Positions 1-57,620 of a stretch of 57,620 nt of DNA are shown here, piece by piece. Position 1 is the first letter of the stretch, and each line of letters opens with the position of its first letter. Where the stretch lies: the IMG/VR virus record IMGVR_UViG_3300028024_000011, positions 1-57,620 of that record; one strand, given 5' to 3'. The DNA comes from a virus. Taxonomy: Duplodnaviria > Caudoviricetes. The translations under genes and the position numbers were made by a program. A model generated the notes under the pieces. That model ran no database searches. It had not been told where the DNA came from and worked only from the letters and a program-made list of their open reading frames with translations.

Positions 1-78
1 CTGGCGTGCGCCGCGGTTGTAGAAATCGCGGCTGTTGTTGTCAAGCGCCCGAGCCCATGCCATCTGTCCCATTGTCAT
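1..78 (-). CDS. Partial hypothetical protein (N-terminus only; runs off window)
   Basis: ATG at 78 with GGGAG RBS, downstream of promoter 123-151; open to position 1 (MTMGQMAWARALD...). Confidence 0.5.
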   Translation of the reverse strand, partial: MTMGQMAWARALDNNSRDFYNRGARQ

Positions 79-106
79 CTGTCCGTCTCCCATTCGGTCT
101 GTGTGA

Positions 107-151
107 CCGTTGCCACACGGGCAGTATAGCGAACCGTTACCACACACGCAA
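107..151 (-). promoter_or_regulatory. Sigma70-type promoter with two GTGTGGYAACGG boxes
   Basis: Minus strand TTGCGT-17bp-TATACT (151-146, 128-123); one box in the spacer, one downstream (118-107). Confidence 0.75.
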
Positions 152-182
152 GCCCCGGCCCGTGATCTCCCGGGCCGGGGCT
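151..182. terminator. GC-rich hairpin, probable terminator
   Basis: AGCCCCGGCCCG...CGGGCCGGGGCT inverted repeat after a minus-strand stop at 188. Confidence 0.55.
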
Positions 183-187
183 GTAGC

Positions 188-304
188 TCAGCGATAGATC
201 CGCGCGAGCACCATGACGGCACCGATCGCCATCACTGCCACCGGCGCCGCGATCGTGAGCGCGAGCCCAAGCAAGACTAGCGCCGTTGCTAGTCGGTCTG
301 CCAT
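188..304 (-). CDS. Small single-TM membrane protein (38 aa)
   Basis: Translated by hand: MADRLATALVLLGLALTIAAPVAVMAIGAVMVLARIYR; GGTGAG RBS. Confidence 0.5.
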   Translation of the reverse strand: MADRLATALVLLGLALTIAAPVAVMAIGAVMVLARIYR

Positions 305-322
305 CGTCTCACCTCGCGGCGT

Positions 323-532
323 TTAGTTGTCCCGGCTCGGCCGCCACGTCCCGCGCGCATACTGGCCACGCTGGCGCGTTGGCGACGCGTCCAGCACCGG
401 CAACGCCAGCGGCGACATGCCCGGCGCGCAATCGGACACGTAGCGCTCAAACCTCGCCGCGTCTTGTGCGTCGTCAAACGGTCCGTACACGCTCGTGTCG
501 CCCTGTTGGTCTGTCACTACCACGACGTACAT
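323..532 (-). CDS. Hypothetical protein
   Basis: ORF track; likely start MYVVVV with AGGGGG RBS. Confidence 0.55.
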   Translation of the reverse strand: MYVVVVTDQQGDTSVYGPFDDAQDAARFERYVSDCAPGMSPLALPVLDASPTRQRGQYARGTWRPSRDN

Positions 533-590
533 CACTGCCCCCTGTTGGCTCGCTACGGGCCGCTGACAGGTCATCAGCGGCCCGTGCTCG

Positions 591-959
591 TTACCGATAC
601 TGTTTCACCCACTCGCGATAGTCGGCCGACCATCGCCAGCCGTAACTCTTGCCGTTGCGCGGTCGTTTGATCTCGGTTCGTACCTCGATCGTCGGCCAGT
701 CATCAGCCGCGATCATCGGACGGTCGCCGGCGAGCCCGAGCACGGTACCGGACCACGAGTTGCGGGCCGGCCACGGTACCTGCCCCAGTAGCGCCTTGAT
801 GCCCGGAATAGGCGCCGTACCATCGTACACGGACTCGCGCGATACCGCGACGCGCTCGACGCGCCACGCCTTGACGCCATCCCAATCGGCCCACTCGCCG
901 CGGTACTGCGCGAGCTTGCCGTCATGCTCGATCAGTTCGCCTATCGATCGGTTCGCCAT
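591..959 (-). CDS. Hypothetical protein (122 aa)
   Basis: ORF with GGGACAGACAGATG start motif directly downstream of promoter 988-1032. Confidence 0.7.
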   Translation of the reverse strand: MANRSIGELIEHDGKLAQYRGEWADWDGVKAWRVERVAVSRESVYDGTAPIPGIKALLGQVPWPARNSWSGTVLGLAGDRPMIAADDWPTIEVRTEIKRPRNGKSYGWRWSADYREWVKQYR

Positions 960-987
960 CTGTCTGTCCCTTCAATCTGTCTCGTGG

Positions 988-1032
988 CCGTTGCCACACG
1001 GCAATCATATCAGCCCGTTACCACACACGCAA
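988..1032 (-). promoter_or_regulatory. Sigma70-type promoter with two GTGTGGYAACGG boxes
   Basis: TTGCGT-17bp-TATGAT on minus; same architecture as 107-151. Confidence 0.75.
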
Positions 1033-1060
1033 CAGGGCCGCCCGAATCCGGGCGGCCCTG
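1033..1060. terminator. Hairpin, probable terminator
   Basis: CAGGGCCGCCCG-AATC-CGGGCGGCCCTG, 12-bp perfect stem. Confidence 0.55.
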
Positions 1061-1071
1061 TGATCGCGAGG

Positions 1072-1332
1072 CTACGGTTTTCGGGTGCGTGAGCCCTTCC
1101 CGGTGCCGACCGCGCAACCAAGTTGCACGGCGGCCAGACGGGCTCGGCTATCGTCGGCCGCGCGCCACAGCGCGTCAATCCGCCGGCGCCGTGCGTCCGT
1201 GCCGTTGTCGCGCGTCTCGCGGATCTGCCGTTCGAGTCGTTCGAGTCGGTCGCGCTCGTGGCCAACGTCAACGCGGATCTTCGGCTCGGTCAGCGAGCAG
1301 TACGGGTTATCGTGTGGTGTGCCGCATGCCAT
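1072..1332 (-). CDS. Hypothetical coiled-coil protein
   Basis: Start MACGTPHD preceded by AGACAGATG motif. Confidence 0.55.
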   Translation of the reverse strand: MACGTPHDNPYCSLTEPKIRVDVGHERDRLERLERQIRETRDNGTDARRRRIDALWRAADDSRARLAAVQLGCAVGTGKGSRTRKP

Positions 1333-1336
1333 CTGT

Positions 1337-1507
1337 CTAGCTCTCCTGACTCGTCTTGCTGGCGATCTCGCGCATGGACTGGTACCGGTAGCCGGCCGCT
1401 TCGGCAACGCGTCGCCGCTCGGCGGCAATCTCGATAGCGCGCTGCTCTTGCTGCTGGCGCGTCTGTGTCAGGTACCGCGCTTCGTCACTCCATCCGTGCA
1501 CTGCCAT
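1337..1507 (-). CDS. Hypothetical protein (56 aa)
   Basis: Hand-translated MAVHGWSDEARYL...; GGGAGACAGACAGATG start motif, downstream of promoter 1559-1588. Confidence 0.55.
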   Translation of the reverse strand: MAVHGWSDEARYLTQTRQQQEQRAIEIAAERRRVAEAAGYRYQSMREIASKTSQES

Positions 1508-1558
1508 CTGTCTGTCTCCCGCATCGGCCGTGTCGCCGCTCGCGTAACTCGCCTGACT

Positions 1559-1588
1559 ACTGTAGCGTGGCCGTTACCACACTGTCAA
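1559..1588 (-). promoter_or_regulatory. Leftward sigma70 promoter with box
   Basis: TTGACA-18bp (contains GTGTGGTAACGG)-TACAGT. Confidence 0.7.
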
Positions 1589-1597
1589 CAGGTAGCC

Positions 1598-1625
1598 TGA
1601 AATGTCATCCTGAGATGACATTTCA
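1598..1625. promoter_or_regulatory. Palindrome copy 1 (TGAAATGTCATC-CTGA-GATGACATTTCA)
   Basis: 12-bp perfect arms, between the -35 elements of two divergent promoters. Confidence 0.85.
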
Positions 1626-1630
1626 CCGGC

Positions 1631-1659
1631 TTGCTTGCCGTTGCCACACACGCTATACT
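1631..1659 (+). promoter_or_regulatory. Rightward sigma70 promoter with box in inverted orientation
   Basis: TTGCTT-17bp (contains CCGTTGCCACAC)-TATACT. Confidence 0.7.
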
Positions 1660-1700
1660 CAAAGCAGCGCACGGGCGCGAGACAGACGGGAGACAGACAG

Positions 1701-2087
1701 ATGGCACGACCAACGGACATCAGCGAGGCTCGCCGGGATATCGAGGCTGCGAAGCTCGCGGAAGACGGCATCACGTGGCCCATCGTCACGTTGCGCAAGC
1801 AGTGGGGACCGTACGTACCGGGCACGATTTTCTACGGCATCCCGTCCAGCAAGGATCCGGAACGGCGCGGCAAGCATTATCTGGTCAACGAGCACGTATG
1901 CAACTGCCCCGACCGGAAGAAAGCACGGAACGTCTGCAAACACATTCGGGCCGTCCGGATCCATCAGGAGAACGAAGCGCAACGGCTCGGGCTGGCCACG
2001 CTGGCGGAAATTGACGTCGAGTGCGCCGGCATCCGTGCCGATCACGACGCGGTACGCGCGGCCTTCCAACGGCGCCGCGCCTCATAA
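1701..2087 (+). CDS. SWIM zinc-finger protein
   Basis: CNCPD...CKHI SWIM motif; GGAGACAGACAGATG start. Confidence 0.75.
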   Translation: MARPTDISEARRDIEAAKLAEDGITWPIVTLRKQWGPYVPGTIFYGIPSSKDPERRGKHYLVNEHVCNCPDRKKARNVCKHIRAVRIHQENEAQRLGLATLAEIDVECAGIRADHDAVRAAFQRRRAS

Positions 2088-2092
2088 CCATC

Positions 2093-2120
2093 CGAGCCCC
2101 GGCCGAGCGGCCGGGGCTCG
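2093..2120. terminator. Hairpin after the SWIM gene
   Basis: CGAGCCCCGGCCG-AG-CGGCCGGGGCTCG. Confidence 0.5.
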
Positions 2121-2140
2121 TTCATGTACAGGGGGTAAGT

Positions 2141-2368
2141 ATGTGGCAAGCAAGGGCGTGCGGTTGCGCTGTCAACACCCAGAACGAGCCAGCGACGACT
2201 CGCCCGTGCGCCAATCTGGCCACGCTGATCGAACATCGGCGGCAAGCTCGCGCGACCCTATCCACGCTCAGGATCGGCGTAGCCGGCAATAGTGGCGAGC
2301 GGCGACGACTTCAAGCGGTCGTTGCGAAACTAACGGGCTCGATCCAATCGCATCGGGCCGGATCGTGA
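2141..2368 (+). CDS. Small RxCGC protein, paralog 1
   Basis: MWQARACGC...; AGGGGG RBS. Confidence 0.6.
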   Translation: MWQARACGCAVNTQNEPATTRPCANLATLIEHRRQARATLSTLRIGVAGNSGERRRLQAVVAKLTGSIQSHRAGS

Positions 2369-2589
2369 TCACGCGCCGCTGTGGCTGTGTCTATTACACC
2401 GGCAACCGCGTACTCCGCGCGCCGTGCTCCGGCCTGTCTGATCTGTGGGCGGCACACCGGATCGCGCTAGCCGATCGCACCCGAGCCCGTGCCGAGTGCG
2501 CCACGCGGCGCGTGATCGAGGCTGCCGCGGCGCGCGTCAACCGGTTGACGCGCGCCATGCTGCGCCACGACCGGGAGTGCCGGAAATGA
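2365..2589 (+). CDS. Small RxCGC protein, paralog 2
   Basis: MITRRCGC...; GTGA overlap with previous stop. Confidence 0.6.
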   Translation: MITRRCGCVYYTGNRVLRAPCSGLSDLWAAHRIALADRTRARAECATRRVIEAAAARVNRLTRAMLRHDRECRK

Positions 2590-2792
2590 CCGTGCGCGCG
2601 TGTGGTTGTCGAACGTCGAGCCGCGGCGAGCCGACAACCTACTGTGACGACTTGACAAAGTTACAAGGGATGTACCGGTCCGCATTGGACCGGTACATCC
2701 ACGCGCCACCGGGAACCGATGAAGGCAACGCGGCCAGCGACCGTCTACGCGAGATCAATAAGCGCATCAGCGCACACTGGCGGCTACGATGA
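2586..2792 (+). CDS. Small RxCGC protein, paralog 3
   Basis: MTVRACGC...; ATGA overlap. Confidence 0.6.
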   Translation: MTVRACGCRTSSRGEPTTYCDDLTKLQGMYRSALDRYIHAPPGTDEGNAASDRLREINKRISAHWRLR

Positions 2793-3070
2793 AGTATCTA
2801 GAGATCACACGGATACCGGCGCGCGGGCGCCACTGCGCCGAGCTTCGCATGTTGATTGAGACGGTCAGCCGCAACGGCGCGCGATACGTGGCCGAGCTTA
2901 CGCTGAATGACGAGACGTTGCACGGCTTTATTCAGATGGCCCACCACGCCGGCAGGTACCGGCGCAAGCTCGGCCCGTTGACCGTGCAGGTTACCCGCGT
3001 GCCGGACGCAAGCGGCGCCGGCTCGATCGAGCCGGCGCCGCGTCGGTTGCGGATCGTTGGCGACGCTTAG
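2789..3070 (+). CDS. Hypothetical protein (93 aa)
   Basis: ATGA overlap; converges on the minus-strand late operon. Confidence 0.6.
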   Translation: MKYLEITRIPARGRHCAELRMLIETVSRNGARYVAELTLNDETLHGFIQMAHHAGRYRRKLGPLTVQVTRVPDASGAGSIEPAPRRLRIVGDA

Positions 3071-3264
3071 TGGTCGGTTGACTCCGGCTCGCCGCCGGGC
3101 TTCGTTGCGCCGAGCGCCTTCCGCGCGTCGCTTTGTGCGCGCTGAATGGCGAGGATAGCCCGGTCCTTCCGCGCGCCGTCCGGCAGATTCGTCCGGTACT
3201 GTGTCATCAGGTGTTCGGCCATCTTGTCCAGCGATTCCGCCAGCATGTCGGCGTTCTGATTCAC
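3067..3264 (-). CDS. Hypothetical protein downstream of endolysin
   Basis: GTG overlapping lysin stop, GGGAGG RBS. Confidence 0.55.
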   Translation of the reverse strand: MNQNADMLAESLDKMAEHLMTQYRTNLPDGARKDRAILAIQRAQSDARKALGATKPGGEPESTDH

Positions 3265-5192
3265 GACGTCAAGTCCTCCCAGAAAGCTCGGCTGAGCGAC
3301 GGTACCCACGTGTACCGTCGCGCGTGGCCGAGTCCGTCCGTACCGATCGCGGTACTGTAGCCGTTCGCCGTCGAGCCCTGGAACGAGAACACTTCGTCAG
3401 ACGCCGGACGATCGCCACGAGCCGCCATCGCGTCCACAAGCCCACTGCCCACGTTGTACGTTGTCTCGGGCTGTGGCGTAGGCGCCGGTGCCGGGCCGGG
3501 CTTGCCGTACTTGCGTAGCTGATCGAGGTTGCCGAAGAACGCGTCTAGATCGCAGTCACCGGCGATCCCTGGCACGCGCCCGCTACTGCTGTACTGCCAG
3601 AACGCCAACGGCGCCCCGGTCGCCAGCCACGGGTCAACCGGGGCCGGCGGATCGCCGCGCGGGTAGTCCGGCATCGGTGGCTGTTCGTACGCCGCGATGC
3701 ACAGTCCCATCACGGTCAGTTTGTCGTCGCCGGGATCGTCTCCGAATCCGTGCGGATCGGCGTACCACTTGCCCGTGTACACGACCGGCCAGAAGCCTTC
3801 GGCCGCGGCAATGTAGGCGCCCCACGTGTACACCCACGCGGTCAAGTCCATACCTGACGTCAGCGCCGTGTCTTCCATGTCGAGCCACACACCATCGCCG
3901 GGGCTGAAACCGCCGTTCGCGTTGACCACTGACAGAAAGAACGCGGCCTCTTCGTCCGGCTGATTCGCACTCGGCCGCGCGAAATGGTAGGCGATCCGGA
4001 CCATGTTAGCGTCCGCGATGCCTCGCCAGTTGACATCAAAGTCCGGGTCTACGAACGACGTACCCTCCGATGCTTTGCACACGCCGAACGCGCGACCGCT
4101 CGCGGCAACGGCGGCCCAATCGATCGCGGCAACTTGCCAGTTCGACACGTCCACGCCGTAGACTCGTTCATCTGCCATAGGTACCTCCGTAGACGGCCCT
4201 GACGGGCCCGGATCGGGCTGTGTGGGTCCGGTAGCCACCGGTGGCGCCGGTGGCGTCTGTTGGCCATCCCGCGGCACCTGGGGGGCATCAGCGATGTCAC
4301 CGGGCACCATGTACGTAGGATCGGCGTGCAGGACGATCGCCCCATCCCATAGTGCCATCCGATCGGGATTACCTTCGATGTCGTATGTCCGCTGTCCGGC
4401 GTCTTGCTCCCAACGCCAGATGAAATAGCACGTCTGTAGACGACTGATGCCCGCGCATAGCGTCATGAGTCGTTGGCGGATCTGGCCCTCTTCGGCTAGC
4501 GAGCCCGGCGCGTTCCACTCGCCCAACAGCAACGGGTGACGCGGGAACGCTCGCGCGTACCATTCGACGGTCTGCGTCACGGACTCAACGCTATTGTACG
4601 CGTGCAAGCACACGCCGTCGAACATCTCAGCGGCCGATGTCCACAGCGGCGCGATATCGTCGCGTAGCTCGCCGTGGCCCGGCGCCCACGCCGGGAACCA
4701 CCAGCGCGGCGACCATCCGCGATCCGCCGCGCGTTCCCTGCACGCGCCGAGCAGTCCCACGAGGAAATCAGCCCAGTACCGATAGTTGCTCGGCCAGTTC
4801 GACGCTTGCATATCGTCGTGTTCGTCGCCGCGCTCATAGTTCAGGTTTAGCTCGTTCAGCAAGAGCACGTCAGACGGATAGGCGCCGGTCCGGTCGTGGT
4901 GCGCGTCGAGATTGGCGAATACCGAACGGCTGTAGCTGTGAGCGTTCCAGCCGGATAACGCGGGCTTTTCCTGTGGACTCGATCGCCAGACCGTCAGACC
5001 CGGCGCATAGCCAACGCTCGCCGCGTACTCAGCCCGCCGAGCTACAACCGCCAGCCAATACCATTGGGCTTCGGGCTCGTTCATGATCGTAGGCGCGTCG
5101 AGTTGCAGGACGTCGAGAATCGGGTCTGTCGGGCCGTCTCGCCCGGCCGGTGCGCTACCCGTTCGCCAGTGGATGCCGTCCGCTCGGCCCAT
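3261..5192 (-). CDS. Endolysin: N-terminal clan-A-like glycoside hydrolase domain + GH25 muramidase
   Basis: GH25 motifs DVSNWQ, YHFA, LDME, WQYSS.G.VPGI.GD.DLD; N-domain has LLNELN, LHAY, LLGEWN; Pro-rich linker. Confidence 0.85.
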   Translation of the reverse strand: MGRADGIHWRTGSAPAGRDGPTDPILDVLQLDAPTIMNEPEAQWYWLAVVARRAEYAASVGYAPGLTVWRSSPQEKPALSGWNAHSYSRSVFANLDAHHDRTGAYPSDVLLLNELNLNYERGDEHDDMQASNWPSNYRYWADFLVGLLGACRERAADRGWSPRWWFPAWAPGHGELRDDIAPLWTSAAEMFDGVCLHAYNSVESVTQTVEWYARAFPRHPLLLGEWNAPGSLAEEGQIRQRLMTLCAGISRLQTCYFIWRWEQDAGQRTYDIEGNPDRMALWDGAIVLHADPTYMVPGDIADAPQVPRDGQQTPPAPPVATGPTQPDPGPSGPSTEVPMADERVYGVDVSNWQVAAIDWAAVAASGRAFGVCKASEGTSFVDPDFDVNWRGIADANMVRIAYHFARPSANQPDEEAAFFLSVVNANGGFSPGDGVWLDMEDTALTSGMDLTAWVYTWGAYIAAAEGFWPVVYTGKWYADPHGFGDDPGDDKLTVMGLCIAAYEQPPMPDYPRGDPPAPVDPWLATGAPLAFWQYSSSGRVPGIAGDCDLDAFFGNLDQLRKYGKPGPAPAPTPQPETTYNVGSGLVDAMAARGDRPASDEVFSFQGSTANGYSTAIGTDGLGHARRYTWVPSLSRAFWEDLTS

Positions 5193-5201
5193 ATACCCCC
5201 C

Positions 5202-5227
5202 TGAAATGTCATCTCAGGATGACATTG
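5202..5227. promoter_or_regulatory. Palindrome copy 2
   Basis: AATGTCATC-TCAG-GATGACATT just upstream of the endolysin RBS. Confidence 0.85.
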
Positions 5228-5809
5228 TTAGCCGCGGTGTCCCTTCCAGATTCCGATGGTTAGGTGAGCCGCCGCGTTTGCCCACCCGATCGGGTTGCCG
5301 TTCCAAATGCCGACATACAGCCGGCATGGTCCGAATAGCAGGATATTCGTTTCGTGGTTGTGGTAGCCGGCCCACGTGCCTTCGCTCGTGTCGGTCACCA
5401 CGCGGCCGGGTTGTAGTTGCCACGTGTCGTCGGGCATCTTGACTTTAGTAGGTTCGCGCCACTGTGCGAAGTGTCCGAACGTCGACCACACTGACGCGTC
5501 GAGTCCACGGTCTGGCCGTTGCACGAATATGTGCATGATCAGATCCATAGGGTTATACGACGGTTCCGGGTGCGCTAGCATTTCCTCGATAGAAAACAGT
5601 GTCCAGACCTCGCCGGCCGGGACCATCGTATCGAAGCACGGGAACGTCTGGCCGCGGTTCTGGGATTTGATGACAAGCGTGTCGTTGATCGTCGGCCCTT
5701 TGTAGAAGCCCTGCATCATGGGATCTTCGGCCGGATCATACGGCAAACGGATGGCGCCGTAGTGGACGCCATCCGTTATCGGATCGTAGGGTAGCGAATT
5801 GTCGGTCAT
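5228..5809 (-). CDS. Hypothetical protein (tail-region)
   Basis: Start MTDNSL with ATGA overlap and GGGGG RBS. Confidence 0.65.
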   Translation of the reverse strand: MTDNSLPYDPITDGVHYGAIRLPYDPAEDPMMQGFYKGPTINDTLVIKSQNRGQTFPCFDTMVPAGEVWTLFSIEEMLAHPEPSYNPMDLIMHIFVQRPDRGLDASVWSTFGHFAQWREPTKVKMPDDTWQLQPGRVVTDTSEGTWAGYHNHETNILLFGPCRLYVGIWNGNPIGWANAAAHLTIGIWKGHRG

Positions 5810-6237
5810 CGTGCCCCCGGTCGCCTGAACGTCTGGCGGATCTGCCACAGCGCCCACCAGCACAGGATTTTGACGACGGCTACCGTCGCCGCGTTTGCTG
5901 GCGCCTGAGCCGTTGCGTATGCCCGTAGGGCTTGCACGCGCGTCACGAGTTGTTGCGGCGTGGTATCGTCGGCATCGGCGCCGTAGTCCGGATCAGGATC
6001 CGGCGCGTGAGCGGCTACGATGGCCGCGGCTTCGGCCGGTAGCTCGGCCGGCATGTTGTCGGCATCGTAGGTGAAAACCTTGCCGTTCTGGTCGGTTGAG
6101 ATCATCCCGAGTTGATTGTGTGGCACGCCGGCTGCCGTCAACTCGTCAGCGAGCCGGGCGAGGTTGACCCGCTTGCCGTTCGTCGGGATGCCCACCAGAT
6201 CGCGGTAGCGCTGCGCTGGATCTGTTACGGCCACCAT
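5806..6237 (-). CDS. Hypothetical protein (tail-associated by position)
   Basis: ORF overlapping neighbours in late operon. Confidence 0.6.
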   Translation of the reverse strand: MVAVTDPAQRYRDLVGIPTNGKRVNLARLADELTAAGVPHNQLGMISTDQNGKVFTYDADNMPAELPAEAAAIVAAHAPDPDPDYGADADDTTPQQLVTRVQALRAYATAQAPANAATVAVVKILCWWALWQIRQTFRRPGAR

Positions 6238-6707
6238 GAGCCCTCATAAGCGAGAATCCACCGATACGGACCGTACAGGTTGCCGGTGCCGGTGTCGACA
6301 CGAAAGTACATATATGGGTTATAGCTACCGACCGGCTGGCCGGTGAACACCATAGCAACCGGGTTCGCCTGAATCGAGCTTGACGGCACACGAACCGGGT
6401 AGCCCTGCACGACACCGGTCACGCCGTTGAGCGCGATGCCGATATACACGTCGTTACCCGGTGACGAGTGGTAGCACCGCGCATCGAACAGCACGACGAT
6501 ATCCGACGACGCGTTGCGTTTGTTGATCTGACATGATGTATCAGTCGGCACGAACGCCGTGTTCGACGTCGAGATAGTCGAGCCGGTGGGAAGCCCCAGG
6601 ACCGGCCGGCCAGTCATGGGCGATTCACGAGCCGCCAGACGGTCAACCGTCCGTTTCAAATCCTCAAGATCGTTCATGTACTGCTGAAACGATCGTTGAT
6701 CGATCAT
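6225..6707 (-). CDS. Minor tail protein, putative
   Basis: N-terminal coiled coil then beta-rich domain; follows hub-like gene. Confidence 0.6.
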   Translation of the reverse strand: MIDQRSFQQYMNDLEDLKRTVDRLAARESPMTGRPVLGLPTGSTISTSNTAFVPTDTSCQINKRNASSDIVVLFDARCYHSSPGNDVYIGIALNGVTGVVQGYPVRVPSSSIQANPVAMVFTGQPVGSYNPYMYFRVDTGTGNLYGPYRWILAYEGSWWP

Positions 6708-7819
6708 GCCGGCTCGCCCTTGAGACTCACTGTCACTGTTTCTTCGCCCCCCTGCATCGTTACCGCCAACGCCTCAACCTTGACGAGATATTGTACCCCA
6801 TCCATTTCGGCTAGCAGACTGTCGCCAAACGTCCAGTCCTTACCGTACACCGCGCCGGGTCCGTTGACCAGACTACCCGTCAGCACTGTCCGGGTCCGTT
6901 GACGCATAAGCTCGGCCTGAGCCTCGCCCAGGATCGCGGCATCCGTTGTAGCCGACGCCGCGTCTATCGTCGCCTCGCGGCGGCCGAATGGCGACGTCAC
7001 GAGCCGCGTTGCATCGACGGCTACCTGCACCTTGCGGCTCGGGCCTTGCCCCGGCCCGAGCCCATAGACGGCCGTCGCTGACGATCGATAGTCGGTTGTG
7101 ACCTCGGAAGCTCCGAGCGTACCGCGATCCGTCGAGATCGTCAGCGAGCCCGGCGTGCCTACGATGCTTCGATTTGTGCCGCGCTGACCGACATAGGTCC
7201 GGAATTCAAACCTCGATCCTGTCCAGACCAGATCAAAATACAGCGGGCGCGTACTGTCCGCTGTCCGCGCCGATTGCGCCAAATCCTGCAAGAGCGAAAA
7301 CAGGTTCTTTTGCGAGCCCTCCTTAGTGACCGATGCCGCCCCGGACACACTGGCGGCTACGTCGATATAGCCTGACCATGTCCGATCGCCGGCCGCGCTA
7401 CTGCCGAGATTTTCGGCTACGTACGCCTTCATCAGATCGTCAGCGGCGCCCGTCTTGAGTGAGCCGGCCGCGCCCGCTAGCGCCGTGATCACGCGCCGTT
7501 CTAGCAGCGTGGCGGCTGTGTAGGCTACCAACGTACGGTAACGGCCACCGGCCGCGCTGACGCCCTTCGTGGGAGCTTGTAGCAGCCATACCGTCTCGCC
7601 CTCGCGTTGCATCTCGCCACCGACCGGGCGCCGCATGATCTCGAAGCGCGCGTCTTCGATCAGGTAAGCATCCGGCAGACTGCCACGAGGTATCGTGATC
7701 GTGACCGATCCGACCGCGTTGGTTCCGAGCGCATACGTCAGTTTCGCGATGCGATTGCCCGACACGTCGGCCACGCGGTTGCCGAACGGATCGCTCAGCC
7801 ATATCTGGTAGTCTGTCAT
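6704..7819 (-). CDS. Siphovirus minor tail / baseplate hub-like protein (ReqiPepy6 Gp37-like)
   Basis: Position after Dit-like gene; ATAVYGLGPG, PFGRRE, YGKDWTFGD motifs. Confidence 0.7.
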   Translation of the reverse strand: MTDYQIWLSDPFGNRVADVSGNRIAKLTYALGTNAVGSVTITIPRGSLPDAYLIEDARFEIMRRPVGGEMQREGETVWLLQAPTKGVSAAGGRYRTLVAYTAATLLERRVITALAGAAGSLKTGAADDLMKAYVAENLGSSAAGDRTWSGYIDVAASVSGAASVTKEGSQKNLFSLLQDLAQSARTADSTRPLYFDLVWTGSRFEFRTYVGQRGTNRSIVGTPGSLTISTDRGTLGASEVTTDYRSSATAVYGLGPGQGPSRKVQVAVDATRLVTSPFGRREATIDAASATTDAAILGEAQAELMRQRTRTVLTGSLVNGPGAVYGKDWTFGDSLLAEMDGVQYLVKVEALAVTMQGGEETVTVSLKGEPA

Positions 7820-7821
7820 GG

Positions 7822-10275
7822 TCAGTCGGCCGTCTCGTAACGGTTGCGCCAGTACAGATAGGCTGTGGCTGATCCGTCCGTGCAGTACAGCGCGATCCGG
7901 TTCGCACCCGGCGCCAGCGCGAACGTCGAGAAATCGCTAGCCGACAGTAGCAACCCGATCAGGTCGCGATAGTTCGATCGAACCGTTTTCGATCGATTGG
8001 CGCGCAGATCAATCGTCACAATCTCGCCGGCCAGTAGTGTGCCGTTGAACCTGAGCACCTGACCGGTGGTCAGGTTCGTGATCGAGTACAGCGTGCAGTT
8101 CTGTGTGATCACGAGTTTGATCACAGGGTACGCGCTCGCGGAACCGGCGTTCGTGACGGACGTGATGGACTCGGCAATAAGCGTTGTCCCGAACGTGCCA
8201 ACGCCGCCAGCGGCCATCCAGTTCAGCACGGTATAGCCGTTCGGCATGCCGTACAGACGGTATGTATCGTTGCCGTGCGTGGCGGTGTTGGGCGGATCGG
8301 CTGAATACGGCAGCCACGCCGATCCGTTCCACAGCGCGATATTGTCCGGCGGTGTGATACCGCCAATGGTCGACCACAGTAGGCCGGATGCCACGAGCGC
8401 GCTACCATCAGCGAGTACCGATAGTTTCGTGATGTAGCTCGTGCCCGGGTTCGCCAGTCCCGTACCGAGCGGTTGCGCGGAAACGCCGGTCCACCTAGCA
8501 ATGGCGTTGCACGCGACACCGGCGAACGTGGTGAAGAATCCGCCCACATACAGCGAGCCGTTCCACGTCTTGAGTGTCTGTATCTGCGCACTGCCACCGG
8601 TGGCCGCGACTAGCGTCCAGGTTGTCGTGTCCCACCGGTACAGCCCGGCCGTACCCGGCGAGTAGACTTTGCCGTCTGGCCCGATCTCGAATGCGTCAAC
8701 GTCGCTGTAGTGCGATCCGAAGCCAGTTGCCGCGTTTACCCACGTCGAGCCGTTCCAGTACGCTGTGCCATTCGCGGTTGAGACACCGCCAATCGTGGTA
8801 AACGCACCGGCTATCCACCAGTAGCCGGTGGACGGGTCTATGATCGAGCCGTACGCGCCGGTGTTCGCGCCCGATGGCCCAACCGCTGACCATGTGTTCG
8901 TTGCAGCCGTCCACTTCGCTACGTAGTCGGCCGCCGCGATACCGGCCATGTCCTGGAACGAGCCGCAGATGTAGACGTCGCCGTTGGCCGCGACATCGAT
9001 ACCGAGTACCGTGCTGTTGGGTGTTGCGCCGCCGAGCGCTGACCATGTCGCCGTCGCCGGATCCCAGACGGCGAGGTAATCGCACGCGGCCACGCCGCCC
9101 ATGTCGGTAAAGTTTCCACCGACGATGATCCGGCCATCGGCCATCTGGGCCGCCGCGTATATGGGTGACAGCGGGTTAGACACCGGCCCACCGCCAGCGT
9201 TAGACCACACATTGTCCGGCGTCCTGATCGCTATAGCCTTGACGCTCGTAACACTCTGGCTCGGAGCCAGAAGCGCGGCCGTGTCGTAGCTCGACTCAAA
9301 ATCCGGATCGTTTGCCAGGAACCGCAACGGTAGAACCTCGGTGGTCGGTTCTACGTCGTCCATCGTCCATCCGTCCTCGTTGTGAGCACGGATCACGCGC
9401 GGGTCCGTTAGGTCGCCGCCACCGGTGTACCTCAGCGTCACCGGGCCACGGTTCGATCGCGTGTCAAGCGCGAACGGCGCGAACGCGGTACGCCGGTTTG
9501 TGTGCAGATCCTTCGCCAGACCGGACGGGTACATGATCTCGCATGTCAGGGTAAATACCCGTTCCTTCCTGACCGTGCCCTGATAGATCGATCCATCCTT
9601 GATAGCCTGGGATTGCGTCACGACGTCGACCGGCGCGCGCCCGAGTCCCTTCTGACTCACGACGTCGAGTCCGATGCTATGAAACGTCTTGATTGCGCCG
9701 CCTTGACCGCTACGTCCGTCACGCTGTGACGTCGATGCGTGGGCAAGGCCAGTCCACTTGCAGCCATCCTGATCGCCATCGATATATGTACTGGCCGCCG
9801 TCGCCTGTTCAAACTGCACACCGTCAATGTCGACGGCCGTCCACCCGGACGATCGTCCGTCGCGCACCGCGAGCACCGGCGTTGTCGCGGCTACGGCTAC
9901 GGTAGGGATCTCTAGACGGTGTGTCTTGCCGTCGCCCGGGTGGGCTACGTCGACCACCGTAGCACCGTAGGCGAGCCGGGCCACCACGAGCGGGCTATCT
10001 GCCTTGACGTAGACAGAGAACACCACCGGCGTACCGCCGGCGAACTGTGGTCCGCTGTACTCGCCGCGGCCATTCGCGGCCGATGCCGTCAGACGGCCGC
10101 CGTAGCCGCCGTAACGGCTGGCCCCAATCGTCGGAACAAGCGTCGCGGACGTCGGTGTCCAGCCGGTGGTACCGGTCTCGAAACTCGGATTCGTGACATA
10201 GTTCGTGTCCGTGGTACCGGTTGGCGCGATCACTTGCCATAGGTCGGTTGTCGCCAGACCACCGTCTACCGTCAC
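7822..10275 (-). CDS. Distal-tail (Dit)-like protein with carbohydrate-binding and beta-propeller inserts
   Basis: NYVTNPSFE CBM-like start, repeated (I/V)GG.FT...W blades, C-terminal LAPGANRI...WRNRY; follows TMP; likely GTG start with poly-G RBS. Confidence 0.7.
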   Translation of the reverse strand: MTVDGGLATTDLWQVIAPTGTTDTNYVTNPSFETGTTGWTPTSATLVPTIGASRYGGYGGRLTASAANGRGEYSGPQFAGGTPVVFSVYVKADSPLVVARLAYGATVVDVAHPGDGKTHRLEIPTVAVAATTPVLAVRDGRSSGWTAVDIDGVQFEQATAASTYIDGDQDGCKWTGLAHASTSQRDGRSGQGGAIKTFHSIGLDVVSQKGLGRAPVDVVTQSQAIKDGSIYQGTVRKERVFTLTCEIMYPSGLAKDLHTNRRTAFAPFALDTRSNRGPVTLRYTGGGDLTDPRVIRAHNEDGWTMDDVEPTTEVLPLRFLANDPDFESSYDTAALLAPSQSVTSVKAIAIRTPDNVWSNAGGGPVSNPLSPIYAAAQMADGRIIVGGNFTDMGGVAACDYLAVWDPATATWSALGGATPNSTVLGIDVAANGDVYICGSFQDMAGIAAADYVAKWTAATNTWSAVGPSGANTGAYGSIIDPSTGYWWIAGAFTTIGGVSTANGTAYWNGSTWVNAATGFGSHYSDVDAFEIGPDGKVYSPGTAGLYRWDTTTWTLVAATGGSAQIQTLKTWNGSLYVGGFFTTFAGVACNAIARWTGVSAQPLGTGLANPGTSYITKLSVLADGSALVASGLLWSTIGGITPPDNIALWNGSAWLPYSADPPNTATHGNDTYRLYGMPNGYTVLNWMAAGGVGTFGTTLIAESITSVTNAGSASAYPVIKLVITQNCTLYSITNLTTGQVLRFNGTLLAGEIVTIDLRANRSKTVRSNYRDLIGLLLSASDFSTFALAPGANRIALYCTDGSATAYLYWRNRYETAD

Positions 10276-10381
10276 GGATACCCCCCCAGACGCCACAGGA
10301 TGCCCGTACGGGCTTCGTACGCGCACCTGTGGGTACTTGTCGTTTCGCCCGTAGCGGGCCGCTGTGAGCCCGCTACGGGCT

Positions 10382-10404
10382 TGTCATCCTGAGATGACAT
10401 TTCA
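10382..10404. promoter_or_regulatory. Palindrome copy 3
   Basis: TGTCATC-CTGA-GATGACATTTCA overlapping the TMP stop codon. Confidence 0.85.
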
Positions 10405-13400
10405 GCGTGTTTGCGCCAACGTCCGTAGCGTCTCGACGTCCTGCACTGCCGTGGACGTCGTTGCCTGAGAGTATACCGTGTAGCTGAAAACGTCACGCTG
10501 GCCGGTGTTGATCGCCTTTGCCAGACGATCGTAGTCAAAATCAGCGATCACGCGGTCGACGTTGCCGAGTTGCGCGGTCCCGATCATCGTTGGCATCGCC
10601 AGATCAATCGCGCTCGTGGGATCGCCAACGAATGGCGCGGATGCAACACCGGCCGTTCTCGGGACGGTCGCGTTCTGCAACGCGTTCTTGATAGCGGCGT
10701 TGATCTCGGTGCCGATCTTGCCGCTATCCTCGTGAATGCCCTTGACGATCGCGGCCACTGTCTCGTTGCCGAGTTTTTCAGCCGGGCCGTTCGATCCGTT
10801 GACAGTACCGCTCACATCTGACAGCGTCTTCGGTAGTCCGGTGGACGGGTCACGTAGCTGTCCGATCGCGGTATTCGCGCCGTCGCGCGAATCGATGAAA
10901 CGCTGTACGAAGTCCCGTTTCAGCGCGTCGGCCTGAGCGTTCGTTGGCGCAATCGCGGCAGCCACAGCCGCCGGCACAAGCGTCTGTATCGCCTGAACGG
11001 CCAGCACGGCGCTATCTCGCGCCTCGCCGGCCGCGACTGCCATACCGTCGCGCATTTGCTGTGTCTGGAAGATCGCGCTACCGCGCATCTGATCGGCCGC
11101 GAACACTACCGAGCCGCGCATGCCGTCAGCGTGCGTTGAGACCTGATCACGCATCGTGCCGGCTGCCGCGATCGTACCATCCGCCATCCGAGCTACACGG
11201 TCAACGATCGTGCCGGCCATCGTGACAGACGAGTCTACGGCGGCCGTTTGCATGCCGGCTGCCGCTCGCGACACGCCGGTCTGCATATCGGTCGCCGCGT
11301 CAACCGTGTGCGTTTGCATGTCGCGGCCCGAGCTTATGACGTCGCCGCTCATGTCCTCGGTTGAGTTTGTAACGTTGCGGTCAACTAGGATACCTTGCGC
11401 GGTCATGTTCTTGACCATAACCGCGAAATTCTTCTGTAGCTGGATAGACATCCGTTGTGTCTCTGTATCGGCGCCGTCGCCCAACGCGGCTAGCTGTTTG
11501 TCGAATTCGCTGATATCCGGCAGTGTCGGTGCGTACAGCACCGGCCGCGCCGGTGACGGTGCGATGTTCGGTGTCTGGCCCGGCAGTGGCTCAGCCGGAC
11601 CGTGACTGATCGGCGTGGTGGTTGGCGCGGTCGCCGGTGGCGCCGGCTCGATCGCGTGTACCTGTCCACCGCCGGTGACGCCTTGCGGTGGATGCTGATT
11701 CGATGCTGTCGGCTGTTCAAGGAACGACGTACTACCGCCGATCACTTCGGTTACCAGATCGGCAATAGTCGACATGACACCGGCGACGGCATCCTGAGCG
11801 CTGGCCATCCCGGTAGTACCGGCGATGTCTGATCCGCTTTGATTACCGGCGATGTTCTTGATTTGCTTGCCACCGCCGGTATTCGTCTTCTGTAGCTCGT
11901 CCAGACTTTTCTTAGCCTCCTGGGCCGCCTTGCTGACGGCTTGTAGGTTCTTGACGCTGTCGCCCATGTTGATCGGCTTTACAGACGCGGCTGCCGTGCC
12001 GTAATCCTTCACCGGTGGTGCCGCGTCCTTTGCCGCGGCGCCGGTGTCCTTGAACGCTTGCCCCATATCGCCTAGTGCTGAGCCCACCGTACCCGAGACG
12101 TCAATCACCCGGCCGGCAGCGTCTTCGGTGTTTGTGGCCATCGTGTCCACGGATGTTGACGTCTGCGATTCAGTCTCGGTGTACACACCGATGACCTTGC
12201 CACTCCAGTCCTGGAGCGTCGTCACCGTCCCATTGGCCGTCGTCGTGACGGTCATCGTAACGCCGTTGCCCATGTCGGTCACGGATTGCAGGATGGCGCC
12301 GGACATGCCCTGCACCTGTCCGACTGATTGCGTATTCATGTCGGTATTAGCTTGCACAACCTCGGTAGCTGTGGTCTGGGCCGTCGTGACCTCAGTCTGG
12401 GCAGCCGTCGCGATGATCAAGTTTCGACCGGTGGCCGCCGCGGCTGAGTCCAGAATCAACTGATTGCCCATCGTGGCGTTAGTCGTGGTGACTTGACCGG
12501 CGAGTGCTGACCACTGCGCGACGATCTGACCGTTAGCGTCGGTTACGGTCGTGATCATGTTGCCGGCGGTATCTTGTGTTGTGGTAATCAGTTGACCGTT
12601 CATAGTCTGACTGGTGGTTGTCACGCCGGCGGCTGTATCGGCCATGTTCAATTGGACGCCATTCGATAGCTCGCCCCACAACCCGATAACCTGCCCGGTC
12701 GTGTCGGTTGTCGTCGTGATGAACGAGCCGAGCGTGTCCGTCGAAAACGTCGTGATCCGACTACCGGCAGCGTCTACGCTCGTAATGACGTCCTGTGTCA
12801 TACCGGCGAACTGTGGCGCGGCCGTCGTGGACGTGTCGCCGAATTGCTTCAGCGATGCCGTTGTGCCGTCGAACGCGACGCCGGCCGCGTCGGCTGCTGG
12901 TGGTAGTTGGTTGACGAGTTGAATCACGCCGTTGATCGGCCCGGCCAGCGCCGTGATTTCCTCAGCCGTCATGAAACGCGAGCCGCCTTTGAGTGCGTGC
13001 CCCGCGCTCGGGTTGTTCGGGTCCGGGCCGCCAGTCTCGCCCAGATCGAACTGTCCGGTAGCAGGGTTGAAGCCCTGAGCTACGAAGTAGTGGCCGCTAC
13101 TCAGCGGCACGTTACCGCCACCGGTTGAGATCGCGGTCAGGTTGCCCCCTTGCACGGACTGCTGTGCGGATTGCGCGGTCGCCGGCAGGTTCGCGTACTG
13201 GATACCTAGTTCGCCCAGTGACTTCATAAACCCGGCCGGCCCGGTTGTCATGCCACCGCCCGGCGTCCATCCGTTCTGCGCGGCGATCCGGACCACTTCG
13301 GACTCGTTCGGCGTGCGCCCGGTGGCTTCATAAAACAGTGCTAGCGCGGCCGGTCCGCATGCCGCTAGCGCGGCTTCCCACGGCAGACCTAGCTCGAATT

Positions 13401-16400
13401 GATTTCCGATCTTCTGTAGCTGTCCCTGGAAGCCGCCGGCCGCCGGTGGTCCCTGTACGCCGCCGGCGGTCTGTACGGCTTGTGCCGCTTGCTGCTGTTG
13501 TTGCGCGAGTACGGCTTGCCGTCGCTGCTCGATCTCAGTGACGTATCTCTGCGTTTCCTCAAACGGTGGCACGCCTCCGTACTTCGCTACGTTGCCGGGC
13601 CCGGCGTTGTAGCTCGCGAGCGCCACGGACGGGTCTCCGTATTGCTGCATCGCCTGAGCTTGCAGGTTCGCGGCGTACGTCAGTGACGCGTGCGGGTCGG
13701 TCGGGTCTACGTTCGGGTGGTACTTCGGAATGAGTTGAGCAATGCCCGTAGCGCCAGATTTCGCGTTGTAGGCGTTCGGGTTACCGCTCGATTCCTCGCG
13801 GATCTGTTCCACGAACCGGACCGGATCAATGCCGGCCTTGACGGCGGCCTGGTACGCCTCCTTCTCCCAGTCGGCCGTGTAGCTCGCCGGGGTGGCAGAC
13901 GGGCCGGGTTTCTGTCCTGTCGCCGCTGACGGTGCGCCGGTTCGGTTTGACATCTGCGTCGCACCGGCCGGTGCCGAGCTTGTGCCACCGCCGAATATGT
14001 TGGGGAGCGTCGGGTGCCATCCGCCGGTCGCGTCGTCCCACGCGCCTTTTAGCATGTCGAGTAGCTTGTTGCCGAGCGCGGACTGTGCGTCTGTGACCGT
14101 GATGCCCGTGATGGACTTTGTAAACCCGTCCTGCATCCCCTTTGCGAATGCGTCCCACGCCTCTTTAGCGGTCACAGCCGCGCCGAGCGCCGCGCCGAGC
14201 GCCTTAGCGGTGTCCGCGCCGATCTTTGCCCAATCGACGCCGGCAGCACCATTGCCGGCGCCGGTGAGCATGTTGCCAAACATATCGCCGGTCGTTGTAC
14301 CCAGTCCGGCCCAGTCCACGGCTTTGATCTGTTCCGTAATCCACGTGTAGAACTTCGTGTCAAAATCTAGGATAGCCTCGAAGACGCCGGCCCAATCGAT
14401 CGCGGCCAGTTGCACGCCAATCGCCGTAGCCGCGGCTTCGGTCAATCCGACCACCTTAGCCCAGACGTCCGGCCACGGGATTTTCGCGACTTCAGCCCCG
14501 AGCCACGTAGCGAAGTCGACGGCCAGCGTGAGCAGATACGAACCGAGCGCGCTTGCCACCGTGACTGTCTGTTGCCACAGCGCGGCCCAGTCCACGAGCG
14601 CGATCTGTGCCCCGAGCCACGTAGCGAAGTCCACGGTTAGCCCGGCTACGTAGGTGCCGAGCGCGGTTGCCACCGTAACCGTTTTCGCCCACAGCGCCGC
14701 CCAATCGATCGCCGCGATTTGCGTACCGAGCCACGTAGCGAAGTCCACGGCGAGGCCGGCGAGGTACGTACCGAGCGCAGTAGCAACGGTAACCGTCTTC
14801 GTCCACACTCCGGCCCAATCGATCGCGGCCACCTGTGCGCCGAGCCACGTCACGAAGTCGACGGTTAGTCCGGCCACGTACGTGCCGAGCGCCACGGCAA
14901 CGTCTACGGCTTGCTGCCAGACCGATGCCCAATCGATCGCGGCAACTTGCTCGCCTAGCCAGCCGATCGCCAGCGTAGCAAACTCGGAGAACGCGGTACC
15001 GAGCCCGCTGATAGCCGTTTTGATGTCGCCCGAGAATAGCGCCTGAACGATCGGGGCGAGCTTACCCTGTACCGTCTGCCAGACCGTCAGTATGCTATTG
15101 ATCGCCGGTGGCAGATTTGTCTGTAGCCACGTGGCAAGCGTCTGAACGGCCGGTATCACGGTGCCAGTGATGAACGATGACACGGCCGTCGCTGCCGTCA
15201 AGAACATCGGCCAGCCGGTCTGTGCTACCCATTGGATCGCTACGCCGAGCCCGGTCCGGATCGCGGCGGCTACCGGCACGATGGCCGGCACCACTGTGGA
15301 CGACAGGAAATTGACGGCTACCGTCGCCGCGCTGAGCAGTGCCGGGAATCCAGTAGTCGCCAGCCATTGCAACGACTCGCCTAGCGCGGTTCGTAGCGCG
15401 GCAGCCAACGGCGGAATGGCCGGCAGTAGCGTACCCGTCCAGAACGCCGCCGCTTGCTGGACGATCGCCATGAGCGGCGGCCACGCGGTAGCCGCCAGCC
15501 ACGCTAGCGAGTCGCCCAGAACGCCACGGAATACCTCGCCCGTCTTCTGTGCTGCCGGCAGTAGTGTAGACTCGAATACGCTAGCTGTCTGCTGGACGAT
15601 CGAGACGAGTGGCGGAATCACGCTACTGGTAATAAACGTGATCTGCGTGGCGATGTTGTCGATAAACGCCTTACCGATCCGGACTGCGATCGGTTCGACG
15701 GTCTCGAATGCGCTCACCAGGACCGGCCAGCCGGTCTGTACGGCTGACACGATGCCCTGCACGCCAGTAATGATCAGTTCACCCGATCGGGTGATGATGC
15801 CGCCGAGCAGATCCCATTCGTTTGCGTAGTCCGCGATCGATAGCCCGAGCAGTTTGGCCACCATCTGCTCGCCGGCCACGGCCGCCCGGCCGGCTGCCGT
15901 CACGAACACCGGTAGCGCCTTCTGAGCTACGCTCAGGATCGAGGAACCAACGGTCATGATAGCCGGTATCGCGGCGGCCGCCTTATCAATGAATCGATCG
16001 AGCATGCCGGCGGCTGACTCGCCTAGCTTGTCAAGCCCAGGTATCGCGCGGTTGACCATGTCGGTCGCCGCGTCGGCTACTTTCTTCAAGCTCGGGAGCA
16101 AATGCTGACCGAACGTGATGCTAGCCGTCTCAATCGAGCCTTTGAGCTTTTCCATGCTGCCAGCAAGGTTGTTCAGCCGTGCATCAGCAACCGCGCTGGC
16201 GCCGCCGCTCGCCTTCATCGCGTCGGCCATGTTGTTGAACCCGGTAGCGCCATTGTTGGACATGATGGCCGCGGCCCGGATCGCATCGGTACCGAAGATG
16301 GTTTGTAGCGCGTTGAGTTTTTGCTCTTGCGTCAGATTGGCCGTTGCCTCTTGCAGGATTTGGGAGATATCCGCGAGCCCCTTAGCCTTGCCCTGTGCAT

Positions 16401-17226
16401 CGAAGAATCGATTACTACCGTCAGCGGTGATGATGCCGAGCGCCATCATTTCTTCTTTAGCTTGCTTCGTGGCCGGGCTCAGGTTGAGCAGCATAGTTTT
16501 CAGCGAGGTACCGGCGTCGCTACCCTTCAGACCGTTCTGCCCGAGCACGGCAATAGCTGTGGCGGTGTCCTCGAAACTGATGCCGACTGTCTGTGCAACG
16601 GCGCCCACAGCGGACAAGCTCAGTCCGAACTGATGAACATCGATCGCGGACGCGTTGGCCGCGCCGCTGATCGTGTCAGCTATGCCGGCCATTTCCGAGC
16701 CGGACTTATTGAACGTGGCCATAGCATTCGACGCGATGCCGGCCGCGTCGGCTACGCTGATACCGCCGGCTGCCGCGAGATCGAGCGCGGCTTTAGCGCC
16801 TCCGGACATGATGTCCTGGACGGACACGCCGGCCTTTGCTAGTTCTTCGAGTCCTTGCGCTGCCTCCTGAGCACTGAAACTCGTGTCCTTGCCGAGTTGT
16901 AGCGCCAGATCGGCCAACGCCTTACCGCCACCGGCTGCCGCTAGTTGCGCCTGATCCATGACAGCGGTAACCGCTGACATTTGTTTCTCGAAGCCCGCGG
17001 CAGCCGTGACGCTCGTGGTGATGCCGGCGGCCACAGCCGTGAACGAGATGGCGCCAACGGCAACGGCAAGTTTAGCGGCGCCGGCGGCCATTGACACGAG
17101 CGCGCCACCGGCGCGAGTAGCGGCACCCTCAACGCTCGTGATCGCGTTGGACACGCCAGTAGCGACGCCGGACGTAGCGTCAACGCCCTGAAACGTGATT
17201 GTGGCGATACTCGCCATGTCTGCCAT
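10402..17226 (-). CDS. Tape measure protein with SLT lytic transglycosylase and C39-like peptidase domains
   Basis: TP901-type core (GLKGSDAGTSLK, IFGTDA); EESSGNP..GATGIAQL..ASYNAGPG..ETQRYV; ACGPAAL..GHYFV. Confidence 0.9.
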   Translation of the reverse strand: MADMASIATITFQGVDATSGVATGVSNAITSVEGAATRAGGALVSMAAGAAKLAVAVGAISFTAVAAGITTSVTAAAGFEKQMSAVTAVMDQAQLAAAGGGKALADLALQLGKDTSFSAQEAAQGLEELAKAGVSVQDIMSGGAKAALDLAAAGGISVADAAGIASNAMATFNKSGSEMAGIADTISGAANASAIDVHQFGLSLSAVGAVAQTVGISFEDTATAIAVLGQNGLKGSDAGTSLKTMLLNLSPATKQAKEEMMALGIITADGSNRFFDAQGKAKGLADISQILQEATANLTQEQKLNALQTIFGTDAIRAAAIMSNNGATGFNNMADAMKASGGASAVADARLNNLAGSMEKLKGSIETASITFGQHLLPSLKKVADAATDMVNRAIPGLDKLGESAAGMLDRFIDKAAAAIPAIMTVGSSILSVAQKALPVFVTAAGRAAVAGEQMVAKLLGLSIADYANEWDLLGGIITRSGELIITGVQGIVSAVQTGWPVLVSAFETVEPIAVRIGKAFIDNIATQITFITSSVIPPLVSIVQQTASVFESTLLPAAQKTGEVFRGVLGDSLAWLAATAWPPLMAIVQQAAAFWTGTLLPAIPPLAAALRTALGESLQWLATTGFPALLSAATVAVNFLSSTVVPAIVPVAAAIRTGLGVAIQWVAQTGWPMFLTAATAVSSFITGTVIPAVQTLATWLQTNLPPAINSILTVWQTVQGKLAPIVQALFSGDIKTAISGLGTAFSEFATLAIGWLGEQVAAIDWASVWQQAVDVAVALGTYVAGLTVDFVTWLGAQVAAIDWAGVWTKTVTVATALGTYLAGLAVDFATWLGTQIAAIDWAALWAKTVTVATALGTYVAGLTVDFATWLGAQIALVDWAALWQQTVTVASALGSYLLTLAVDFATWLGAEVAKIPWPDVWAKVVGLTEAAATAIGVQLAAIDWAGVFEAILDFDTKFYTWITEQIKAVDWAGLGTTTGDMFGNMLTGAGNGAAGVDWAKIGADTAKALGAALGAAVTAKEAWDAFAKGMQDGFTKSITGITVTDAQSALGNKLLDMLKGAWDDATGGWHPTLPNIFGGGTSSAPAGATQMSNRTGAPSAATGQKPGPSATPASYTADWEKEAYQAAVKAGIDPVRFVEQIREESSGNPNAYNAKSGATGIAQLIPKYHPNVDPTDPHASLTYAANLQAQAMQQYGDPSVALASYNAGPGNVAKYGGVPPFEETQRYVTEIEQRRQAVLAQQQQQAAQAVQTAGGVQGPPAAGGFQGQLQKIGNQFELGLPWEAALAACGPAALALFYEATGRTPNESEVVRIAAQNGWTPGGGMTTGPAGFMKSLGELGIQYANLPATAQSAQQSVQGGNLTAISTGGGNVPLSSGHYFVAQGFNPATGQFDLGETGGPDPNNPSAGHALKGGSRFMTAEEITALAGPINGVIQLVNQLPPAADAAGVAFDGTTASLKQFGDTSTTAAPQFAGMTQDVITSVDAAGSRITTFSTDTLGSFITTTTDTTGQVIGLWGELSNGVQLNMADTAAGVTTTSQTMNGQLITTTQDTAGNMITTVTDANGQIVAQWSALAGQVTTTNATMGNQLILDSAAAATGRNLIIATAAQTEVTTAQTTATEVVQANTDMNTQSVGQVQGMSGAILQSVTDMGNGVTMTVTTTANGTVTTLQDWSGKVIGVYTETESQTSTSVDTMATNTEDAAGRVIDVSGTVGSALGDMGQAFKDTGAAAKDAAPPVKDYGTAAASVKPINMGDSVKNLQAVSKAAQEAKKSLDELQKTNTGGGKQIKNIAGNQSGSDIAGTTGMASAQDAVAGVMSTIADLVTEVIGGSTSFLEQPTASNQHPPQGVTGGGQVHAIEPAPPATAPTTTPISHGPAEPLPGQTPNIAPSPARPVLYAPTLPDISEFDKQLAALGDGADTETQRMSIQLQKNFAVMVKNMTAQGILVDRNVTNSTEDMSGDVISSGRDMQTHTVDAATDMQTGVSRAAAGMQTAAVDSSVTMAGTIVDRVARMADGTIAAAGTMRDQVSTHADGMRGSVVFAADQMRGSAIFQTQQMRDGMAVAAGEARDSAVLAVQAIQTLVPAAVAAAIAPTNAQADALKRDFVQRFIDSRDGANTAIGQLRDPSTGLPKTLSDVSGTVNGSNGPAEKLGNETVAAIVKGIHEDSGKIGTEINAAIKNALQNATVPRTAGVASAPFVGDPTSAIDLAMPTMIGTAQLGNVDRVIADFDYDRLAKAINTGQRDVFSYTVYSQATTSTAVQDVETLRTLAQTR
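14460..14970 (-). repeat. 114-bp (38-aa) tandem repeat inside TMP, ~4.5 copies
   Basis: DW codons recur at 14928, 14814, 14700, 14586. Confidence 0.8.
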
Positions 17227-17337
17227 TGGGCCACCCTCGCGCCAGATGCCCCCGGTTGCCCCGTAGCGGGCCGTGGGGCCGTTGTAGTGGCTCAGTCGCC
17301 TACTGAGCCGTCTAGCTCGCTGTTGCCCCCGTAGCGC

Positions 17338-17381
17338 GCCCGTGGGGAAATGTCATCTCAGGATGACATTTCCCCACGGGC
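17338..17381. promoter_or_regulatory. Palindrome copy 4, extended to 20-bp arms
   Basis: GCCCGTGGGGAAATGTCATC-TCAG-GATGACATTTCCCCACGGGC. Confidence 0.85.
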
Positions 17382-17587
17382 TACCTTCGTTGCGCCGATT
17401 GGCGACGTCTCGCCCAGAACGCTTGTGCTTCGGACTCAATCCCCATCATGACCATTTCGTCGTAGACCTCGAACCACGGTGCTAGGTCTACCTCTTCGGG
17501 CTTGCAGTTCCAATTCCGAGCGATCTGGCGTCGTGTCCACAGCCACGGAACAGACCGGCCGCGCGGGCTGGTCTGTTTGAGCATCAC
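17381..17587 (-). CDS. Tail assembly chaperone, C-terminal (T) part
   Basis: Between chaperone G and TMP, in the -1 frame, open back to the slippery site at 17641. Confidence 0.65.
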   Translation of the reverse strand: MMLKQTSPRGRSVPWLWTRRQIARNWNCKPEEVDLAPWFEVYDEMVMMGIESEAQAFWARRRQSAQRR

Positions 17588-17589
17588 TC

Positions 17590-18258
17590 TCAGCGACGCT
17601 GATTCCGCCGCCGTGATGAGGCGCCGCCTGACGTAGGGTTTGCTGCCATCTCCGTAAAGAACCGCTGAACGATCGCGCCGCCGAGTGGCGTGCTGATCTC
17701 ACTCCAGAATTCCTCTGACGAGATCGGCTTGTGCGGCTCGCCGGTGGCCGGGTTCAGCCACGGGACCGGGTTGCCGTCAGCGTCCAGCAATGGCTCCGGC
17801 GTGTCCTTTGCTTTCTGGCCCGGCTTGCGAATCGCGTGAGCAAGGAACGTGGCCCGGCACGCTTCTAGCATCCGCTCGGCCGCTTCATCCGGCGTCTCCT
17901 TGCCGTCCTCGCCACTGCCCTCCTGTGGCGTCCACAGATCGGCAATCGCCTTCGGGTAGTCGAGCCAGACCTGTACCAACAGGTTGGACCACTGCCCGGC
18001 CGGCCGGCCGTTCGGCAGCAAGTCGTGGATGGCCAGCCACGGCGTACGATCTGCCACGAACAGGTCGCGCGGGTTGATCCCGGCGGCCACCAGGGTTTTG
18101 TAGTAGTCGCCGCTCGCACCGTCCCCAGCCGGACGCGGCATCTCGATCACGTCGTCCACGGGACCGTTGACGGGCTTCGATGCCGCCATGCTGGACGGGC
18201 GCGGTAGGTTGTCGAGCCGCAATCGTGGAATCTGTCGCTGTGTGATCTCGTCTGGCAT
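17590..18258 (-). CDS. Tail assembly chaperone (G)
   Basis: Position between major tail protein and TMP. Confidence 0.65.
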   Translation of the reverse strand: MPDEITQRQIPRLRLDNLPRPSSMAASKPVNGPVDDVIEMPRPAGDGASGDYYKTLVAAGINPRDLFVADRTPWLAIHDLLPNGRPAGQWSNLLVQVWLDYPKAIADLWTPQEGSGEDGKETPDEAAERMLEACRATFLAHAIRKPGQKAKDTPEPLLDADGNPVPWLNPATGEPHKPISSEEFWSEISTPLGGAIVQRFFTEMAANPTSGGASSRRRNQRR

Positions 18259-18284
18259 ATCTGCCCCCTGCTAGAGTGCTGACA

Positions 18285-18315
18285 GCCCGGGTGAGCCGTT
18301 GTAGCTCACCCGGGC
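18285..18315. terminator. Hairpin after major tail gene
   Basis: GCCCGGGTGAGC...GCTCACCCGGGC 12-bp stem. Confidence 0.55.
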
Positions 18316-18340
18316 ATGTTGCCGATGTGTAGGGCCGCGC

Positions 18341-19678
18341 CTAGAACGCGGTAGTACGGTTTGACTGACACTCCATCGCGAACATCGCCGCGAGCGTCGG
18401 GTCATACACGGCCTGATGCGTGAATTCGTACGAACGGACGACGCCATCCGTGCCGCCCAGGTTTACGGCCGTCCACGCACCCGGGATGTAGCACCGGACT
18501 TGCTTGCGCCCCGAGCGGCCCGGCGTTGTCGTGGCGTAGCCGACTGTCGCGCCGCCGTCGAGCGTGCTTGACACAGCCGTCGTGAGCGGAATGTCTCGCG
18601 CGCTGACCTGTGCGCCCGTGAATGTCACCACGAGCGGCGTAGCGGGCCACGGACCACCGCTGACCGTGACGGTATTGCCGGCGCCGTGCGCGGCCACGAG
18701 CGCGAGATTGATGGCGCTTTGCGCAGCACCGGACGTCGAGTTGTAGGTAAGCGCGACGTTGATTCCCAGAATCTTCGCCACGACGCCGCCAGTCGTCGGC
18801 GTACCCGTAATCGTGAACGTCTGTGCTTCGTTAGCGCCGGCCTCGATCCCATCGGCCGGGCCCAGGAATTCCAGCGTCAGACCGCGCTTTGTACCGGCCT
18901 TCCACCGGTCGAATTCCTCGATACCGAACGGGCTTGACGTGTTCGGGTTGACCATCGCCGCGTCAAACACGATGGTCGACTGCACGTCAAGCTCACCCAC
19001 GGCCACGCGCCGAGCCGCGAGCGTGTTGTCGCCGCGGTACTTGCGTTCGTCGTTGTTGGAAACCTGAACGTTCCAGTTGATCAGCGTGCCCGGGATCGGG
19101 GTTTGGGCGAACGCCGAGCCGAACGTGTCGACGTAGAATCGAGTCTGCCAACCTTCCATGAAACTCGGCACGCGATCGGACAGCGCGCCCGTCAGCGAGC
19201 CGTGCGCGGTCGACGTGCCGAACAGATCCACGCTGATCATGTTCGTATCGGCTACGGCGCCGGTCAGCGTGAACTGATTGCCCTTGACGCCGGACTCAAT
19301 CCACACGTTGGCGCCGTCGTGCCACTCGATCGTGGCCGAATCGACGGCTGCTGACGCTTTGTACGTCCACAGCCGCGCCAGCGTCGCACCGGACGGTGTT
19401 GTGGGCGACACGCCGCCTTGTAGCGTGATCGCCAACATTTCCAGCATCTCGTCAGCGCTGACCGGCATGCCAACCGAGCCGCCGGCCTGCTCGGGACCGT
19501 TCGTGTAGTCAAGCACGTTGTCGCGGCGCCCGACCAGGAACCGGTGTGGTCGTGGATCTTGCGCACTGCTGAGCGCGCCATCCGGATTGAAATAAATCTT
19601 CCGGGTGGCCGCCACCGCTAGCGCTTCCGTGACCTCCTTGCCGATCTGGAAACTACCGGCCCACGTCTCGCCGCTCAT
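18341..19678 (-). CDS. Major tail (tube) protein
   Basis: QIGKE N-terminal motif, beta-rich, synteny; internal EAQTFTITGTPT..VTVSGGP domain insert. Confidence 0.75.
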   Translation of the reverse strand: MSGETWAGSFQIGKEVTEALAVAATRKIYFNPDGALSSAQDPRPHRFLVGRRDNVLDYTNGPEQAGGSVGMPVSADEMLEMLAITLQGGVSPTTPSGATLARLWTYKASAAVDSATIEWHDGANVWIESGVKGNQFTLTGAVADTNMISVDLFGTSTAHGSLTGALSDRVPSFMEGWQTRFYVDTFGSAFAQTPIPGTLINWNVQVSNNDERKYRGDNTLAARRVAVGELDVQSTIVFDAAMVNPNTSSPFGIEEFDRWKAGTKRGLTLEFLGPADGIEAGANEAQTFTITGTPTTGGVVAKILGINVALTYNSTSGAAQSAINLALVAAHGAGNTVTVSGGPWPATPLVVTFTGAQVSARDIPLTTAVSSTLDGGATVGYATTTPGRSGRKQVRCYIPGAWTAVNLGGTDGVVRSYEFTHQAVYDPTLAAMFAMECQSNRTTAF

Positions 19679-20025
19679 TAGCTATCACCGTCCTTGCTGC
19701 TCGTGGCAGCCCGAGCCGGCCGCGCCGAGCTTGCTGCCGGTGCTGCCATCGGTTTGTCATCCTCCGGCAAGACGTCGGCCGTCTTGCTCGGCGCTTCGGC
19801 CTTTGCTTCGGCCTTTGCTCGCGGCGTGAGACGGTACAGGTTGCCGGACTCGACAGCCGCGATAAGCGCGGTCTCGCCGGCGTCTTCCAACGCCTTGCGG
19901 TCTGCCTCGTCAAGATCGCGCATCGGTACCCCGTGGTACCGCTCGCTGCCGTCTCCGATGTAGGTTGCCCACTTCAGCGGCTCACCGGTCCGCTGATTCG
20001 TGGGAATGGCATCACTGTCAGACAC
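19678..20025 (-). CDS. Hypothetical protein
   Basis: ORF in late operon. Confidence 0.6.
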   Translation of the reverse strand: MSDSDAIPTNQRTGEPLKWATYIGDGSERYHGVPMRDLDEADRKALEDAGETALIAAVESGNLYRLTPRAKAEAKAEAPSKTADVLPEDDKPMAAPAASSARPARAATSSKDGDS

Positions 20026-20028
20026 CGG

Positions 20029-20499
20029 TTAGCCTCCGAAGTTTTCTCGCTGATACACCGGCACTGCGATAGGAAACAGGCGTGTCGTCTGTCCACTCAT
20101 GATCGCGTAATCGGCCGGGCTCGTAGCCGAGTGCGGCAGATCCATCCGTGTAACCGATCCGTTCAGGTTCGGCGTGACACCGTCAACGGTCTGCGATCGG
20201 TTGCGAGCTACGCGGCGGATCAGTTCGGCAACGTTCTGCATCGTGACCCGCTCGGCGTTTTCTGCGTCGGCATCGTCCAGCGCGTAGCCTAGCCAGACGA
20301 TCAGATTCGCGGATGACTCGTATATACCTCCCGCAAGCACCATATTTGTCACACCGGGATCGCCTAGCGTGATCCAAGCCGCCGAGCTTGAGTACATGCC
20401 GGCCGGCGATCCGATGATCACCTGTTGAATGGACGGAATGGTCATGAGCAGATCCGCCAGACCATCCGCCGCGGCCTCGAAGTCGATTTGATCGGCCAT
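20029..20499 (-). CDS. Tail terminator-like protein
   Basis: Size and synteny before major tail gene. Confidence 0.55.
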   Translation of the reverse strand: MADQIDFEAAADGLADLLMTIPSIQQVIIGSPAGMYSSSAAWITLGDPGVTNMVLAGGIYESSANLIVWLGYALDDADAENAERVTMQNVAELIRRVARNRSQTVDGVTPNLNGSVTRMDLPHSATSPADYAIMSGQTTRLFPIAVPVYQRENFGG

Positions 20500-20900
20500 C
20501 AGTACGTCCCCGGCCGTGTGATCACGCCGACAGACTCGCGCAGATTGCCCGATTCGACCGGTGTCCGTTCGCGGATGTAACGGACGCCGTTGTCTCTGAC
20601 CTTGCGCTTTGCCTGACCGACTGATGCCGCGCCCTTCGGGATGGCCGCGAACAGGATGGCCGGCGCTTCGGCTATCGCTTGTGCCGAGCCTAGCTCAAAC
20701 ATCCGCGCCGGCCCGGCTCGACGCGCGATCTGGCCACGTCGCGGCCCGGTGAGGAATTCGTTTTTCTCGATCGGTCGCGAATACGGCAGTCCGCTCCCCC
20801 AGACCGCGATGTCTCCCCCGAGCGCGGCGCCGGCCTCGCCAATCGCCTTGACCATCGATACCGCCTGAATGAATCCAGACGGCTTGATTAGCACTTGCAT
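20499..20900 (-). CDS. HK97 gp10-like tail completion protein
   Basis: YSRPIE and RTPVESGNLRES motifs; start MQVLIK. Confidence 0.6.
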   Translation of the reverse strand: MQVLIKPSGFIQAVSMVKAIGEAGAALGGDIAVWGSGLPYSRPIEKNEFLTGPRRGQIARRAGPARMFELGSAQAIAEAPAILFAAIPKGAASVGQAKRKVRDNGVRYIRERTPVESGNLRESVGVITRPGTY

Positions 20901-21115
20901 CAGAAGATGCCCCCGAGCGTCGGTACAAAGATCCTGAGCACGGCAATACAACAAATGATGATCGCGGCGAGCCACACGAGACGCGGCAGCAACACCGTCA
21001 CGCCCCACGGTGCGCCACCCTTCGATCCGGCATCCCGGATCGTCGCGGCAGCAAACCACGCCAGCGCAATCACGATGCAACAAATAATGACGACGGTCAC
21101 GAACGGGACCAACAT
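20900..21115 (-). CDS. Two-TM membrane protein (holin-like)
   Basis: Two long hydrophobic segments in 71 aa. Confidence 0.6.
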   Translation of the reverse strand: MLVPFVTVVIICCIVIALAWFAAATIRDAGSKGGAPWGVTVLLPRLVWLAAIIICCIAVLRIFVPTLGGIF

Positions 21116-21125
21116 CGCGCACCCC

Positions 21126-21554
21126 CTACGCCATCAGGCTCGGGCTTGACTCGTCAAGCCGAGTGAATAGGATCGTCAGATTCGTTAGCGCCGACATGAT
21201 CGCCGGTACCAACGCGGCCACAGCCGCCGATGTCAGTACGTCCGTGAACGTCTGGAATGGCAACGGAACCGAGCCCGGCGCAACCGCCCCGGTGAACCCG
21301 GCCGCGATCAGGAAACCCACGAGTGACTGTAGGTACGTCTTGACCGCGCGAATCACAACACGCGACATGATCGTGACCGCAACGACGCGCACATTCGGAT
21401 TGTCGCCCGGCGTGTGAAACGTGATGGACTCCCCAACCGCCACGATGCCGTCCGTGTGAGCTGTCGCGATGATCGTCTGCGTTGGACCGGATGGTCCGTT
21501 CGGGAACCGCTCGCGTAGCTCTTGCTCGATCTCAGCGGCCGTCTGTTTTGTCAT
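21126..21554 (-). CDS. Holin-like protein
   Basis: RAVKTYLQSLVG followed by two TM segments, resembling actinobacterial-type holins. Confidence 0.6.
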   Translation of the reverse strand: MTKQTAAEIEQELRERFPNGPSGPTQTIIATAHTDGIVAVGESITFHTPGDNPNVRVVAVTIMSRVVIRAVKTYLQSLVGFLIAAGFTGAVAPGSVPLPFQTFTDVLTSAAVAALVPAIMSALTNLTILFTRLDESSPSLMA

Positions 21555-22078
21555 GGCGTCTCACCCGGTGCTGGTAACTCGCGCCGGCGTCGCGCTTCGT
21601 CTCGCGTCGGCCCTTCCACGTCCTGTGTGATCCATTCTGGCCACCGGAAGTCGTCAGGACTCAGACCGGCTGCCGCGCGTAGATGTTCGAATTGAATCTG
21701 TACCGCGGTAGCGAATCGGTGGTGACGATTGCGCAGATTGATATTCTCTTCTGTTAGACGATCGATCATGCCGCGCTGTTCAGCGTTCAGGACCATAAGC
21801 GTATTTATCTGCGCGTCTTTCTCAGCAAGTCGTCTCGTCTGGATTTCGTCGCGTTCCTCGAATCGCTTCGTCTTCGCTTCGTCGGCTTTCTCTAGTGCCT
21901 CGATCCGTTCGAGTAGCGACTTACGGAGCCCGGTCTGCAAGTCAGCGGTAAATGTGTCCTTCCGCGCGTTGTTTTTGAACACGAGATCAACGAGTTTGAT
22001 GACGGTAACACCGCCACCGAACCATCCGATTACAGCGCCGATCTGTCCCCACGATGGCATATCGAACTGCCATGCCAT
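21551..22078 (-). CDS. Membrane-anchored coiled-coil protein
   Basis: Start MAWQFD, N-terminal TM, long coiled coil. Confidence 0.6.
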   Translation of the reverse strand: MAWQFDMPSWGQIGAVIGWFGGGVTVIKLVDLVFKNNARKDTFTADLQTGLRKSLLERIEALEKADEAKTKRFEERDEIQTRRLAEKDAQINTLMVLNAEQRGMIDRLTEENINLRNRHHRFATAVQIQFEHLRAAAGLSPDDFRWPEWITQDVEGPTRDEARRRRELPAPGETP

Positions 22079-22506
22079 TACCGAGCCGCCGAACGCACCG
22101 GCCCCCGTAAGCGAACGTAGCACCAGCACTGCCACACTCCCGCTAACAGAAATACCCACGCCGCCCAGGATGATGGTACCGCGTGTAGAAAGATGCCGGA
22201 CAGCGCCAACCATACCCCGGCCCCGATGCCGGCGAATTGTCGGCGCCAATATTCCGAGCCATTCCTGAGCACGGCAAGATGCCCAATGCCGATACAGATA
22301 AACAGCATCCCGAATAGCCACTCTGGTAGCAAACTGAGATCCCGGAAAGCTACCGAGTTGCCAAACGTATCGAATGGCGCGACCAACACCACGCCGAGCA
22401 CAAGTTTCAGCAAGCCGCCTGATAGCTCGGTTGGCTCGGTGTCGTGTTCGGATAGAATCCGCCCCCACCACGTTTGCGCTAGGTAGGCGATCACTCTGGC
22501 AGACAT
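22078..22506 (-). CDS. Four-TM membrane protein
   Basis: Four hydrophobic segments. Confidence 0.65.
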   Translation of the reverse strand: MSARVIAYLAQTWWGRILSEHDTEPTELSGGLLKLVLGVVLVAPFDTFGNSVAFRDLSLLPEWLFGMLFICIGIGHLAVLRNGSEYWRRQFAGIGAGVWLALSGIFLHAVPSSWAAWVFLLAGVWQCWCYVRLRGPVRSAAR

Positions 22507-22553
22507 TCGCCCCACCGCCCCAATCCCGAATCATCGGACGACGTACCGCGTGA

Positions 22554-22913
22554 TCATGCGCGGACAACCTCAGCGCGCCTATGTGACGGGCTTCCGTTCG
22601 GTCCCTGAGCTATCGCCAGTGTGCCGCGCTGAACGTTCCAGCGCGCCGGCCCGGTGCCGTCTCGGTTCTCTTCCACGCGCGGCCCGGTAACCTCGATCTG
22701 GCTATCCTCGGGCAGAATGTAGGACTGATCGAACATGATCGAGCGGTTCGCCGCTAGGTCGCGCCGATCCGCCGATGTGGCCGCCGGCTGTCTCATGACA
22801 TGCTGTAGCCGACACGGGATACCCGTAGCGGCCAGTGTCGTGTACTGGCCGCGATCAGCCGCGTTGCGCGTGTAGACGGCCATTGTCTGGTCGAACAGTG
22901 CGCGCGGTGGCAT
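22554..22913 (-). CDS. Head-closure (stopper)-like protein
   Basis: Synteny; GIPCRLQ motif. Confidence 0.55.
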   Translation of the reverse strand: MPPRALFDQTMAVYTRNAADRGQYTTLAATGIPCRLQHVMRQPAATSADRRDLAANRSIMFDQSYILPEDSQIEVTGPRVEENRDGTGPARWNVQRGTLAIAQGPNGSPSHRRAEVVRA

Positions 22914-23476
22914 TAGGCGAACCTCACCACGGGCCGGCCTAGCAAACTCGCCGCTTCGTCCGGAATGACGTTGCTCGTTGTGTAAGTCACTGAATAGTCG
23001 CCGGGTACCGAGAACGACTTGATACCCGAGCGCTCGTCAGGCTTGAACAGCAACAGGCCGGCCGCGATCAACTCGGCCGCGTATTTGATGTGCGCCGGCA
23101 CGGTCTGAGCCGTGACGTACGTGATCGTGGCACGCATACCATCGGCCGCGGCTACCAGTAGCTCACCGGTTGCCGCGTCGAGCAGTTCGTACGATGTGCC
23201 GGCTATCAGTGCGTTCGCTGTCGCGCCGATGGCCACATCACGAACTGATACAGACGTCACGGACTGCACCGGCGGATGTGCAAGGAACAGACGGCCGCCA
23301 CTCACGGTAGCCATCTCGTTCGACACAGTAGCCGGGCCACCCATCCACGACTTGCCCGTCCGACGATCGATCAGCGCGGTTGCCGTATCGATCGCTGTTT
23401 GGGCTTGCGCGGTCTCAGCGGTGGTCAGTGACCGCTGTAGGAACGTCTGTAGGTCAGTCGTCGTGATGTATGCCAT
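22913..23476 (-). CDS. Head-tail adaptor (gp6/gp15-like)
   Basis: MAYITTTDL start, VPAHIKYA, IKSFSV.GDYSVTY. Confidence 0.75.
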   Translation of the reverse strand: MAYITTTDLQTFLQRSLTTAETAQAQTAIDTATALIDRRTGKSWMGGPATVSNEMATVSGGRLFLAHPPVQSVTSVSVRDVAIGATANALIAGTSYELLDAATGELLVAAADGMRATITYVTAQTVPAHIKYAAELIAAGLLLFKPDERSGIKSFSVPGDYSVTYTTSNVIPDEAASLLGRPVVRFA

Positions 23477-23489
23477 CAGCGCTCAGCCC

Positions 23490-24242
23490 TCAGTTGCTAC
23501 CGCGTCGGCGTGGTTCGATCCGCCCGGCCGAGCCCGGCTGTGGCGCCTGAACGGCCTTATCAGCCGGTGCATCGTCCACGGCCTTGCTGTCGGTGCCGCT
23601 GTCACCGTCAGACGCCTCCGATTGCTCCTGGGCGTCGCTTGGCGCTTCGTTGCTGTCCGTCGTGGTGTCTGACGCGTCGTCGTCGTTCTTGCCCTCAGAT
23701 TCGCCGCTGTCGTCGTCCGTGTTGTCGGCCGGCAACGGTGCGCCATCTGTGGTGTGCGAGCCCTGCCCGAGATCCGTGCCCATGTCGGCCGGCGACTCAA
23801 CGACGGTTGCCCCGGTCAGCACCGGCGACGTGCTGGCGACCGTATGCGAGCCTTGCCCCAGATCGGTACCGGTGTCGGCCGGCGTGATAGTCACGGTAGC
23901 CGCCGCGTCAGTGGACGGCATCGGCGTGATAGCTCGCGCGGATCGCCGCGTCGGGATGATTCGATCCGGTGCCAACGCGGCTTCAAGCGCGCTCGGGCCC
24001 GGCGTGTGCTTCGTCTCAACGATCACGCCGAGTCCGGCCTTTACAGCCGCTTCGGCATCCTCGCGGCTCAGTTGCCGCATGTCGCGCGGCCCAAACTGGA
24101 CGGCCACAAGCTCAGCCATGTTACCCCCTGGTGTGACGATCGCGGATGGCGTATCAACCGGATGGATAGCGCTCGACGTGGGACCACCACACGCCGCGCC
24201 ATCCGCTTTGCACAGCGGGCAGTGGTCCCCGTCGAATGACAT
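23490..24242 (-). CDS. Hypothetical low-complexity acidic protein
   Basis: CPLC..C N-terminus, duplicated D.GTDLGQGSHT, acidic tail. Confidence 0.6.
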   Translation of the reverse strand: MSFDGDHCPLCKADGAACGGPTSSAIHPVDTPSAIVTPGGNMAELVAVQFGPRDMRQLSREDAEAAVKAGLGVIVETKHTPGPSALEAALAPDRIIPTRRSARAITPMPSTDAAATVTITPADTGTDLGQGSHTVASTSPVLTGATVVESPADMGTDLGQGSHTTDGAPLPADNTDDDSGESEGKNDDDASDTTTDSNEAPSDAQEQSEASDGDSGTDSKAVDDAPADKAVQAPQPGSAGRIEPRRRGSN

Positions 24243-24613
24243 CAGGACTCCGCGGTCCACGTGCCGGTGTAGCCGACGCACGCCCAGGAACCGGCCTCGA
24301 AACAGGCCAGATGGACGGATTCCCCAACCGCGTCGGCACTCAGGTACTTGCCGGCCGCGCCGGGCACGCCGGACGATGGCAGACTGATCGTCTCGGTACC
24401 GTTCGGATCAATCCGCAACTCGAATGCCTCACGCACGCCGAAATAGACGTGCATGCCGGGCTGAGACGCCGGCAGCGCCAGCGTGATCACGCCTGACGCG
24501 CCGTTGTTGGAATGGAACGTCTGCATATCGTTGTGGGTGAGCGTCGCGTTCGCGGTGTGCTCGACGGTATCGAGCCGTCCGCGCCCGTTCAGCGTCTCGG
24601 ATGGGTAGCCCAT
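24242..24613 (-). CDS. Putative virion structural protein
   Basis: ITLALPA..GM beta-rich; GGAGG RBS; after capsid. Confidence 0.55.
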   Translation of the reverse strand: MGYPSETLNGRGRLDTVEHTANATLTHNDMQTFHSNNGASGVITLALPASQPGMHVYFGVREAFELRIDPNGTETISLPSSGVPGAAGKYLSADAVGESVHLACFEAGSWACVGYTGTWTAES

Positions 24614-24623
24614 CGGTGCCTCC

Positions 24624-24648
24624 GAAATGTCATCTCAGGATGACATTG
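24624..24648. promoter_or_regulatory. Palindrome copy 5
   Basis: AATGTCATC-TCAG-GATGACATT, intergenic. Confidence 0.85.
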
Positions 24649-24658
24649 TTCCGCGCGA

Positions 24659-25123
24659 TTAGCTGATGGTCGGGTTTGCCGAGCCGCGGAAGTGGACGAC
24701 GTACGGAACCGCGATATCCGCCGTGATGTCGGCAGAGAACACGGCCTCAACGCGGACGCCTTGCGGGCCGACAGTGCCGGCCACGAGCCGCTGTGCCCGA
24801 TTGGCCGCGTTCGTGCCGGACAACGCGGCTTCGTTGTACGCCTCGCGCCGCCAGTTCGTCCCATCGATCTTGCGACTGAGAGCAAACTGCGCGGTGATGG
24901 TGGACTCGACGGCCGCGAATCCGTTGGTAGCCTTTGCCAGATCCAGGATGATCTCGACGTCGTTCAGCACGACGCCGGCCGGTGGCGTGATGGTCAGGAT
25001 TGCGAACGCGGACGTCTCTGTCTGCGCGGCATCCGAGATCGTCGCGGTACCAGTCAGCACCTTTGGCATGGTGTATGCCTGAATCACGCTCGACTGGCTC
25101 AGGTTCGTATCGGCGTAGCCCAT
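24659..25123 (-). CDS. Putative capsid decoration protein
   Basis: Beta-rich 154 aa directly after MCP. Confidence 0.5.
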   Translation of the reverse strand: MGYADTNLSQSSVIQAYTMPKVLTGTATISDAAQTETSAFAILTITPPAGVVLNDVEIILDLAKATNGFAAVESTITAQFALSRKIDGTNWRREAYNEAALSGTNAANRAQRLVAGTVGPQGVRVEAVFSADITADIAVPYVVHFRGSANPTIS

Positions 25124-25175
25124 CTGATGCTCCCATCGCCGGGCCGCTCGGCCCGGCGTGATGATCCGCCGTCGA

Positions 25176-26501
25176 TTACGGCGTGATGTCGGTCCGCACG
25201 ATCGAGACGGGGCGAATCACACCCATCGCGGCGCGAGCCACCGCCATGATTGCCACGAGCCGTCTGAGAAAGAAGTCCGCGTGCGCGTTCGTGGACTGAA
25301 TCGACGTCTGCTGACGATCCCAGACGACGACGGTACGGAAGTTGCCGACCATCGGCCGCCCTTCCGTGACGCCCTCGTTCTCGACAACCGGCAGACCCCA
25401 CAGCCGCGGTGTCCCCATCACGGACGGGCCGCCGAAGTAGTACCGATTCTCGTTGTCCGTCAGGAGATCGATCGATTCCCAGTCGTTGGGGTGCATCAGG
25501 TACGCGGTCGCGCTCGTGCGGCCCACCGTGCGAACGAGCGTCCGGGCCTTGCGGAGTGTGGTCAGCACGTCCGTTGCAAACGGCTGCAACTGAAGCCCGG
25601 ATGTGTTCTCAATGCCGGTGAAGTTGTCGCCCACGCCGTTGCCGCTGATGACCTGATTCTCGAAAGACTCCTGTACGCCGAACGTCAGGAAATTGTCGAT
25701 AAGCGTCTGCATCTGGCCGGCGTCGTCCAGCGCGCGAGTGGTCGCCGGAATCCAGTGCCCGATGTCCTTGACCGGCGTTTGCACCTGCACGAGCGCCAGA
25801 CCGGACTCCGGCAGCATGCCCGAGCTACCAGACGTGGCCGTAGCCTCGCCCACGACGGCCGCGTTGTTCGTCTCGCTGGTCTCCTGGACGTACTCCACGG
25901 TATCACTGTTCGTCTGACCGATAGTGATGATGTCCCGGATGTTGAGCGGACGACGGCCGAGCAGATCGAGCCCGGCCTGAATGTCTGGGAACACGAGCGC
26001 GCCGCCGGACGTGTTCGACGCGCCGGTGACGAGATCCTTCCAGCCCATCCCGAGCAGTTCTTTTAGGCCAACGTCCGGGATGTCGACGGCCGGGCTCGTG
26101 AACTGAAAGCCCTTGGCGGCCGTCGCATTCAGGCGCGGCCGGATCTCGTGCAGCCACGACTTGAACGCTTCGTCAAGCGTGACAATTTGCCCGATCGTCT
26201 TCCGCGCGCTCGCCTTGCGCCACTCGCTGTCGGACGGGTTGCCGCCGTTGCCCATCCGGGGACGCTGGCCGGTCTGCTGGAAGTCGTTCGTACGCCGCTC
26301 GCCGGCAGTCCTGATGCCCTCAAGCTCTTGCGCCCGTAGCGCCTTCTTTTCGAGCGCTTCGATGTCCTGATTGAGCTTGATAACGGCTTCCTGATCCGGC
26401 TCCGGCATGTCGCCGTCGTGCTCGTCGTCGGCGCGATCGAAGAAAGCCGTAACCTCGCCTTGCTTTGCCTCAATCTCGGCTAGCAGTGCCGCGAGTTTCA
26501 T
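25176..26501 (-). CDS. Major capsid protein, HK97 family
   Basis: Coiled-coil delta domain, SGGALV, VGE, ENQVISGNG, MHPNDW, LWGLPVV. Confidence 0.93.
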   Translation of the reverse strand: MKLAALLAEIEAKQGEVTAFFDRADDEHDGDMPEPDQEAVIKLNQDIEALEKKALRAQELEGIRTAGERRTNDFQQTGQRPRMGNGGNPSDSEWRKASARKTIGQIVTLDEAFKSWLHEIRPRLNATAAKGFQFTSPAVDIPDVGLKELLGMGWKDLVTGASNTSGGALVFPDIQAGLDLLGRRPLNIRDIITIGQTNSDTVEYVQETSETNNAAVVGEATATSGSSGMLPESGLALVQVQTPVKDIGHWIPATTRALDDAGQMQTLIDNFLTFGVQESFENQVISGNGVGDNFTGIENTSGLQLQPFATDVLTTLRKARTLVRTVGRTSATAYLMHPNDWESIDLLTDNENRYYFGGPSVMGTPRLWGLPVVENEGVTEGRPMVGNFRTVVVWDRQQTSIQSTNAHADFFLRRLVAIMAVARAAMGVIRPVSIVRTDITP

Positions 26502-27574
26502 GCTGATACCCCTAGCTCGCGTGCCATCCGTGCCCGCGTGCGATCGAATTGCGAGCGTAGCCGTAGCGTCGTGGTGCGCCCGGACTTACCCGCGTCGTCC
26601 GTTGCCGGTGCTGTCTCAGCGTGGATCGCGTCGAGCAGATCGGCGTGTGACCGCAACCCGGTCACGACTTCCGCGATCTGCGATCGTCGCGTCTCGCTGA
26701 TCTTCCGGCCCTCTCTCGCACGCAACGCCGACCCGGCCTGTGTGCGCTTGACGTACTCTTGCACCACGAGCCCGACCCGGGCCGCGTGCAAGTCGTAACC
26801 GATCCCAATACCCTTGACGGGTACGAAATTCGTTTGCGGCTCAACCTGCCGCATGTCTCCGAGCGTGATGGTACCGTCACTACTCAGCGAGTAGTTGACG
26901 TCCCAGTATTGCGGCTCGTCTAGATCGAGGCGCCACAGCACGGCTACGAAGTGAGACGGGTAAGTCGCGACGGTGTACGCGTACGCGTGCATGCCACCGT
27001 CGCCGGATTGCGCGGACTGGAACTGCTCGGCTAGCCGGTCGCTCAGTTCTTCAAACGAGCCGGACGCGGTACCGTCCATCTCGCCGTAGCACTTTTCGCC
27101 ATCCGTCCGGCCGGCTTTGATGGACTCGGTGTACGTCTCTCGGTTCGCGCCCACCAGGACCGGCGATACCTCGAAGGTTGTGCCCCTGACCAGTTCGGTC
27201 ACGATCAGGTCGCCGCGCTTCGCCGGTCGGGCTTCGAGTACCTGAAACCCGAACGACCATTCCTGAAGCTCGGCCATGTTCTTGACCGTGCGGTACGTGT
27301 CGAGCCCGGCCGTCGTGTCCAGAAAGAACCGGCCGTCCAGCACGGCGCCGGCATCTTCCACACGGATAACGCCCTTGCCTACCGCCAGATCGCCCCACCG
27401 ATGTCCCCATGCCGCGATCGGCACCGGCTGGCCGTCCTCGAAGAACGATGGCAGTGTGACCTCGTTGTCGCTGTCCACGACATCGAACACACTGAACAGT
27501 GCGCGAACGGTGCCGGCTTCGTCGTTCGTCTGGACGCCGCCGGCAGCCTTGAGCGTGACCCGTTTGGTACGCAT
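26498..27574 (-). CDS. Prohead protease, HK97 family, with C-terminal extension
   Basis: FSVFDVVDSD, WGH, WSFGF, EVSPVLVGAN. Confidence 0.9.
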   Translation of the reverse strand: MRTKRVTLKAAGGVQTNDEAGTVRALFSVFDVVDSDNEVTLPSFFEDGQPVPIAAWGHRWGDLAVGKGVIRVEDAGAVLDGRFFLDTTAGLDTYRTVKNMAELQEWSFGFQVLEARPAKRGDLIVTELVRGTTFEVSPVLVGANRETYTESIKAGRTDGEKCYGEMDGTASGSFEELSDRLAEQFQSAQSGDGGMHAYAYTVATYPSHFVAVLWRLDLDEPQYWDVNYSLSSDGTITLGDMRQVEPQTNFVPVKGIGIGYDLHAARVGLVVQEYVKRTQAGSALRAREGRKISETRRSQIAEVVTGLRSHADLLDAIHAETAPATDDAGKSGRTTTLRLRSQFDRTRARMARELGVSA

Positions 27575-27664
27575 AGACGAAAGCCCTTTCTGTAGCCGGC
27601 TGCCATGCGCCGGTCATCGAAGGGGCTGTGTAGCGCCCGTCTATGTGTGTGTGCGAGCCGTAGC

Positions 27665-27704
27665 CGCGAGCCGTGGCCGCTAACGGACACGGCCACGGCT
27701 CGCG
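27665..27704. other. 15-bp-stem hairpin in the leader of the head operon
   Basis: CGCGAGCCGTGGCCG-N10-CGGCCACGGCTCGCG, with TATACT (minus) at 27715-27710. Confidence 0.55.
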
Positions 27705-27717
27705 CACTGAGTATATC

Positions 27718-28035
27718 CTAGCTCGCGCCCCACCGTCTAGAACGGTTCCAACGGCTCGCCGGGTGGCCGTAGGGCCGTTCTACGTCCGTAGCTGACTCTT
27801 CGTCCGTGTCGGCGTTTTGGTAGCCGCTACGGGCCGCGTACGGCTTGTCATCCTGAGATGACATTGTCCCGTCGAGCAGCGATCGTATGTCGATTTTCTC
27901 AGTGTAGAACCGCCGGCAGCGTTTGTCCGCGCACACGATCTCTAAGACCAGCACGTGGCCACGTAGACGCCAGCGCAACGCGAGCCGGTGCCGGCAGACG
28001 TCGTTATCACAATTGACGTCGTGTAACTCGGCCAT
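27718..28035 (-). CDS. Zinc-ribbon protein (Com-like position)
   Basis: CDNDVC...CADKRC; start MAELHD. Confidence 0.55.
   Translation of the reverse strand: MAELHDVNCDNDVCRHRLALRWRLRGHVLVLEIVCADKRCRRFYTEKIDIRSLLDGTMSSQDDKPYAARSGYQNADTDEESATDVERPYGHPASRWNRSRRWGAS
27846..27863. promoter_or_regulatory. Palindrome copy 6 (within CDS)
   Basis: TGTCATC-CTGA-GATGACA. Confidence 0.8.
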
Positions 28036-28328
28036 TAGCGGCCAACAATGGCCACCGTGTTGCCCACCCACAGCGGCGACGATCCCCACTCAACGGGCCG
28101 CTTGCCCTGTGGCGTGTCCTCGATCAGTTGCGAGCCGTCAGCGAGGTACGCGTGCAGGATCATCGAACGAAGGATCTTGCCGTCTTCGGTTACCTTCTCG
28201 ATCTTGCGCCCGAGCTTCAGCGTAACTGTCATCAGTCCGTCGTCGCCTACGATCGGTGCCGGCGACTTCGCTACCGTCTGCTTTGGGTACGTACCGCGGA
28301 GCTTCCGTACTTTCGCCTGTCCCATCAT
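28035..28328 (-). CDS. Hypothetical protein
   Basis: ORF coupled to neighbours, AGGGGG RBS. Confidence 0.6.
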   Translation of the reverse strand: MMGQAKVRKLRGTYPKQTVAKSPAPIVGDDGLMTVTLKLGRKIEKVTEDGKILRSMILHAYLADGSQLIEDTPQGKRPVEWGSSPLWVGNTVAIVGR

Positions 28329-28606
28329 GCCCCCCTTTTACGATCCTTCAGCCCGGCGCGCAGATTGCGCCGGGCCCGCCAGTCTACCACCCACAACCAC
28401 CGGCCGCGAGCACGGCCTATCACGCCGTCGTGCCACGTCCACACGAACACGTCGCGTCCGATCCGTGTCACGACGTAGCCGGTACCACCATCGGGCAGAT
28501 TGGCGAGTCGGTACACCCATCGATCGTACTCGGCCACGGCTCGCGTGTTCGGACCATGATCGAACTGTGGCGGTGGACGATCCGGCATCGGTGCTTTGTA
28601 CGCCAT
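28325..28606 (-). CDS. Hypothetical protein
   Basis: Start MAYKAP overlapping previous stop. Confidence 0.5.
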   Translation of the reverse strand: MAYKAPMPDRPPPQFDHGPNTRAVAEYDRWVYRLANLPDGGTGYVVTRIGRDVFVWTWHDGVIGRARGRWLWVVDWRARRNLRAGLKDRKRGA

Positions 28607-29241
28607 CAGCCCACCATCCGGATACCGCGTGTCGCCGGCGACTTCCGCCGAGCGATCGTACATTTACAGTTCGCCAGACATTGCCGCATGCCAATAGGCG
28701 TTAGCGTGCCGAGCGGTACCCACTGTCCGCTGAGTGCCGTGCAGTCCGGGCACGATTCGTCGGCGTGTAGGTAATTGCGCTCCTCGTCATAGCCGCGGCT
28801 CGCGTCGTCTCGCGCCCGCACTGTCTCAAACATCACGCGACTGTGCGAGCCATACATGGCGGCCCGGACCGGCAGTCGACCGTCGAGCGGAATAGTCCCG
28901 GCCGCGATGCCGTTGGCAAAGTCGCGCAGATAGCCGTACTGGCCGCGGATCTCGTGACCGATGAATCCCCAGTCGGCCGGCGTCATGGCGCCGCGCCCAC
29001 CATGCGCGGCCACGCCGGCCGCCACGTGTGACGCTTTGATGTTGGCCAGCATGCGCGTCTGCCACTCGGCTAGCGTGATCTGATCGTTTCGTAGCGCTTG
29101 CGTCAGGATGTGATTGTGAATGGCCGCGTTATCCGCCAGCACGTCCACGACGGCCCGTACTTCGGCGTTGCTGATGAATCGGCCCGTTGTCACGTTGCGG
29201 TACGTTCCCGTCCTCGGGTCGTGGTTGAACACGTCCGGCAT
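28606..29241 (-). CDS. Minor head / head morphogenesis-like protein
   Basis: SCPDC..L.G.W.P.G...PIG..C..NCKC C-terminus; after portal. Confidence 0.7.
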   Translation of the reverse strand: MPDVFNHDPRTGTYRNVTTGRFISNAEVRAVVDVLADNAAIHNHILTQALRNDQITLAEWQTRMLANIKASHVAAGVAAHGGRGAMTPADWGFIGHEIRGQYGYLRDFANGIAAGTIPLDGRLPVRAAMYGSHSRVMFETVRARDDASRGYDEERNYLHADESCPDCTALSGQWVPLGTLTPIGMRQCLANCKCTIARRKSPATRGIRMVG

Positions 29242-29421
29242 TAGACTTCCCCTTCGGCCTTGACCGCGCCTTGCTCAGCGTTGCCGGCGCGAGCTTTTCG
29301 AGTACGCGCTGTAGCCCACACGTACAGCGGATGCTGATACGCTGTGGTATCTCGCATGATGTGTGGTGCCGTATCCACGGACTGACGGTAAGGATCGCTC
29401 GTTCAGCCTCGCTCGCGGCCA

Positions 29422-29640
29422 TCAGTTCATCCGTCCGTACGCATTCATCAGACCGGGTTCGGGAGCAAGCACGAACGGCGGCCAGTCCCTCAGGTCGCGC
29501 TCGTGGCCCGGCTCGACAATATGCCGACTGCCACACGCGACACACGTCTCCGGTAGGTTGCCGGTGCCAATCAGGCCGGGTACGGCCAGCGAGGTACCGT
29601 ACGAACCACAGTCCGCGCAATAGAACCGCATGCCGTTCAT
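29422..29640 (-). CDS. Small zinc-ribbon protein
   Basis: CADC...CVACGS. Confidence 0.5.
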   Translation of the reverse strand: MNGMRFYCADCGSYGTSLAVPGLIGTGNLPETCVACGSRHIVEPGHERDLRDWPPFVLAPEPGLMNAYGRMN

Positions 29641-29930
29641 CGCGCCCACCACGGCCGCCGTAGGCCGTCGTCCCATCGCTGGCGCGGCGCCCCGCGCACC
29701 GTATCAGCCTCGAAGCAAGCGGGCACATCGTGTTGAGTTGCGACAAACGCGTTTAGCGCTTCGGCCGTGCGCGCTATAGACGCGGCAAACACTAGTATTC
29801 CGTGGCCGGTGCAGTAGCCGAAGCGCGCGGCGATCGTAGCTGACGTATCATCGGATATACCCAACGCTGTAGCGCGTCCGGCGTAAAGCTCGGCGTGATC
29901 CGGCCCGTTAGCGCAGCACTCTCTACACAT
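29637..29930 (-). CDS. Hypothetical protein
   Basis: AGGGGG RBS, ORF track. Confidence 0.5.
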   Translation of the reverse strand: MCRECCANGPDHAELYAGRATALGISDDTSATIAARFGYCTGHGILVFAASIARTAEALNAFVATQHDVPACFEADTVRGAPRQRWDDGLRRPWWAR

Positions 29931-29955
29931 CGCCTGTCCCCCTGTTGTTCGCGAG

Positions 29956-31566
29956 CTACACGCCGGTATCGTCTTGTGTGGCGTCTAGCAAGCCTTCGAG
30001 GCCGGTGCCGGCTGCCGCGTCGTCCCACAACTTCGATGCATCCGGCAGATCCGGCAAACCAACATCCGCCAACAGGTCTAGATCGCTGTCGGTCAGCGCG
30101 AGCGGGTCGCCTAGATCGGCCGCCGTGATCGTAGCCGCAGTCTTACCGTTGCCGTTCGTGTGGCCGTTCTGAGCGGCCCCGAGCGCGCCCAGGTACCGAA
30201 CTAAGGCCAGACGCCTCGCGGCCGTCTGTTGGCCCGCCGGTGGTGTCTGGGGGGCATCGGTAGGCGCGGCAGACGGCGCCGGTAGCGCCAGCGCCTCCGG
30301 TGTGGTCAGCGTGACAATGTTCGGGATGGCGCGGACGTCGCCCTCTGTGCCCGGCAACGGATCTGCACCGGTTGCTATAAGCGCCTGATTGAGCGTCCAG
30401 ATACCGGCCAGCCAGTTGCCGCGCGCCCGTGCATGCTGCTTGTCATGGTCGGGCTGTAGTACCCGGACCTTGCTGTAGTCGTGAGCTACCTGTGTGGTAG
30501 CTTCGTCGTCAAAGTCCGGGAGCAATTGCAGGTTGATATCGTCGTCAAACATTTCGTGATCGGGCATGATGTAGCCCTCATAGCTCGCCTCGCGCGCCTC
30601 GCTGACGTTGTTATAGATACTGCGATCGAGGCCGGCGCCCAGTCCGACCATCACCGCCGAAATGCCGAGTGCGGCTGTGATGCGTTCCTCGGGAAATCGG
30701 CGGATGCCCTTCAGATCCATATCCTTGGGTGACCAGGACACGACTTTGACGTCTGTAGGCCCGGTCATGACCATAGGACGGCCGCGGTTGTCGCCGGTGT
30801 AGTTCGCCGTGAATTTGTCGGCTATGCCGCTCAGTTCCTCGTCCGATGCGTCGGTTTCCTCTTTCGGGCTAATCACGACGCCGGGCACACCTAGATTTGC
30901 CATGAGCGCGGCTGTCATCGCGGCGGCCTCTTCGTCTGTGAAGATTTCGCGCAAGAGCGCCCGTAGGTCGTTACGGCCGAGCCGGATGTTTCGCGGATCG
31001 AATCCGCGGCGGAAGTGGACGACGTCAGACGGATCGTAGTACGTCGGTTCACCTTGCCCCGGCGAATAGATGTAGCGGCTGATGTAGACCGTATCGTCGT
31101 CTACCGGCCAGTCCGGTTGCATCATCCACGACGGCGCCCACCACAGTTCTTGCACCCGGCCTCGCGCTACACCGGTACTGCTGTTGCGGACTTTGATCCA
31201 ATACGAGTTACCGGTCAGCATCCGATCAGCAACGGTCGCCATGATCAACTGTCGGCCCGAGTAGAACGGATTGGGCCGCCGTAGCTTGACCGCGAGCGGA
31301 TGGGTATCAGATCGCTTCCATTCCCCCGATGCTGTGTCGAGCTTCAGCACGACGATAGGCGCCTCGGGCCACGTTCGTTCTATCCAGTTGCGACACGCGA
31401 TCACGATCGAGCTTGACGTACCATCGCCTACGCGTCGGCGCATTAGTTCGACGGATACGCCGCTCGCCCAACTCAGTCCCCAACGATTGGAACGCGGGAA
31501 ACGAATGCTGCCCACACGCTCGGCAACGGCCTTGACCGCGCCAGTGATAGCCGACCAGATACCCAC
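29956..31566 (-). CDS. Portal protein, HK97 family
   Basis: RPNPFYSG, LTGNSY, DVVHFR, PGVVI, SPKDM. Confidence 0.93.
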   Translation of the reverse strand: MGIWSAITGAVKAVAERVGSIRFPRSNRWGLSWASGVSVELMRRRVGDGTSSSIVIACRNWIERTWPEAPIVVLKLDTASGEWKRSDTHPLAVKLRRPNPFYSGRQLIMATVADRMLTGNSYWIKVRNSSTGVARGRVQELWWAPSWMMQPDWPVDDDTVYISRYIYSPGQGEPTYYDPSDVVHFRRGFDPRNIRLGRNDLRALLREIFTDEEAAAMTAALMANLGVPGVVISPKEETDASDEELSGIADKFTANYTGDNRGRPMVMTGPTDVKVVSWSPKDMDLKGIRRFPEERITAALGISAVMVGLGAGLDRSIYNNVSEAREASYEGYIMPDHEMFDDDINLQLLPDFDDEATTQVAHDYSKVRVLQPDHDKQHARARGNWLAGIWTLNQALIATGADPLPGTEGDVRAIPNIVTLTTPEALALPAPSAAPTDAPQTPPAGQQTAARRLALVRYLGALGAAQNGHTNGNGKTAATITAADLGDPLALTDSDLDLLADVGLPDLPDASKLWDDAAAGTGLEGLLDATQDDTGV

Positions 31567-31773
31567 GGCTTAGCCCTCCGATCGGTCAAGGATACCATGT
31601 AGCCTTGCGTAGCAATTCCAGCACAGCAATAGGTCGCGACTCGGGCCGTGCAATCGCTGACGCTCGCCGCACAGTGTGACACAGCCATCGCAGATCAGAC
31701 GTCACGTGAGTAGCCGCGCGATCGCCCGCGCGATCCATAGCAGCACGGCGCCGGCGTGGCCGTGGTACAGGAA

Positions 31774-31799
31774 CAATGTCATCCTGAGATGACATTTCA
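31774..31799. promoter_or_regulatory. Palindrome copy 7
   Basis: AATGTCATC-CTGA-GATGACATTTCA overlapping stop at 31797. Confidence 0.85.
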
Positions 31800-32018
31800 T
31801 GCTGTTGGCCATGTTTCTGGCTTCCCTTCCACTCTGATGCTGATAGCGTCGGCGCATGGGATCGGCTCACACCATCGGCACAGGTAGCCGTGCATGCGCT
31901 GGCTATACAGGACGTCCCCGCTCGGTGTCCTGACGTAACCCTCGTCTACCCACGACACACGCCGCCGGTCGTGCCGGCCGAGCTTGCACGTCGTTGCCGC
32001 GCGTAGCTGTTTGATCAT
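31797..32018 (-). CDS. Hypothetical protein
   Basis: MIKQLR..CKLGRH..CRWC; ATGA overlap with terminase stop. Confidence 0.5.
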   Translation of the reverse strand: MIKQLRAATTCKLGRHDRRRVSWVDEGYVRTPSGDVLYSQRMHGYLCRWCEPIPCADAISIRVEGKPETWPTA

Positions 32019-33457
32019 ACGGCCCCCCATCGTCGTTTTCGTTTGCCGTGCTTGTGCGCCCAGTATGTGACAGCCGCGGCCATAAACGAGTCCGGCGGAT
32101 GGCCCTCTCTGTTCCATAGATCCTTTTGAGTGCAGTATTTGTGCTCGCCATACGCGTGCTCAATGTACGGCGCCTCGATCTCTTCGTTTTCAACTGCCGC
32201 TATGTACTCGTTGATCATGTCGGACCGTCCGCGCCCGACCATGACTTTGTCTTCTACCGCTGACTCCAGCATGTCGGACACAACACCGCCGAGCCCGGTG
32301 GCATCATGCGCCGACTTGCCGGGGTATCGCTCGTTGCGATCGTCCAGAAGTTTGACCATCTGTGGCCACGGGCGCCGGCCGTCGCGCTGATAGGCTACGA
32401 ACCGCATAGGTTTGACGTCAGTACGTAGTGTCCAGACCACCGTGTAGTCCGTCGTCTTAGCCCAGTCCGCGCCATTGGCGTAGGTAGCACCACGGACCGG
32501 CGGCTCGATTTCGATGTACTCGCGCAGCCGGCCAGCGTACTGCCCGAGATCCCGGCGGAACATCGTCTCAACGGCTGTGGTCTGAATGGCTCGTGATTCG
32601 CTGGACGGTTCCTGTAGTTCGTACTCGGTGTCCCACATCACGGCGGTTACCTCGCCGCGCTTGCGGTCTACCTCGCTGTCTTCGAGCCATCCGCCATTTG
32701 ATTGCAAGCACTCTCTATAGCACCATTCGTACGTAGGCCAGCCCTTATCGCTGGCTCGCTTCAGCATCGTGGACATGGAACCGTCCGGGTATTGATGCGT
32801 GCTCGACATTACGGTCTGGGCTCGGATGCCACCGGACGCCATCGTCTGGCCCATCGCCGCGTCGATGATCCCCTGCCTGATCTCGTCTACTTCGTCCATC
32901 CGTAGCCGGTGCGGATGTGGCCCGCGTGCTGATCGTGTCGACGCTAGCAAGGCAATCGTTTTAGATCCGCTGATCAATTCTGTTTCGTACGTCGTTCGAT
33001 CTTTCTTGAGTAAGTCGATAGGTGCGTTTTGATATGCCCAGAATTTATCTTGTGCTTCGTGGACGCGCGCCGACTGCTGGCCCGAGCCACCCAGGATCGT
33101 CACGTTCGCGCCCAGTAGGATCGCCTCGATGTGCGCCAGCAACGCTAGCAGCGTCGTCTTACCGGCGAGACCGCGCGAGCCCTTCCAGATCGCCATTGAG
33201 CTTCGGGCAAAGAACGCGTCTGCGAACGCTTCCAACGGTGCGCGGTGGTTCGGGCAGATCCGCCGAGCCGGGATCACGAAGCCCGTCAACTCGCGTACTG
33301 TCTCGGCTAACTCTGCATCGGTGCCGATGTCATAGACCGGGAGCGGCTGAGACGATTGCTCGCCCTTCAGCCGCTCCGATTCGTTCTCTTCCACGGCCTG
33401 ACCAGCCACTACCCATAGCGCGCTGATCAGACCGTCGTCCATGTATCGTGTCGGCAC
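32015..33457 (-). CDS. terL: Terminase large subunit
   Basis: Walker A SRGLAGKT, Walker B LRMDE, nuclease GADWAK..DYT, HDATGLG, HPPD. Confidence 0.9.
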   Translation of the reverse strand: MPTRYMDDGLISALWVVAGQAVEENESERLKGEQSSQPLPVYDIGTDAELAETVRELTGFVIPARRICPNHRAPLEAFADAFFARSSMAIWKGSRGLAGKTTLLALLAHIEAILLGANVTILGGSGQQSARVHEAQDKFWAYQNAPIDLLKKDRTTYETELISGSKTIALLASTRSARGPHPHRLRMDEVDEIRQGIIDAAMGQTMASGGIRAQTVMSSTHQYPDGSMSTMLKRASDKGWPTYEWCYRECLQSNGGWLEDSEVDRKRGEVTAVMWDTEYELQEPSSESRAIQTTAVETMFRRDLGQYAGRLREYIEIEPPVRGATYANGADWAKTTDYTVVWTLRTDVKPMRFVAYQRDGRRPWPQMVKLLDDRNERYPGKSAHDATGLGGVVSDMLESAVEDKVMVGRGRSDMINEYIAAVENEEIEAPYIEHAYGEHKYCTQKDLWNREGHPPDSFMAAAVTYWAHKHGKRKRRWGAV

Positions 33458-33459
33458 GG

Positions 33460-33738
33460 CTAGTCGTCCTGTGATTCCTTCCGCGCCTCATGGTTCACGT
33501 ACTCGCGCTGATCGGTCATGTACCAGTCTGACGTATTGTCCTTGCCCTTGACGACTTCGTAGCCGACCATCGGTGCTACCGATCGCGCCAGCGCCAACGC
33601 TGTGTCCGGACTGATCTCTTCCCTGATCAGTGCTTTGTACACGCGGGCGATGGCGTGCGCGATTTCCTCCGGCGTCTCGAATTCCTCGTCATCGTCGTCA
33701 CCCACGATCTGAATGTGCCCGTTCGCGTTCTCATCCAT
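33460..33738 (-). CDS. Hypothetical acidic protein
   Basis: Start MDENAN with GGGAG RBS. Confidence 0.55.
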   Translation of the reverse strand: MDENANGHIQIVGDDDDEEFETPEEIAHAIARVYKALIREEISPDTALALARSVAPMVGYEVVKGKDNTSDWYMTDQREYVNHEARKESQDD

Positions 33739-34171
33739 CGTCGTCATCACTCCCATCGTGTCGTCGTGGCAGTATCCGCTCGTAGGAATCGGCCGGCGCG
33801 TCGTAGGTGTCACCGGTCGGTCCCATTGCCTCGCGCAGTTCGCGTGCTCGTTTGATCAGTACGCCGGCCGGGAGCCCGGTCATGGCGGATAGCCTCGCGG
33901 CCAAATCCGTAACGTCAAGCTCGACAGGTTGGACCGGGTTGCCCTCGCTGTACTTCGTGAGCCAGTCAATGGCCCGGATCGAATCCCGGTCCTCGCCGTG
34001 CAGGGCTATACGCATCATGCGCCCGACGATCTGCTGAGCTTTCGTGACGGTCACGCCGCGAGCACGGACCGTCTTCTTTAGCTCGGCTTTGATCGCGTCG
34101 GACACAAGCCGCGTTTTGGGCCGGCCGGCCGGGTTGCCAGACTCGCCGGGTGCCCACTTGTGGCCCGGCAT
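33731..34171 (-). CDS. Terminase small subunit-like (DUF5681-type N-terminus)
   Basis: KWAPGESGNPAGRPK motif; upstream of terL. Confidence 0.7.
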   Translation of the reverse strand: MPGHKWAPGESGNPAGRPKTRLVSDAIKAELKKTVRARGVTVTKAQQIVGRMMRIALHGEDRDSIRAIDWLTKYSEGNPVQPVELDVTDLAARLSAMTGLPAGVLIKRARELREAMGPTGDTYDAPADSYERILPRRHDGSDDDDG

Positions 34172-34172
34172 G

Positions 34173-35006
34173 CTAGCTGTCTGTTCCCACGGCATCGGCC
34201 AGTACGTTGCCGTTCACATCGTGGCAGCGTTCGGCGTGACCATTTGGGTACGTACAGCGTGACGCCACCTGACACGGTCCTACGGCCGCGCGGATGGCCA
34301 GTGTGTCTCTGTAATCGTACTGCGCCTGAGTGGACAGTCTGTCCATGATTGTCCACTCGTGATAGATGGCTCGGGCGATCAGTGCCGTAGACTCCGATTC
34401 GCTGTGCATCACCTCAGCGAGCGGCCGTAGCTGTATCTGCGCGGCTGTGCGCTGTTTCGGCTGGCCTTCGTATGCCATGATCAGGAACGGATGCACGCGC
34501 CACGCCGGGTCGTCCTGGTGACCATCGGCGTATATGGGCGGATGTGGCACCCGGAAGTGATTACGGACGATGATGCCCAGTTCCTCGCGGGCTTCCCGAC
34601 GCATGCACATTTCAGCGTCTTCGCCGGGCTCGATCTTGCCGCCGATGAACACCCACCGGTACGGCGCGCTGGCGCCGTATTTGAGTGCTCCCGGTGGGCC
34701 ACTGTGGTTGCGCCATTCCATCAGCACGTACGGCTCAGTGATTGATAGCGCGGCCCGTTCTACCTGCAACAGTGTCGGGCCGTTCACGAGGATAGTGAAC
34801 ACGGCTGCGCCTTGCTCCGGCGAGATCAACCGGCGCGGACTGATCATCCGCAACCGTGTCACCGCGGAGTCTACGCGCTCGGCTGTCTCTGGTAAAAGCA
34901 GTTTCCGGACTCGTTCAAGCCCGAGATACATCACGACATCGTCAAGTGCTTGTGATGAGTCCCGGTACGCCTTCAGTAGGTCGCCGTCTACCCACTCGGC
35001 TGTCAT
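34173..35006 (-). CDS. Nudix hydrolase
   Basis: Nudix box GGKIEPGEDAEMCMRREAREELG. Confidence 0.85.
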   Translation of the reverse strand: MTAEWVDGDLLKAYRDSSQALDDVVMYLGLERVRKLLLPETAERVDSAVTRLRMISPRRLISPEQGAAVFTILVNGPTLLQVERAALSITEPYVLMEWRNHSGPPGALKYGASAPYRWVFIGGKIEPGEDAEMCMRREAREELGIIVRNHFRVPHPPIYADGHQDDPAWRVHPFLIMAYEGQPKQRTAAQIQLRPLAEVMHSESESTALIARAIYHEWTIMDRLSTQAQYDYRDTLAIRAAVGPCQVASRCTYPNGHAERCHDVNGNVLADAVGTDS

Positions 35007-35413
35007 AGTGTCTGCCCCCTGAAATCGATGCAGTGACCGCTGTGGCCGTCGCCCATGATGCACGATGCGTTGACGCGGCACGGTAGGCGCGTTTTGATCT
35101 GCTCGGCAGCCTCGAAGACGGGCGCGTACTCGGCCGCCACGTCGGCCGCGATCGTCTCCGTTTGCGCCATCATCACCCGATAGACGCCGGCGGCCCGGTG
35201 GATGCGATCCCAGACCCGCTGTGGCACTCCGTTCGCGGCCATTGGGATGCCCATCCCGTCAAGCTCGGCCAGCGCTTCGGCGCACTCGCGTAGCGTGCTG
35301 ATCGCGCGCTCCGGGTTGTCCCAATGGTCATCACACGCCGGGATCGCGGTTAGACCATTCGTTGTCTCGCGCCCATCGATCGGGCACACGCTCGTCTGCT
35401 GTAATCCTTGCAT
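35003..35413 (-). CDS. Hypothetical protein
   Basis: AGGGGG RBS; Cys/His motifs at both ends. Confidence 0.6.
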   Translation of the reverse strand: MQGLQQTSVCPIDGRETTNGLTAIPACDDHWDNPERAISTLRECAEALAELDGMGIPMAANGVPQRVWDRIHRAAGVYRVMMAQTETIAADVAAEYAPVFEAAEQIKTRLPCRVNASCIMGDGHSGHCIDFRGQTL

Positions 35414-35499
35414 AGGTTCTGTCCCCCTGAATATATCCGCAACACGAGCACGTGTCTGGCTCGTATTCGCCTACCAGATTGCAGCCGCATACCTCGCAC

Positions 35500-36102
35500 T
35501 CACGAGCCACAGCCGGCCGCTTCGTGAACGAGCATCTTCTGACGCGTCTTGAAGCCCTTACGGCACTGCTCGCACCTGTAGTTAGCCGGTGTCTCGGCAT
35601 CGCCTCTGACTGAGGTACGCGCCACGCCGGGCATGTTCAGGCGCGCGGCCTGATCGGCATGCCAAAGACACGTCCCGCACACGTTGTGATAGTTCAGCCA
35701 GCCACCGCACTCGACGCCGTTCCGCTTACGGTGGCAGAAATACTCCGGGTGAAGCTCGTGCAGTCGCTTGCCGTGCTCGCGCTGAAATGCCAGGAATTCG
35801 TCCGTGATCTCGAACGGGTCATTGTGGATCGGTGGCACGTCCAGATGTTGCGTTCCGGTGCTGGTGACGAATGGCCACGTCTTGCCAACGTACTCCGGTG
35901 GGATCGGTGCGCCGGTCCTGGTGAGGTACTTCGGCGTGCCGTCCTTCCATGTACCCTGTGCTCGCGGGCTCGGCGGCTCGGCCGGACGCGAAATGTCATC
36001 CTGAGATGACATTTCGGCCGGCTCGTCTGGCCACTCGTTGAGCCAATCCGGCGAGACATCGTCAGACTGGCGTCGTCGGAACGGCAGGATACGGCCGCTC
36101 AC
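35500..36102 (-). CDS. Hypothetical protein with C-terminal C2H2-like finger
   Basis: YRCEQCRKGFKTRQKMLVHE. Confidence 0.6.
   Translation of the reverse strand: MSGRILPFRRRQSDDVSPDWLNEWPDEPAEMSSQDDISRPAEPPSPRAQGTWKDGTPKYLTRTGAPIPPEYVGKTWPFVTSTGTQHLDVPPIHNDPFEITDEFLAFQREHGKRLHELHPEYFCHRKRNGVECGGWLNYHNVCGTCLWHADQAARLNMPGVARTSVRGDAETPANYRCEQCRKGFKTRQKMLVHEAAGCGS
35989..36016. promoter_or_regulatory. Palindrome copy 8 (within CDS)
   Basis: CGAAATGTCATC-CTGA-GATGACATTTCG. Confidence 0.85.
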
Positions 36103-36416
36103 GGGGCCGCCAGCGGCTTCGAGAGCGCTTCAGGTACCGGAACACCCATTACCGCGCAAAACGCCGTAACGACGTCCGTAGGGGCAATGGCGAGCCATAC
36201 AGACGCGAGTGTCCCGCACTCGGCCGCCTGAGCGGTAGCGCCGAGCGTCATGTACACGGACTGACACGCGATCAGACGGCAAAGCGTCTGCACTTGCTGA
36301 GCGTGTGGTATCGCGTCGACTTCGGCCAATGCCGCGCGGGCTCGGGCAGCAAGCTCGCGGTACTCTTCGTCCGTGTGTTTGATCCGGTGTCGACGCGGCA
36401 TGATACGGTCCCGCAT
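36099..36416 (-). CDS. Hypothetical protein
   Basis: ORF coupled to neighbour. Confidence 0.55.
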   Translation of the reverse strand: MRDRIMPRRHRIKHTDEEYRELAARARAALAEVDAIPHAQQVQTLCRLIACQSVYMTLGATAQAAECGTLASVWLAIAPTDVVTAFCAVMGVPVPEALSKPLAAP

Positions 36417-36420
36417 CGCG

Positions 36421-36972
36421 CTAGCCGATCACGCCGGGATGGTTGATCCGCGGGTATCCGCAATTCGCGCACTGAGGATAGCCGTCTGACTCGGCCTGAC
36501 TGCCGGGTCCGGCCGGGTCGTATTCCTCGCAGACGCCGCCGTGATCTACGCGGTCACGTTCGCACGTCGCGCACACGCCGTAACCGCCGGCGACGTACTT
36601 GCCACACGCGCCCGTCGATTCAATGGCAACGTCATACGCTGGCGTTGTTCTGGCGCCGTCCGTCCCCACCTGCTCGCCGGGCATGGATGGTTCCACAGCC
36701 GCCGCTGATTCCTGAATGTCTGATCGCACCGTGGACACTGAAACGGTAGAAACATCGTCGCCCCCTGGTTCGGGCAGTCGAGCCAGCCACGCGGCAGCCG
36801 ACTCGCGACACTGCGCACACGACAGCGCGCACTGTACTAGGTGCCGGGCCGCCTGTTCGATCGTCACAAACGGCCCGGCACCGTCTCGCGCGCAAATCGT
36901 CGCCACAGTCACCGGCAGCAACGACTCGACGTCGCCCGGGAAATCGTGCGGAAAATCGTGTTGCGCCATCAT
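36421..36972 (-). CDS. Cys-rich hypothetical protein
   Basis: AGGGGGAG RBS; repeated C..C...R..H. Confidence 0.55.
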   Translation of the reverse strand: MMAQHDFPHDFPGDVESLLPVTVATICARDGAGPFVTIEQAARHLVQCALSCAQCRESAAAWLARLPEPGGDDVSTVSVSTVRSDIQESAAAVEPSMPGEQVGTDGARTTPAYDVAIESTGACGKYVAGGYGVCATCERDRVDHGGVCEEYDPAGPGSQAESDGYPQCANCGYPRINHPGVIG

Positions 36973-37274
36973 CTCCCCCTGTCTAGCTTGCGGTACTCTT
37001 CCGCGCACTGCGTCGCCACCGATCTAGCATACCGTGTCAGCGCGTAGTCGCGCACGGCGCCGTCTGTGACGCTCAGGAATGCCGCGAGTTTTTGTACCTG
37101 AATGTCAGCGAGCGGCGAGCCCTCGCCGTGCTGCGCCGTGATCTCGTTCAGCCGCGCCCACGCCTCGCACAGCCGGCCCATCTCGACGTTGAGGTAATGG
37201 TGGGCCAGACGTTCATTTTCCGCGCGAGCCATCACGACGTGTTCGATGGGACTCGGTGCGCGCCTATTCATCAA
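36969..37274 (-). CDS. Hypothetical protein
   Basis: ORF coupled to neighbours. Confidence 0.55.
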   Translation of the reverse strand: MMNRRAPSPIEHVVMARAENERLAHHYLNVEMGRLCEAWARLNEITAQHGEGSPLADIQVQKLAAFLSVTDGAVRDYALTRYARSVATQCAEEYRKLDRGR

Positions 37275-37911
37275 TCGGCACCATCTTCTCGCCGTCCCAT
37301 TTCAGCGTGGCGGGTGGTAGACGGCTGCCCTCGCGCTCGACACGTTCGCGCGCCTTCATCTCACCGCGTCGAGCTACGTCCGGATCTGAGTCGAACCGGT
37401 ACAGAAACGGCGGATCGCATTCGGTCAACATGCGGAACGTAGCGCCGTCGATTCCGCGCGTTAGCGCCTCTGGCACATCGTGTGTCAGTTCCTCGCGCAT
37501 GTCGTCGATGATGTCTGACATCTGTCTCGGGCCGAAGTACAGCCATTGTGTCCCGGTCACACTGAGCACGGCATCCGGGGCATCAGTCGCCGTGAACGTA
37601 TGGTGACGTCCATGCGCGGGCTCATCAGATGCCCCCGGTTGCTCCATAGCGGGCCGTGGTGACATGAAAACCGGCGCATCGGCCAGACAGTAGGGCTCGC
37701 CCGCTTCGGCCGTGTCTTGCCCGTCCGGCGTCGTCACCATCGCGGTAATCAACACCGTGAGAATCTCAACGGACGGATGGATCATGATGCCGCGCTCAGG
37801 ATCAACCCGGATGAGGCCCGGCAGTGCCACGAGTCCACCCGAGTCGCCATCCCAGACCATCACGCCATCATAGTCTGTGCTGACAAATATACCGATGCGC
37901 TTCTGAGTCAT
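37264..37911 (-). CDS. Hypothetical protein
   Basis: AGGGGG RBS, 215 aa. Confidence 0.65.
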   Translation of the reverse strand: MTQKRIGIFVSTDYDGVMVWDGDSGGLVALPGLIRVDPERGIMIHPSVEILTVLITAMVTTPDGQDTAEAGEPYCLADAPVFMSPRPAMEQPGASDEPAHGRHHTFTATDAPDAVLSVTGTQWLYFGPRQMSDIIDDMREELTHDVPEALTRGIDGATFRMLTECDPPFLYRFDSDPDVARRGEMKARERVEREGSRLPPATLKWDGEKMVPIDE

Positions 37912-37922
37912 CGTCTGCCCCC

Positions 37923-37948
37923 TGAAATGTCATCCCAGGATGACATTT
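37923..37948. promoter_or_regulatory. Palindrome copy 9
   Basis: AAATGTCATC-CCAG-GATGACATTT, intergenic. Confidence 0.8.
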
Positions 37949-38510
37949 AGCCCGGCCACGCTCGGCCGGTTGCCTCGAATGCTCGCCGGAACGCTGCCGC
38001 CGGGTCTCTCAAGATGTCGGCCACGGCCTGAGAGTGGCCGGGCCGCCAGACCGTCGAGCGCGTATACCGTACGTCTGCCATCGATTCGGCTATGTCGCGC
38101 TGATCGTCCGTGAGTTTGCCAGACTGTCGCTTTAGCTCGGCCAGAATCATGAACGGGCCGCGCCAGATAATCAAGTCTTGCAGTCCGCGCCGGTTACGGA
38201 TCTGCGTGTACGGGTGCCGGCGGTCGCGCGAGCATACCCACTCGCCACCACAGCGGCAGCGTCGGCGGTTGTTCGTGGCGTCGTCGTGCCACCATCGCCA
38301 GCCGAACATCCGCAATAGCCCGAACACCTGAGATTGCCACGTGGATTCGCTGATCTCGGGTAGGTACTCGTTCATGCCAGACTCAGCCGGCCGCGTGAAC
38401 GGGTCAACGACCCGCGGCAGAATCCGTGTTACGGCTCGCGGTACTTCGGATGACACGGGCTGTGCTCGGCTCGGGCTTCCGTCTGGGCTTGTCCGGGAGT
38501 CGTTGGTCAA
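37947..38510 (-). CDS. VRR-NUC / PD-(D/E)xK nuclease (start uncertain, possibly 38375)
   Basis: SE..WQ, GLQDLII, AELK..SGKLT.DQ, WRP motifs. Confidence 0.75.
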   Translation of the reverse strand: MTNDSRTSPDGSPSRAQPVSSEVPRAVTRILPRVVDPFTRPAESGMNEYLPEISESTWQSQVFGLLRMFGWRWWHDDATNNRRRCRCGGEWVCSRDRRHPYTQIRNRRGLQDLIIWRGPFMILAELKRQSGKLTDDQRDIAESMADVRYTRSTVWRPGHSQAVADILRDPAAAFRRAFEATGRAWPG

Positions 38511-38757
38511 GTCGTTCGCCCCGTTCCTCGTTCAGAAAATCGGCCAACGCTGTAAAACTACGCCGTACCTCAGCGAGCGTGCGCTGTTGCTGTGTCAGGA
38601 TTTCGAGTCCGATGGCAGCAACCATGATGCCGCAACAGGCAACCGTGAACAACACCAGGAGTACCGGGTTGTCGAACCGGACGCCATTGCGGAACGCCAT
38701 CACGACGGCTGCCATGAGCGCACACGCGAGGCCGGCGACTACGTAGACGGCCATCAT
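38404..38757 (-). CDS. Two-TM membrane protein
   Basis: Two hydrophobic segments; 3' end overlaps possible 5' extension of the nuclease. Confidence 0.5.
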   Translation of the reverse strand: MMAVYVVAGLACALMAAVVMAFRNGVRFDNPVLLVLFTVACCGIMVAAIGLEILTQQQRTLAEVRRSFTALADFLNEERGERLDQRLPDKPRRKPEPSTARVIRSTASRNTDSAAGR

Positions 38758-38759
38758 CG

Positions 38760-39041
38760 CTACATACCGGCGAGATGGATCACGGTACGCGACGTTCCCA
38801 CTACGATCAGGATAAACGCCGACAGCGCCAGACTCGCGGCCACGAGCGCCCACGCCACGTGTGCGACTGCCCACAGCCACCGTGCCGCGTACTCACACAC
38901 AACCTCGAAGGTTTGCATGCCCTCTTCGATCGCCGGCACGTAGTAGTCAGACGTTCCGATAGGCTCGGATGTCCCGAATGATTCGCCGGGCAATGGTTCG
39001 TAGCTGACGCCTTCGGTGCTACTGACAATGGTCCTCATCAT
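38760..39041 (-). CDS. Membrane protein
   Basis: C-terminal TM; AGGGGG RBS. Confidence 0.5.
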   Translation of the reverse strand: MMRTIVSSTEGVSYEPLPGESFGTSEPIGTSDYYVPAIEEGMQTFEVVCEYAARWLWAVAHVAWALVAASLALSAFILIVVGTSRTVIHLAGM

Positions 39042-39550
39042 GCCCCCTGTTGCCGTTCTTGCCAGATCATGCCACAGCCGATAACTCGCCACTCGCCATC
39101 GGCTCGACGCGTCTTCCGGCAGAAAAACTCGCCGTCTTCGTTGATCTCGACGCCGGCCTGTTCGCAAAACGGACAGCGCTTGACGTCGTCCGCTTGCACG
39201 ATCCGGCGCCGCCCCAGGTTGAGCGGCGACCACCACGCGCGATCGTTTGGGTTGTTCGGTGCAATCGCCACCGGCCGCTGTGTTCGCTCAACGACACATC
39301 CGGACAGACAGCGTGCCGTGTAGCTCGGCCAGTCGAAATCAAGAACCATCGATCCGCACGCGGCACACCAGTACGGTACGCCCGGCGGCATCGACTTCCG
39401 TCGCCGGCTGACATCCGCCCACGTGATGCCGGCCGGCGGTAAGCCCTGCCGTTCCGGCATCACGTGAATGACTGGCTCGGGCTGAGCTACGGCCGTAGTG
39501 GGCGCCGGGGCCGGTTGCTGGCGCCGGCGCGGTAGGATGCGCTCAGCCAT
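39038..39550 (-). CDS. Double zinc-ribbon hypothetical protein
   Basis: CAAC, CLSGC, CPFC..C..C. Confidence 0.6.
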   Translation of the reverse strand: MAERILPRRRQQPAPAPTTAVAQPEPVIHVMPERQGLPPAGITWADVSRRRKSMPPGVPYWCAACGSMVLDFDWPSYTARCLSGCVVERTQRPVAIAPNNPNDRAWWSPLNLGRRRIVQADDVKRCPFCEQAGVEINEDGEFFCRKTRRADGEWRVIGCGMIWQERQQGA

Positions 39551-39794
39551 CGACGTCTCGCCCTTCGGTATCAATGATCCGCCAGCCACGTTCCGGCAAC
39601 AGATCGTCCGGCACGATCACGAACGGTATACCCATGATCTCGTTACGCACCGGGTTGACGCGGGTAGCGAATCCCTGTTCGCGATCACATAGGCGATTTA
39701 ACGCGGCCGGCGAAATGCGGATCTCGCACGGAATCCGTAGCCGTCGAGCCATCTGGCGCGCTCGCTCGATACCCGGGGCTGGATCGTCAGTCAT
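39543..39794 (-). CDS. Hypothetical protein
   Basis: ORF coupled to neighbours. Confidence 0.5.
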   Translation of the reverse strand: MTDDPAPGIERARQMARRLRIPCEIRISPAALNRLCDREQGFATRVNPVRNEIMGIPFVIVPDDLLPERGWRIIDTEGRDVDG

Positions 39795-40113
39795 GGCAGT
39801 GTCTTCGTCCGTTACAAGATGGCTGAGCATCGATCGCGCGGCCAGCGCTCGCCGGTTCGTTCGGTTGCAATGGCGCCGGCGTTGGCTCGCGACAGATCAC
39901 TAACACAAGCTCGGGGCGGATCTGCACCGGCTGAGCCGTGCCCGGACTCGCACAGTGGACGTATGCCTGATCTGGCGGTGTGAGCGGGCCAACGATGATT
40001 GGCAAGTGTTCGGATTCGTTCGCGCGGACCACCGCGGCCACCGTGCCAACCATGCCCATGAACGCGGCGGCTATGGCGCAAGCGATCGTGAGTTTTCGTG
40101 TCATGCGTGTCAT
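39787..40113 (-). CDS. Membrane-anchored/secreted hypothetical protein
   Basis: N-terminal signal/TM; GGAG RBS. Confidence 0.55.
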   Translation of the reverse strand: MTRMTRKLTIACAIAAAFMGMVGTVAAVVRANESEHLPIIVGPLTPPDQAYVHCASPGTAQPVQIRPELVLVICREPTPAPLQPNEPASAGRAIDAQPSCNGRRHCHD

Positions 40114-40661
40114 GTCTGACTCCGTTTCTTCGGTAGGATCCGGCCATCGCTCGGTGCCGGTGCTTTCGGGAAACCCTCGAAGGGTCGGTATCGTGCCAGG
40201 ATGGCGACGTACCGTTCTACAAATCCTTTCACGGTCTCGTCACGCTCGGCCCGTAGCGCCTCGATCTCGGCGTACAACACCGGGTCATCATGATAGAATT
40301 TGTTGGTATCGCTGTTACCGATCAGGTCGCCGCTTTCACTACGATACCGCTCGTGTCCGTCCTGTGTGACGACTTCCACAACCCGGTGACGCCGCGGTAG
40401 TTCGAGCTTACGCGCGCTCTCTTCCCTGACTGTGTTGTGGTACGCGCCTTCACGTACGCGGCTGTCCAACCACCACGGCAACGAGACGAGCGCGACCGGA
40501 TCGACAGCAAGCCGGCCGATCAAGCGCCGAAGCTCGGCCAGCGCCTTACGTCTGACGATCTTCTGACCTACCCTTGCCATAAACGAGCCGGACTCAGTGT
40601 CGAGATAGATGTCTATCCCGTTGAACTGTTCGACCTTCGTCCCGGCTAGGTAGGTGCGCAT
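40110..40661 (-). CDS. Hypothetical protein (183 aa)
   Basis: GAGG RBS immediately after periodic tract 3. Confidence 0.7.
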   Translation of the reverse strand: MRTYLAGTKVEQFNGIDIYLDTESGSFMARVGQKIVRRKALAELRRLIGRLAVDPVALVSLPWWLDSRVREGAYHNTVREESARKLELPRRHRVVEVVTQDGHERYRSESGDLIGNSDTNKFYHDDPVLYAEIEALRAERDETVKGFVERYVAILARYRPFEGFPKAPAPSDGRILPKKRSQT

Positions 40662-40676
40662 CGTCTCGTTACCTCT

Positions 40677-41050
40677 GTGTGGCTGCCCGGTTGCACGTTT
40701 GTGCGGTTGTCCCGCGAGTGACTATGTTGGACGGGTTGTACGTTTGTGATGGCGGATGGTTGACCGTTTGTCCGTTTGTCTGAATCGCCGTTGTGGCCGT
40801 GCACACGTCCGGGGATCTGATTTTGTCGGATGGTCGGCTGTTCGTACGATCGTTTGCTATGTCGGATGGCTGGCCGTACGATGATCGCGGCAGAACGGAT
40901 GTGCGTACGTTCGGTCGCGTTGACGGTGGTACGCCGGCATGTTCGATCGGATGTTATCGCGCTCGTTTGTGCGTGCGGTCGGCTCGGCCACGATGGTAGC
41001 ACGACAGCACGGGATGTGTCGTTCGCGTGTAGGTTTGGCACGTTCGGTCA
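40677..41050 (-). ncRNA. 4-nt periodic array, tract 3 (candidate guide RNA array)
   Basis: + strand in-phase tetramers: 9/9 GNNY at 40677-40712; G-first 16/18 at 40714-40785, 13/14 at 40828-40883, 22/24 at 40889-40984. Confidence 0.7.
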
Positions 41051-41070
41051 AGGGCTCGTCCTACAGCCCG

Positions 41071-41616
41071 CTAACTCGCCTGTTCGCCCTCCTGTGCGAC
41101 GGCTTCGGCGTTCGATCGATCGAGTGATACGCGCCGGCCAATCGCCGCGCCCTCGATCACAGCCGAGCTTACGGCCGCCGCGGCTTCGGCGGCAACCGCC
41201 GACTCGTCTATGGTCGGATCGAGCGTGACCAGTAGCGCAACCTGAGAGCGGTACGCGGCCGGGCCCTCGATCGAGAGGTACCGCTGTATCGACATGATCG
41301 TCTCGCGCTTGTGGATGTTGTCGGCGGCCATCATGCGCGACAGCCGGCTGACGTTGACACGGCCGCCGCGCCGATCCGCCGCGAACGAGCGCACACCGTC
41401 CTGCCGAGCCGTCTGTAGGTAGCGCTGTAGCTCGCCCTTGACGTGTGCTCGCTGGAGTGCGTCGCCGCTCGGCTCAATCCTGAGAGTACCGGCGGCTTGC
41501 TCGTTCATCAGCCGCGCCATCAGGTCATCCGGACTCAGGTACAGATCATCATCGATCTGTAGTGCATCGGCTATGGCGATCGGTTCGCCCGTCTCGACGT
41601 CGATGATTCGTAGCAT
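41071..41616 (-). CDS. Hypothetical protein embedded between periodic arrays
   Basis: AGGGGG RBS; helical, possible HTH at GRVNVSRLSRMM. Confidence 0.7.
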   Translation of the reverse strand: MLRIIDVETGEPIAIADALQIDDDLYLSPDDLMARLMNEQAAGTLRIEPSGDALQRAHVKGELQRYLQTARQDGVRSFAADRRGGRVNVSRLSRMMAADNIHKRETIMSIQRYLSIEGPAAYRSQVALLVTLDPTIDESAVAAEAAAAVSSAVIEGAAIGRRVSLDRSNAEAVAQEGEQAS

Positions 41617-41638
41617 ATATCCCCCTGGTGGTTTAGAT

Positions 41639-41662
41639 GCCCCGGCGATTGCTCGCCGGGGC
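41639..41662 (-). terminator. Hairpin with GCAA tetraloop at 3' end of tract 2b
   Basis: 10-bp perfect stem; loop reads GCAA (GNRA) on minus. Confidence 0.65.
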
Positions 41663-42000
41663 TTCGTTCTTTTGTTCGACCGCGCCCTCGGTAAGCCGCT
41701 CGGATGACTGCTCAGCGGCTAGAGTGGGTGATTGCCCGTCCGGTAGGGTGCTCGTGTGTGCGTTCACTCGCCGCGCCCGGCGATCGTCAGGGCCGGGACT
41801 CGGATACTGGCGGCTTTCTCGGTTCGTTTGCGCGCGATCATGATCGCATGTCTGAATGAACATCGGCCCGCGCGATCAGATAACGGTTCGTTCGGACGGA
41901 TGCGAGTCGGTATCGGGGGAAAGATCGATAGGTGCGTATGGCTGGCTGTTCGCCAGAATGATCGAGACGCGCCCGTCGTCATTGGCGCTACTCAGTTGTG
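41663..42000 (-). ncRNA. 4-nt periodic array, tract 2b
   Basis: G at 22/27 in-phase positions 41666-41770 (12 consecutive 41718-41762); further runs at 41842-41913 and 41932-41967. Confidence 0.7.
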
Positions 42001-42002
42001 GT

Positions 42003-42034
42003 GCCCGGCTGGCCGTATCAGGTACCAGCCGGGC
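42003..42034 (-). other. Hairpin separating tracts 2a and 2b
   Basis: GCCCGGCTGG-N12-CCAGCCGGGC. Confidence 0.6.
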
Positions 42035-42059
42035 TATGGCAATGTTGTGGGGTTCTGGG

Positions 42060-42379
42060 GTTCGTCGCTCGTGAGCCGGTACGCTCGTTCGTCCGGAAGA
42101 GTAGGCGCTTGTTCGCTAGCATGCACGTCGGCTTGTTCGCCTACCTGCAAGTACGATCGTTCAGTTACCTTATACGGCCGTCTGATCGTTCGTTCGCCCG
42201 TCTGGTGTCAGGGCCGATGATTCGCCCGTCCTGTCGATAGCACGGCTGTGCGGACGTACTAGAGTCTTCGAGGTTGCAAGGCTACGCTGTCGACCGTCCG
42301 GACGCTTGCACGTACGCTATCGCGTGTGCCGGATTGTTCGTGAGCCACGCGCGTTCGTCAGCGTGCATGCTCGGGTGAA
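42060..42379 (-). ncRNA. 4-nt periodic array, tract 2a
   Basis: 22/24 G-first tetramers at 42067-42162; at 42176-42347, 35/43 begin with G and 32/43 end in C/T in a single phase. Confidence 0.75.
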
Positions 42380-43420
42380 CTAGCCGGCGCCGTTGACTCG
42401 ACGGACGCTGCCCACCACACGGGCGCGCGGGTCAACCTCAGCCGCGCCCACCGGTAGCGCCGCGTAGACCGCTCGCTCGGGTGTTGGTTCGTTCGTCGGT
42501 CGGCTCGTGCTGGCGCTCGTTTGAACGCTCGCGGTGACGCTCGGCGCGGTCGGGTACGGCCAGACCTCTTTACCGTCCACCACGAGACTGTGACAGATCA
42601 CGAGTCCCCAGTTGCCACCCTTGCCCATGCCGGCCGCGCTGATGCCGGTCCGTTCGACCTGATCGAACAGGCGCACGAGGTATGACGTCGAGAAGTGCGA
42701 CAGCGGCACCGTCATATGCAGCGTGCTCACGACATCACAGATGGACTCGTGGATGATCTCGCCCACAGCCTGACCGCGGACGTTGGTCGGTCGACGGACG
42801 GACTTGCCGATCACGGTCTCCGGCGGAAACACGATCGGGCCAACGCCGACATGGGACCATGCCACGTCGGGCAGCGTGCGACGGACACCGCCACGATCGA
42901 TCGTAATGGTTGAGTCCATCTGATCAGCGCTTTTCATCAGCGCGACGCGAATCCATCCACCCCAGATCATCGGGCCGCCGGGCTCGATAAACCGCGTCTT
43001 GTCGCTCGGGTTGCGCATGCGCGCTTTCAGACGCGGAAAGAACGCGATGCCCTGCTCGCCGGGCTCCGTGATCGGCCCGAGCGTTGCCGTCACCCATTCC
43101 AGCGTGGCGACCACCGGCGCGTACTGCGCGTATGGCGCCACGTAGCGAGACTCTAGCTTCGCTTGCATGTCTCCGAGCGAGCTACGGCCGTTCGCCGTGA
43201 TCTGCCAGCCGGACTCGGCATTGCGCCGCGTGAGCTTGCCGTCACGGTCAAGCACGATGATCTGACGCTCAATCTGCGTACGGAGGCGCTTCGCGTCCGC
43301 TTCGTCGTCGGGCTGATGCAGCGCCGCGACATTCTCGACAACCTCCGTCGTCATCAGTTCGCCGGACTCGGCAACCGTCGTGATGATTGCCAGTTGAATC
43401 ACGTTATTGTTGATCGCCAC
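42380..43420 (-). CDS. Winged-helix + RAMP (Cas7-like) fusion protein
   Basis: N-term wHTH-like (..LDRDGKLTR..GWQITANGR); RAMP-like motif order ATLEWVTATLG / FPR / PMIWGGWIRVALMKSA / IHESI / G-rich loop GISAAGMGKGGNWGLV; GTG start, AGGGG RBS. Confidence 0.65.
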   Translation of the reverse strand: MAINNNVIQLAIITTVAESGELMTTEVVENVAALHQPDDEADAKRLRTQIERQIIVLDRDGKLTRRNAESGWQITANGRSSLGDMQAKLESRYVAPYAQYAPVVATLEWVTATLGPITEPGEQGIAFFPRLKARMRNPSDKTRFIEPGGPMIWGGWIRVALMKSADQMDSTITIDRGGVRRTLPDVAWSHVGVGPIVFPPETVIGKSVRRPTNVRGQAVGEIIHESICDVVSTLHMTVPLSHFSTSYLVRLFDQVERTGISAAGMGKGGNWGLVICHSLVVDGKEVWPYPTAPSVTASVQTSASTSRPTNEPTPERAVYAALPVGAAEVDPRARVVGSVRRVNGAG

Positions 43421-43447
43421 GTGTGTACCCCTGTCTTCGTGTGTGAT

Positions 43448-43488
43448 GCCCGTAGCCGCGGAAGGGTAGGCTACTCACGGCTACGGGC
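43448..43488 (-). other. Hairpin at 3' end of tract 1, before the RAMP RBS
   Basis: GCCCGTAGCCG...CGGCTACGGGC 11-bp stem. Confidence 0.6.
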
Positions 43489-43499
43489 TCCTGTGCAAT

Positions 43500-43740
43500 A
43501 TCGCCGGTCTGATCACTGGCCGTAGGCGGCCCCCTGCACCTAGTCTGTGAGCGGATCACCTGACGTACTCCCCGCGCGGTTGCGCGATCGTATGTGTAAC
43601 TGTATGGTCGGCTGCCGTGTCGTGTGAAAAGAGCGCTGGTATGTGATGTCGTGCGGTCGTTGGGCCGCTACTACGAGTGCTGGTCTGTACGTGTGTCGGG
43701 CTGTACGTTCGTGTTGCCGTGCGTACGTGCGTACGGCGGT
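43500..43740 (-). ncRNA. 4-nt periodic array, tract 1
   Basis: 12/14 G-first tetramers at 43574-43629; 15/16 at 43683-43746. Confidence 0.7.
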
Positions 43741-45215
43741 TAGCTACCTCGCCCCGATCGCGCCGGCCGTCGTCCGGACGCGCCGGGCTTCGGTACCGCG
43801 TTCACAGCCGCCGGCCGCGTCGCCGCCGGACGTAGGGTACGGGCCGCCTGACGCTTTGCCGTCAGATCGCGGGCCACGGCCGCCTGATCAACGACCACCG
43901 GCGACGCGTCAACGGTCCTGGTCTGCTCGCCGGCTTCGGTGTCTTCGTCGCCGGCTTCGGCCAGTTGCGCAAGCTCGGCCGCGTCGGCTGCCGCGTCCGC
44001 TTCCTCGCGATCGATTTCCTCTTGCCGCAAACGCTCGGCTACGTCGTCGTCTTCGTCGTCGTCTTCGTCGTCGGATGCCGCTGAGTCGTCCTCAGCGTCG
44101 TCTGGCGCGGCTTCGTCGTCCTCGGCGGCCTCCGGCTCGTCTTCGGCCGTCTCGGGCACCGTAACACGCTCCGGCTCGCCTTGCTCGGCCATGTACTCGG
44201 CCAGTCGCCCGAGATAGTCGTGAGCGGCCAGCACGTTCGCTTCGATCTCGCTGTACGGCAGTGGCGCCCCGGTGTCCGGGAACATCACGTCAGCCCAGAC
44301 GGTTTCAATCGTGACGGTCTGACGAAGCTCCGCGAGCCGCATAATGGCGTCAAGCACGGCCGCGCCGTTCGCCGGGCCGGTCCGATCGGATGGGCTGATG
44401 ATCAGGTCCGGCTGCACTGACGCGCTGGCGTCCTCGATCGGTGCCGCGCCGGTACACGCCGGGCATGTTTCAAGATCCATTACCCAATGACGGACGCACG
44501 ATGGGCAGTGCCACGCCATGACCGGGTAGTACGCTTCGCACTCTTCGGACGCACACTCCCAGTCGTCATTAGAGATGGGCCGCGTCTCTGGGATGACCTC
44601 ACCTTCGTACGTGCCACTCGGAGCTACGCGAGCGGCCGGCGCGGTACCGTTCGATCGTGGCCGCGCCACGTCGGCCGGGGCGATGGTGTCAATGTTGCCG
44701 GTACCGGCCTTGATTTCGCGGACGATCGCGGTCAACTCGGTTGCGCTGAATCCGTCCGCGATAGCCCGATCGAGCAGTTTATCCGCCTGATCGTCCGGCA
44801 GCGATGACACGGCCCGGTGATGCGTCCACGTCAGTTCTACCCGTCGACGCTCAGGCGGAAACTTCGCGGCCACGCTCACGATGTTGCGCAGTGAGCCCGG
44901 ATCGAGTCCGAACGCGTCGAGCGCTTGCGCGTACTTCTGGCCGTAGCGCTTTTCGCCGGCGTTGAGCAAGTCGCCTTGCCAGAACCGGGAGACCTCGCGC
45001 AGTTGACCGACTGTCTCGGTAACCTCGTTCCAGTCCTCGATAGAGAGTCGCGACGGGATGATCGCCGCGGTACGCGTGAACTGAATGCGCTTCAGCGTCA
45101 TGATAGGCGTGTCATCGCGGGCCGCGATAGCTGTGGTCGCCGGCGCTTCGTCCGCTGTCTCGGGTGCCACCGGCGCGCTGTCGTCGGCTGCCGTCTTGTT
45201 CGCTGACTTTGGCAT
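43740..45215 (-). CDS. LmbU-family-like DNA-binding protein with Zn finger and acidic tail
   Basis: FWQGDLL..GE.RYG.KY.QA, LRNIVSVA.KFP.ERRR.ELTW.HH.AV..L; C....C/CPSC/CPAC; start MPKSAN with GGAAGG RBS. Confidence 0.75.
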   Translation of the reverse strand: MPKSANKTAADDSAPVAPETADEAPATTAIAARDDTPIMTLKRIQFTRTAAIIPSRLSIEDWNEVTETVGQLREVSRFWQGDLLNAGEKRYGQKYAQALDAFGLDPGSLRNIVSVAAKFPPERRRVELTWTHHRAVSSLPDDQADKLLDRAIADGFSATELTAIVREIKAGTGNIDTIAPADVARPRSNGTAPAARVAPSGTYEGEVIPETRPISNDDWECASEECEAYYPVMAWHCPSCVRHWVMDLETCPACTGAAPIEDASASVQPDLIISPSDRTGPANGAAVLDAIMRLAELRQTVTIETVWADVMFPDTGAPLPYSEIEANVLAAHDYLGRLAEYMAEQGEPERVTVPETAEDEPEAAEDDEAAPDDAEDDSAASDDEDDDEDDDVAERLRQEEIDREEADAAADAAELAQLAEAGDEDTEAGEQTRTVDASPVVVDQAAVARDLTAKRQAARTLRPAATRPAAVNAVPKPGASGRRPARSGRGS

Positions 45216-45216
45216 G

Positions 45217-45834
45217 TTAGTACCTTCCGTGTTCGTTCGTGTGTGAAATGTCATCCTGAGATGACATTTCACCGCCGCGCATCGTGCCGAATTCTCGTTC
45301 GCTCAGTAGTGCTAACTCGGCTAGCGCGGTCATGGATCGGCATAGCCCATCCACATAGACGTTGTATTCGCTGTACCCGTCCTGACTGATATCCTCGCCC
45401 CGGCTTGCCCTCTCTTTCTGCTCCGCGAGCTTGCGCTGTATTGGGTGGCCGTGTAGGTGCTGCCACGCAGTGACCGCGCCACGACGGCGTAGCTGTCGGT
45501 TCTGACGGATGCGCCAATCAGCCGGGATGCTGCGCAGTGAGCTACGGCTATCCGTCCACCAGCCATAGGCTACTCGCGAGTCCGTCCAGACCGTGACATG
45601 CTCGGTGTCTCCGAGATGTTCCAGTCCGTCGAGAATCGCGTAGTACTCGGCCTGATTGTTCGTGCCCTCGGGCCAGCCGACATCGGGGCGGATGGGTAGC
45701 TCGCTGGCCCGGATCCATCCGCAACGCTCGGCCACAATCTCGCCGGACTCGACGCGGCACCACGCCCACGTGATGGCTTGCCGGGTCGGATTCCGCCCGA
45801 GCAAACCGCCATCCGTGTACAGCGCAATCGCCAC
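45217..45834 (-). CDS. RNase HI-like protein
   Basis: LYTDGG, TNNQAEY.AI..GL, VWTDS, N.YVD catalytic motif set. Confidence 0.85.
   Translation of the reverse strand: MAIALYTDGGLLGRNPTRQAITWAWCRVESGEIVAERCGWIRASELPIRPDVGWPEGTNNQAEYYAILDGLEHLGDTEHVTVWTDSRVAYGWWTDSRSSLRSIPADWRIRQNRQLRRRGAVTAWQHLHGHPIQRKLAEQKERASRGEDISQDGYSEYNVYVDGLCRSMTALAELALLSEREFGTMRGGEMSSQDDISHTNEHGRY
45243..45272. promoter_or_regulatory. Palindrome copy 10
   Basis: GTGAAATGTCATC-CTGA-GATGACATTTCAC, about 30 bp upstream of the LmbU-like start. Confidence 0.85.
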
Positions 45835-45890
45835 GTCTTGCCCCCTGTAGTGATCTGCTCAGCCCTCCTGCATTGGGCCGAGCAGATCCG

Positions 45891-45927
45891 CCGTTGCCAG
45901 TATACACGCGTGGCCGTTACCACGCAA
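45891..45927 (-). promoter_or_regulatory. Sigma70 promoter of the RNase H/LmbU/RAMP operon
   Basis: TTGCGT-17bp-TATACT with GTGGTAACGG and TGGCAACGG boxes. Confidence 0.7.
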
Positions 45928-45940
45928 GCACCCGGGACCA

Positions 45941-47038
45941 CTAATCGCGCAGATCCGGGCCATCCATGATGATCGGCCGTCCGCTCATGCGTCGGATGCG
46001 CCCAAACAAACGGTCTCCGAGATGATCCACCAGCCCAACCCGTAGCTCCGGATCCGCTGACGTCGGATCGCCGGCTGGCGGGTAGTTCGACGTGAACAAC
46101 GTGCGTAGCCCGAGCTTTTGCCCGAAGTTATGCCGGTGGTTGACGATCTGGTAGAACCGGTCCCCGGCGTAGTCGGTCGGCTTTTCCGCGCCCAGGTCAT
46201 CGAAGATCAGCCACGGCACATTCTTCAGCGTGTCGAGTATCTGATTTTCTGACGGATCGGCATCGGGCGGAAACCCGGATTTGAGCAGTTGCAGGAAATC
46301 CGGCAGCGTGCGGAAGATTACGGACTCCCCGCGTCGCGCAAGCTCGAATCCCACGCCGGCCGCTAGCGACGTTTTACCCCGGCCGGCCTTGCCACAGATC
46401 AGCGCGAATGGGTACTCAACCGTCATATCGAGCCATTCCGCGAGCTTGCGGGCGGCCCGGCGGTCGGGATGATCGCGCCACGAATACGACTCGTAATGTG
46501 ATGGCAGCCCGGATTCACGCAGCACGCGTGAGACCTTCCGCTGTCGGTAGTCAGCCCGGCCAACCGCTATCGCCGCGTCGTCTCGTGCCTTGCGTGCCCT
46601 GCCCTCACGACACGTGCAGTGCTCGCGCAGAACCTCGATTTCCTCCACGACACCGGCGTGCGCTTCGTCGTCGTATGTCCCGGTGGGTTTCGGTAGGTAG
46701 CGCGGCTGTCGACCACCGTAGCCCAGACACCAGCAATCTACCGGCCGCTTTTCGCGCAGTTCATCGCGGATCGCGGCTAGCTCGATCTGGCGCCGTAGCT
46801 CGGTAACCCGACCTTGAATGGCGACGCGCTGGCGACCGCTTGCCGTCGTCAACGACAACTCAGCCGCCGTGAGCGCGTCGTGCAGATCGTCGGTATCCGG
46901 GATCGTCTGAAGCCGTAGCGCTGACGTGTTCGTCGGCTGCTCGGCGTGCTCGCGAGCCGCGGCCAGCACTTTGGCTAGCTGATCGTTCGGCAACTTCAGA
47001 TCGTCCAGCCACGCTATCGCGCTAAGCGTCGTCGTCAT
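45941..47038 (-). CDS. DnaC/IstB-like ATPase (helicase loader)
   Basis: GKAGRGKT, LIFDDLGAEK, FTSN, Zn motif CWC..CTC. Confidence 0.88.
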   Translation of the reverse strand: MTTTLSAIAWLDDLKLPNDQLAKVLAAAREHAEQPTNTSALRLQTIPDTDDLHDALTAAELSLTTASGRQRVAIQGRVTELRRQIELAAIRDELREKRPVDCWCLGYGGRQPRYLPKPTGTYDDEAHAGVVEEIEVLREHCTCREGRARKARDDAAIAVGRADYRQRKVSRVLRESGLPSHYESYSWRDHPDRRAARKLAEWLDMTVEYPFALICGKAGRGKTSLAAGVGFELARRGESVIFRTLPDFLQLLKSGFPPDADPSENQILDTLKNVPWLIFDDLGAEKPTDYAGDRFYQIVNHRHNFGQKLGLRTLFTSNYPPAGDPTSADPELRVGLVDHLGDRLFGRIRRMSGRPIIMDGPDLRD

Positions 47039-47795
47039 ATCCGCGCCTCATGTACCGCTCGGCCCCGGCTCGGCCGTCTTGCGTCGCCCCACCCATCCCG
47101 TACGGTCTCCCGGCATTGTAGCCGGATTGTGGCCGTCCGTTGCCATTGATTGGGCGCACTTTACGCAGACGTTCAACCGTGTTGGATAGCCAGTTCTCGA
47201 CGGTTCGCGGAATGTCCGTCCGTTTCCGCCCCCTCGGATCTGTCGTGCAGTACCGAACGATGCCCTCAGCCTCATAGGCCAGATCGAGCCCGGCGACGCC
47301 TACGAACGTCGACACGATGCGCTCATAGAATCGCTGAGTCGGCGCATAGACCGGGATGCGCTGTAGGATCGTGTCGAATTCTACCAGCGTGTCCGGCACC
47401 ACGAGCGGCGCAAATCCCCCCGTACCCCCCTCCCCCCTCCCCACCGGGTTATGTTCAGAGTAGAGTGTCAACTGTTCAGTACGGTATAGGTCAGTGTCCC
47501 CGGTAGGTACTCCGGTACCGGGTACCGGGACTACCGTAGGTAGTCCCGGTACCGCGTGCGCGTACACGCGCGAGGCATCATCGGCTCGACGTGTCGGCAA
47601 GATGCGCGTATCCGCACGGACCGTGCCGTCCCACCGGTCGCGTTCAAACCAACCGCGGACGTAGGCGTCACGGATGGTTGATCGCAACGGGCGCGAGTTG
47701 CGTTGAGCCACGGTCAGGCGCGGCGCAATCAGTTCTCGCCAGATCCGATCAAAACTCGCGCCGGCGACTATGCGTAGCTCATTCGTGCTTGTCAT
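47022..47795 (-). CDS. Putative replication initiator
   Basis: Directly upstream of DnaC-like gene; low-complexity middle, C-terminal ..NWL domain. Confidence 0.55.
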   Translation of the reverse strand: MTSTNELRIVAGASFDRIWRELIAPRLTVAQRNSRPLRSTIRDAYVRGWFERDRWDGTVRADTRILPTRRADDASRVYAHAVPGLPTVVPVPGTGVPTGDTDLYRTEQLTLYSEHNPVGRGEGGTGGFAPLVVPDTLVEFDTILQRIPVYAPTQRFYERIVSTFVGVAGLDLAYEAEGIVRYCTTDPRGRKRTDIPRTVENWLSNTVERLRKVRPINGNGRPQSGYNAGRPYGMGGATQDGRAGAERYMRRGYDDDA

Positions 47796-47994
47796 GCTGT
47801 GTCCCTGTGGCCGGCAGCCGCCCGGCCAGTTGAATTCGTAGCCAGATCGCGGTTACGTGATCGGCTATACGGTCGTTGATCTCCGGCCCGGGTGCCACGA
47901 GTCCGTGAGTCGCGATGTCCTCGCCTATCGATGCCAGGATCATGACCCGGTTACGGATCGCGGCCACGTCGGTATCACTCAGCCAGACTGCCAT
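47779..47994 (-). CDS. Hypothetical protein
   Basis: Poly-G RBS. Confidence 0.55.
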   Translation of the reverse strand: MAVWLSDTDVAAIRNRVMILASIGEDIATHGLVAPGPEINDRIADHVTAIWLRIQLAGRLPATGTQHDKHE

Positions 47995-48098
47995 ATGCCC
48001 CCCCAGTGCTCGATAGCGGCCCGTCAGGGCCGTCTAGCGCCCCGGGTGACTCTGTAGCCACCCGGGGCAAACGGGCCGCCTGTTGGCCCGCTACGAAC

Positions 48099-48118
48099 TT
48101 GTCATCCTGAGATGACAA
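48099..48118. promoter_or_regulatory. Palindrome copy 11
   Basis: TTGTCATC-CTGA-GATGACAA overlapping the helicase stop. Confidence 0.8.
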
Positions 48119-50414
48119 AGAACCGCGCAACGTCGTCAATCTCGCCAGTGATTGGCGCGTCGGGCAGTGCCGACAGAATCGAGGCGCCGTAGCCGTTACT
48201 CCGTAGACGGCCGTCTAGGATGGCCATCACGGCGCGATCCGAACCTGAGCGGATACCGCGGCCGTATGCCTGTTTTAGCGCGATCGTCGCTTGTGGGATG
48301 CTCAGGAGACGGAAACTCGCACGCGGGCTGTACTTGCGGTCAAGCTCGGCGCACTGCGCGGCGAACACCGGATCAGACGGCGGTGTGAACGGTAGCCCGC
48401 TGATAACTACCAGACTTAGCGCCTCGCCTTGAATGTCGACGCCTTCCCAGAACGATTTTACGCCAAACAGGACGCTCGGCCGTTCGCGAAACCGGCGCAC
48501 TAGTTCGGTCTGTGGCGCCTCGCCTTGCCGTAGTACCTGAATGCCGACAGCCTCGAAGTCAGCCCGCGTCGCCTTGAGTACCGAGTCTAGGACCGTGTTC
48601 GACGTGAACAACGCGAACGCACGGCCACCGCTGATCGTGATCAGCCGCCGGTACTCAGCCGCCAACCGATCGAGGTACGCGGCCCATGCCGCCGGATCCT
48701 TCCGCGCTACCGTCGAGTTGAACGCTGCCGCGTCGAGCGGCACGTACGTCAGCGCGTTGTGTCGGTAGTCGAACGGGCTGCCGACGATCAGACCGGGCCG
48801 GCTCGGCAGATCGTAGTCGAGCCCAACCCGTTCGCGCCAGAATCGAAGATCCTGCCCACCCATGCTGTTTGACGTGGCGATCGTCGCGGACACGGCAATC
48901 ACGGTCAGCGGCAGCCGCGCCTGAGCGTTACCCTTGCGGTCGAATGGCCGATAGAAACTTGCCGTCCACAGCGACGAACGCAACGCCGGCGCCACGTTGA
49001 CCGGCGTTGTTTTGATCGTGGCGCGCTTGCCCGTCTTCGTCTCTTCCACGGCCACGTACCGCACAACGGACGTCGAGCGATCGGTTGCCCCGGATGCCGC
49101 GATCAGATCGCCCAGAAACGCGCTGGCGTAGTTGGCCAGTTTGTCCCACGACTCGCGGTCGGTGTCCTGCAAGCTCGCCGGCGCAAACGTGATCATGTCG
49201 GTTACGAGCGCGTCGAGCGCCAGCATGCTGTCTAGCATCACTTCGTACTCGTCACCTAACCGGGCCGCCGATTCGTTCATGCCGTCGAGTCGTAGAACGT
49301 AGTGAGCCAGCATGGCGTCAAACTCGTTCACCACGCGATCAGTACGCGCCTTCCAGTCCGCTATCAGTGTCGACGCGGTCACGCTCACCGGCTCGCGGCC
49401 GGCCTCGATCGCGTCGAGCAATTCCTGAGCTTGACGTGTCTCGACGTCACGGCTCGCGGCTCGGCGGATCAACGAGTCTACACGCTTGACGACGAACGCC
49501 AGCCGGCCCACCGTAACCTCGCGCGTTAGCGCGTTCAGGGCCTCGTCTTCGAGACGGTGGCACTCGTCAATCACGAGCGTTTCGATGCCGTCCGGCAGAA
49601 TCGACGCCATGTCGTCCGTATCGGCTCGGAGACTGATGTCGCGCATCAGCATAGCCAGATTCGTCACGATCAGATCGGCACCGGCCGCTCGCGCTTTGGC
49701 CTGTTCGGCGTAGCAGCGGTCATAGGCCGGGCACGTCTCGCCTAGACATTCGTCAGACGTCGCCGTGATCTCGGTTTTGATCGCCATTGGTAGCGCGATC
49801 GTAAGTTTCCCGGTATCGCCGTCGCGTGTCTCGTCTGTCCACGTCTGCACGGTTCGCCAGACGCCAGCGTCCTGCCGGTTCTCGAATGTCGGGTTCTCCT
49901 TGAACTGTTCGTACTTGTGCAGACACAGATAGTTCGCGCGGCCCTTCAGTAGCGCGTACGTAAAGCCGCCCGGGATCACGCCGGCCATGCTCAGGAACGG
50001 TATGTCCTTCGATAGCAACTGATCCATCAGCGCGAGCGTCGGCACGGCTACGGCCGTTTTGCGCTTCGAGGCTAGCGCGGCAGCAAGGTAGGCGAACGAC
50101 TTGCCAACGCCGGTACCGGCTTCCGCGGCAAAGTGCTTCCGATCGCGGATGGCTGCCTCGATCGCTAGCGCCAGACGGATCTGTGGCTCACGAGCTTCGT
50201 AGCCCGGGAATCGCTGAGCGATCGTACCGGACGGTCCGATGATTGCCAGCGTCTTCGAGTCCGCGAGCGGCGCCGGCCGCTGTGGGAACGCGTACGTGTT
50301 GATCGTTCGCCCGACACCGTTCAGGATCTCAGCGCGTCGCTTCGGAAGAATCCTGGTCTGTGCTTGCTCTACGCGCTGAGCGCTCGGCCGGCGCGGCATG
50401 ATGCGGTCTGCCAT
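48102..50414 (-). CDS. DinG/YoaA-family ATP-dependent helicase (Fe-S)
   Basis: Q motif YEAREPQ, EAGTGVGKS, KGRANYLC, CLG..CP.Y..CY, DECH, SAT, SFWEGVD, QAYGRGIRS, DGR. Confidence 0.92.
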   Translation of the reverse strand: MADRIMPRRPSAQRVEQAQTRILPKRRAEILNGVGRTINTYAFPQRPAPLADSKTLAIIGPSGTIAQRFPGYEAREPQIRLALAIEAAIRDRKHFAAEAGTGVGKSFAYLAAALASKRKTAVAVPTLALMDQLLSKDIPFLSMAGVIPGGFTYALLKGRANYLCLHKYEQFKENPTFENRQDAGVWRTVQTWTDETRDGDTGKLTIALPMAIKTEITATSDECLGETCPAYDRCYAEQAKARAAGADLIVTNLAMLMRDISLRADTDDMASILPDGIETLVIDECHRLEDEALNALTREVTVGRLAFVVKRVDSLIRRAASRDVETRQAQELLDAIEAGREPVSVTASTLIADWKARTDRVVNEFDAMLAHYVLRLDGMNESAARLGDEYEVMLDSMLALDALVTDMITFAPASLQDTDRESWDKLANYASAFLGDLIAASGATDRSTSVVRYVAVEETKTGKRATIKTTPVNVAPALRSSLWTASFYRPFDRKGNAQARLPLTVIAVSATIATSNSMGGQDLRFWRERVGLDYDLPSRPGLIVGSPFDYRHNALTYVPLDAAAFNSTVARKDPAAWAAYLDRLAAEYRRLITISGGRAFALFTSNTVLDSVLKATRADFEAVGIQVLRQGEAPQTELVRRFRERPSVLFGVKSFWEGVDIQGEALSLVVISGLPFTPPSDPVFAAQCAELDRKYSPRASFRLLSIPQATIALKQAYGRGIRSGSDRAVMAILDGRLRSNGYGASILSALPDAPITGEIDDVARFFVISG

Positions 50415-50429
50415 CTGTCTGTCTCCTGT

Positions 50430-50482
50430 GCGTGTGTGGCAACGTCAGACAACAGTATATCCGTCCGTTACCACACACGCAA
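50430..50482 (-). promoter_or_regulatory. Sigma70 promoter of the helicase operon with inverted box pair
   Basis: TTGCGT-17bp-TATACT; GCGTGTGTGGYAACG present in both orientations. Confidence 0.75.
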
Positions 50483-50486
50483 TAGG

Positions 50487-51884
50487 CTAACTCGTGGCAG
50501 CCGGGGCCGATGCCGTCTGGCGCCGTCGCTTGCGAACCTGCACGAGATAGTGTTCCGCGCAATACACGTTGCCGCCGAACTGATCGCGCGACTGACGCAG
50601 TAGTACCTGTCCCTTGAACGACGTGCCGGCCACTTCGTATAGCTCGGCCGGGAACACGTGCGCACCGCACGTGACGCACTGCTCAGACGGTGGCTCGCCC
50701 GTAATGGGCTCAGAGTCGGCCGCTGTGTCGTCCGGGCTGTCTGTAGCCACTCGGCTACGATCCGATGCCCCACGGCCCGCTACGGGCGTCTGACGGGCCG
50801 CCGGTGCTGTTGTCGCGGAACCACTCGGGCGCACACTGGCACCAGCCGAGCGCCCACCGCCACGCGTGGCTGATGTCGCCGCGGGTAAAGGGCTATCAGT
50901 CGAGCGCCCACCGGTGGTACGGGCAGTCTGATCCGTAGCGGACGCCGGACGGCTCGCGGCAGTTGCAGTACCACGAGTATTCGCCGGTGCTGTCCTCGCC
51001 GGCGCCGGCGAGTTTGGGGCCGGTGTCCTGTCGGCTCGTGCATCGTACTCCGGCTCGCCGTCGTCGTCCTCGTTGCCGAACGAGTCGTCTTCGTAGTCCG
51101 CGCCATCATCGTCAGAAGAAGACGGGGCAAACGTCGTTTGCATCGTCTCGCCTATCTCGCCACCGTCGATCGATGGCAGGACGTCGAGCGGTACGCCATC
51201 GATCCACGCCGCGATAGCGTAGCCTACGTGCAGCCCTGGCAGCCTGATCGAGTGGCCAGCCGGGATGTACTCGCCGTATGTCGATTTCTCGACGCTTGCC
51301 ACGTGATCGATGTCGAGCCGGAACCATGCGTCAAAGTCGTATTCAAACTCCTGGCGCTGAATGGCGTCCGTACCGATCCGGTACGGCTTGATTCGCCCGC
51401 GCTCGTCTGGACGGTACTCCCACAGCGTTTTAGTCCGGCACGTGACAATCACATTGAATGGTGCTTGCACGATCGCTTCGAGAAACGCCTGATGGAGCGG
51501 GCTTACCGTCTTCCAGTCGTCCGGACCATTGGCTCGCTTTGCCAGTTCCAGACAGCCGCCCTTGCCTGACCACTCGTGAGTCGCGCTATCGATGATCAGA
51601 CAGTCTAGATTCGCCGCGATGGCATCACCTTCGATCACGTCGATAAACCGCTGTGGGTTGTAGTCGCCGCGTAGCGTGATGATGCCGAACGGCGTTACGT
51701 CAGAGTAGCGCCGGATCTGGCCGTTCTGTGTGTCGAGCACGCCGATACGGCCGGTTGGCCCAACGATGCCACGGGCGATCAGCAACGATGTCAACGACTT
51801 ACCACTACCTGATACGCCATCGATCAGGATTTTAGAGACGATATTGCGACGTGATGCTGTTCGGAATCGCGATCCTTCGGCCAT
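50487..51884 (-). CDS. AAA_24 / Sak4-like ATPase with C-terminal Zn finger
   Basis: GVSGSGKS, LDTQ, LIIDSATHEW.GKGG, FEYDFD; CVTC..YCAEH. Confidence 0.85.
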   Translation of the reverse strand: MAEGSRFRTASRRNIVSKILIDGVSGSGKSLTSLLIARGIVGPTGRIGVLDTQNGQIRRYSDVTPFGIITLRGDYNPQRFIDVIEGDAIAANLDCLIIDSATHEWSGKGGCLELAKRANGPDDWKTVSPLHQAFLEAIVQAPFNVIVTCRTKTLWEYRPDERGRIKPYRIGTDAIQRQEFEYDFDAWFRLDIDHVASVEKSTYGEYIPAGHSIRLPGLHVGYAIAAWIDGVPLDVLPSIDGGEIGETMQTTFAPSSSDDDGADYEDDSFGNEDDDGEPEYDARADRTPAPNSPAPARTAPANTRGTATAASRPASATDQTARTTGGRSTDSPLPAATSATRGGGRSAGASVRPSGSATTAPAARQTPVAGRGASDRSRVATDSPDDTAADSEPITGEPPSEQCVTCGAHVFPAELYEVAGTSFKGQVLLRQSRDQFGGNVYCAEHYLVQVRKRRRQTASAPAATS

Positions 51885-51949
51885 GTCTTCCCCCTATGAA
51901 TCTGGTACAATGGGCACGGCGCCGCCTCGCCAGCGGCTTGCCCCCCTGT

Positions 51950-51979
51950 AGTGGCCGGCCCCCTCACGGGCCGGCCACT
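51950..51979. terminator. Hairpin
   Basis: AGTGGCCGGCCC-N6-GGGCCGGCCACT. Confidence 0.5.
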
Positions 51980-51980
51980 C

Positions 51981-52172
51981 TTATGCCGTCGCCGTGGCGT
52001 GACGGCTCTCTCGATCCTTCCAGCCCGAGCGCGTACGGATCAGCCCGGCTCGGTACTTCCGTCGTCGGTACGCGTAGCTCCGGCATTGATCGCTACAGTA
52101 CCGTCTGCCGGGTGAGCCGGTCTGTTCCCTGCCGCAAAATCGGCACGTGAACGGAACGTCCTTGGTTTGCAT
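51981..52172 (-). CDS. Small zinc-finger protein
   Basis: CRFCG...RRYCSDQCR..AYRRR; GGAGG RBS. Confidence 0.7.
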   Translation of the reverse strand: MQTKDVPFTCRFCGREQTGSPGRRYCSDQCRSYAYRRRKYRAGLIRTRSGWKDRESRHATATA

Positions 52173-52197
52173 CGTAACCTCCGAGCACAAGTGTACT

Positions 52198-52992
52198 CTA
52201 CCCGTTGCCACCCATGCCCGGGAGTGTGACGCACCGCTGACAGTGGTGGCTGCCGGCGACTCGTGCCATGCGACTGCCGCAACGGCTACAGGTCACCGGC
52301 TGTTGCCGCGGCAGCACTCGGATATTACTGGCCGGCTTACGTCGTTTGTGTGTTTGACTGCCCCACCGGTAGACCAGAAACGTCGCCGCGTTGCGGTACG
52401 CCGATAGCTGATGCTCGACGTCCCAATTGGGCGCCGTGATCTTACCGCGCCGTGCCAGGGTTACCGTTTCGTACGGCTTGCCCAGTACGGCGCGCACAAT
52501 CTGTGTCATCTCTAGCACGTGTGACGAGCAGATGTAGTCTTGAACCTTGACCACCGCGCCGAGCCGCCCGAGCCGCCGAGCTTCCGCACAGCCGGCTCGC
52601 AACGCGGCGTCAAGCTCGCGGACGTTCCTGTAGGAATCGAATCGGCCGCCCATCACTGAGCGCTTACCGCGGCCCTCGCCGGTGTGGTACGGAATGTCCA
52701 GGACCGTCACGTCGTGCGAGCCATCCGCGAGCGGCATAGCACGGAAATCGTGATGTAGCTCGGCCGGGCTGTCAGGCTTGATATCGTTCCCGGTCACCGC
52801 TACGCGCGTCTCTCGATCCCAGAAGCCGCCGTGTCCGTACGTCAGGTCAAGCACGGTGCCGGCGTCGGGAAAACACACGCGCATGATCTGGCGCATCACG
52901 TCGGCGTTGTTTGTCCACATCACGCTGTACAGCACGTCGTCAGACCGTGAAATGTCATCCTGAGATGACATTGTCCGCGCCTTAGTCGCCAT
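52198..52992 (-). CDS. DNA methyltransferase-like protein
   Basis: VLDLTYGHGGFW, DFRAMPL..S.D.TVLDIPY (DPPY variant). Confidence 0.7.
   Translation of the reverse strand: MATKARTMSSQDDISRSDDVLYSVMWTNNADVMRQIMRVCFPDAGTVLDLTYGHGGFWDRETRVAVTGNDIKPDSPAELHHDFRAMPLADGSHDVTVLDIPYHTGEGRGKRSVMGGRFDSYRNVRELDAALRAGCAEARRLGRLGAVVKVQDYICSSHVLEMTQIVRAVLGKPYETVTLARRGKITAPNWDVEHQLSAYRNAATFLVYRWGSQTHKRRKPASNIRVLPRQQPVTCSRCGSRMARVAGSHHCQRCVTLPGMGGNG
52948..52973. promoter_or_regulatory. Palindrome copy 12 (within CDS 5' end)
   Basis: AATGTCATC-CTGA-GATGACATT. Confidence 0.85.
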
Positions 52993-53506
52993 CGGCGTAC
53001 GCCGTACCCATGGCTTCGTAGCGGATCGGATTGGCCGTGTTCGGCAGGTACAGCGGATGCTTAGGGTGACCGTCGCGCGTGACACCTAGACACCACAGCG
53101 GGTAGACATCGGCCGTGTACCGCAACAGTTCCAGTACACGCCGGCCTCGGTTGACGTGCGCGCCTTGCGTGCCCCACGCGGCCACAACCATGCCGCTAGC
53201 GTACTGCGTTGCCGCGTATATCGCCGGATCGTTGTCTATCCCGATCGGTTCTAGCGCCTGTTTCATCTCGGTAGGGCTCGTGGCGCGGAACGCGAACAGG
53301 TTTGTCATGATCAGCGCGCCGTAGCCATTGCGCCTCGCTAGAGCGATGCATCGGCGGATGGTCGGATCGTCCGTCGTCTCGTCAGCCGTGGACGGGTTTA
53401 GCCCGATCACGTTCATGATCGGGCCGTCTGCCCACCGCCGCGTCAGACTGTAGCGGTACAACCGCTCGGGACTGAACACGGCGCTACGGGTCATCTCGTC
53501 TGCCAC
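52982..53506 (-). CDS. DUF1643 family protein
   Basis: YRYSLTRRW, GLNPSTAD..DDPTIRRC, NLFAFRAT, AWG, HPKHPLY. Confidence 0.9.
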   Translation of the reverse strand: MADEMTRSAVFSPERLYRYSLTRRWADGPIMNVIGLNPSTADETTDDPTIRRCIALARRNGYGALIMTNLFAFRATSPTEMKQALEPIGIDNDPAIYAATQYASGMVVAAWGTQGAHVNRGRRVLELLRYTADVYPLWCLGVTRDGHPKHPLYLPNTANPIRYEAMGTAYADGD

Positions 53507-53648
53507 GGAACCGCTCCCATTCGTCGTAACTCGATCTTTCGGGCCTCGATCTTGTGCAGCCTATCCAGGAGTGACTGTATCCGTGCCGCGCCTTCGTCGT
53601 CTCCTACCGAGCACGCGTGATCCAAGATCCGTTCTAGTTCCTCGATCG

Positions 53649-54002
53649 TCACGACTGCCCCCGTAGCCGCTTCGGCTGCCGAGCCCTGAGCGCGGCCGGC
53701 GATTCAGTGGCACAGCCGGGGATCTTGCCCCGGAACGCTGCCTCAACGGCTGCCACGAACTCGTTAGCGCTGTCCCGTGCGTGCGCTTTGATAAACGCGT
53801 CGTCTAGGTGATGTTCGTGGCCGGTGTCATCGATCCGCAACAGATCGAGTACGGCAGTGATGCGCCGTACAATCTGGGCTTCATCGTCGGCGTGTTCAGT
53901 ATTGCCGCGCGATCGGTTGAGCATCGACACGCCACGCCACCGCTCAGCCGAACGGATCAGCGCGCCGTAGCGCGCCCTCCGGACCTCTGACATCGCCATC
54001 AC
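53649..54002 (-). CDS. Hypothetical protein
   Basis: ORF coupled to upstream stop. Confidence 0.5.
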   Translation of the reverse strand: MMAMSEVRRARYGALIRSAERWRGVSMLNRSRGNTEHADDEAQIVRRITAVLDLLRIDDTGHEHHLDDAFIKAHARDSANEFVAAVEAAFRGKIPGCATESPAALRARQPKRLRGQS

Positions 54003-54598
54003 TTGCTCCCGCTGTACGCCGCGTTGAAACGCTGCCGCTCAGATGATTCGCGCCGTTCTCGAATGGCCGCCCGAGCCGCGTTATACACGTCACGCTCGGC
54101 TGTGTCGAGCCAGCACCACGGGCACGACATCTGCTCAATGGCCCACCGGTGGGACTCGGCATCGTTGTACACGATGCGCCGGTGGGCATAGGCTCGCTGG
54201 AACACGAGCCAGCCGCAGTGATCGAGAATCATGCCGGGATCGGTCAACAAGTCAAGCCCGTTGGTTGACGGGTAGAGGTTCTGTGCTACGTGCAGCCGGG
54301 CGCGCTCGATCGCGCCGGCCCGGCTGATGGTGCCGAGCGACACACGACCGGCTGGTATGTGTGTGCAGTCGCCCGAGATCGTGTAGCACCAGCCGGCAAC
54401 CGGATCGCGATAGATGATCGCCTCCTGACCGCGGAGGCTCACCACACACGGCGTATAGTCGCCGCTCAGGGCTTCGGCCGCCATGCTCTCTAGCTTAGCG
54501 ACGGCCTCACCCTTCGTCGGCGCGGTCGCCGCGGCATCGCCCAGTGATGCGCGCCACGCTTGACGGCTGAGCCGTTCGGTTACCAGTCCATTCGCCAC
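53999..54598 (-). CDS. Hypothetical protein
   Basis: AGGGGG RBS downstream of promoter 54632-54661. Confidence 0.65.
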   Translation of the reverse strand: MANGLVTERLSRQAWRASLGDAAATAPTKGEAVAKLESMAAEALSGDYTPCVVSLRGQEAIIYRDPVAGWCYTISGDCTHIPAGRVSLGTISRAGAIERARLHVAQNLYPSTNGLDLLTDPGMILDHCGWLVFQRAYAHRRIVYNDAESHRWAIEQMSCPWCWLDTAERDVYNAARAAIRERRESSERQRFNAAYSGSK

Positions 54599-54631
54599 GA
54601 TCGCCCCCTGTGCGGAAGTGTCCGCGCCACA

Positions 54632-54661
54632 ATCCTACACGAGCCGTTGCCACACACGCAA
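54632..54661 (-). promoter_or_regulatory. Sigma70 promoter with box
   Basis: TTGCGT-18bp (GTGTGGCAACGG)-TAGGAT. Confidence 0.65.
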
Positions 54662-54665
54662 CAGG

Positions 54666-55292
54666 TCACGTGAACCGCTCGCGATTGGCGCGGATGCTCT
54701 CTATCATCCCCGGGTCACTGAGTAGGGATCGTGGGATCATCCGCCCGCAACCCAAACATGCCAGGAGTGGCGTATAGAAATCTGATTCGCTCGATACCGC
54801 GGACGCTACGAGCTTGCTGTCACAGAACGGGCACGGGCCGCCTTCGGCTGTCTCGCGGCTGATGTCCTTGCGCGGATAGTGCCGGTCGCACTGCGCACAG
54901 CCGACACGATTACGGATGAACAACTCGGTACCATCCGACATCGTGCCATCACCCACGAGCTTGCCGTCACAGTGCGGACATGATGGCCGGGTCTGTACCT
55001 CACATCCCGGCAGCCGGCATTCCCGTAGCTCGACGGCCGTGTATGCCGGGCACCACGGGTCGGACGGGTAGACGAGCCAGTAGCCGTATCCGACCTGATG
55101 CGCTTGACGCGGGCCGTCGTGCTCGATCTCGAAGCCCACAAACTCGGCCAGACTGTTCGCCGTGCGGGCGGCCAGATCGTTCGACGCGCACGCGCCGTGA
55201 TCGATGATCGTACGCGATTCGGGCTGATCCGGGACCGTCTCGCGGCGCTCGATCACGTGCCAATGCGGATACACCGGTGCAATCTCTACCAT
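54666..55292 (-). CDS. Double zinc-ribbon hypothetical protein
   Basis: CPHCDGKLV..CAQC and CPFCDSKLV..CLGC; GGAGACAGACAGATG start. Confidence 0.65.
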   Translation of the reverse strand: MVEIAPVYPHWHVIERRETVPDQPESRTIIDHGACASNDLAARTANSLAEFVGFEIEHDGPRQAHQVGYGYWLVYPSDPWCPAYTAVELRECRLPGCEVQTRPSCPHCDGKLVGDGTMSDGTELFIRNRVGCAQCDRHYPRKDISRETAEGGPCPFCDSKLVASAVSSESDFYTPLLACLGCGRMIPRSLLSDPGMIESIRANRERFT

Positions 55293-55306
55293 CTGTCTGT
55301 CTCCTG

Positions 55307-55330
55307 AATTGTCATCTCGGGGTGACAATT
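55307..55330. promoter_or_regulatory. Palindrome copy 13 (variant)
   Basis: AATTGTCATC-TCGG-GGTGACAATT. Confidence 0.7.
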
Positions 55331-55850
55331 AGAACGGTAGGTCTTCAAGGTCCGGGATGGGCTCGTCTGGCCTCGCCTTCGGTACGCGCATCATGCCGCC
55401 ACCGGCCTCGATCGCGGCCGGTGTGATCGGGCCCGGAATGATTTCCCATTCAACCACCATGCCCGTAGGAAGCTCGGCAGCCACCCGAACGGAGTAATCC
55501 GACTCTGTGGCCATGTCAACGCCTACAACGGCCCTGTGGCCCGCTACGGGCGTCTGGGGTGGCATTGTGCGCGTCCGGCCCGGCCGGCAGATCGGACAGT
55601 ACCGCGCTAGCTGTTTCATGCGCTTTGCGTGCCGCTCGTCTTGCTTCGTGAGTCCGTCCCACGTGGCCGCCACGTCGAACGCGATACCCTCGCGGTACGC
55701 TTGCGTCGTGAACGCGGCGCCGGCCTGACCGGTGTGGTGCTGTTGGATGCGTCGTTCTACGTCGTGCTCGGCAAATCCTAAATAGTGCCTGTTGCCGCTG
55801 TGACTGTTCGCGAGCGGTCGCGCGTAGTGCAAGAGGTACAGCGCGCCCAT
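55329..55850 (-). CDS. GIY-YIG-like nuclease domain protein
   Basis: ALYLLHY..HYLGFA..VERRI.QH..G.GA; E..KR; C-terminal DLPF. Confidence 0.65.
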   Translation of the reverse strand: MGALYLLHYARPLANSHSGNRHYLGFAEHDVERRIQQHHTGQAGAAFTTQAYREGIAFDVAATWDGLTKQDERHAKRMKQLARYCPICRPGRTRTMPPQTPVAGHRAVVGVDMATESDYSVRVAAELPTGMVVEWEIIPGPITPAAIEAGGGMMRVPKARPDEPIPDLEDLPF

Positions 55851-56224
55851 CACTCGGCCGCCGGGAACGGCTCGCCGGACGGATTGTCGGCGCACCACAC
55901 GATGTCAGACAGTCGCACGTCGAGCCCGCGCGGGAACACCGGTGATCCGATGAACACCAGACTACCGGCCATGCCGGCTGCCTGCTCGCCAATTGGGCCG
56001 CGTAGCATCGTCAGCACGAATCCGCCCGGCAGCCGCGAGTGCAGACGCACCCAATCGCCCATGATCTCGGCACAATGGAACACGACCACACTACCGTCAG
56101 TGAGCCCGGCCGCGTACGTGTAGCTGTCCTCAGTCGCTTTGCGCAACGACGGCGCTATCAGGTTCCCGAGCCGTTCGATATGCGCTGACTCGCCACTCAG
56201 TACCCGCTGTCCGTCGTTCATCAT
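55850..56224 (-). CDS. Hypothetical protein
   Basis: ORF coupled to neighbours. Confidence 0.6.
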   Translation of the reverse strand: MMNDGQRVLSGESAHIERLGNLIAPSLRKATEDSYTYAAGLTDGSVVVFHCAEIMGDWVRLHSRLPGGFVLTMLRGPIGEQAAGMAGSLVFIGSPVFPRGLDVRLSDIVWCADNPSGEPFPAAE

Positions 56225-56559
56225 TCTGCCTCGTATCCGATCTGTTCTAGTGTCTCGCGTGCATGCACCGGTGGAAACATGCGCGTCATGGCGCCGGATT
56301 TGATCCGATCGTGTTCGTTGGCGATCTCTTCGAGTCCGTCCGCGGCGATCTTCAGCGCGTGGACAAGCTCGGGCACTTCGTTGGCTACTTTGGTTAGATC
56401 GGACAGGGCTTTCTGCGCCTCATCCGACAGCGCGATCGGGCTTATCTGTCTGCGAAGCGAGTACAGCAATTGTGATAGTTCGTTGTACTCGCGCTCGATC
56501 TCGTCAAGGCGCCGGCGGCTCATGGGCCGCCGGGCGAACATCTCATCTACAGCGCTCAC
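56221..56559 (-). CDS. Hypothetical coiled-coil protein
   Basis: ORF coupled to neighbours. Confidence 0.6.
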   Translation of the reverse strand: MSAVDEMFARRPMSRRRLDEIEREYNELSQLLYSLRRQISPIALSDEAQKALSDLTKVANEVPELVHALKIAADGLEEIANEHDRIKSGAMTRMFPPVHARETLEQIGYEAE

Positions 56560-56864
56560 GTCGTTTCGTGCTCGGCGCCGAGCACGATAGCGCCGTCAGC
56601 CTCACACACGTCGTTCGTGATGTGAGCGACCATACGCGCCGTCCGTTCCTCGATCCGGTTTTTGTGAGCCGTCAACAGGTTGACCGCGTGGCGCAATCCG
56701 TCAGACTGACACCAGAACAGGATGCCGTCACCAGTCGTGTAGCGTGGCGCACTCGCCGGGTTATGGGTGCTCACGTACCACTTACCGGCTCGGTCGCATG
56801 ACATCTCACGCTCGACTACCACCATATCGAGCGGAGACCCTAGAACTAGCCATGCCTTTGCCAT
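56556..56864 (-). CDS. Hypothetical protein
   Basis: Start MAKAWL with AAGGGTAGGCAGATG. Confidence 0.55.
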   Translation of the reverse strand: MAKAWLVLGSPLDMVVVEREMSCDRAGKWYVSTHNPASAPRYTTGDGILFWCQSDGLRHAVNLLTAHKNRIEERTARMVAHITNDVCEADGAIVLGAEHETT

Positions 56865-56954
56865 CTGCCTACCCTTCGTGCTTGCGTAGTTCAAGCTCGG
56901 CCGCGCGCAAGTTGTCGAGCACACATAGCGCTTCTGTCGCATTGAGAACCAACG

Positions 56955-57449
56955 TCATGTCGTAGCCGTCGCTTGCTGCTGTACATGCCGTCTGGCGCAC
57001 GAACGGCAACGCGTGACCCGACTTTCAATCTCGCGCGTGTACTGTCGCTTGTCGTCCGGTGTGAACCGGATTGCTATCCGTCGCTTGCAACCGCACGCGC
57101 GGCACTCGTGGCGTACTGTCCGGTTCTTATAGTCCTGCCGTGGTCGCGCGATCAGCATGTCGAAGTCCCGACTACTGGTCGGCAACCCGAAACCGGCTCC
57201 ACCGCCGTACTCGTTGCGCAGATAGACCGGCTCACCACATTCGCAGTCGAGCGCGTGCCAATCCACACGCTTGACATCGAAACTCGGGCGGATCACGATC
57301 TCATTGACGCGGTTGCACTCATAACCGGTACATACCCGCTTGATTGTGGTGGGGCCGGTCATGCTGACTGAATACCTTGCCTGAATACAGATCGGCGCAC
57401 CACACGCACACGTGCCCACCACGACGGCTGCCTGATTTGTCTTTGCCAT
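56955..57449 (-). CDS. Cys-rich hypothetical protein
   Basis: GGAGGACAGACAGATG start; CACG, CECG, CRAC. Confidence 0.6.
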   Translation of the reverse strand: MAKTNQAAVVVGTCACGAPICIQARYSVSMTGPTTIKRVCTGYECNRVNEIVIRPSFDVKRVDWHALDCECGEPVYLRNEYGGGAGFGLPTSSRDFDMLIARPRQDYKNRTVRHECRACGCKRRIAIRFTPDDKRQYTREIESRVTRCRSCARRHVQQQATATT

Positions 57450-57465
57450 CTGTCTGTCCTCCCGG

Positions 57466-57503
57466 GCCCGGACAATGTCATCCTGAGATGACATTGTCCG
57501 GGC
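57466..57503. promoter_or_regulatory. Palindrome copy 14, 17-bp arms
   Basis: GCCCGGACAATGTCATC-CTGA-GATGACATTGTCCGGGC. Confidence 0.85.
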
Positions 57504-57510
57504 GAGCTAC

Positions 57511-57620
57511 CTAGCCGACGATCTCGCGGAATCGCTTCGCACACACTGGGCCGATGCCGTCGCGCTGCGACTCTTCGTCGGTCAGCGGCCGATGGCACAC
57601 GAAGCACTTTTGCTCGGCCA
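57511..57620 (-). CDS. Partial DUF6011-like zinc-finger protein (C-terminus)
   Basis: Hand translation AEQKCFVCHRPLTDEESQRDGIGPVCAKRF. Confidence 0.7.
   Translation of the reverse strand, partial: AEQKCFVCHRPLTDEESQRDGIGPVCAKRFREIVG

Follow-up and report, generated by a model that had tools for sequence, protein, structure and literature searches.

Genes and periodic tracts at the locus

The window, that is the whole stretch of phage DNA analysed here (57,620 nucleotides), carries a gene (42380..43420, GTG start) for a predicted winged-helix-RAMP fusion protein of 346 aa on its minus strand, to which all features below belong. It has two conserved neighbours: gene A upstream (43740..45272, 510 aa) and its partner gene B downstream (41071..41616, 181 aa, ATG start). 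An earlier note on this DNA, which proposed a solitary Cas7-like RAMP surrounded by four-nucleotide-periodic arrays, had overlooked the winged-helix fusion, the two conserved flanking genes and the GC hairpins at the tract ends. The module is placed in the replication region, where it adjoins a DnaC-like loader and RNase H, and 4.7 kb upstream there is a DinG-type helicase (PADLOC typeIV_DinG, E 1.3e-100), for which tblastn gave no match in the contig of a second phage, a relative in which an SSB is found nearby. No CRISPR array and no Cas5/6/8/10/11 or other cas gene was found; the earlier note had recognised no cas1/2/5/6/10 gene and no repeat-spacer array.

Periodicity was followed over all 57,620 bases with a phase HMM of nine states (GNNY forward, RNNC reverse and background). 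Period-4 DNA amounts to 1415 bases, found only at 40676-41126, 41665-42380, 42467-42543 and 43573-43743, all of it forward on the plus strand; the emissions were taken from one tract, which somewhat favours the in-tract percentages but not the localisation. With the same HMM, nine of ten sequences simulated from the window by a first-order Markov model were free of period-4 bases and the tenth had 21, and the 50-kb genome of phage SUSP1 gave no call. The claim that such tracts occur only around the RAMP gene is thus confirmed, and their extent, first put at ~1.3 kb, is now about 1.4 kb.

The tract upstream of the RAMP gene (43573..43743, C-R-N-N on the minus strand) begins at the gene A stop codon and has 13 and 28 units in its two in-phase runs, G-first on the plus strand in 36 of 41, with a Fourier period-4 power of 5.23 against 2.93 for the 99.9% null. 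It is separated from the ribosome-binding site and GTG of the RAMP gene by a GC-rich hairpin (43448..43488, 11-bp stem, 19-nt loop). Within the RAMP gene, a periodic stretch of 77 nt (42467..42543; 19 units, 17 G-first) falls in the part encoding the poorly conserved, disordered tail of the protein. Immediately 3' of the RAMP stop codon comes a tract (42035..42380) with runs of 8 and 42 units and part of a 50-unit run, where period-4 Fourier power reaches the window maximum (5.55). A second downstream tract (41665..42002; runs of 35, 3, 23, 4 and 9 units) is divided from it by a GC-rich hairpin at 42003..42034 (10-bp stem, 12-nt loop). A further GC-rich hairpin (41639..41662, 10 pairs, 4-nt loop) stands just 5' of the point where gene B has its ribosome-binding site and ATG, and scored terminator-like on the plus strand owing to the T-rich tract start that follows it there. 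The last tract (40676..41126), 3' of gene B, holds nine in-phase runs of at most 24 units; it shares 56 nt with the 3' end of gene B and, on its other side, stops 15 nt short of where gene 40110-40661 starts. The hairpins at 43448..43488 and 42003..42034 were read from the sequence and are present in both MFE and centroid folds; the three window hairpins have no common sequence core.

The periodicity of the four tracts first described therefore stands but their boundaries do not, as 41663-42000 and 42060-42379 form one near-continuous stretch split by the hairpin at 42003-42034. Not all of the periodic DNA is non-coding: the lowest-numbered tract reaches as far as 41126 and enters gene B at its 3' end, and the 77-nt stretch inside the RAMP gene had been missed.

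By autocorrelation, identity at lags 4, 8 and 12 is 0.33-0.41 in the four tracts as first delimited, compared to 0.27-0.29 in the whole window, and lag 5 gives no signal in the tracts (0.21-0.29). Against 500 dinucleotide-preserving shuffles per tract, the lag-4 signal has a z of 3.4 at 40677-41050 (lag 8, z 5.4), 4.1 at 41663-42000 and 4.6 at 42060-42379, each reached in 0/500 shuffles. At 43500-43740 the lag-4 signal is weak (z 1.7, 24/500 shuffles) since the periodic part begins only near 43573, while lag 12 has a z of 4.5 (0/500). In six other intergenic stretches of the window the lag-4 z ranges from -0.9 to 1.9, so that the predicted excess over shuffled and other intergenic DNA is seen in three tracts and is weak at lag 4 in the fourth. 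Furthermore, neighbouring fixed positions are four nucleotides apart in 335 of 351 cases and the codon-position GC pattern of the flanking genes is not found in the tracts. The earlier count at 42176-42347, 35 of 43 in-phase tetramers with G first, is exact, and C or T is last in 32 of the 43.

Predicted structure of the RAMP protein and its neighbours

The RAMP protein has no Pfam or PHROG match, and none of the 13 family members matches a Pfam or PADLOC Cas7 family at E <= 1. Its AF2 model, built from a 13-sequence alignment (pLDDT 73.8, pTM 0.56), is divided into a winged helix (residues 1-96), a Cas7-like RAMP domain (98-289) and a disordered tail (290-346, pLDDT about 30-38) that is missing from homologues P0009-P0011. 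With this model, all 35 Foldseek matches listed are CRISPR class 1 effector-complex or Cas7-11 chains (best E 8.1e-07). Residues 98-289 align with Cas7 backbone subunits at Z 10.5-12.1 over 150-183 residues; in VIA-align the model gives Z 12.1 with the Csm chain 6xn3_F (rmsd 4.1, 168 aligned) and Z 12.2 with the PadR-like 7wjp (91 aligned), the winged helix being PadR/MarR-like in the predicted structure. A glycine loop, whose residues G264, G266, G268, G269 and W271 do not vary across the 13 family members, lies in the model after helix 2 and ahead of the last strand of the RAMP domain, and the C-terminus carries a conserved VNGAG. Residues 98-289 are hence predicted to adopt a Cas7/Csm3-like RAMP fold, an RRM-type fold with a glycine loop, in line with the resemblance to RAMP/Cas7 that had been suggested from motif order.

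Gene A, which has a conserved N-terminal region and a CxxC zinc-ribbon-like segment, falls in no Pfam, PHROG or PADLOC family; at the equivalent position of the relative's locus, L002:4305-5528 is 28-30% identical to it (E 1e-31). In the ESM Atlas it gave leads only, all under the bar, to ParB-HTH-like and DUF3102 clusters. The gene B product, modelled by AF2 (pLDDT 79.8) as a small alpha/beta domain with two long helices after it, has no Foldseek match in the PDB at E <= 0.001 and is 55% identical to L002:7530-8045 (E 6e-54). Gene B and the RAMP gene co-occur, and four of the 13 members of the gene B family are on contigs of the same size as those of RAMP homologues (13683, 3369, 51957 and 10799).

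The C-R-N-N frame in two phages

The contig of the second phage (G001) encodes a RAMP homologue 42-47% identical to that of the window, in the same gene order, and has four tracts with the same relative orientation; period-4 DNA covers 1580 of its 63,656 bases and occurs nowhere else. C is found at 95% of its 354 units; one single-phase run has C in 48 of its 50 units and another in all 51. The NN content of the two phages has nothing in common beyond shuffled controls, and among 29 window proteins tested by tblastn six match the second contig, three of them being gene A, the RAMP protein and gene B. Given this near-perfect frame, unrelated NN and divergent genomes, the frame is therefore kept by selection and the NN bases are free. 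The period-4 feature is real and conserved, and the prediction that flanks of homologues would be periodic is true of the one locus fetched, with the association between tracts and gene drawn from two loci in syntenic relatives.

In the window tracts, the unit reads C-R-N-N on the gene strand, with C at 82%, R at 77% and all 16 NN dinucleotides present; NN is near uniform and the mutual information between positions is low, which argues against a decayed microsatellite. A compositional accident or decayed tetranucleotide repeat without function, which has in its favour the general frequency of simple repeats and nothing more, is extremely improbable. Simple tandem repeats made up all 118 loci found when viral contigs were scanned for (CNNN)x23. 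Against this reading, the commonest unit accounts for only 20 of 354, the signal is absent from shuffles, simulations and the six control intergenic regions, and the frame is kept beside the same gene in a phage with 28-55% identical proteins.

The pattern is also strand-polar, with C at 82-95% on one strand versus G at 49-53% at the partner position, and in both phages it faces the same way with respect to the genes, which fits a single-stranded reading. This polarity, together with the fact that a 4-bp period does not stay on one face of B-DNA, makes it quite improbable that the tracts are a DNA-level array bound by the RAMP winged helix or by a ParB-like gene A for replication, partition or packaging, even though the module sits in the replication region, the fusion protein has a predicted PadR/MarR-like winged helix and the relative's hairpins share a palindromic core of operator type.

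Both phages display the same order of stop codon, tract, GC hairpin, ribosome-binding site and next gene. The sense tract RNA is U-poor (11-15%) and its predicted folding is weaker than that of the antisense in each of the 8 tracts (-0.20 to -0.33 versus -0.37 to -0.46 kcal/mol per nt). Rho-loading RNA is likewise C-rich, G-poorer and weakly structured. The tracts could be cis-acting mRNA elements, that is intercistronic leaders or trailers bound by the RAMP or another protein and affecting translation, termination or transcript stability, since they fill every gap from stop codon to hairpin just before the next ribosome-binding site. We consider this improbable, as regulation needs neither 1.4-1.6 kb nor a strict four-nucleotide frame across 50 units, and a Cas7-like filament former would be an odd autoregulator.

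The next question is whether the NN bases carry information. The earlier note had proposed to concatenate them with gaps in order to find targets; strings of 10 units with skips of 0-3 nt, searched within and between the two phage genomes, matched no better than shuffled units. No conserved internal punctuation was found in the tracts either. These results, the great length of the tracts, the lack of guide-sized units and the complete divergence of NN between the two phages, as expected of free positions, would all suit an RNA-scaffolded RAMP filament in which NN are unconstrained spacers and the role is structural, sequestering, anti-defence or RNA-protecting. Such a filament is nevertheless rather unlikely: NN has 45-52% G+C in genomes of 62-63% G+C (GC3 near 0.7-0.8), which neutral drift alone would not be expected to give, the target search spanned just two phage genomes, and VIPR, the only known system of such architecture, codes with its free bases (10.64898/2026.04.26.720920).

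A candidate RAMP-RNA module and its relation to known systems

We propose, with moderate confidence, that the locus of this soil phage combines a RAMP with repeat RNAs in a module of the VIPR kind, with a register of four nucleotides. The intergenic tracts would be co-transcribed with the operon on the minus strand, giving C/A-rich, weakly structured (C-R-N-N)n RNAs with a GC hairpin at each 3' end. On these the winged-helix-RAMP protein would polymerise at four nucleotides per protomer, its RRM face, glycine loop and invariant tryptophan gripping the fixed C and the next purine and leaving the two NN bases of each unit exposed. The filament would most likely read, via NN, nucleic acid belonging to the host or to a rival element, and the winged helix and gene B may be accessory DNA-contacting or structural parts. 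Transcription and its strand, binding of RNA by the protein, the four-nucleotide step, and any guide function or silencing of rivals are what we infer. The earlier interpretation, which was of this type, is thus partly supported: every anatomical prediction that it had named as a test was borne out, while the NN target search did not exceed its shuffled controls.

The model shares an RRM core and glycine loop with Cas7 backbones (Csm3, Cmr4, type VII Cas7, type IV Csf2 and Cascade Cas7), which polymerise on RNA at a fixed step; theirs is a 6-nt step with a contiguous guide, whereas the period here is four nucleotides with two free bases. Among the fold matches are the Csf2 chains 8rfj_A and 8rc3_A of type IV-A CRISPR (Z 10.7-10.9), and a DinG-type helicase lies near the module as in those systems, but no Csf1, Csf3, Cas6 or array is present. 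Helicases of the DinG family also belong to the ordinary replication genes of phages. In TRAP (GAG/UAG repeats) and the TMV coat protein (assembly origin with G at every third base), the period of fixed bases is the footprint of one subunit in a ring or helix; their folds are unrelated to that predicted here, and their periods of 3 or 5-6 nt extend over tens of nucleotides rather than kilobase-scale tracts.

The closest comparison is with VIPR, which consists of the Vipr RAMP, vrRNA and vap, with Escherichia phage SUSP1 as type II reference; the statements on it here follow two reports (10.64898/2026.04.26.720920, 10.64898/2026.04.26.720927). The earlier description of a RAMP paired with 5-nt GGY/NN repeats and a gapped DNA target agrees with the first of these. 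As in VIPR, a lone phage-encoded RAMP gene without CRISPR array or other cas genes lies between long intergenic stretches built from a very short tandem unit, in which fixed bases alternate with two free ones. The two also have in common a structured element that closes the repeat tract at its 3' end, a small neighbour gene that is conserved, and a tryptophan-bearing glycine loop. VIPR offers a precedent for the proposed mechanism, with one protomer per repeat, fixed bases locked and NN exposed (10.64898/2026.04.26.720920, 10.64898/2026.04.26.720927), and the invariance of W271 parallels the G-loop tryptophan that stacks on a fixed base in SUSP1 Vipr (10.64898/2026.04.26.720927, section 5).

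The two also differ. Published VIPR units are of 5 nt (GGY-NN, with variants including NNNGG, YNNNG, NNNNG and GAC/NN; 10.64898/2026.04.26.720920), and no 4-nt form was found in the VIPR literature examined; the fixed dinucleotide here is pyrimidine-then-purine (C-R) and not a shortened GGY. VIPR guide RNAs are roughly 100 nt long with 9-16 repeats and conserved 5' and 3' flanks (10.64898/2026.04.26.720920), unlike the continuous tracts of 170-720 nt seen here, with runs of up to 51 units, a length that the earlier note had overlooked; the SUSP1 locus itself was checked. At 346 aa the protein is longer than Vipr (195 aa), with a winged helix at its N-terminus and a tail that is disordered in the model; the family profile has no detectable similarity to Vipr in a comparison on sequence (hhalign probability 0.2% with SUSP1 Vipr), and accessory gene B has no known fold. 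If the proposed explanation is true, this module would be a four-base counterpart of the recently described five-base VIPR RNA-guided phage systems.

Period-4 tracts around the candidate RAMP gene

On base-identity autocorrelation, the four tracts that an earlier note had placed around the candidate RAMP gene (42380-43420, minus strand) show an identity of 0.33-0.41 at lags 4, 8 and 12, compared to 0.27-0.29 for the whole window, with no rise at lag 5. Each tract was set against 500 dinucleotide-preserving shuffles of its own sequence. The lag-4 signal of the first three tracts (z 3.4-4.6) was reached by 0/500 shuffles, which upholds for them the expectation of a signal beyond shuffled DNA; the fourth as first delimited (43500-43740) is weak at lag 4 (z 1.7, 24/500 shuffles) because its first 70 bases are non-periodic, but it is strong at lag 12 (z 4.5). 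As controls, six intergenic stretches from elsewhere in this phage gave lag-4 z values of only -0.9 to 1.9. Moreover, the codon-position G+C pattern present in the neighbouring genes is absent from the tracts, and a recount of G-first tetramers at 42176-42347 returned exactly the 35 of 43 reported before.

A nine-state phase HMM, which follows the phase, permits slips, reads both orientations and takes its emissions from one tract, was run over the whole window. Its sole calls are four stretches with GNNY on the plus strand, at 40676-41126, 41665-42380, 42467-42543 and 43573-43743, so that the tracts are indeed confined to the surroundings of the RAMP gene (40676-43743) as first noticed. Among ten first-order Markov simulations of the window, nine had 0 called bases and one had 21, and nothing was called on 50 kb of phage SUSP1, which carries true 5-nt arrays of VIPR, the phage systems of a RAMP and a 5-nt repeat RNA (vrRNA). 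The sequence under a Fourier period-4 peak at 5981-6140 does not form a tract of this kind and looks normal, probably coding.

Read on the coding (minus) strand, the repeat unit is C-R-N-N. Among 342 window units, 82% have C at position 1 and 77% have A or G at position 2, percentages that the single-tract HMM emissions inflate somewhat, although this does not explain the absence of calls elsewhere. Positions 3 and 4 are near uniform and all 16 dinucleotides are present. Given that the commonest whole unit is rare and the mutual information between unit positions is low, the tracts are not a decayed microsatellite.

The tracts start at the stop codon of the upstream gene or slightly before it, and three of the four window tracts terminate in a perfect GC-rich hairpin shortly ahead of the next gene's ribosome-binding site (43448-43488, 42003-42034 and 41639-41662 in minus-strand reading), the hairpins having no common sequence core. 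As an alternative to a trans-acting RNA, tracts placed in this manner could be a leader or trailer of the operon that acts in cis. Rfam gave 0 matches and so revealed neither a hammerhead nor any other RNA of known family between the tracts, and promoter and terminator scans gave a signal no higher than in shuffles. The sense-strand RNA, as predicted from the sequence, is C/A-rich and U-poor (11-15% U), and its predicted folding is weaker than that of the antisense in 8/8 tracts of the two phages described here; compared with composition-matched shuffles there is little difference for either strand.

A second locus with the same frame

Pattern scans of three public collections (viral, genome and metagenome contigs) gave one related locus, on the 63,656-base IMG/VR phage contig L002 (G001 in the scans), whose RAMP homologue is 42-47% identical to the window protein. 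Protein-pattern scans found zero further RAMP loci in genome contigs or metagenome contigs, megablast and tblastn against 50,697 phage records gave no match to the locus, and a pattern scan for gene B, the gene downstream of the RAMP gene (41071-41616, minus strand), re-found the same contig and nothing else. A (CNNN)x23 scan of viral contigs was uninformative: it gave at least 118 loci, simple tandem repeats throughout (best unit entropy 3.28 bits), and G001 was absent among the matches listed.

The HMM run on the whole of G001 calls four stretches, 1580 bases in total, all within 5 kb around the RAMP homologue. They read C-R-N-N on the coding strand of the homologue, with the same orientation relative to the gene as in the window, and the pattern is cleaner, with C in 95% of 354 units; the periodic flanks predicted for homologues are therefore present at the one homologous locus. 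A single-phase run of 50 units has C in 48 and R in 42, and a run of 51 units has C in 51. The fixed positions are spaced by 4 nt in 335/351 cases in the window and 381/396 in G001, most exceptions being a +1 slip. In-phase runs extend over 2-51 units in the window and 4-56 units in G001 with no preferred length. Together, the G001 tracts, the simulations and the comparison with shuffles and control intergenic stretches exclude a chance origin. An array acting at the DNA level is another alternative, against which stand the strand polarity of the pattern and the orientation of the tracts relative to the genes, unchanged in both phages.

Both phages share the order gene A, tract, hairpin, RAMP, tract, hairpin, gene B, tract, gene A being the upstream neighbour (43740-45272, minus strand); the association of tracts and RAMP gene is thus drawn from two loci that are syntenic in the module. 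When 29 window proteins from 33 kb onward were compared with G001 by tblastn, 6 alone had matches. Furthermore, the NN content of the window and G001 tracts shows no sharing beyond shuffled controls, and no NN strings are in common. A 4-nt frame has thus persisted next to this gene even as its free positions became fully randomised, and no other observation speaks as strongly for a frame that is functional and belongs to the module.

Within the tracts, no k-mer or unit pair that could serve as internal punctuation is prominent in both phages. CATTC is enriched in the G001 tracts with irregular spacing and is close to absent from those of the window. Two +1 phase slips of L002 (7204-7208 and 7257-7261) have the same context, CTAAC, and bracket a 13-unit run, which is the sole hint of guide-sized units and is seen nowhere else. 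Five L002 hairpins (5734-5770, 7468-7505, 8507-8543, 10222-10242 and 10655-10680) have a common palindromic core (GTCATT, 4-5 nt, AATGAC); their outer GC stems vary in sequence yet remain complementary, and three of the five close a tract just ahead of the ribosome-binding site of the next gene. L002 also has a 66-aa open frame (5777-5977, plus strand) with coding-like GC3 and no Pfam match, located after the upstream hairpin and before the RAMP gene.

The predicted RAMP protein and its gene neighbourhood

The product of the RAMP gene has 346 residues, and neither this protein nor those of gene A and gene B gave a match in Pfam, PHROG or PADLOC. The family is small, as a word-index search gave 5 relatives besides the window protein and phmmer gave 8 among 1.84 billion cluster representatives. 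In an AlphaFold2 model computed from a shallow alignment of 13 sequences (mean pLDDT 73.8), residues 1-96 form a predicted winged helix of the PadR/MarR type (7wjp, Z 12.2, rmsd 3.4, 91 residues aligned). The predicted fold of residues 98-289 matches Cas7 backbone subunits over almost the whole chain length, the closest being 6xn3_F of the Lactococcus Csm complex (Z 12.1, rmsd 4.1, 168 aligned), followed by type VII Cas7, type IV-A Csf2, Cmr and Cas7-11 (Z 10.5-11.9). Among the Foldseek matches listed, 35/35 are class 1 CRISPR effector-complex or Cas7-11 chains (best E 8.1e-07). The predicted secondary-structure order is that of an RRM, with a glycine-rich loop, GMGKGGNWG, between helix 2 and the last strand, of which four glycines and the tryptophan are invariant in 13/13 sequences.

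At the profile level, 0/13 family members match the curated Pfam RAMP/Cas7 profiles at E <= 1, and the Pfam matches of the family are to weak winged-helix families alone (best E 0.019). For this reason the RAMP assignment rests on the predicted fold, by which the product is, from a shallow alignment, a predicted Cas7-like RAMP, in line with the RRM/RAMP fold proposed from motif order. Residues 290-346 make up a disordered tail whose last residues, VNGAG, are conserved. The stretch at 42467-42543, 19 units long, lies within the part of the gene that encodes this disordered, poorly conserved tail. Since the shorter family members P0009-P0011 are missing the tail, it may have arisen through read-through into a former tract.

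Between the phages, gene A has 28-30% identity (E 1e-31, window vs L002). In both (L002 4305-5528), its N-terminal region is conserved and, together with a zinc-ribbon-like segment (CxxC...CxxC), precedes acidic sequence of low complexity, and the ESM Atlas gave sub-threshold leads alone, to ParB-HTH-like, DUF3102 and DUF6192 phage proteins. Gene B is better conserved (55% identity, E 6e-54) and its family comprises 13 proteins. Four members are found on contigs equal in size (13683, 3369, 51957 and 10799) to those of four of the five word-index RAMP relatives, and these matching sizes point to a linkage with the RAMP gene in further genomes. Its model (pLDDT 79.8) has a small alpha/beta domain and then two long helices, with no solved fold at E <= 0.001 in Foldseek PDB and no usable match in the ESM Atlas. 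Gene B co-occurs with the RAMP gene, and a predicted winged helix is fused to the RAMP protein itself.

The window comprises an entire IMG/VR virus record of 57,620 bases with a G+C of 63%, which that database lists as linear and estimates to be 66% complete. Its sequence is identical, with zero variants, in contigs of the probable source soil metagenome, the one public run in which it was found. Its products include a tape-measure protein, major head protein, portal, terminase and endolysin, and the minus strand carries nearly all of its genes. The RAMP module lies in the early/replication part, where the minus-strand order is a DinG-type helicase (48102-50414), a DnaC/IstB-like loader (45941-47038), an RNase H-like gene (45217-45834), gene A, the candidate RAMP gene, gene B and gene 40110-40661.

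No CRISPR array was found in the window, as none of the 9 rows of Tandem Repeats Finder is a repeat-spacer array and none falls in 40.6-43.8 kb, and no Cas5, Cas6, Cas8/10, Cas11 or Cas1-2 was found among the 44 window proteins (PADLOC, E <= 1e-5 or 1); both observations agree with the reading made from the sequence alone. PADLOC matched two of these proteins and no others. The first is the 770-aa helicase at 48102-50414, 4.7 kb upstream of the RAMP gene, which matches nearly the whole profile of the CRISPR type IV-A associated typeIV_DinG (E 1.3e-100) as well as Pfam Helicase_C_2 and DEAD; tblastn gave it no match in G001, and it may be no more than a replication helicase. The second is a 302-aa protein (34173-35081, minus strand) with a match to the candidate-defence model PDC-S07 (E 2.3e-10) and to a NUDIX/MutT-like PHROG (E 5.2e-09). 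Elsewhere, tandem repeats of 114 nt (14495-14961, ~3.5 copies, 74-78% matches) lie within the gene of the 2274-aa tape-measure protein.

A candidate 4-nt code and its comparison with VIPR and CRISPR

VIPR is known from 2026 preprints alone (10.64898/2026.04.26.720920, 10.64898/2026.04.26.720927, 10.64898/2026.10.15.759431). According to their available text, it consists of a ~195-aa RAMP, an accessory gene and vrRNAs made of 9-16 pentanucleotide repeats (GGY fixed, NN free) and then a structured tail (10.64898/2026.04.26.720920). The RAMP filament reads this RNA with one repeat per protomer and the fixed bases locked (10.64898/2026.04.26.720920, 10.64898/2026.04.26.720927), the G-loop tryptophan of Vipr stacking on one fixed base (10.64898/2026.04.26.720927). 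The two free bases per repeat pair with DNA with every third base skipped, which makes a gapped DNA code (10.64898/2026.04.26.720920), as the earlier note had described. The seven published types and the variants NNNGG, YNNNG and NNNNG are all pentanucleotide, and the RAMPs have no mutual sequence similarity (10.64898/2026.04.26.720920).

For the window locus, the operon transcript would supply a (C-R-N-N)n RNA on which the RAMP domain would polymerise. As the favoured mechanism, we consider it somewhat more probable than not that such operon-derived RNA is coated by the RAMP with one protomer per four nucleotides. That the NN bases form a code for target recognition is a more doubtful proposal, held lower because the tracts are very long, guide-sized punctuation is absent and no targets were found in two phage genomes. 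Indeed, concatenating the NN bases, as had been suggested, was unproductive there: strings of 10 NN units with skips of 0-3 nt, searched on both strands of the window and G001, self and cross, gave for real and shuffled guides the same maxima (16-17/20) and similar counts at >=16. As an alternative on this point, the filament may have no role in guidance. Equally tentative is the fuller reading of a second, independent noncontiguous RNA code in four-nt steps. The winged-helix-fused Cas7-like protein would clamp the invariant C and the purine and show two programmable bases per subunit, with a gap geometry unlike the 5-nt/skip-1 rule of VIPR. The guide tracts would be of kilobase scale rather than 100 nt, and the filament would be directed to the DNA or RNA of rival elements.

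The locus would thereby present a VIPR-like logic at another step size. If this is true, the step per protomer would be a tunable, evolvable parameter of RAMP filaments (6, 5, 4), repeat-coded guidance would have arisen or diversified more than once in phages, and a second code could be set against VIPR and CRISPR for the evolution of RNA guidance. It would also add one more compact system to the candidates for programmable recognition.

In 376 million intergenic regions, a language-model survey recorded periods of 60-79, 18, 5, 10, 8 and 7 nt, along with non-canonical 5-mers, GAC/NN among them (10.64898/2026.10.21.760802). The available parts of its text make no mention of a 4-nt period, and no 4-nt VIPR form was found in the literature searched, including the available parts of the VIPR preprints' main texts. 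The 4-nt class seems to have escaped the survey, likely because of the rarity seen in the phmmer and word-index searches.

The window locus resembles VIPR in several respects: a lone phage RAMP occurs with no CRISPR-type array or further cas genes, its gene is flanked by tracts of short period in which each unit leaves two bases free, a structured element caps the 3' end, and a small partner gene is conserved. In contrast to the 5-nt unit of VIPR, its period is 4 nt with no lag-5 signal, and instead of discrete guides of 9-16 repeats with a conserved structured 3' tail it has runs of 2-51 units and hairpins without a common core. The VIPR locus of SUSP1 (KT454805.2, 27.5-29.5 kb), whose 195-aa protein has exactly the sequence of PDB chain 36pp_D ('SUSP1 Vipr protein'), displays discrete YNNGG guides with conserved flanks. 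The fixed motif of the window locus is different, its tracts are far longer, and it has a fused DNA-binding-type domain and a new partner protein. Furthermore, no sequence relation of its RAMP family to Vipr could be detected: when the 13-sequence profile was aligned with the SUSP1 protein, hhalign gave a probability of 0.2% (E 0.38), in a superfamily whose members are generally without sequence similarity. Since the 5-nt unit and the discrete 9-16-repeat guides are absent and the profile comparison does not place the protein in the Vipr clade, the locus is set beside VIPR and, judged on its sequence, is filed as VIPR-like in outline, a variant rather than a member.

Follow-up and report, generated by a model that had tools for sequence, protein, structure and literature searches.

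A winged-helix RAMP protein flanked by tetranucleotide repeats in a soil phage looks like an undescribed four-base version of viral VIPR RNA-guided silencing

What would a solitary Cas7-like protein with its own DNA-binding domain do in a phage? The question is raised by a gene at 42380..43420 on a 57,620-nt stretch of DNA, the whole of which was analysed and is referred to here as the window; it represents a siphovirus contig that is 66% complete. A first-pass annotation had described the product as a winged helix-turn-helix (wHTH) fused to a Cas7-like RAMP, and had suggested that the wHTH might replace a large subunit or PAM reader of a CRISPR effector. Considering the predicted structure, the repeats around the gene and a second phage locus, the system looks like an undescribed four-base version of viral VIPR RNA-guided silencing, and the gene may well encode the protein partner in a VIPR-like system, RNA-guided but independent of CRISPR, that belongs to an uncultured soil siphovirus. 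The gene and the parts of its product are arranged as follows.

42380..43420 (stop codon included), minus strand: gene for the wHTH-RAMP protein P0001, 346 aa (open reading frame (ORF) list and translation, 13 relatives, AF2 model)
43151..43420, minus strand: predicted winged helix-turn-helix, residues 1-90 (AF2 model: helices 5-19, 24-35 and 40-59, wing 62-74, helix 76-89)
42551..43135, minus strand: predicted single-RRM RAMP domain, residues 96-290 (AF2 model, Foldseek, VIA-align)
42605..42646, minus strand: Gly-rich loop (G-loop), residues 259-272, GISAAGMGKGGNWG, between helix-2 and the last strand (AF2 model)
42383..42550, minus strand: P/A/S/T-rich tail, residues 291-346, of low confidence (pLDDT 22-33 in the first model)

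The ORF begins with GTG, and AGGGG can be read from the sequence 8 nt upstream; this start is supported by the family alignment, since the relatives begin at the same position with MAINN, MATTN or MASAN. Thirteen relatives of similar length bring the family to 14 sequences. Because they share invariant residues (R209, R210, P211, N213, G216, G220, P239, L251, G259, S261, G264, G266, G268, G269 and W271 in an alignment of 13 sequences), the ORF is regarded as a real gene. These residues fall in a hairpin at 209-225 and in the G-loop, W271 included. The annotation had thus picked out a genuine 346-aa ORF, and all four strings that it quoted lie where it had placed them: LDRDGKLTR at residues 57-65, WQITANGR at 72-79, PMIWGGWIRVAL at 150-161 and GISAAGMGKGGNWG at 259-272. 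The last of these had been called a terminal Gly-rich loop; the loop does close the folded domain, but about 55 further residues follow it as a tail. The window contains no paralogue of the gene.

An AF2 model of residues 1-293, built on 14 sequences, reached a mean pLDDT of 85.9 and a pTM of 0.72. Residues 1-90 form a bundle of three helices, including a recognition helix, plus a beta wing; for this part VIA-align returned PadR 7wjp (Z 12.0 over 92 aa, rmsd 3.5) and VanR 5z7b (Z 11.4, 81 aa, rmsd 2.6), together with many other MarR and PadR entries and AphA. Pfam wHTH matches in family members were weak and below threshold (HTH_12, E 0.027; Mrr_N, E 0.12). With a confident predicted structure, the N-terminal domain can be assigned to the PadR/MarR type of winged helix, in agreement with what had been proposed for this region.

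The remainder of the model contains b1 (100-109), helix-1 (154-167), a hairpin (205-227) bearing the invariant RRPxN..G...GE motif, b3 (231-239), helix-2 (245-258) and b4 (274-281). According to the published definition, Cas7-group proteins possess an RRM with a G-loop before the last strand (PMC3150331), and the predicted structure likewise has an RRM core: the first strand and helix-1 are there, and a Gly-rich loop occupies that position. No second RRM follows the G-loop in the model, where only a low-confidence tail lies past b4. The domain resembles Csm3, Csf2 and Cas7-11 with Z of about 11, the closest comparisons being Csm3 9g9g_D (Z 11.4, 164/200 aa), Csf2 8rfj_A (Z 11.3, 186 aa) and Csm3 6ae2 (Z 11.2, rmsd 3.4, 154 aa). 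A Foldseek search of the PDB yielded 154 matches at E<=1e-3 (best 2.8e-7), and all 34 of the matches listed were CRISPR effector chains; the best BFVD matches included a protein named as a RAMP. Among the best 50 rows of a search of 48,161 chains, the 12 that covered residues 95-293 were all CRISPR RAMP chains (Z 9.7-11.2) and the remaining 38 were winged-helix proteins on residues 1-90, leaving no non-RAMP fold over residues 95-293. Domain-wise structure prediction, one of the checks that the annotation had named, returned a winged helix and a Cas7-group RAMP. Residues of about 96-290 are accordingly read, from a confident predicted structure, as a minimal single-RRM Cas7-group RAMP, as the annotation had supposed, and the whole as a two-domain wHTH-RAMP protein of an uncultured soil phage in the order winged helix, RAMP, flexible tail.

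It might be objected that the RAMP resemblance is an artefact, arising from an over-confident model of a shallow alignment or from ferredoxin-like convergence. The alignment comprises only 14 sequences, the first AF2 model, with 6 sequences, was poor (pLDDT 50.3), the RAMP-side matches are modest (TM-scores 0.30-0.55, rmsd 3.4-5.5 A), and a Z of about 11 is little above the 7-8 that the structure-search tool calls common. In a feature search of the ESM atlas with the RAMP domain alone, the RAMP cluster appeared only at rank 12 (score 0.79). However, all five models of the 14-sequence run scored 77.5-85.9, the secondary-structure elements are the same in both runs, and the matches span nearly whole Csm3 chains without competition from generic ferredoxin-like proteins. 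The Gly-rich loop and helix-1 motifs also lie where a RAMP would have them, and an artefact appears scarcely probable.

Sequence searches returned no such relationship. None of Pfam, PHROGs, PADLOC and NCBIfam offered a credible family for the protein: Pfam gave 0 families at E<=10, and PF03787 had no match in the window at that threshold. PDB profile searches (E<=10) gave 1 and 11 weak matches with 0 RAMPs among them, so that the family has no profile-level sequence similarity to RAMP families in these searches. The whole protein had no usable match in the ESM atlas, and a phage collection gave neither a DNA nor a protein match. Literature searches found no report of a fusion between a winged helix and Cas7.

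The noncoding stretches around the gene are long (319, 763 and 409 nt) and filled with runs of a tetranucleotide, C-purine (CR) followed by two variable bases (NN), here written (CRNN)n.

43571..43735, minus strand: (CRNN)n arrays 5' of the gene, 22 units (17 CR) and 14 units (12 CR)
43628-43599, minus strand: sigma-70-like site between the two 5' array runs, a consensus match only
43448..43488, minus strand: hairpin with 11-bp arms GCCCGTAGCCG / CGGCTACGGGC, read by eye, separating the 5' arrays from the gene's ribosome-binding site
41671..42377, minus strand: (CRNN)n arrays 3' of the gene, seven runs of 8-23 units (97 units, 77 CR)
41639..41662, minus strand: GC-rich hairpin of 10 bp that follows the last 3' array immediately and precedes the next gene's ribosome-binding site
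40674..40981, minus strand: (CRNN)n arrays one gene further down, four runs (57 units, 51 CR)

In total, the window holds 13 runs with 190 units, 157 of them CR. The repeat had been named by the annotation only among its proposed checks, as a model RNA, and proved to be real. CR is present in 83-85% of array units against a background frequency of 0.18-0.20, and the periodicity is 4 rather than 3 or 5: over the arrays, one CR is followed by another at +4 in 0.32-0.67 of cases and at +5 in 0.04-0.18, with 0.45 versus 0.10 for the 3' arrays at 41671..42377. Run lengths range overall from 5 to 50 units. Runs scoring at least 8 occurred on the gene strand and in these noncoding stretches only, the maximum in 30 shuffles being 5-7; within the window, the arrays are found only around the wHTH-RAMP gene. 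A 131-aa ORF at 40646-41041, which overlies the arrays at 40674..40981, is probably spurious.

Other noncoding elements were sought in the same region. Rfam gave nothing at gathering score across the window and no more than sub-threshold, chance-like matches in 40500-43900, and no tRNA was found. The stretch 41617-42379 folds with a z of -2.25. The hairpin at 41639..41662 was reported in a scan as a plus-strand terminator-like site; on the minus strand it has no T run after it. A replication origin with iterons was also considered for 41617-42379, where CGAAC occurs 13 times versus 2 expected, and was dropped: the pentamer is not significantly enriched in the second phage locus described below (3 versus 1.2), and its excess here comes from the CGAA units that the 4-nt arrays contain.

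Two neighbouring genes on the same strand complete the block.

43740..45272, minus strand: upstream neighbour with an LmbU-family-like DNA-binding domain, a Cys-rich ribbon and an acidic region, a candidate accessory protein
41071..41616, minus strand: downstream neighbour, 'MLRIID...' protein, 181 aa, 56% identical to the product of 9530-10045 in the second locus

The upstream protein matches NCBIfam NF038070 with E 7.7e-24 and 84.6 bits, under the cutoff of 125, and the MLRIID protein has no family or PDB match; PDB sequence searches with the two proteins returned nothing. Viral scans yielded one further locus, L002, and metagenome and genome scans added none, so that genomic context was compared at n=2 (the window and L002) for a family of 14 sequences. 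In both of these loci the LmbU-like gene, the wHTH-RAMP gene and the MLRIID gene are kept together, the LmbU-like homologue standing at the same place (E 1e-31). The arrays recur as well, with 7 runs, 169 units and 144 CR, and all four array blocks of L002 end between 5 nt inside and 22 nt before a palindromic hairpin. Protein, arrays, post-array hairpins and both neighbour genes are thus found as a set in L002, the only other phage locus available. The stretch 41617-42379 gives no alignment with its L002 counterpart, and at the NN positions the two phages are entirely different.

This distribution bears on another reading: the protein would be an ordinary transcription factor of the winged-helix class, its C-terminal RRM-like domain would serve only to sense a ligand or to oligomerise, and the 4-nt periodicity nearby would have nothing to do with it. 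C-terminal effector domains are common in PadR and MarR regulators, the upstream neighbour is also a DNA-binding protein, and RNA binding by the RAMP domain is itself a prediction. On the other hand, the domain matches full-length Csm3 and Csf2, including the position of the Gly-rich loop, the structure search described above offered only RAMP chains for it, and arrays that lie solely around this gene in the window appear again beside its L002 homologue. An ordinary regulator is consequently quite improbable.

The CRISPR setting proposed at first fares less well than the domain assignments. The window has no CRISPR-like repeat family, Rfam gave no CRISPR-DR match for 40500-43900 at E<=5, and this 66% complete contig carries no other cas-specific gene. 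Replacement of a large subunit or PAM reader is therefore a poorer fit, and on the best reading the viral VIPR system, rather than CRISPR, is the nearest described kind. PADLOC on 68 ORFs reported only a DinG helicase, a methyltransferase-like protein and PDC-S07. A link to type IV CRISPR through the helicase at 48102-50414 (PADLOC typeIV_DinG, 1.3e-100) was considered and rejected, since NCBIfam identifies it as generic YoaA/DinG (7.5e-138) with Csf4 only at 1e-21; the L002 record has no counterpart of a DinG-type helicase.

Compared with the Cas7-group RAMPs of CRISPR effectors (Csm3, Cmr4, Csf2, type VII Cas7 and Cas7-11), the protein shares a predicted single RRM with inserts, helix-1 and the Gly-rich loop before the last strand, again with no second RRM. 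It differs in its N-terminal winged helix, in lacking a profile-level sequence match, in the absence of cas5, cas6, cas8, cas10, cas11 and a CRISPR array, and in a neighbouring repeat period of 4 nt, whereas those RAMPs keep a 6-nt register on the spacer. Cas7-like proteins that work without an array are known from mobile or derived systems: as published, type IV-B Csf2 forms filaments on heterogeneous small RNAs, with a proposed role as a small-RNA sponge (PMC8175902), and haloarchaeal HRAMP is a derived class 1 module without an array (PMC8730458). Both, however, keep Cas5-, Cas8- or Cas11-like partners recognisable by sequence, whereas the present family stands alone, is viral and has a winged helix fused to its RAMP.

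Cas-like proteins encoded alone in viruses may also be anti-CRISPRs, as described for orphan viral cas homologues, 358 of which are predicted in IMG/VR (10.1101/2023.06.24.545427); AcrIB3, AcrIB4 and AcrVIA2 are examples. By analogy, the viral subunit could enter or sponge host class 1 complexes or crRNAs, while its winged helix would serve as an Aca-like autorepressor. The sponge role proposed for Csf2 points the same way, as do the Acr proteins with HTH domains known from the literature. Those mimics are nevertheless recent captures in anti-defence clusters that stay similar in sequence to host Cas proteins, whereas no recognisable homology of that kind was found for the 346-aa protein in the searches above. 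The family is very divergent, with strongly conserved motifs of its own and conserved synteny in a core module, and the 4-nt arrays would be left unexplained. A mimic of this type is very improbable.

According to the available descriptions, VIPR consists of the RAMP Vipr, a guide vrRNA and an accessory protein, Vap, as in Escherichia phage SUSP1 (10.64898/2026.04.26.720920, 10.64898/2026.04.26.720927, 10.64898/2026.10.15.759431, 10.64898/2026.10.21.760802), and 667 VIPR loci are published in bioRxiv supplements. Vipr is portrayed as a minimal phage RAMP with long intergenic ncRNA regions on either side (10.64898/2026.04.26.720920), of which one protomer occupies each repeat; the RNA is contacted by helix-1, the thumb and the G-loop, whose Trp stacks on a fixed base (10.64898/2026.04.26.720927). 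The described vrRNAs have a 5-nt period (GGY/NN or other 5-mers) and 9-16 units. The present locus agrees in being phage-encoded and in lacking both a CRISPR array and further cas genes; in a minimal RAMP that consists of one RRM and has both a G-loop and a thumb-like hairpin (predicted here, and by published description in Vipr); in long intergenic stretches of short tandem repeats that flank the gene and combine fixed with free positions, two of them free per unit; in a structured 3' element after the arrays; and possibly in a DNA-binding partner function. It departs from VIPR in that the repeat is 4 nt (C-purine-N-N) instead of a pentanucleotide, although a fixed part and two free bases are retained, and in that the arrays are degenerate and reach 50 units. 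No sequence similarity to Vipr was found. In addition, the winged helix is fused to the RAMP, whereas VIPR places the DNA-binding function in a separate vap gene; candidates for a Vap-like role here are the LmbU-like neighbour, present in both loci, and the fused winged helix.

By analogy with Vipr-vrRNA filaments, the (CRNN)n arrays would be transcribed along with the genes, and each 4-nt unit would be bound by one RAMP protomer to yield a polymer on a short-repeat guide RNA. The fixed C-purine pair may be held by helix-1, the thumb-like RRPxN hairpin and the W-containing Gly-rich loop, with the two variable bases exposed, and the filament could then read DNA noncontiguously. The winged helix on each protomer would supply the grip on dsDNA, a role of the separate Vap proteins in the described VIPR types; that every putative filament subunit brings such a module, as first suggested, is a reasonable expectation. 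The likely outcome would be that transcription is silenced, either in a competing mobile element or at selected genes. More tentatively, it is possible that the tetranucleotide is a code in its own right (C-purine fixed, two bases read), decoded by a Vipr/Cas7-like protomer with its own winged-helix DNA clamp, with a geometry and skip rule unlike those of the 5-nt GGY/NN VIPR code and with the accessory DNA-binding function in every subunit.

Targets of such guides were sought in 75 kb, the two phages' own DNA (the window and L002). With skips of 0, 1 and 3, this search gave 0, 0 and 1 sequence windows matching at >=15/16 positions, as in shuffled controls. The result would also suit a cis-acting regulator that covers its own transcripts along their (CRNN)n leaders and trailers, or binds the repeats as DNA, and thereby controls translation, RNA stability, termination or replication, with NN carrying no targeting information. 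Several observations are consistent with this: the arrays lie on the gene strand in leaders and trailers of the gene and its neighbours, they are long and degenerate instead of forming discrete guides of 9-16 units, and the block sits in a replication/regulation module, adjoining a DnaC-like loader and RNase H, as part of only 7 ORF pairs common to the window and the L002 stretch. However, published VIPR guides also find nothing in their phages' own DNA. Moreover, a strict period of two fixed and two free bases over hundreds of bases fits a guide with one protomer per repeat and exceeds what a plain binding site needs; the complete difference of the NN positions between the window and L002 weighs on the same side. 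Control in cis is thus considered unlikely, while still deserving serious weight, and the VIPR-like guide system is preferred.

VIPR, as published, was described only in 2026 and is proposed to be ancestral to CRISPR RAMP effectors, and the published types all combine 5-nt repeats with a separate accessory protein. If the VIPR-like reading holds, the protomer-per-repeat principle would tolerate another register (4 nt), and programmable DNA binding could be tested with a compact effector made of a single protein. The question of RAMP origins would gain a deep, sequence-invisible lineage, and VIPR-like systems would extend to high-GC soil phages, probably of actinobacteria. A minor observation concerns the tail, whose end motif, DPRxR-VxG-VR-VNGA, is kept in long-form relatives and missing from short forms.

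The open reading frame at 42380-43420 (-) encodes a protein of 346 aa whose predicted structure supports a two-domain fold, with a winged helix followed by a Cas7-group RAMP domain. Both domains had been proposed in the first-pass annotation, and all four motif strings quoted there are present in the protein (residues 57-65, 72-79, 150-161 and 259-272). Two observations support the start codon: an AGGGG lies 8 nt ahead of it, and relatives start at the same position. An initial model based on six sequences was poor (mean pLDDT 50.3), and a second, based on 14 sequences and covering residues 1-293, reached a mean pLDDT of 85.9 and a pTM of 0.72, with all five models between 77.5 and 85.9; secondary-structure elements agree between the two alignments' models.

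Foldseek against the PDB returned 154 matches at E<=0.001 (best E 2.8e-7, TM-scores 0.30-0.55), and among the 34 listed all were chains of CRISPR effector complexes, including Csm3, type I-B CAST Cas7, type VII Cas7, type IV-A Csf2, Cmr and Cas7-11. When applied to the Foldseek-derived candidates, VIA-align resolved the model into two parts. Residues 1-90 of the model, which had been read as a winged helix-turn-helix, match the winged helices of PadR, VanR, MarR and AphA (Z 10.7-12.0, rmsd 2.4-3.5, 74-96 residues). Residues 96-293 of the model, which cover the proposed Cas7-like RAMP, match Csm3 (9g9g_D: Z 11.4, 164 of 200 residues, rmsd 4.1; 6ae2: Z 11.2, 154 residues, rmsd 3.4), Csf2 (8rfj_A: Z 11.3, 186 residues) and Cas7-11 (Z 10.9). 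In a wide structural search of 48,161 chains, independent of Foldseek, 12 of the best 50 matches span residues 95-293, each being a CRISPR RAMP chain, and the remaining 38 are winged-helix proteins. The best matches in a viral structure library include a protein named RAMP (E 3.8e-5). The predicted elements run in the order b1 (100-109), a variable insert, helix-1 (154-167), a hairpin (205-227), b3 (231-239), helix-2 (245-258), a Gly-rich loop (259-272) and b4 (274-281). PMC3150331 describes this arrangement for RAMPs: one RRM, with no further folded part beyond the Gly-rich loop.

At the sequence level, no credible family for the protein was found in Pfam, PHROGs, PADLOC or NCBIfam, and the 13 family members gave only weak winged-helix matches (HTH_12, E 0.027; Mrr_N, E 0.12). 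The RAMP family PF03787 had no match anywhere in the window at E<=10, and target-family profiles retrieved no RAMP among PDB sequences at the same threshold. The family is very small: five relatives were found among 5.8 billion clusters, and a search of 1.84 billion representatives gave eight matches at E<=0.001, of which one (P0013, a repeat protein matching residues 55-90 only) was left out. One more relative lies on a second viral contig, L002; two profile searches gained no others, and the window contains no paralogue. Across the 13 family sequences, 15 positions are invariant; they cluster in the RRPxN..G...G segment (209-220) and the Gly-rich loop (G259-W271), and also include P239. The last 55 residues are modelled at low confidence, as a tail whose end motif is conserved among long-form relatives:

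42383-42550 (-), residues 291-346, disordered tail, ending ..VGSVRRVNGAG in long-form relatives

Short-form relatives lack this motif, P0012 carrying an acidic tail instead. NCBIfam gives a faint match (E 0.075) to the C-terminal region of EncB, an encapsulin cargo protein. The tail may be a docking peptide.

In the noncoding DNA beside the gene (41617-42379), CGAAC occurs 13 times against two expected; an iteron-like reading of this excess gave way to a 4-nt periodicity of in-phase C-purine-N-N units, (CRNN)n. Runs scoring >=8 occur on the gene strand of the window only at 40674-40981, 42173-42204 and 43571-43614, and none on its opposite strand; the highest score in 30 shuffles was 5-7. With a gentler penalty, 13 runs (190 units, 157 with CR) were found in the three noncoding stretches around the gene, filling 760 of 1,491 noncoding bases, against a background CR frequency of 0.20. 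In the array stretches, a CR is followed by another at +4 with a frequency of 0.32-0.50, versus 0.19-0.22 in coding sequence, which has period 3 rather than 4; at +5 the array stretches give 0.10-0.18. L002 carries seven runs (169 units, 144 CR), again on the gene strand only; 50 units lie immediately 5' of the homologue and 61 on its 3' side, and among the runs are one of 44 units (39 CR) and a clean 14/14 run. All four of its array blocks end close to a copy of an intergenic palindrome, from 5 nt inside it to 22 nt short of it. Features at or over the arrays are as follows:

41639-41662, window, hairpin at array end
43448-43488, window, hairpin at array end, read by eye from the sequence
40646-41041 (-), window, 131-aa open frame over the arrays
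10167-10526 (+), L002, 119-aa open frame over the arrays

The two open frames are probably not genes, though gene callers are likely to annotate them. Arrays, target gene, hairpins and neighbours occur together in both loci (2/2).

We infer that the arrays are transcribed, and that one protomer would occupy each 4-nt unit, holding the C-purine and exposing NN; the protein-RNA filament would read DNA, with the fused winged helix providing the duplex contact. The NN positions show no conservation between the two phages. Their own DNA contains no array-derived targets at skips 0, 1 or 3, and skip 2 recovers only the arrays' own DNA. The strongest rival reading is a cis-acting regulator coating its own leaders. 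Less likely than this are an artefact of the model, an unrelated transcription factor and an anti-CRISPR mimic.

The system is best filed, by analogy, as working like VIPR. According to the preprint, Vipr is a minimal phage RAMP detected via structure because sequence fails, its loci have long flanking intergenic regions and no CRISPR array, vrRNAs consist of YNNGG repeats, 9-16 in tandem, or of other 5-mers, some products of the six vap accessory genes are winged-helix-like DNA binders, and rival elements are silenced transcriptionally, with NN read with a one-base skip (10.64898/2026.04.26.720920). The Vipr structure has one repeat per protomer, with fixed bases held by helix-1, thumb and G-loop, whose Trp stacks on a guanine (10.64898/2026.04.26.720927). 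Family-invariant residues here likewise lie in the hairpin and G-loop, W271 included, as a parallel and not an alignment. However, every array in the VIPR text covered has a 5-nt period, a defining feature of VIPR (10.64898/2026.04.26.720920, 10.64898/2026.04.26.720927, 10.64898/2026.10.15.759431, 10.64898/2026.10.21.760802), whereas the present arrays are 4-nt; the system therefore falls outside the described VIPR types and is placed beside them by analogy. Where these papers were searched for it, neither a tetranucleotide repeat nor a fused form came up, though their supplements could contain such forms; "winged" appears once in 10.64898/2026.04.26.720920 (fig. S21 legend, predicted Vap structures) and is absent from 10.64898/2026.10.15.759431. 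No winged-helix-Cas7 fusion was found in the other literature searched.

No CRISPR-like repeat family was found in the window, and no CRISPR-DR match at E<=5 in 40500-43900. PADLOC gave only three matches on 68 window ORFs, including:

48102-50414 (-), DinG-family helicase, PADLOC "type IV DinG, associated" model (typeIV_DinG, 1.3e-100)

A type IV CRISPR helicase was rejected, with generic YoaA/DinG scoring 7.5e-138 in NCBIfam and Csf4 only 1e-21; the PADLOC name alone would mislead. The L002 phage is without this helicase.

The window (57,620 bases, one IMG/VR record, estimated 66% complete, G+C about 63%, nearly all genes on the - strand) reads as a siphovirus by gene content, with endolysin, a 2274-aa tape measure protein, major head protein, protease, portal and large terminase, and a replication block of methyltransferase-like gene, AAA_24 protein, DinG/YoaA-type helicase, DnaC-like loader and RNase H. 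No isolated phage in the phage collection matched its DNA or the target protein, and its DNA is present in one sequencing run, a soil metagenome. Only seven ORF pairs match between the window and the 17-kb L002 stretch. The target is one of them (41% identity), as are its downstream neighbour, the MLRIID protein (56% identity), the LmbU-like/Cys-ribbon protein encoded upstream, and the DnaC-like loader.

43740-45272 (-), upstream neighbour: LmbU-family-like domain (68-190), Cys-rich ribbon (about 238-262), long acidic stretch, basic end

Because the listed start of this protein overlaps a palindrome, translation may really begin 19 codons further in, at the methionine of MPKSANK. The intergenic palindrome (shared core GTCAT-N6-ATGAC) occurs mostly at gene junctions; the window has 13 copies, against a shuffle mean of 0.15, and L002 has eight, against 0.035; four of the eight follow arrays, and none flank arrays in the window.

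Window copies: 1604, 5208, 10383, 17352, 24629, 27847, 31778, 35995, 37929, 45250, 48101, 52954, 57477
L002 copies: 2006, 5756, 7741, 9484, 10517, 12224, 12658, 16184

A further motif, CCGTTACCACACACGCAA, has six copies in the window (126, 1007, 1563, 45906, 50457 and 54636); on the gene strand it resembles TTGCGT-N17-TAT, lies upstream of gene blocks and may represent a phage promoter family.
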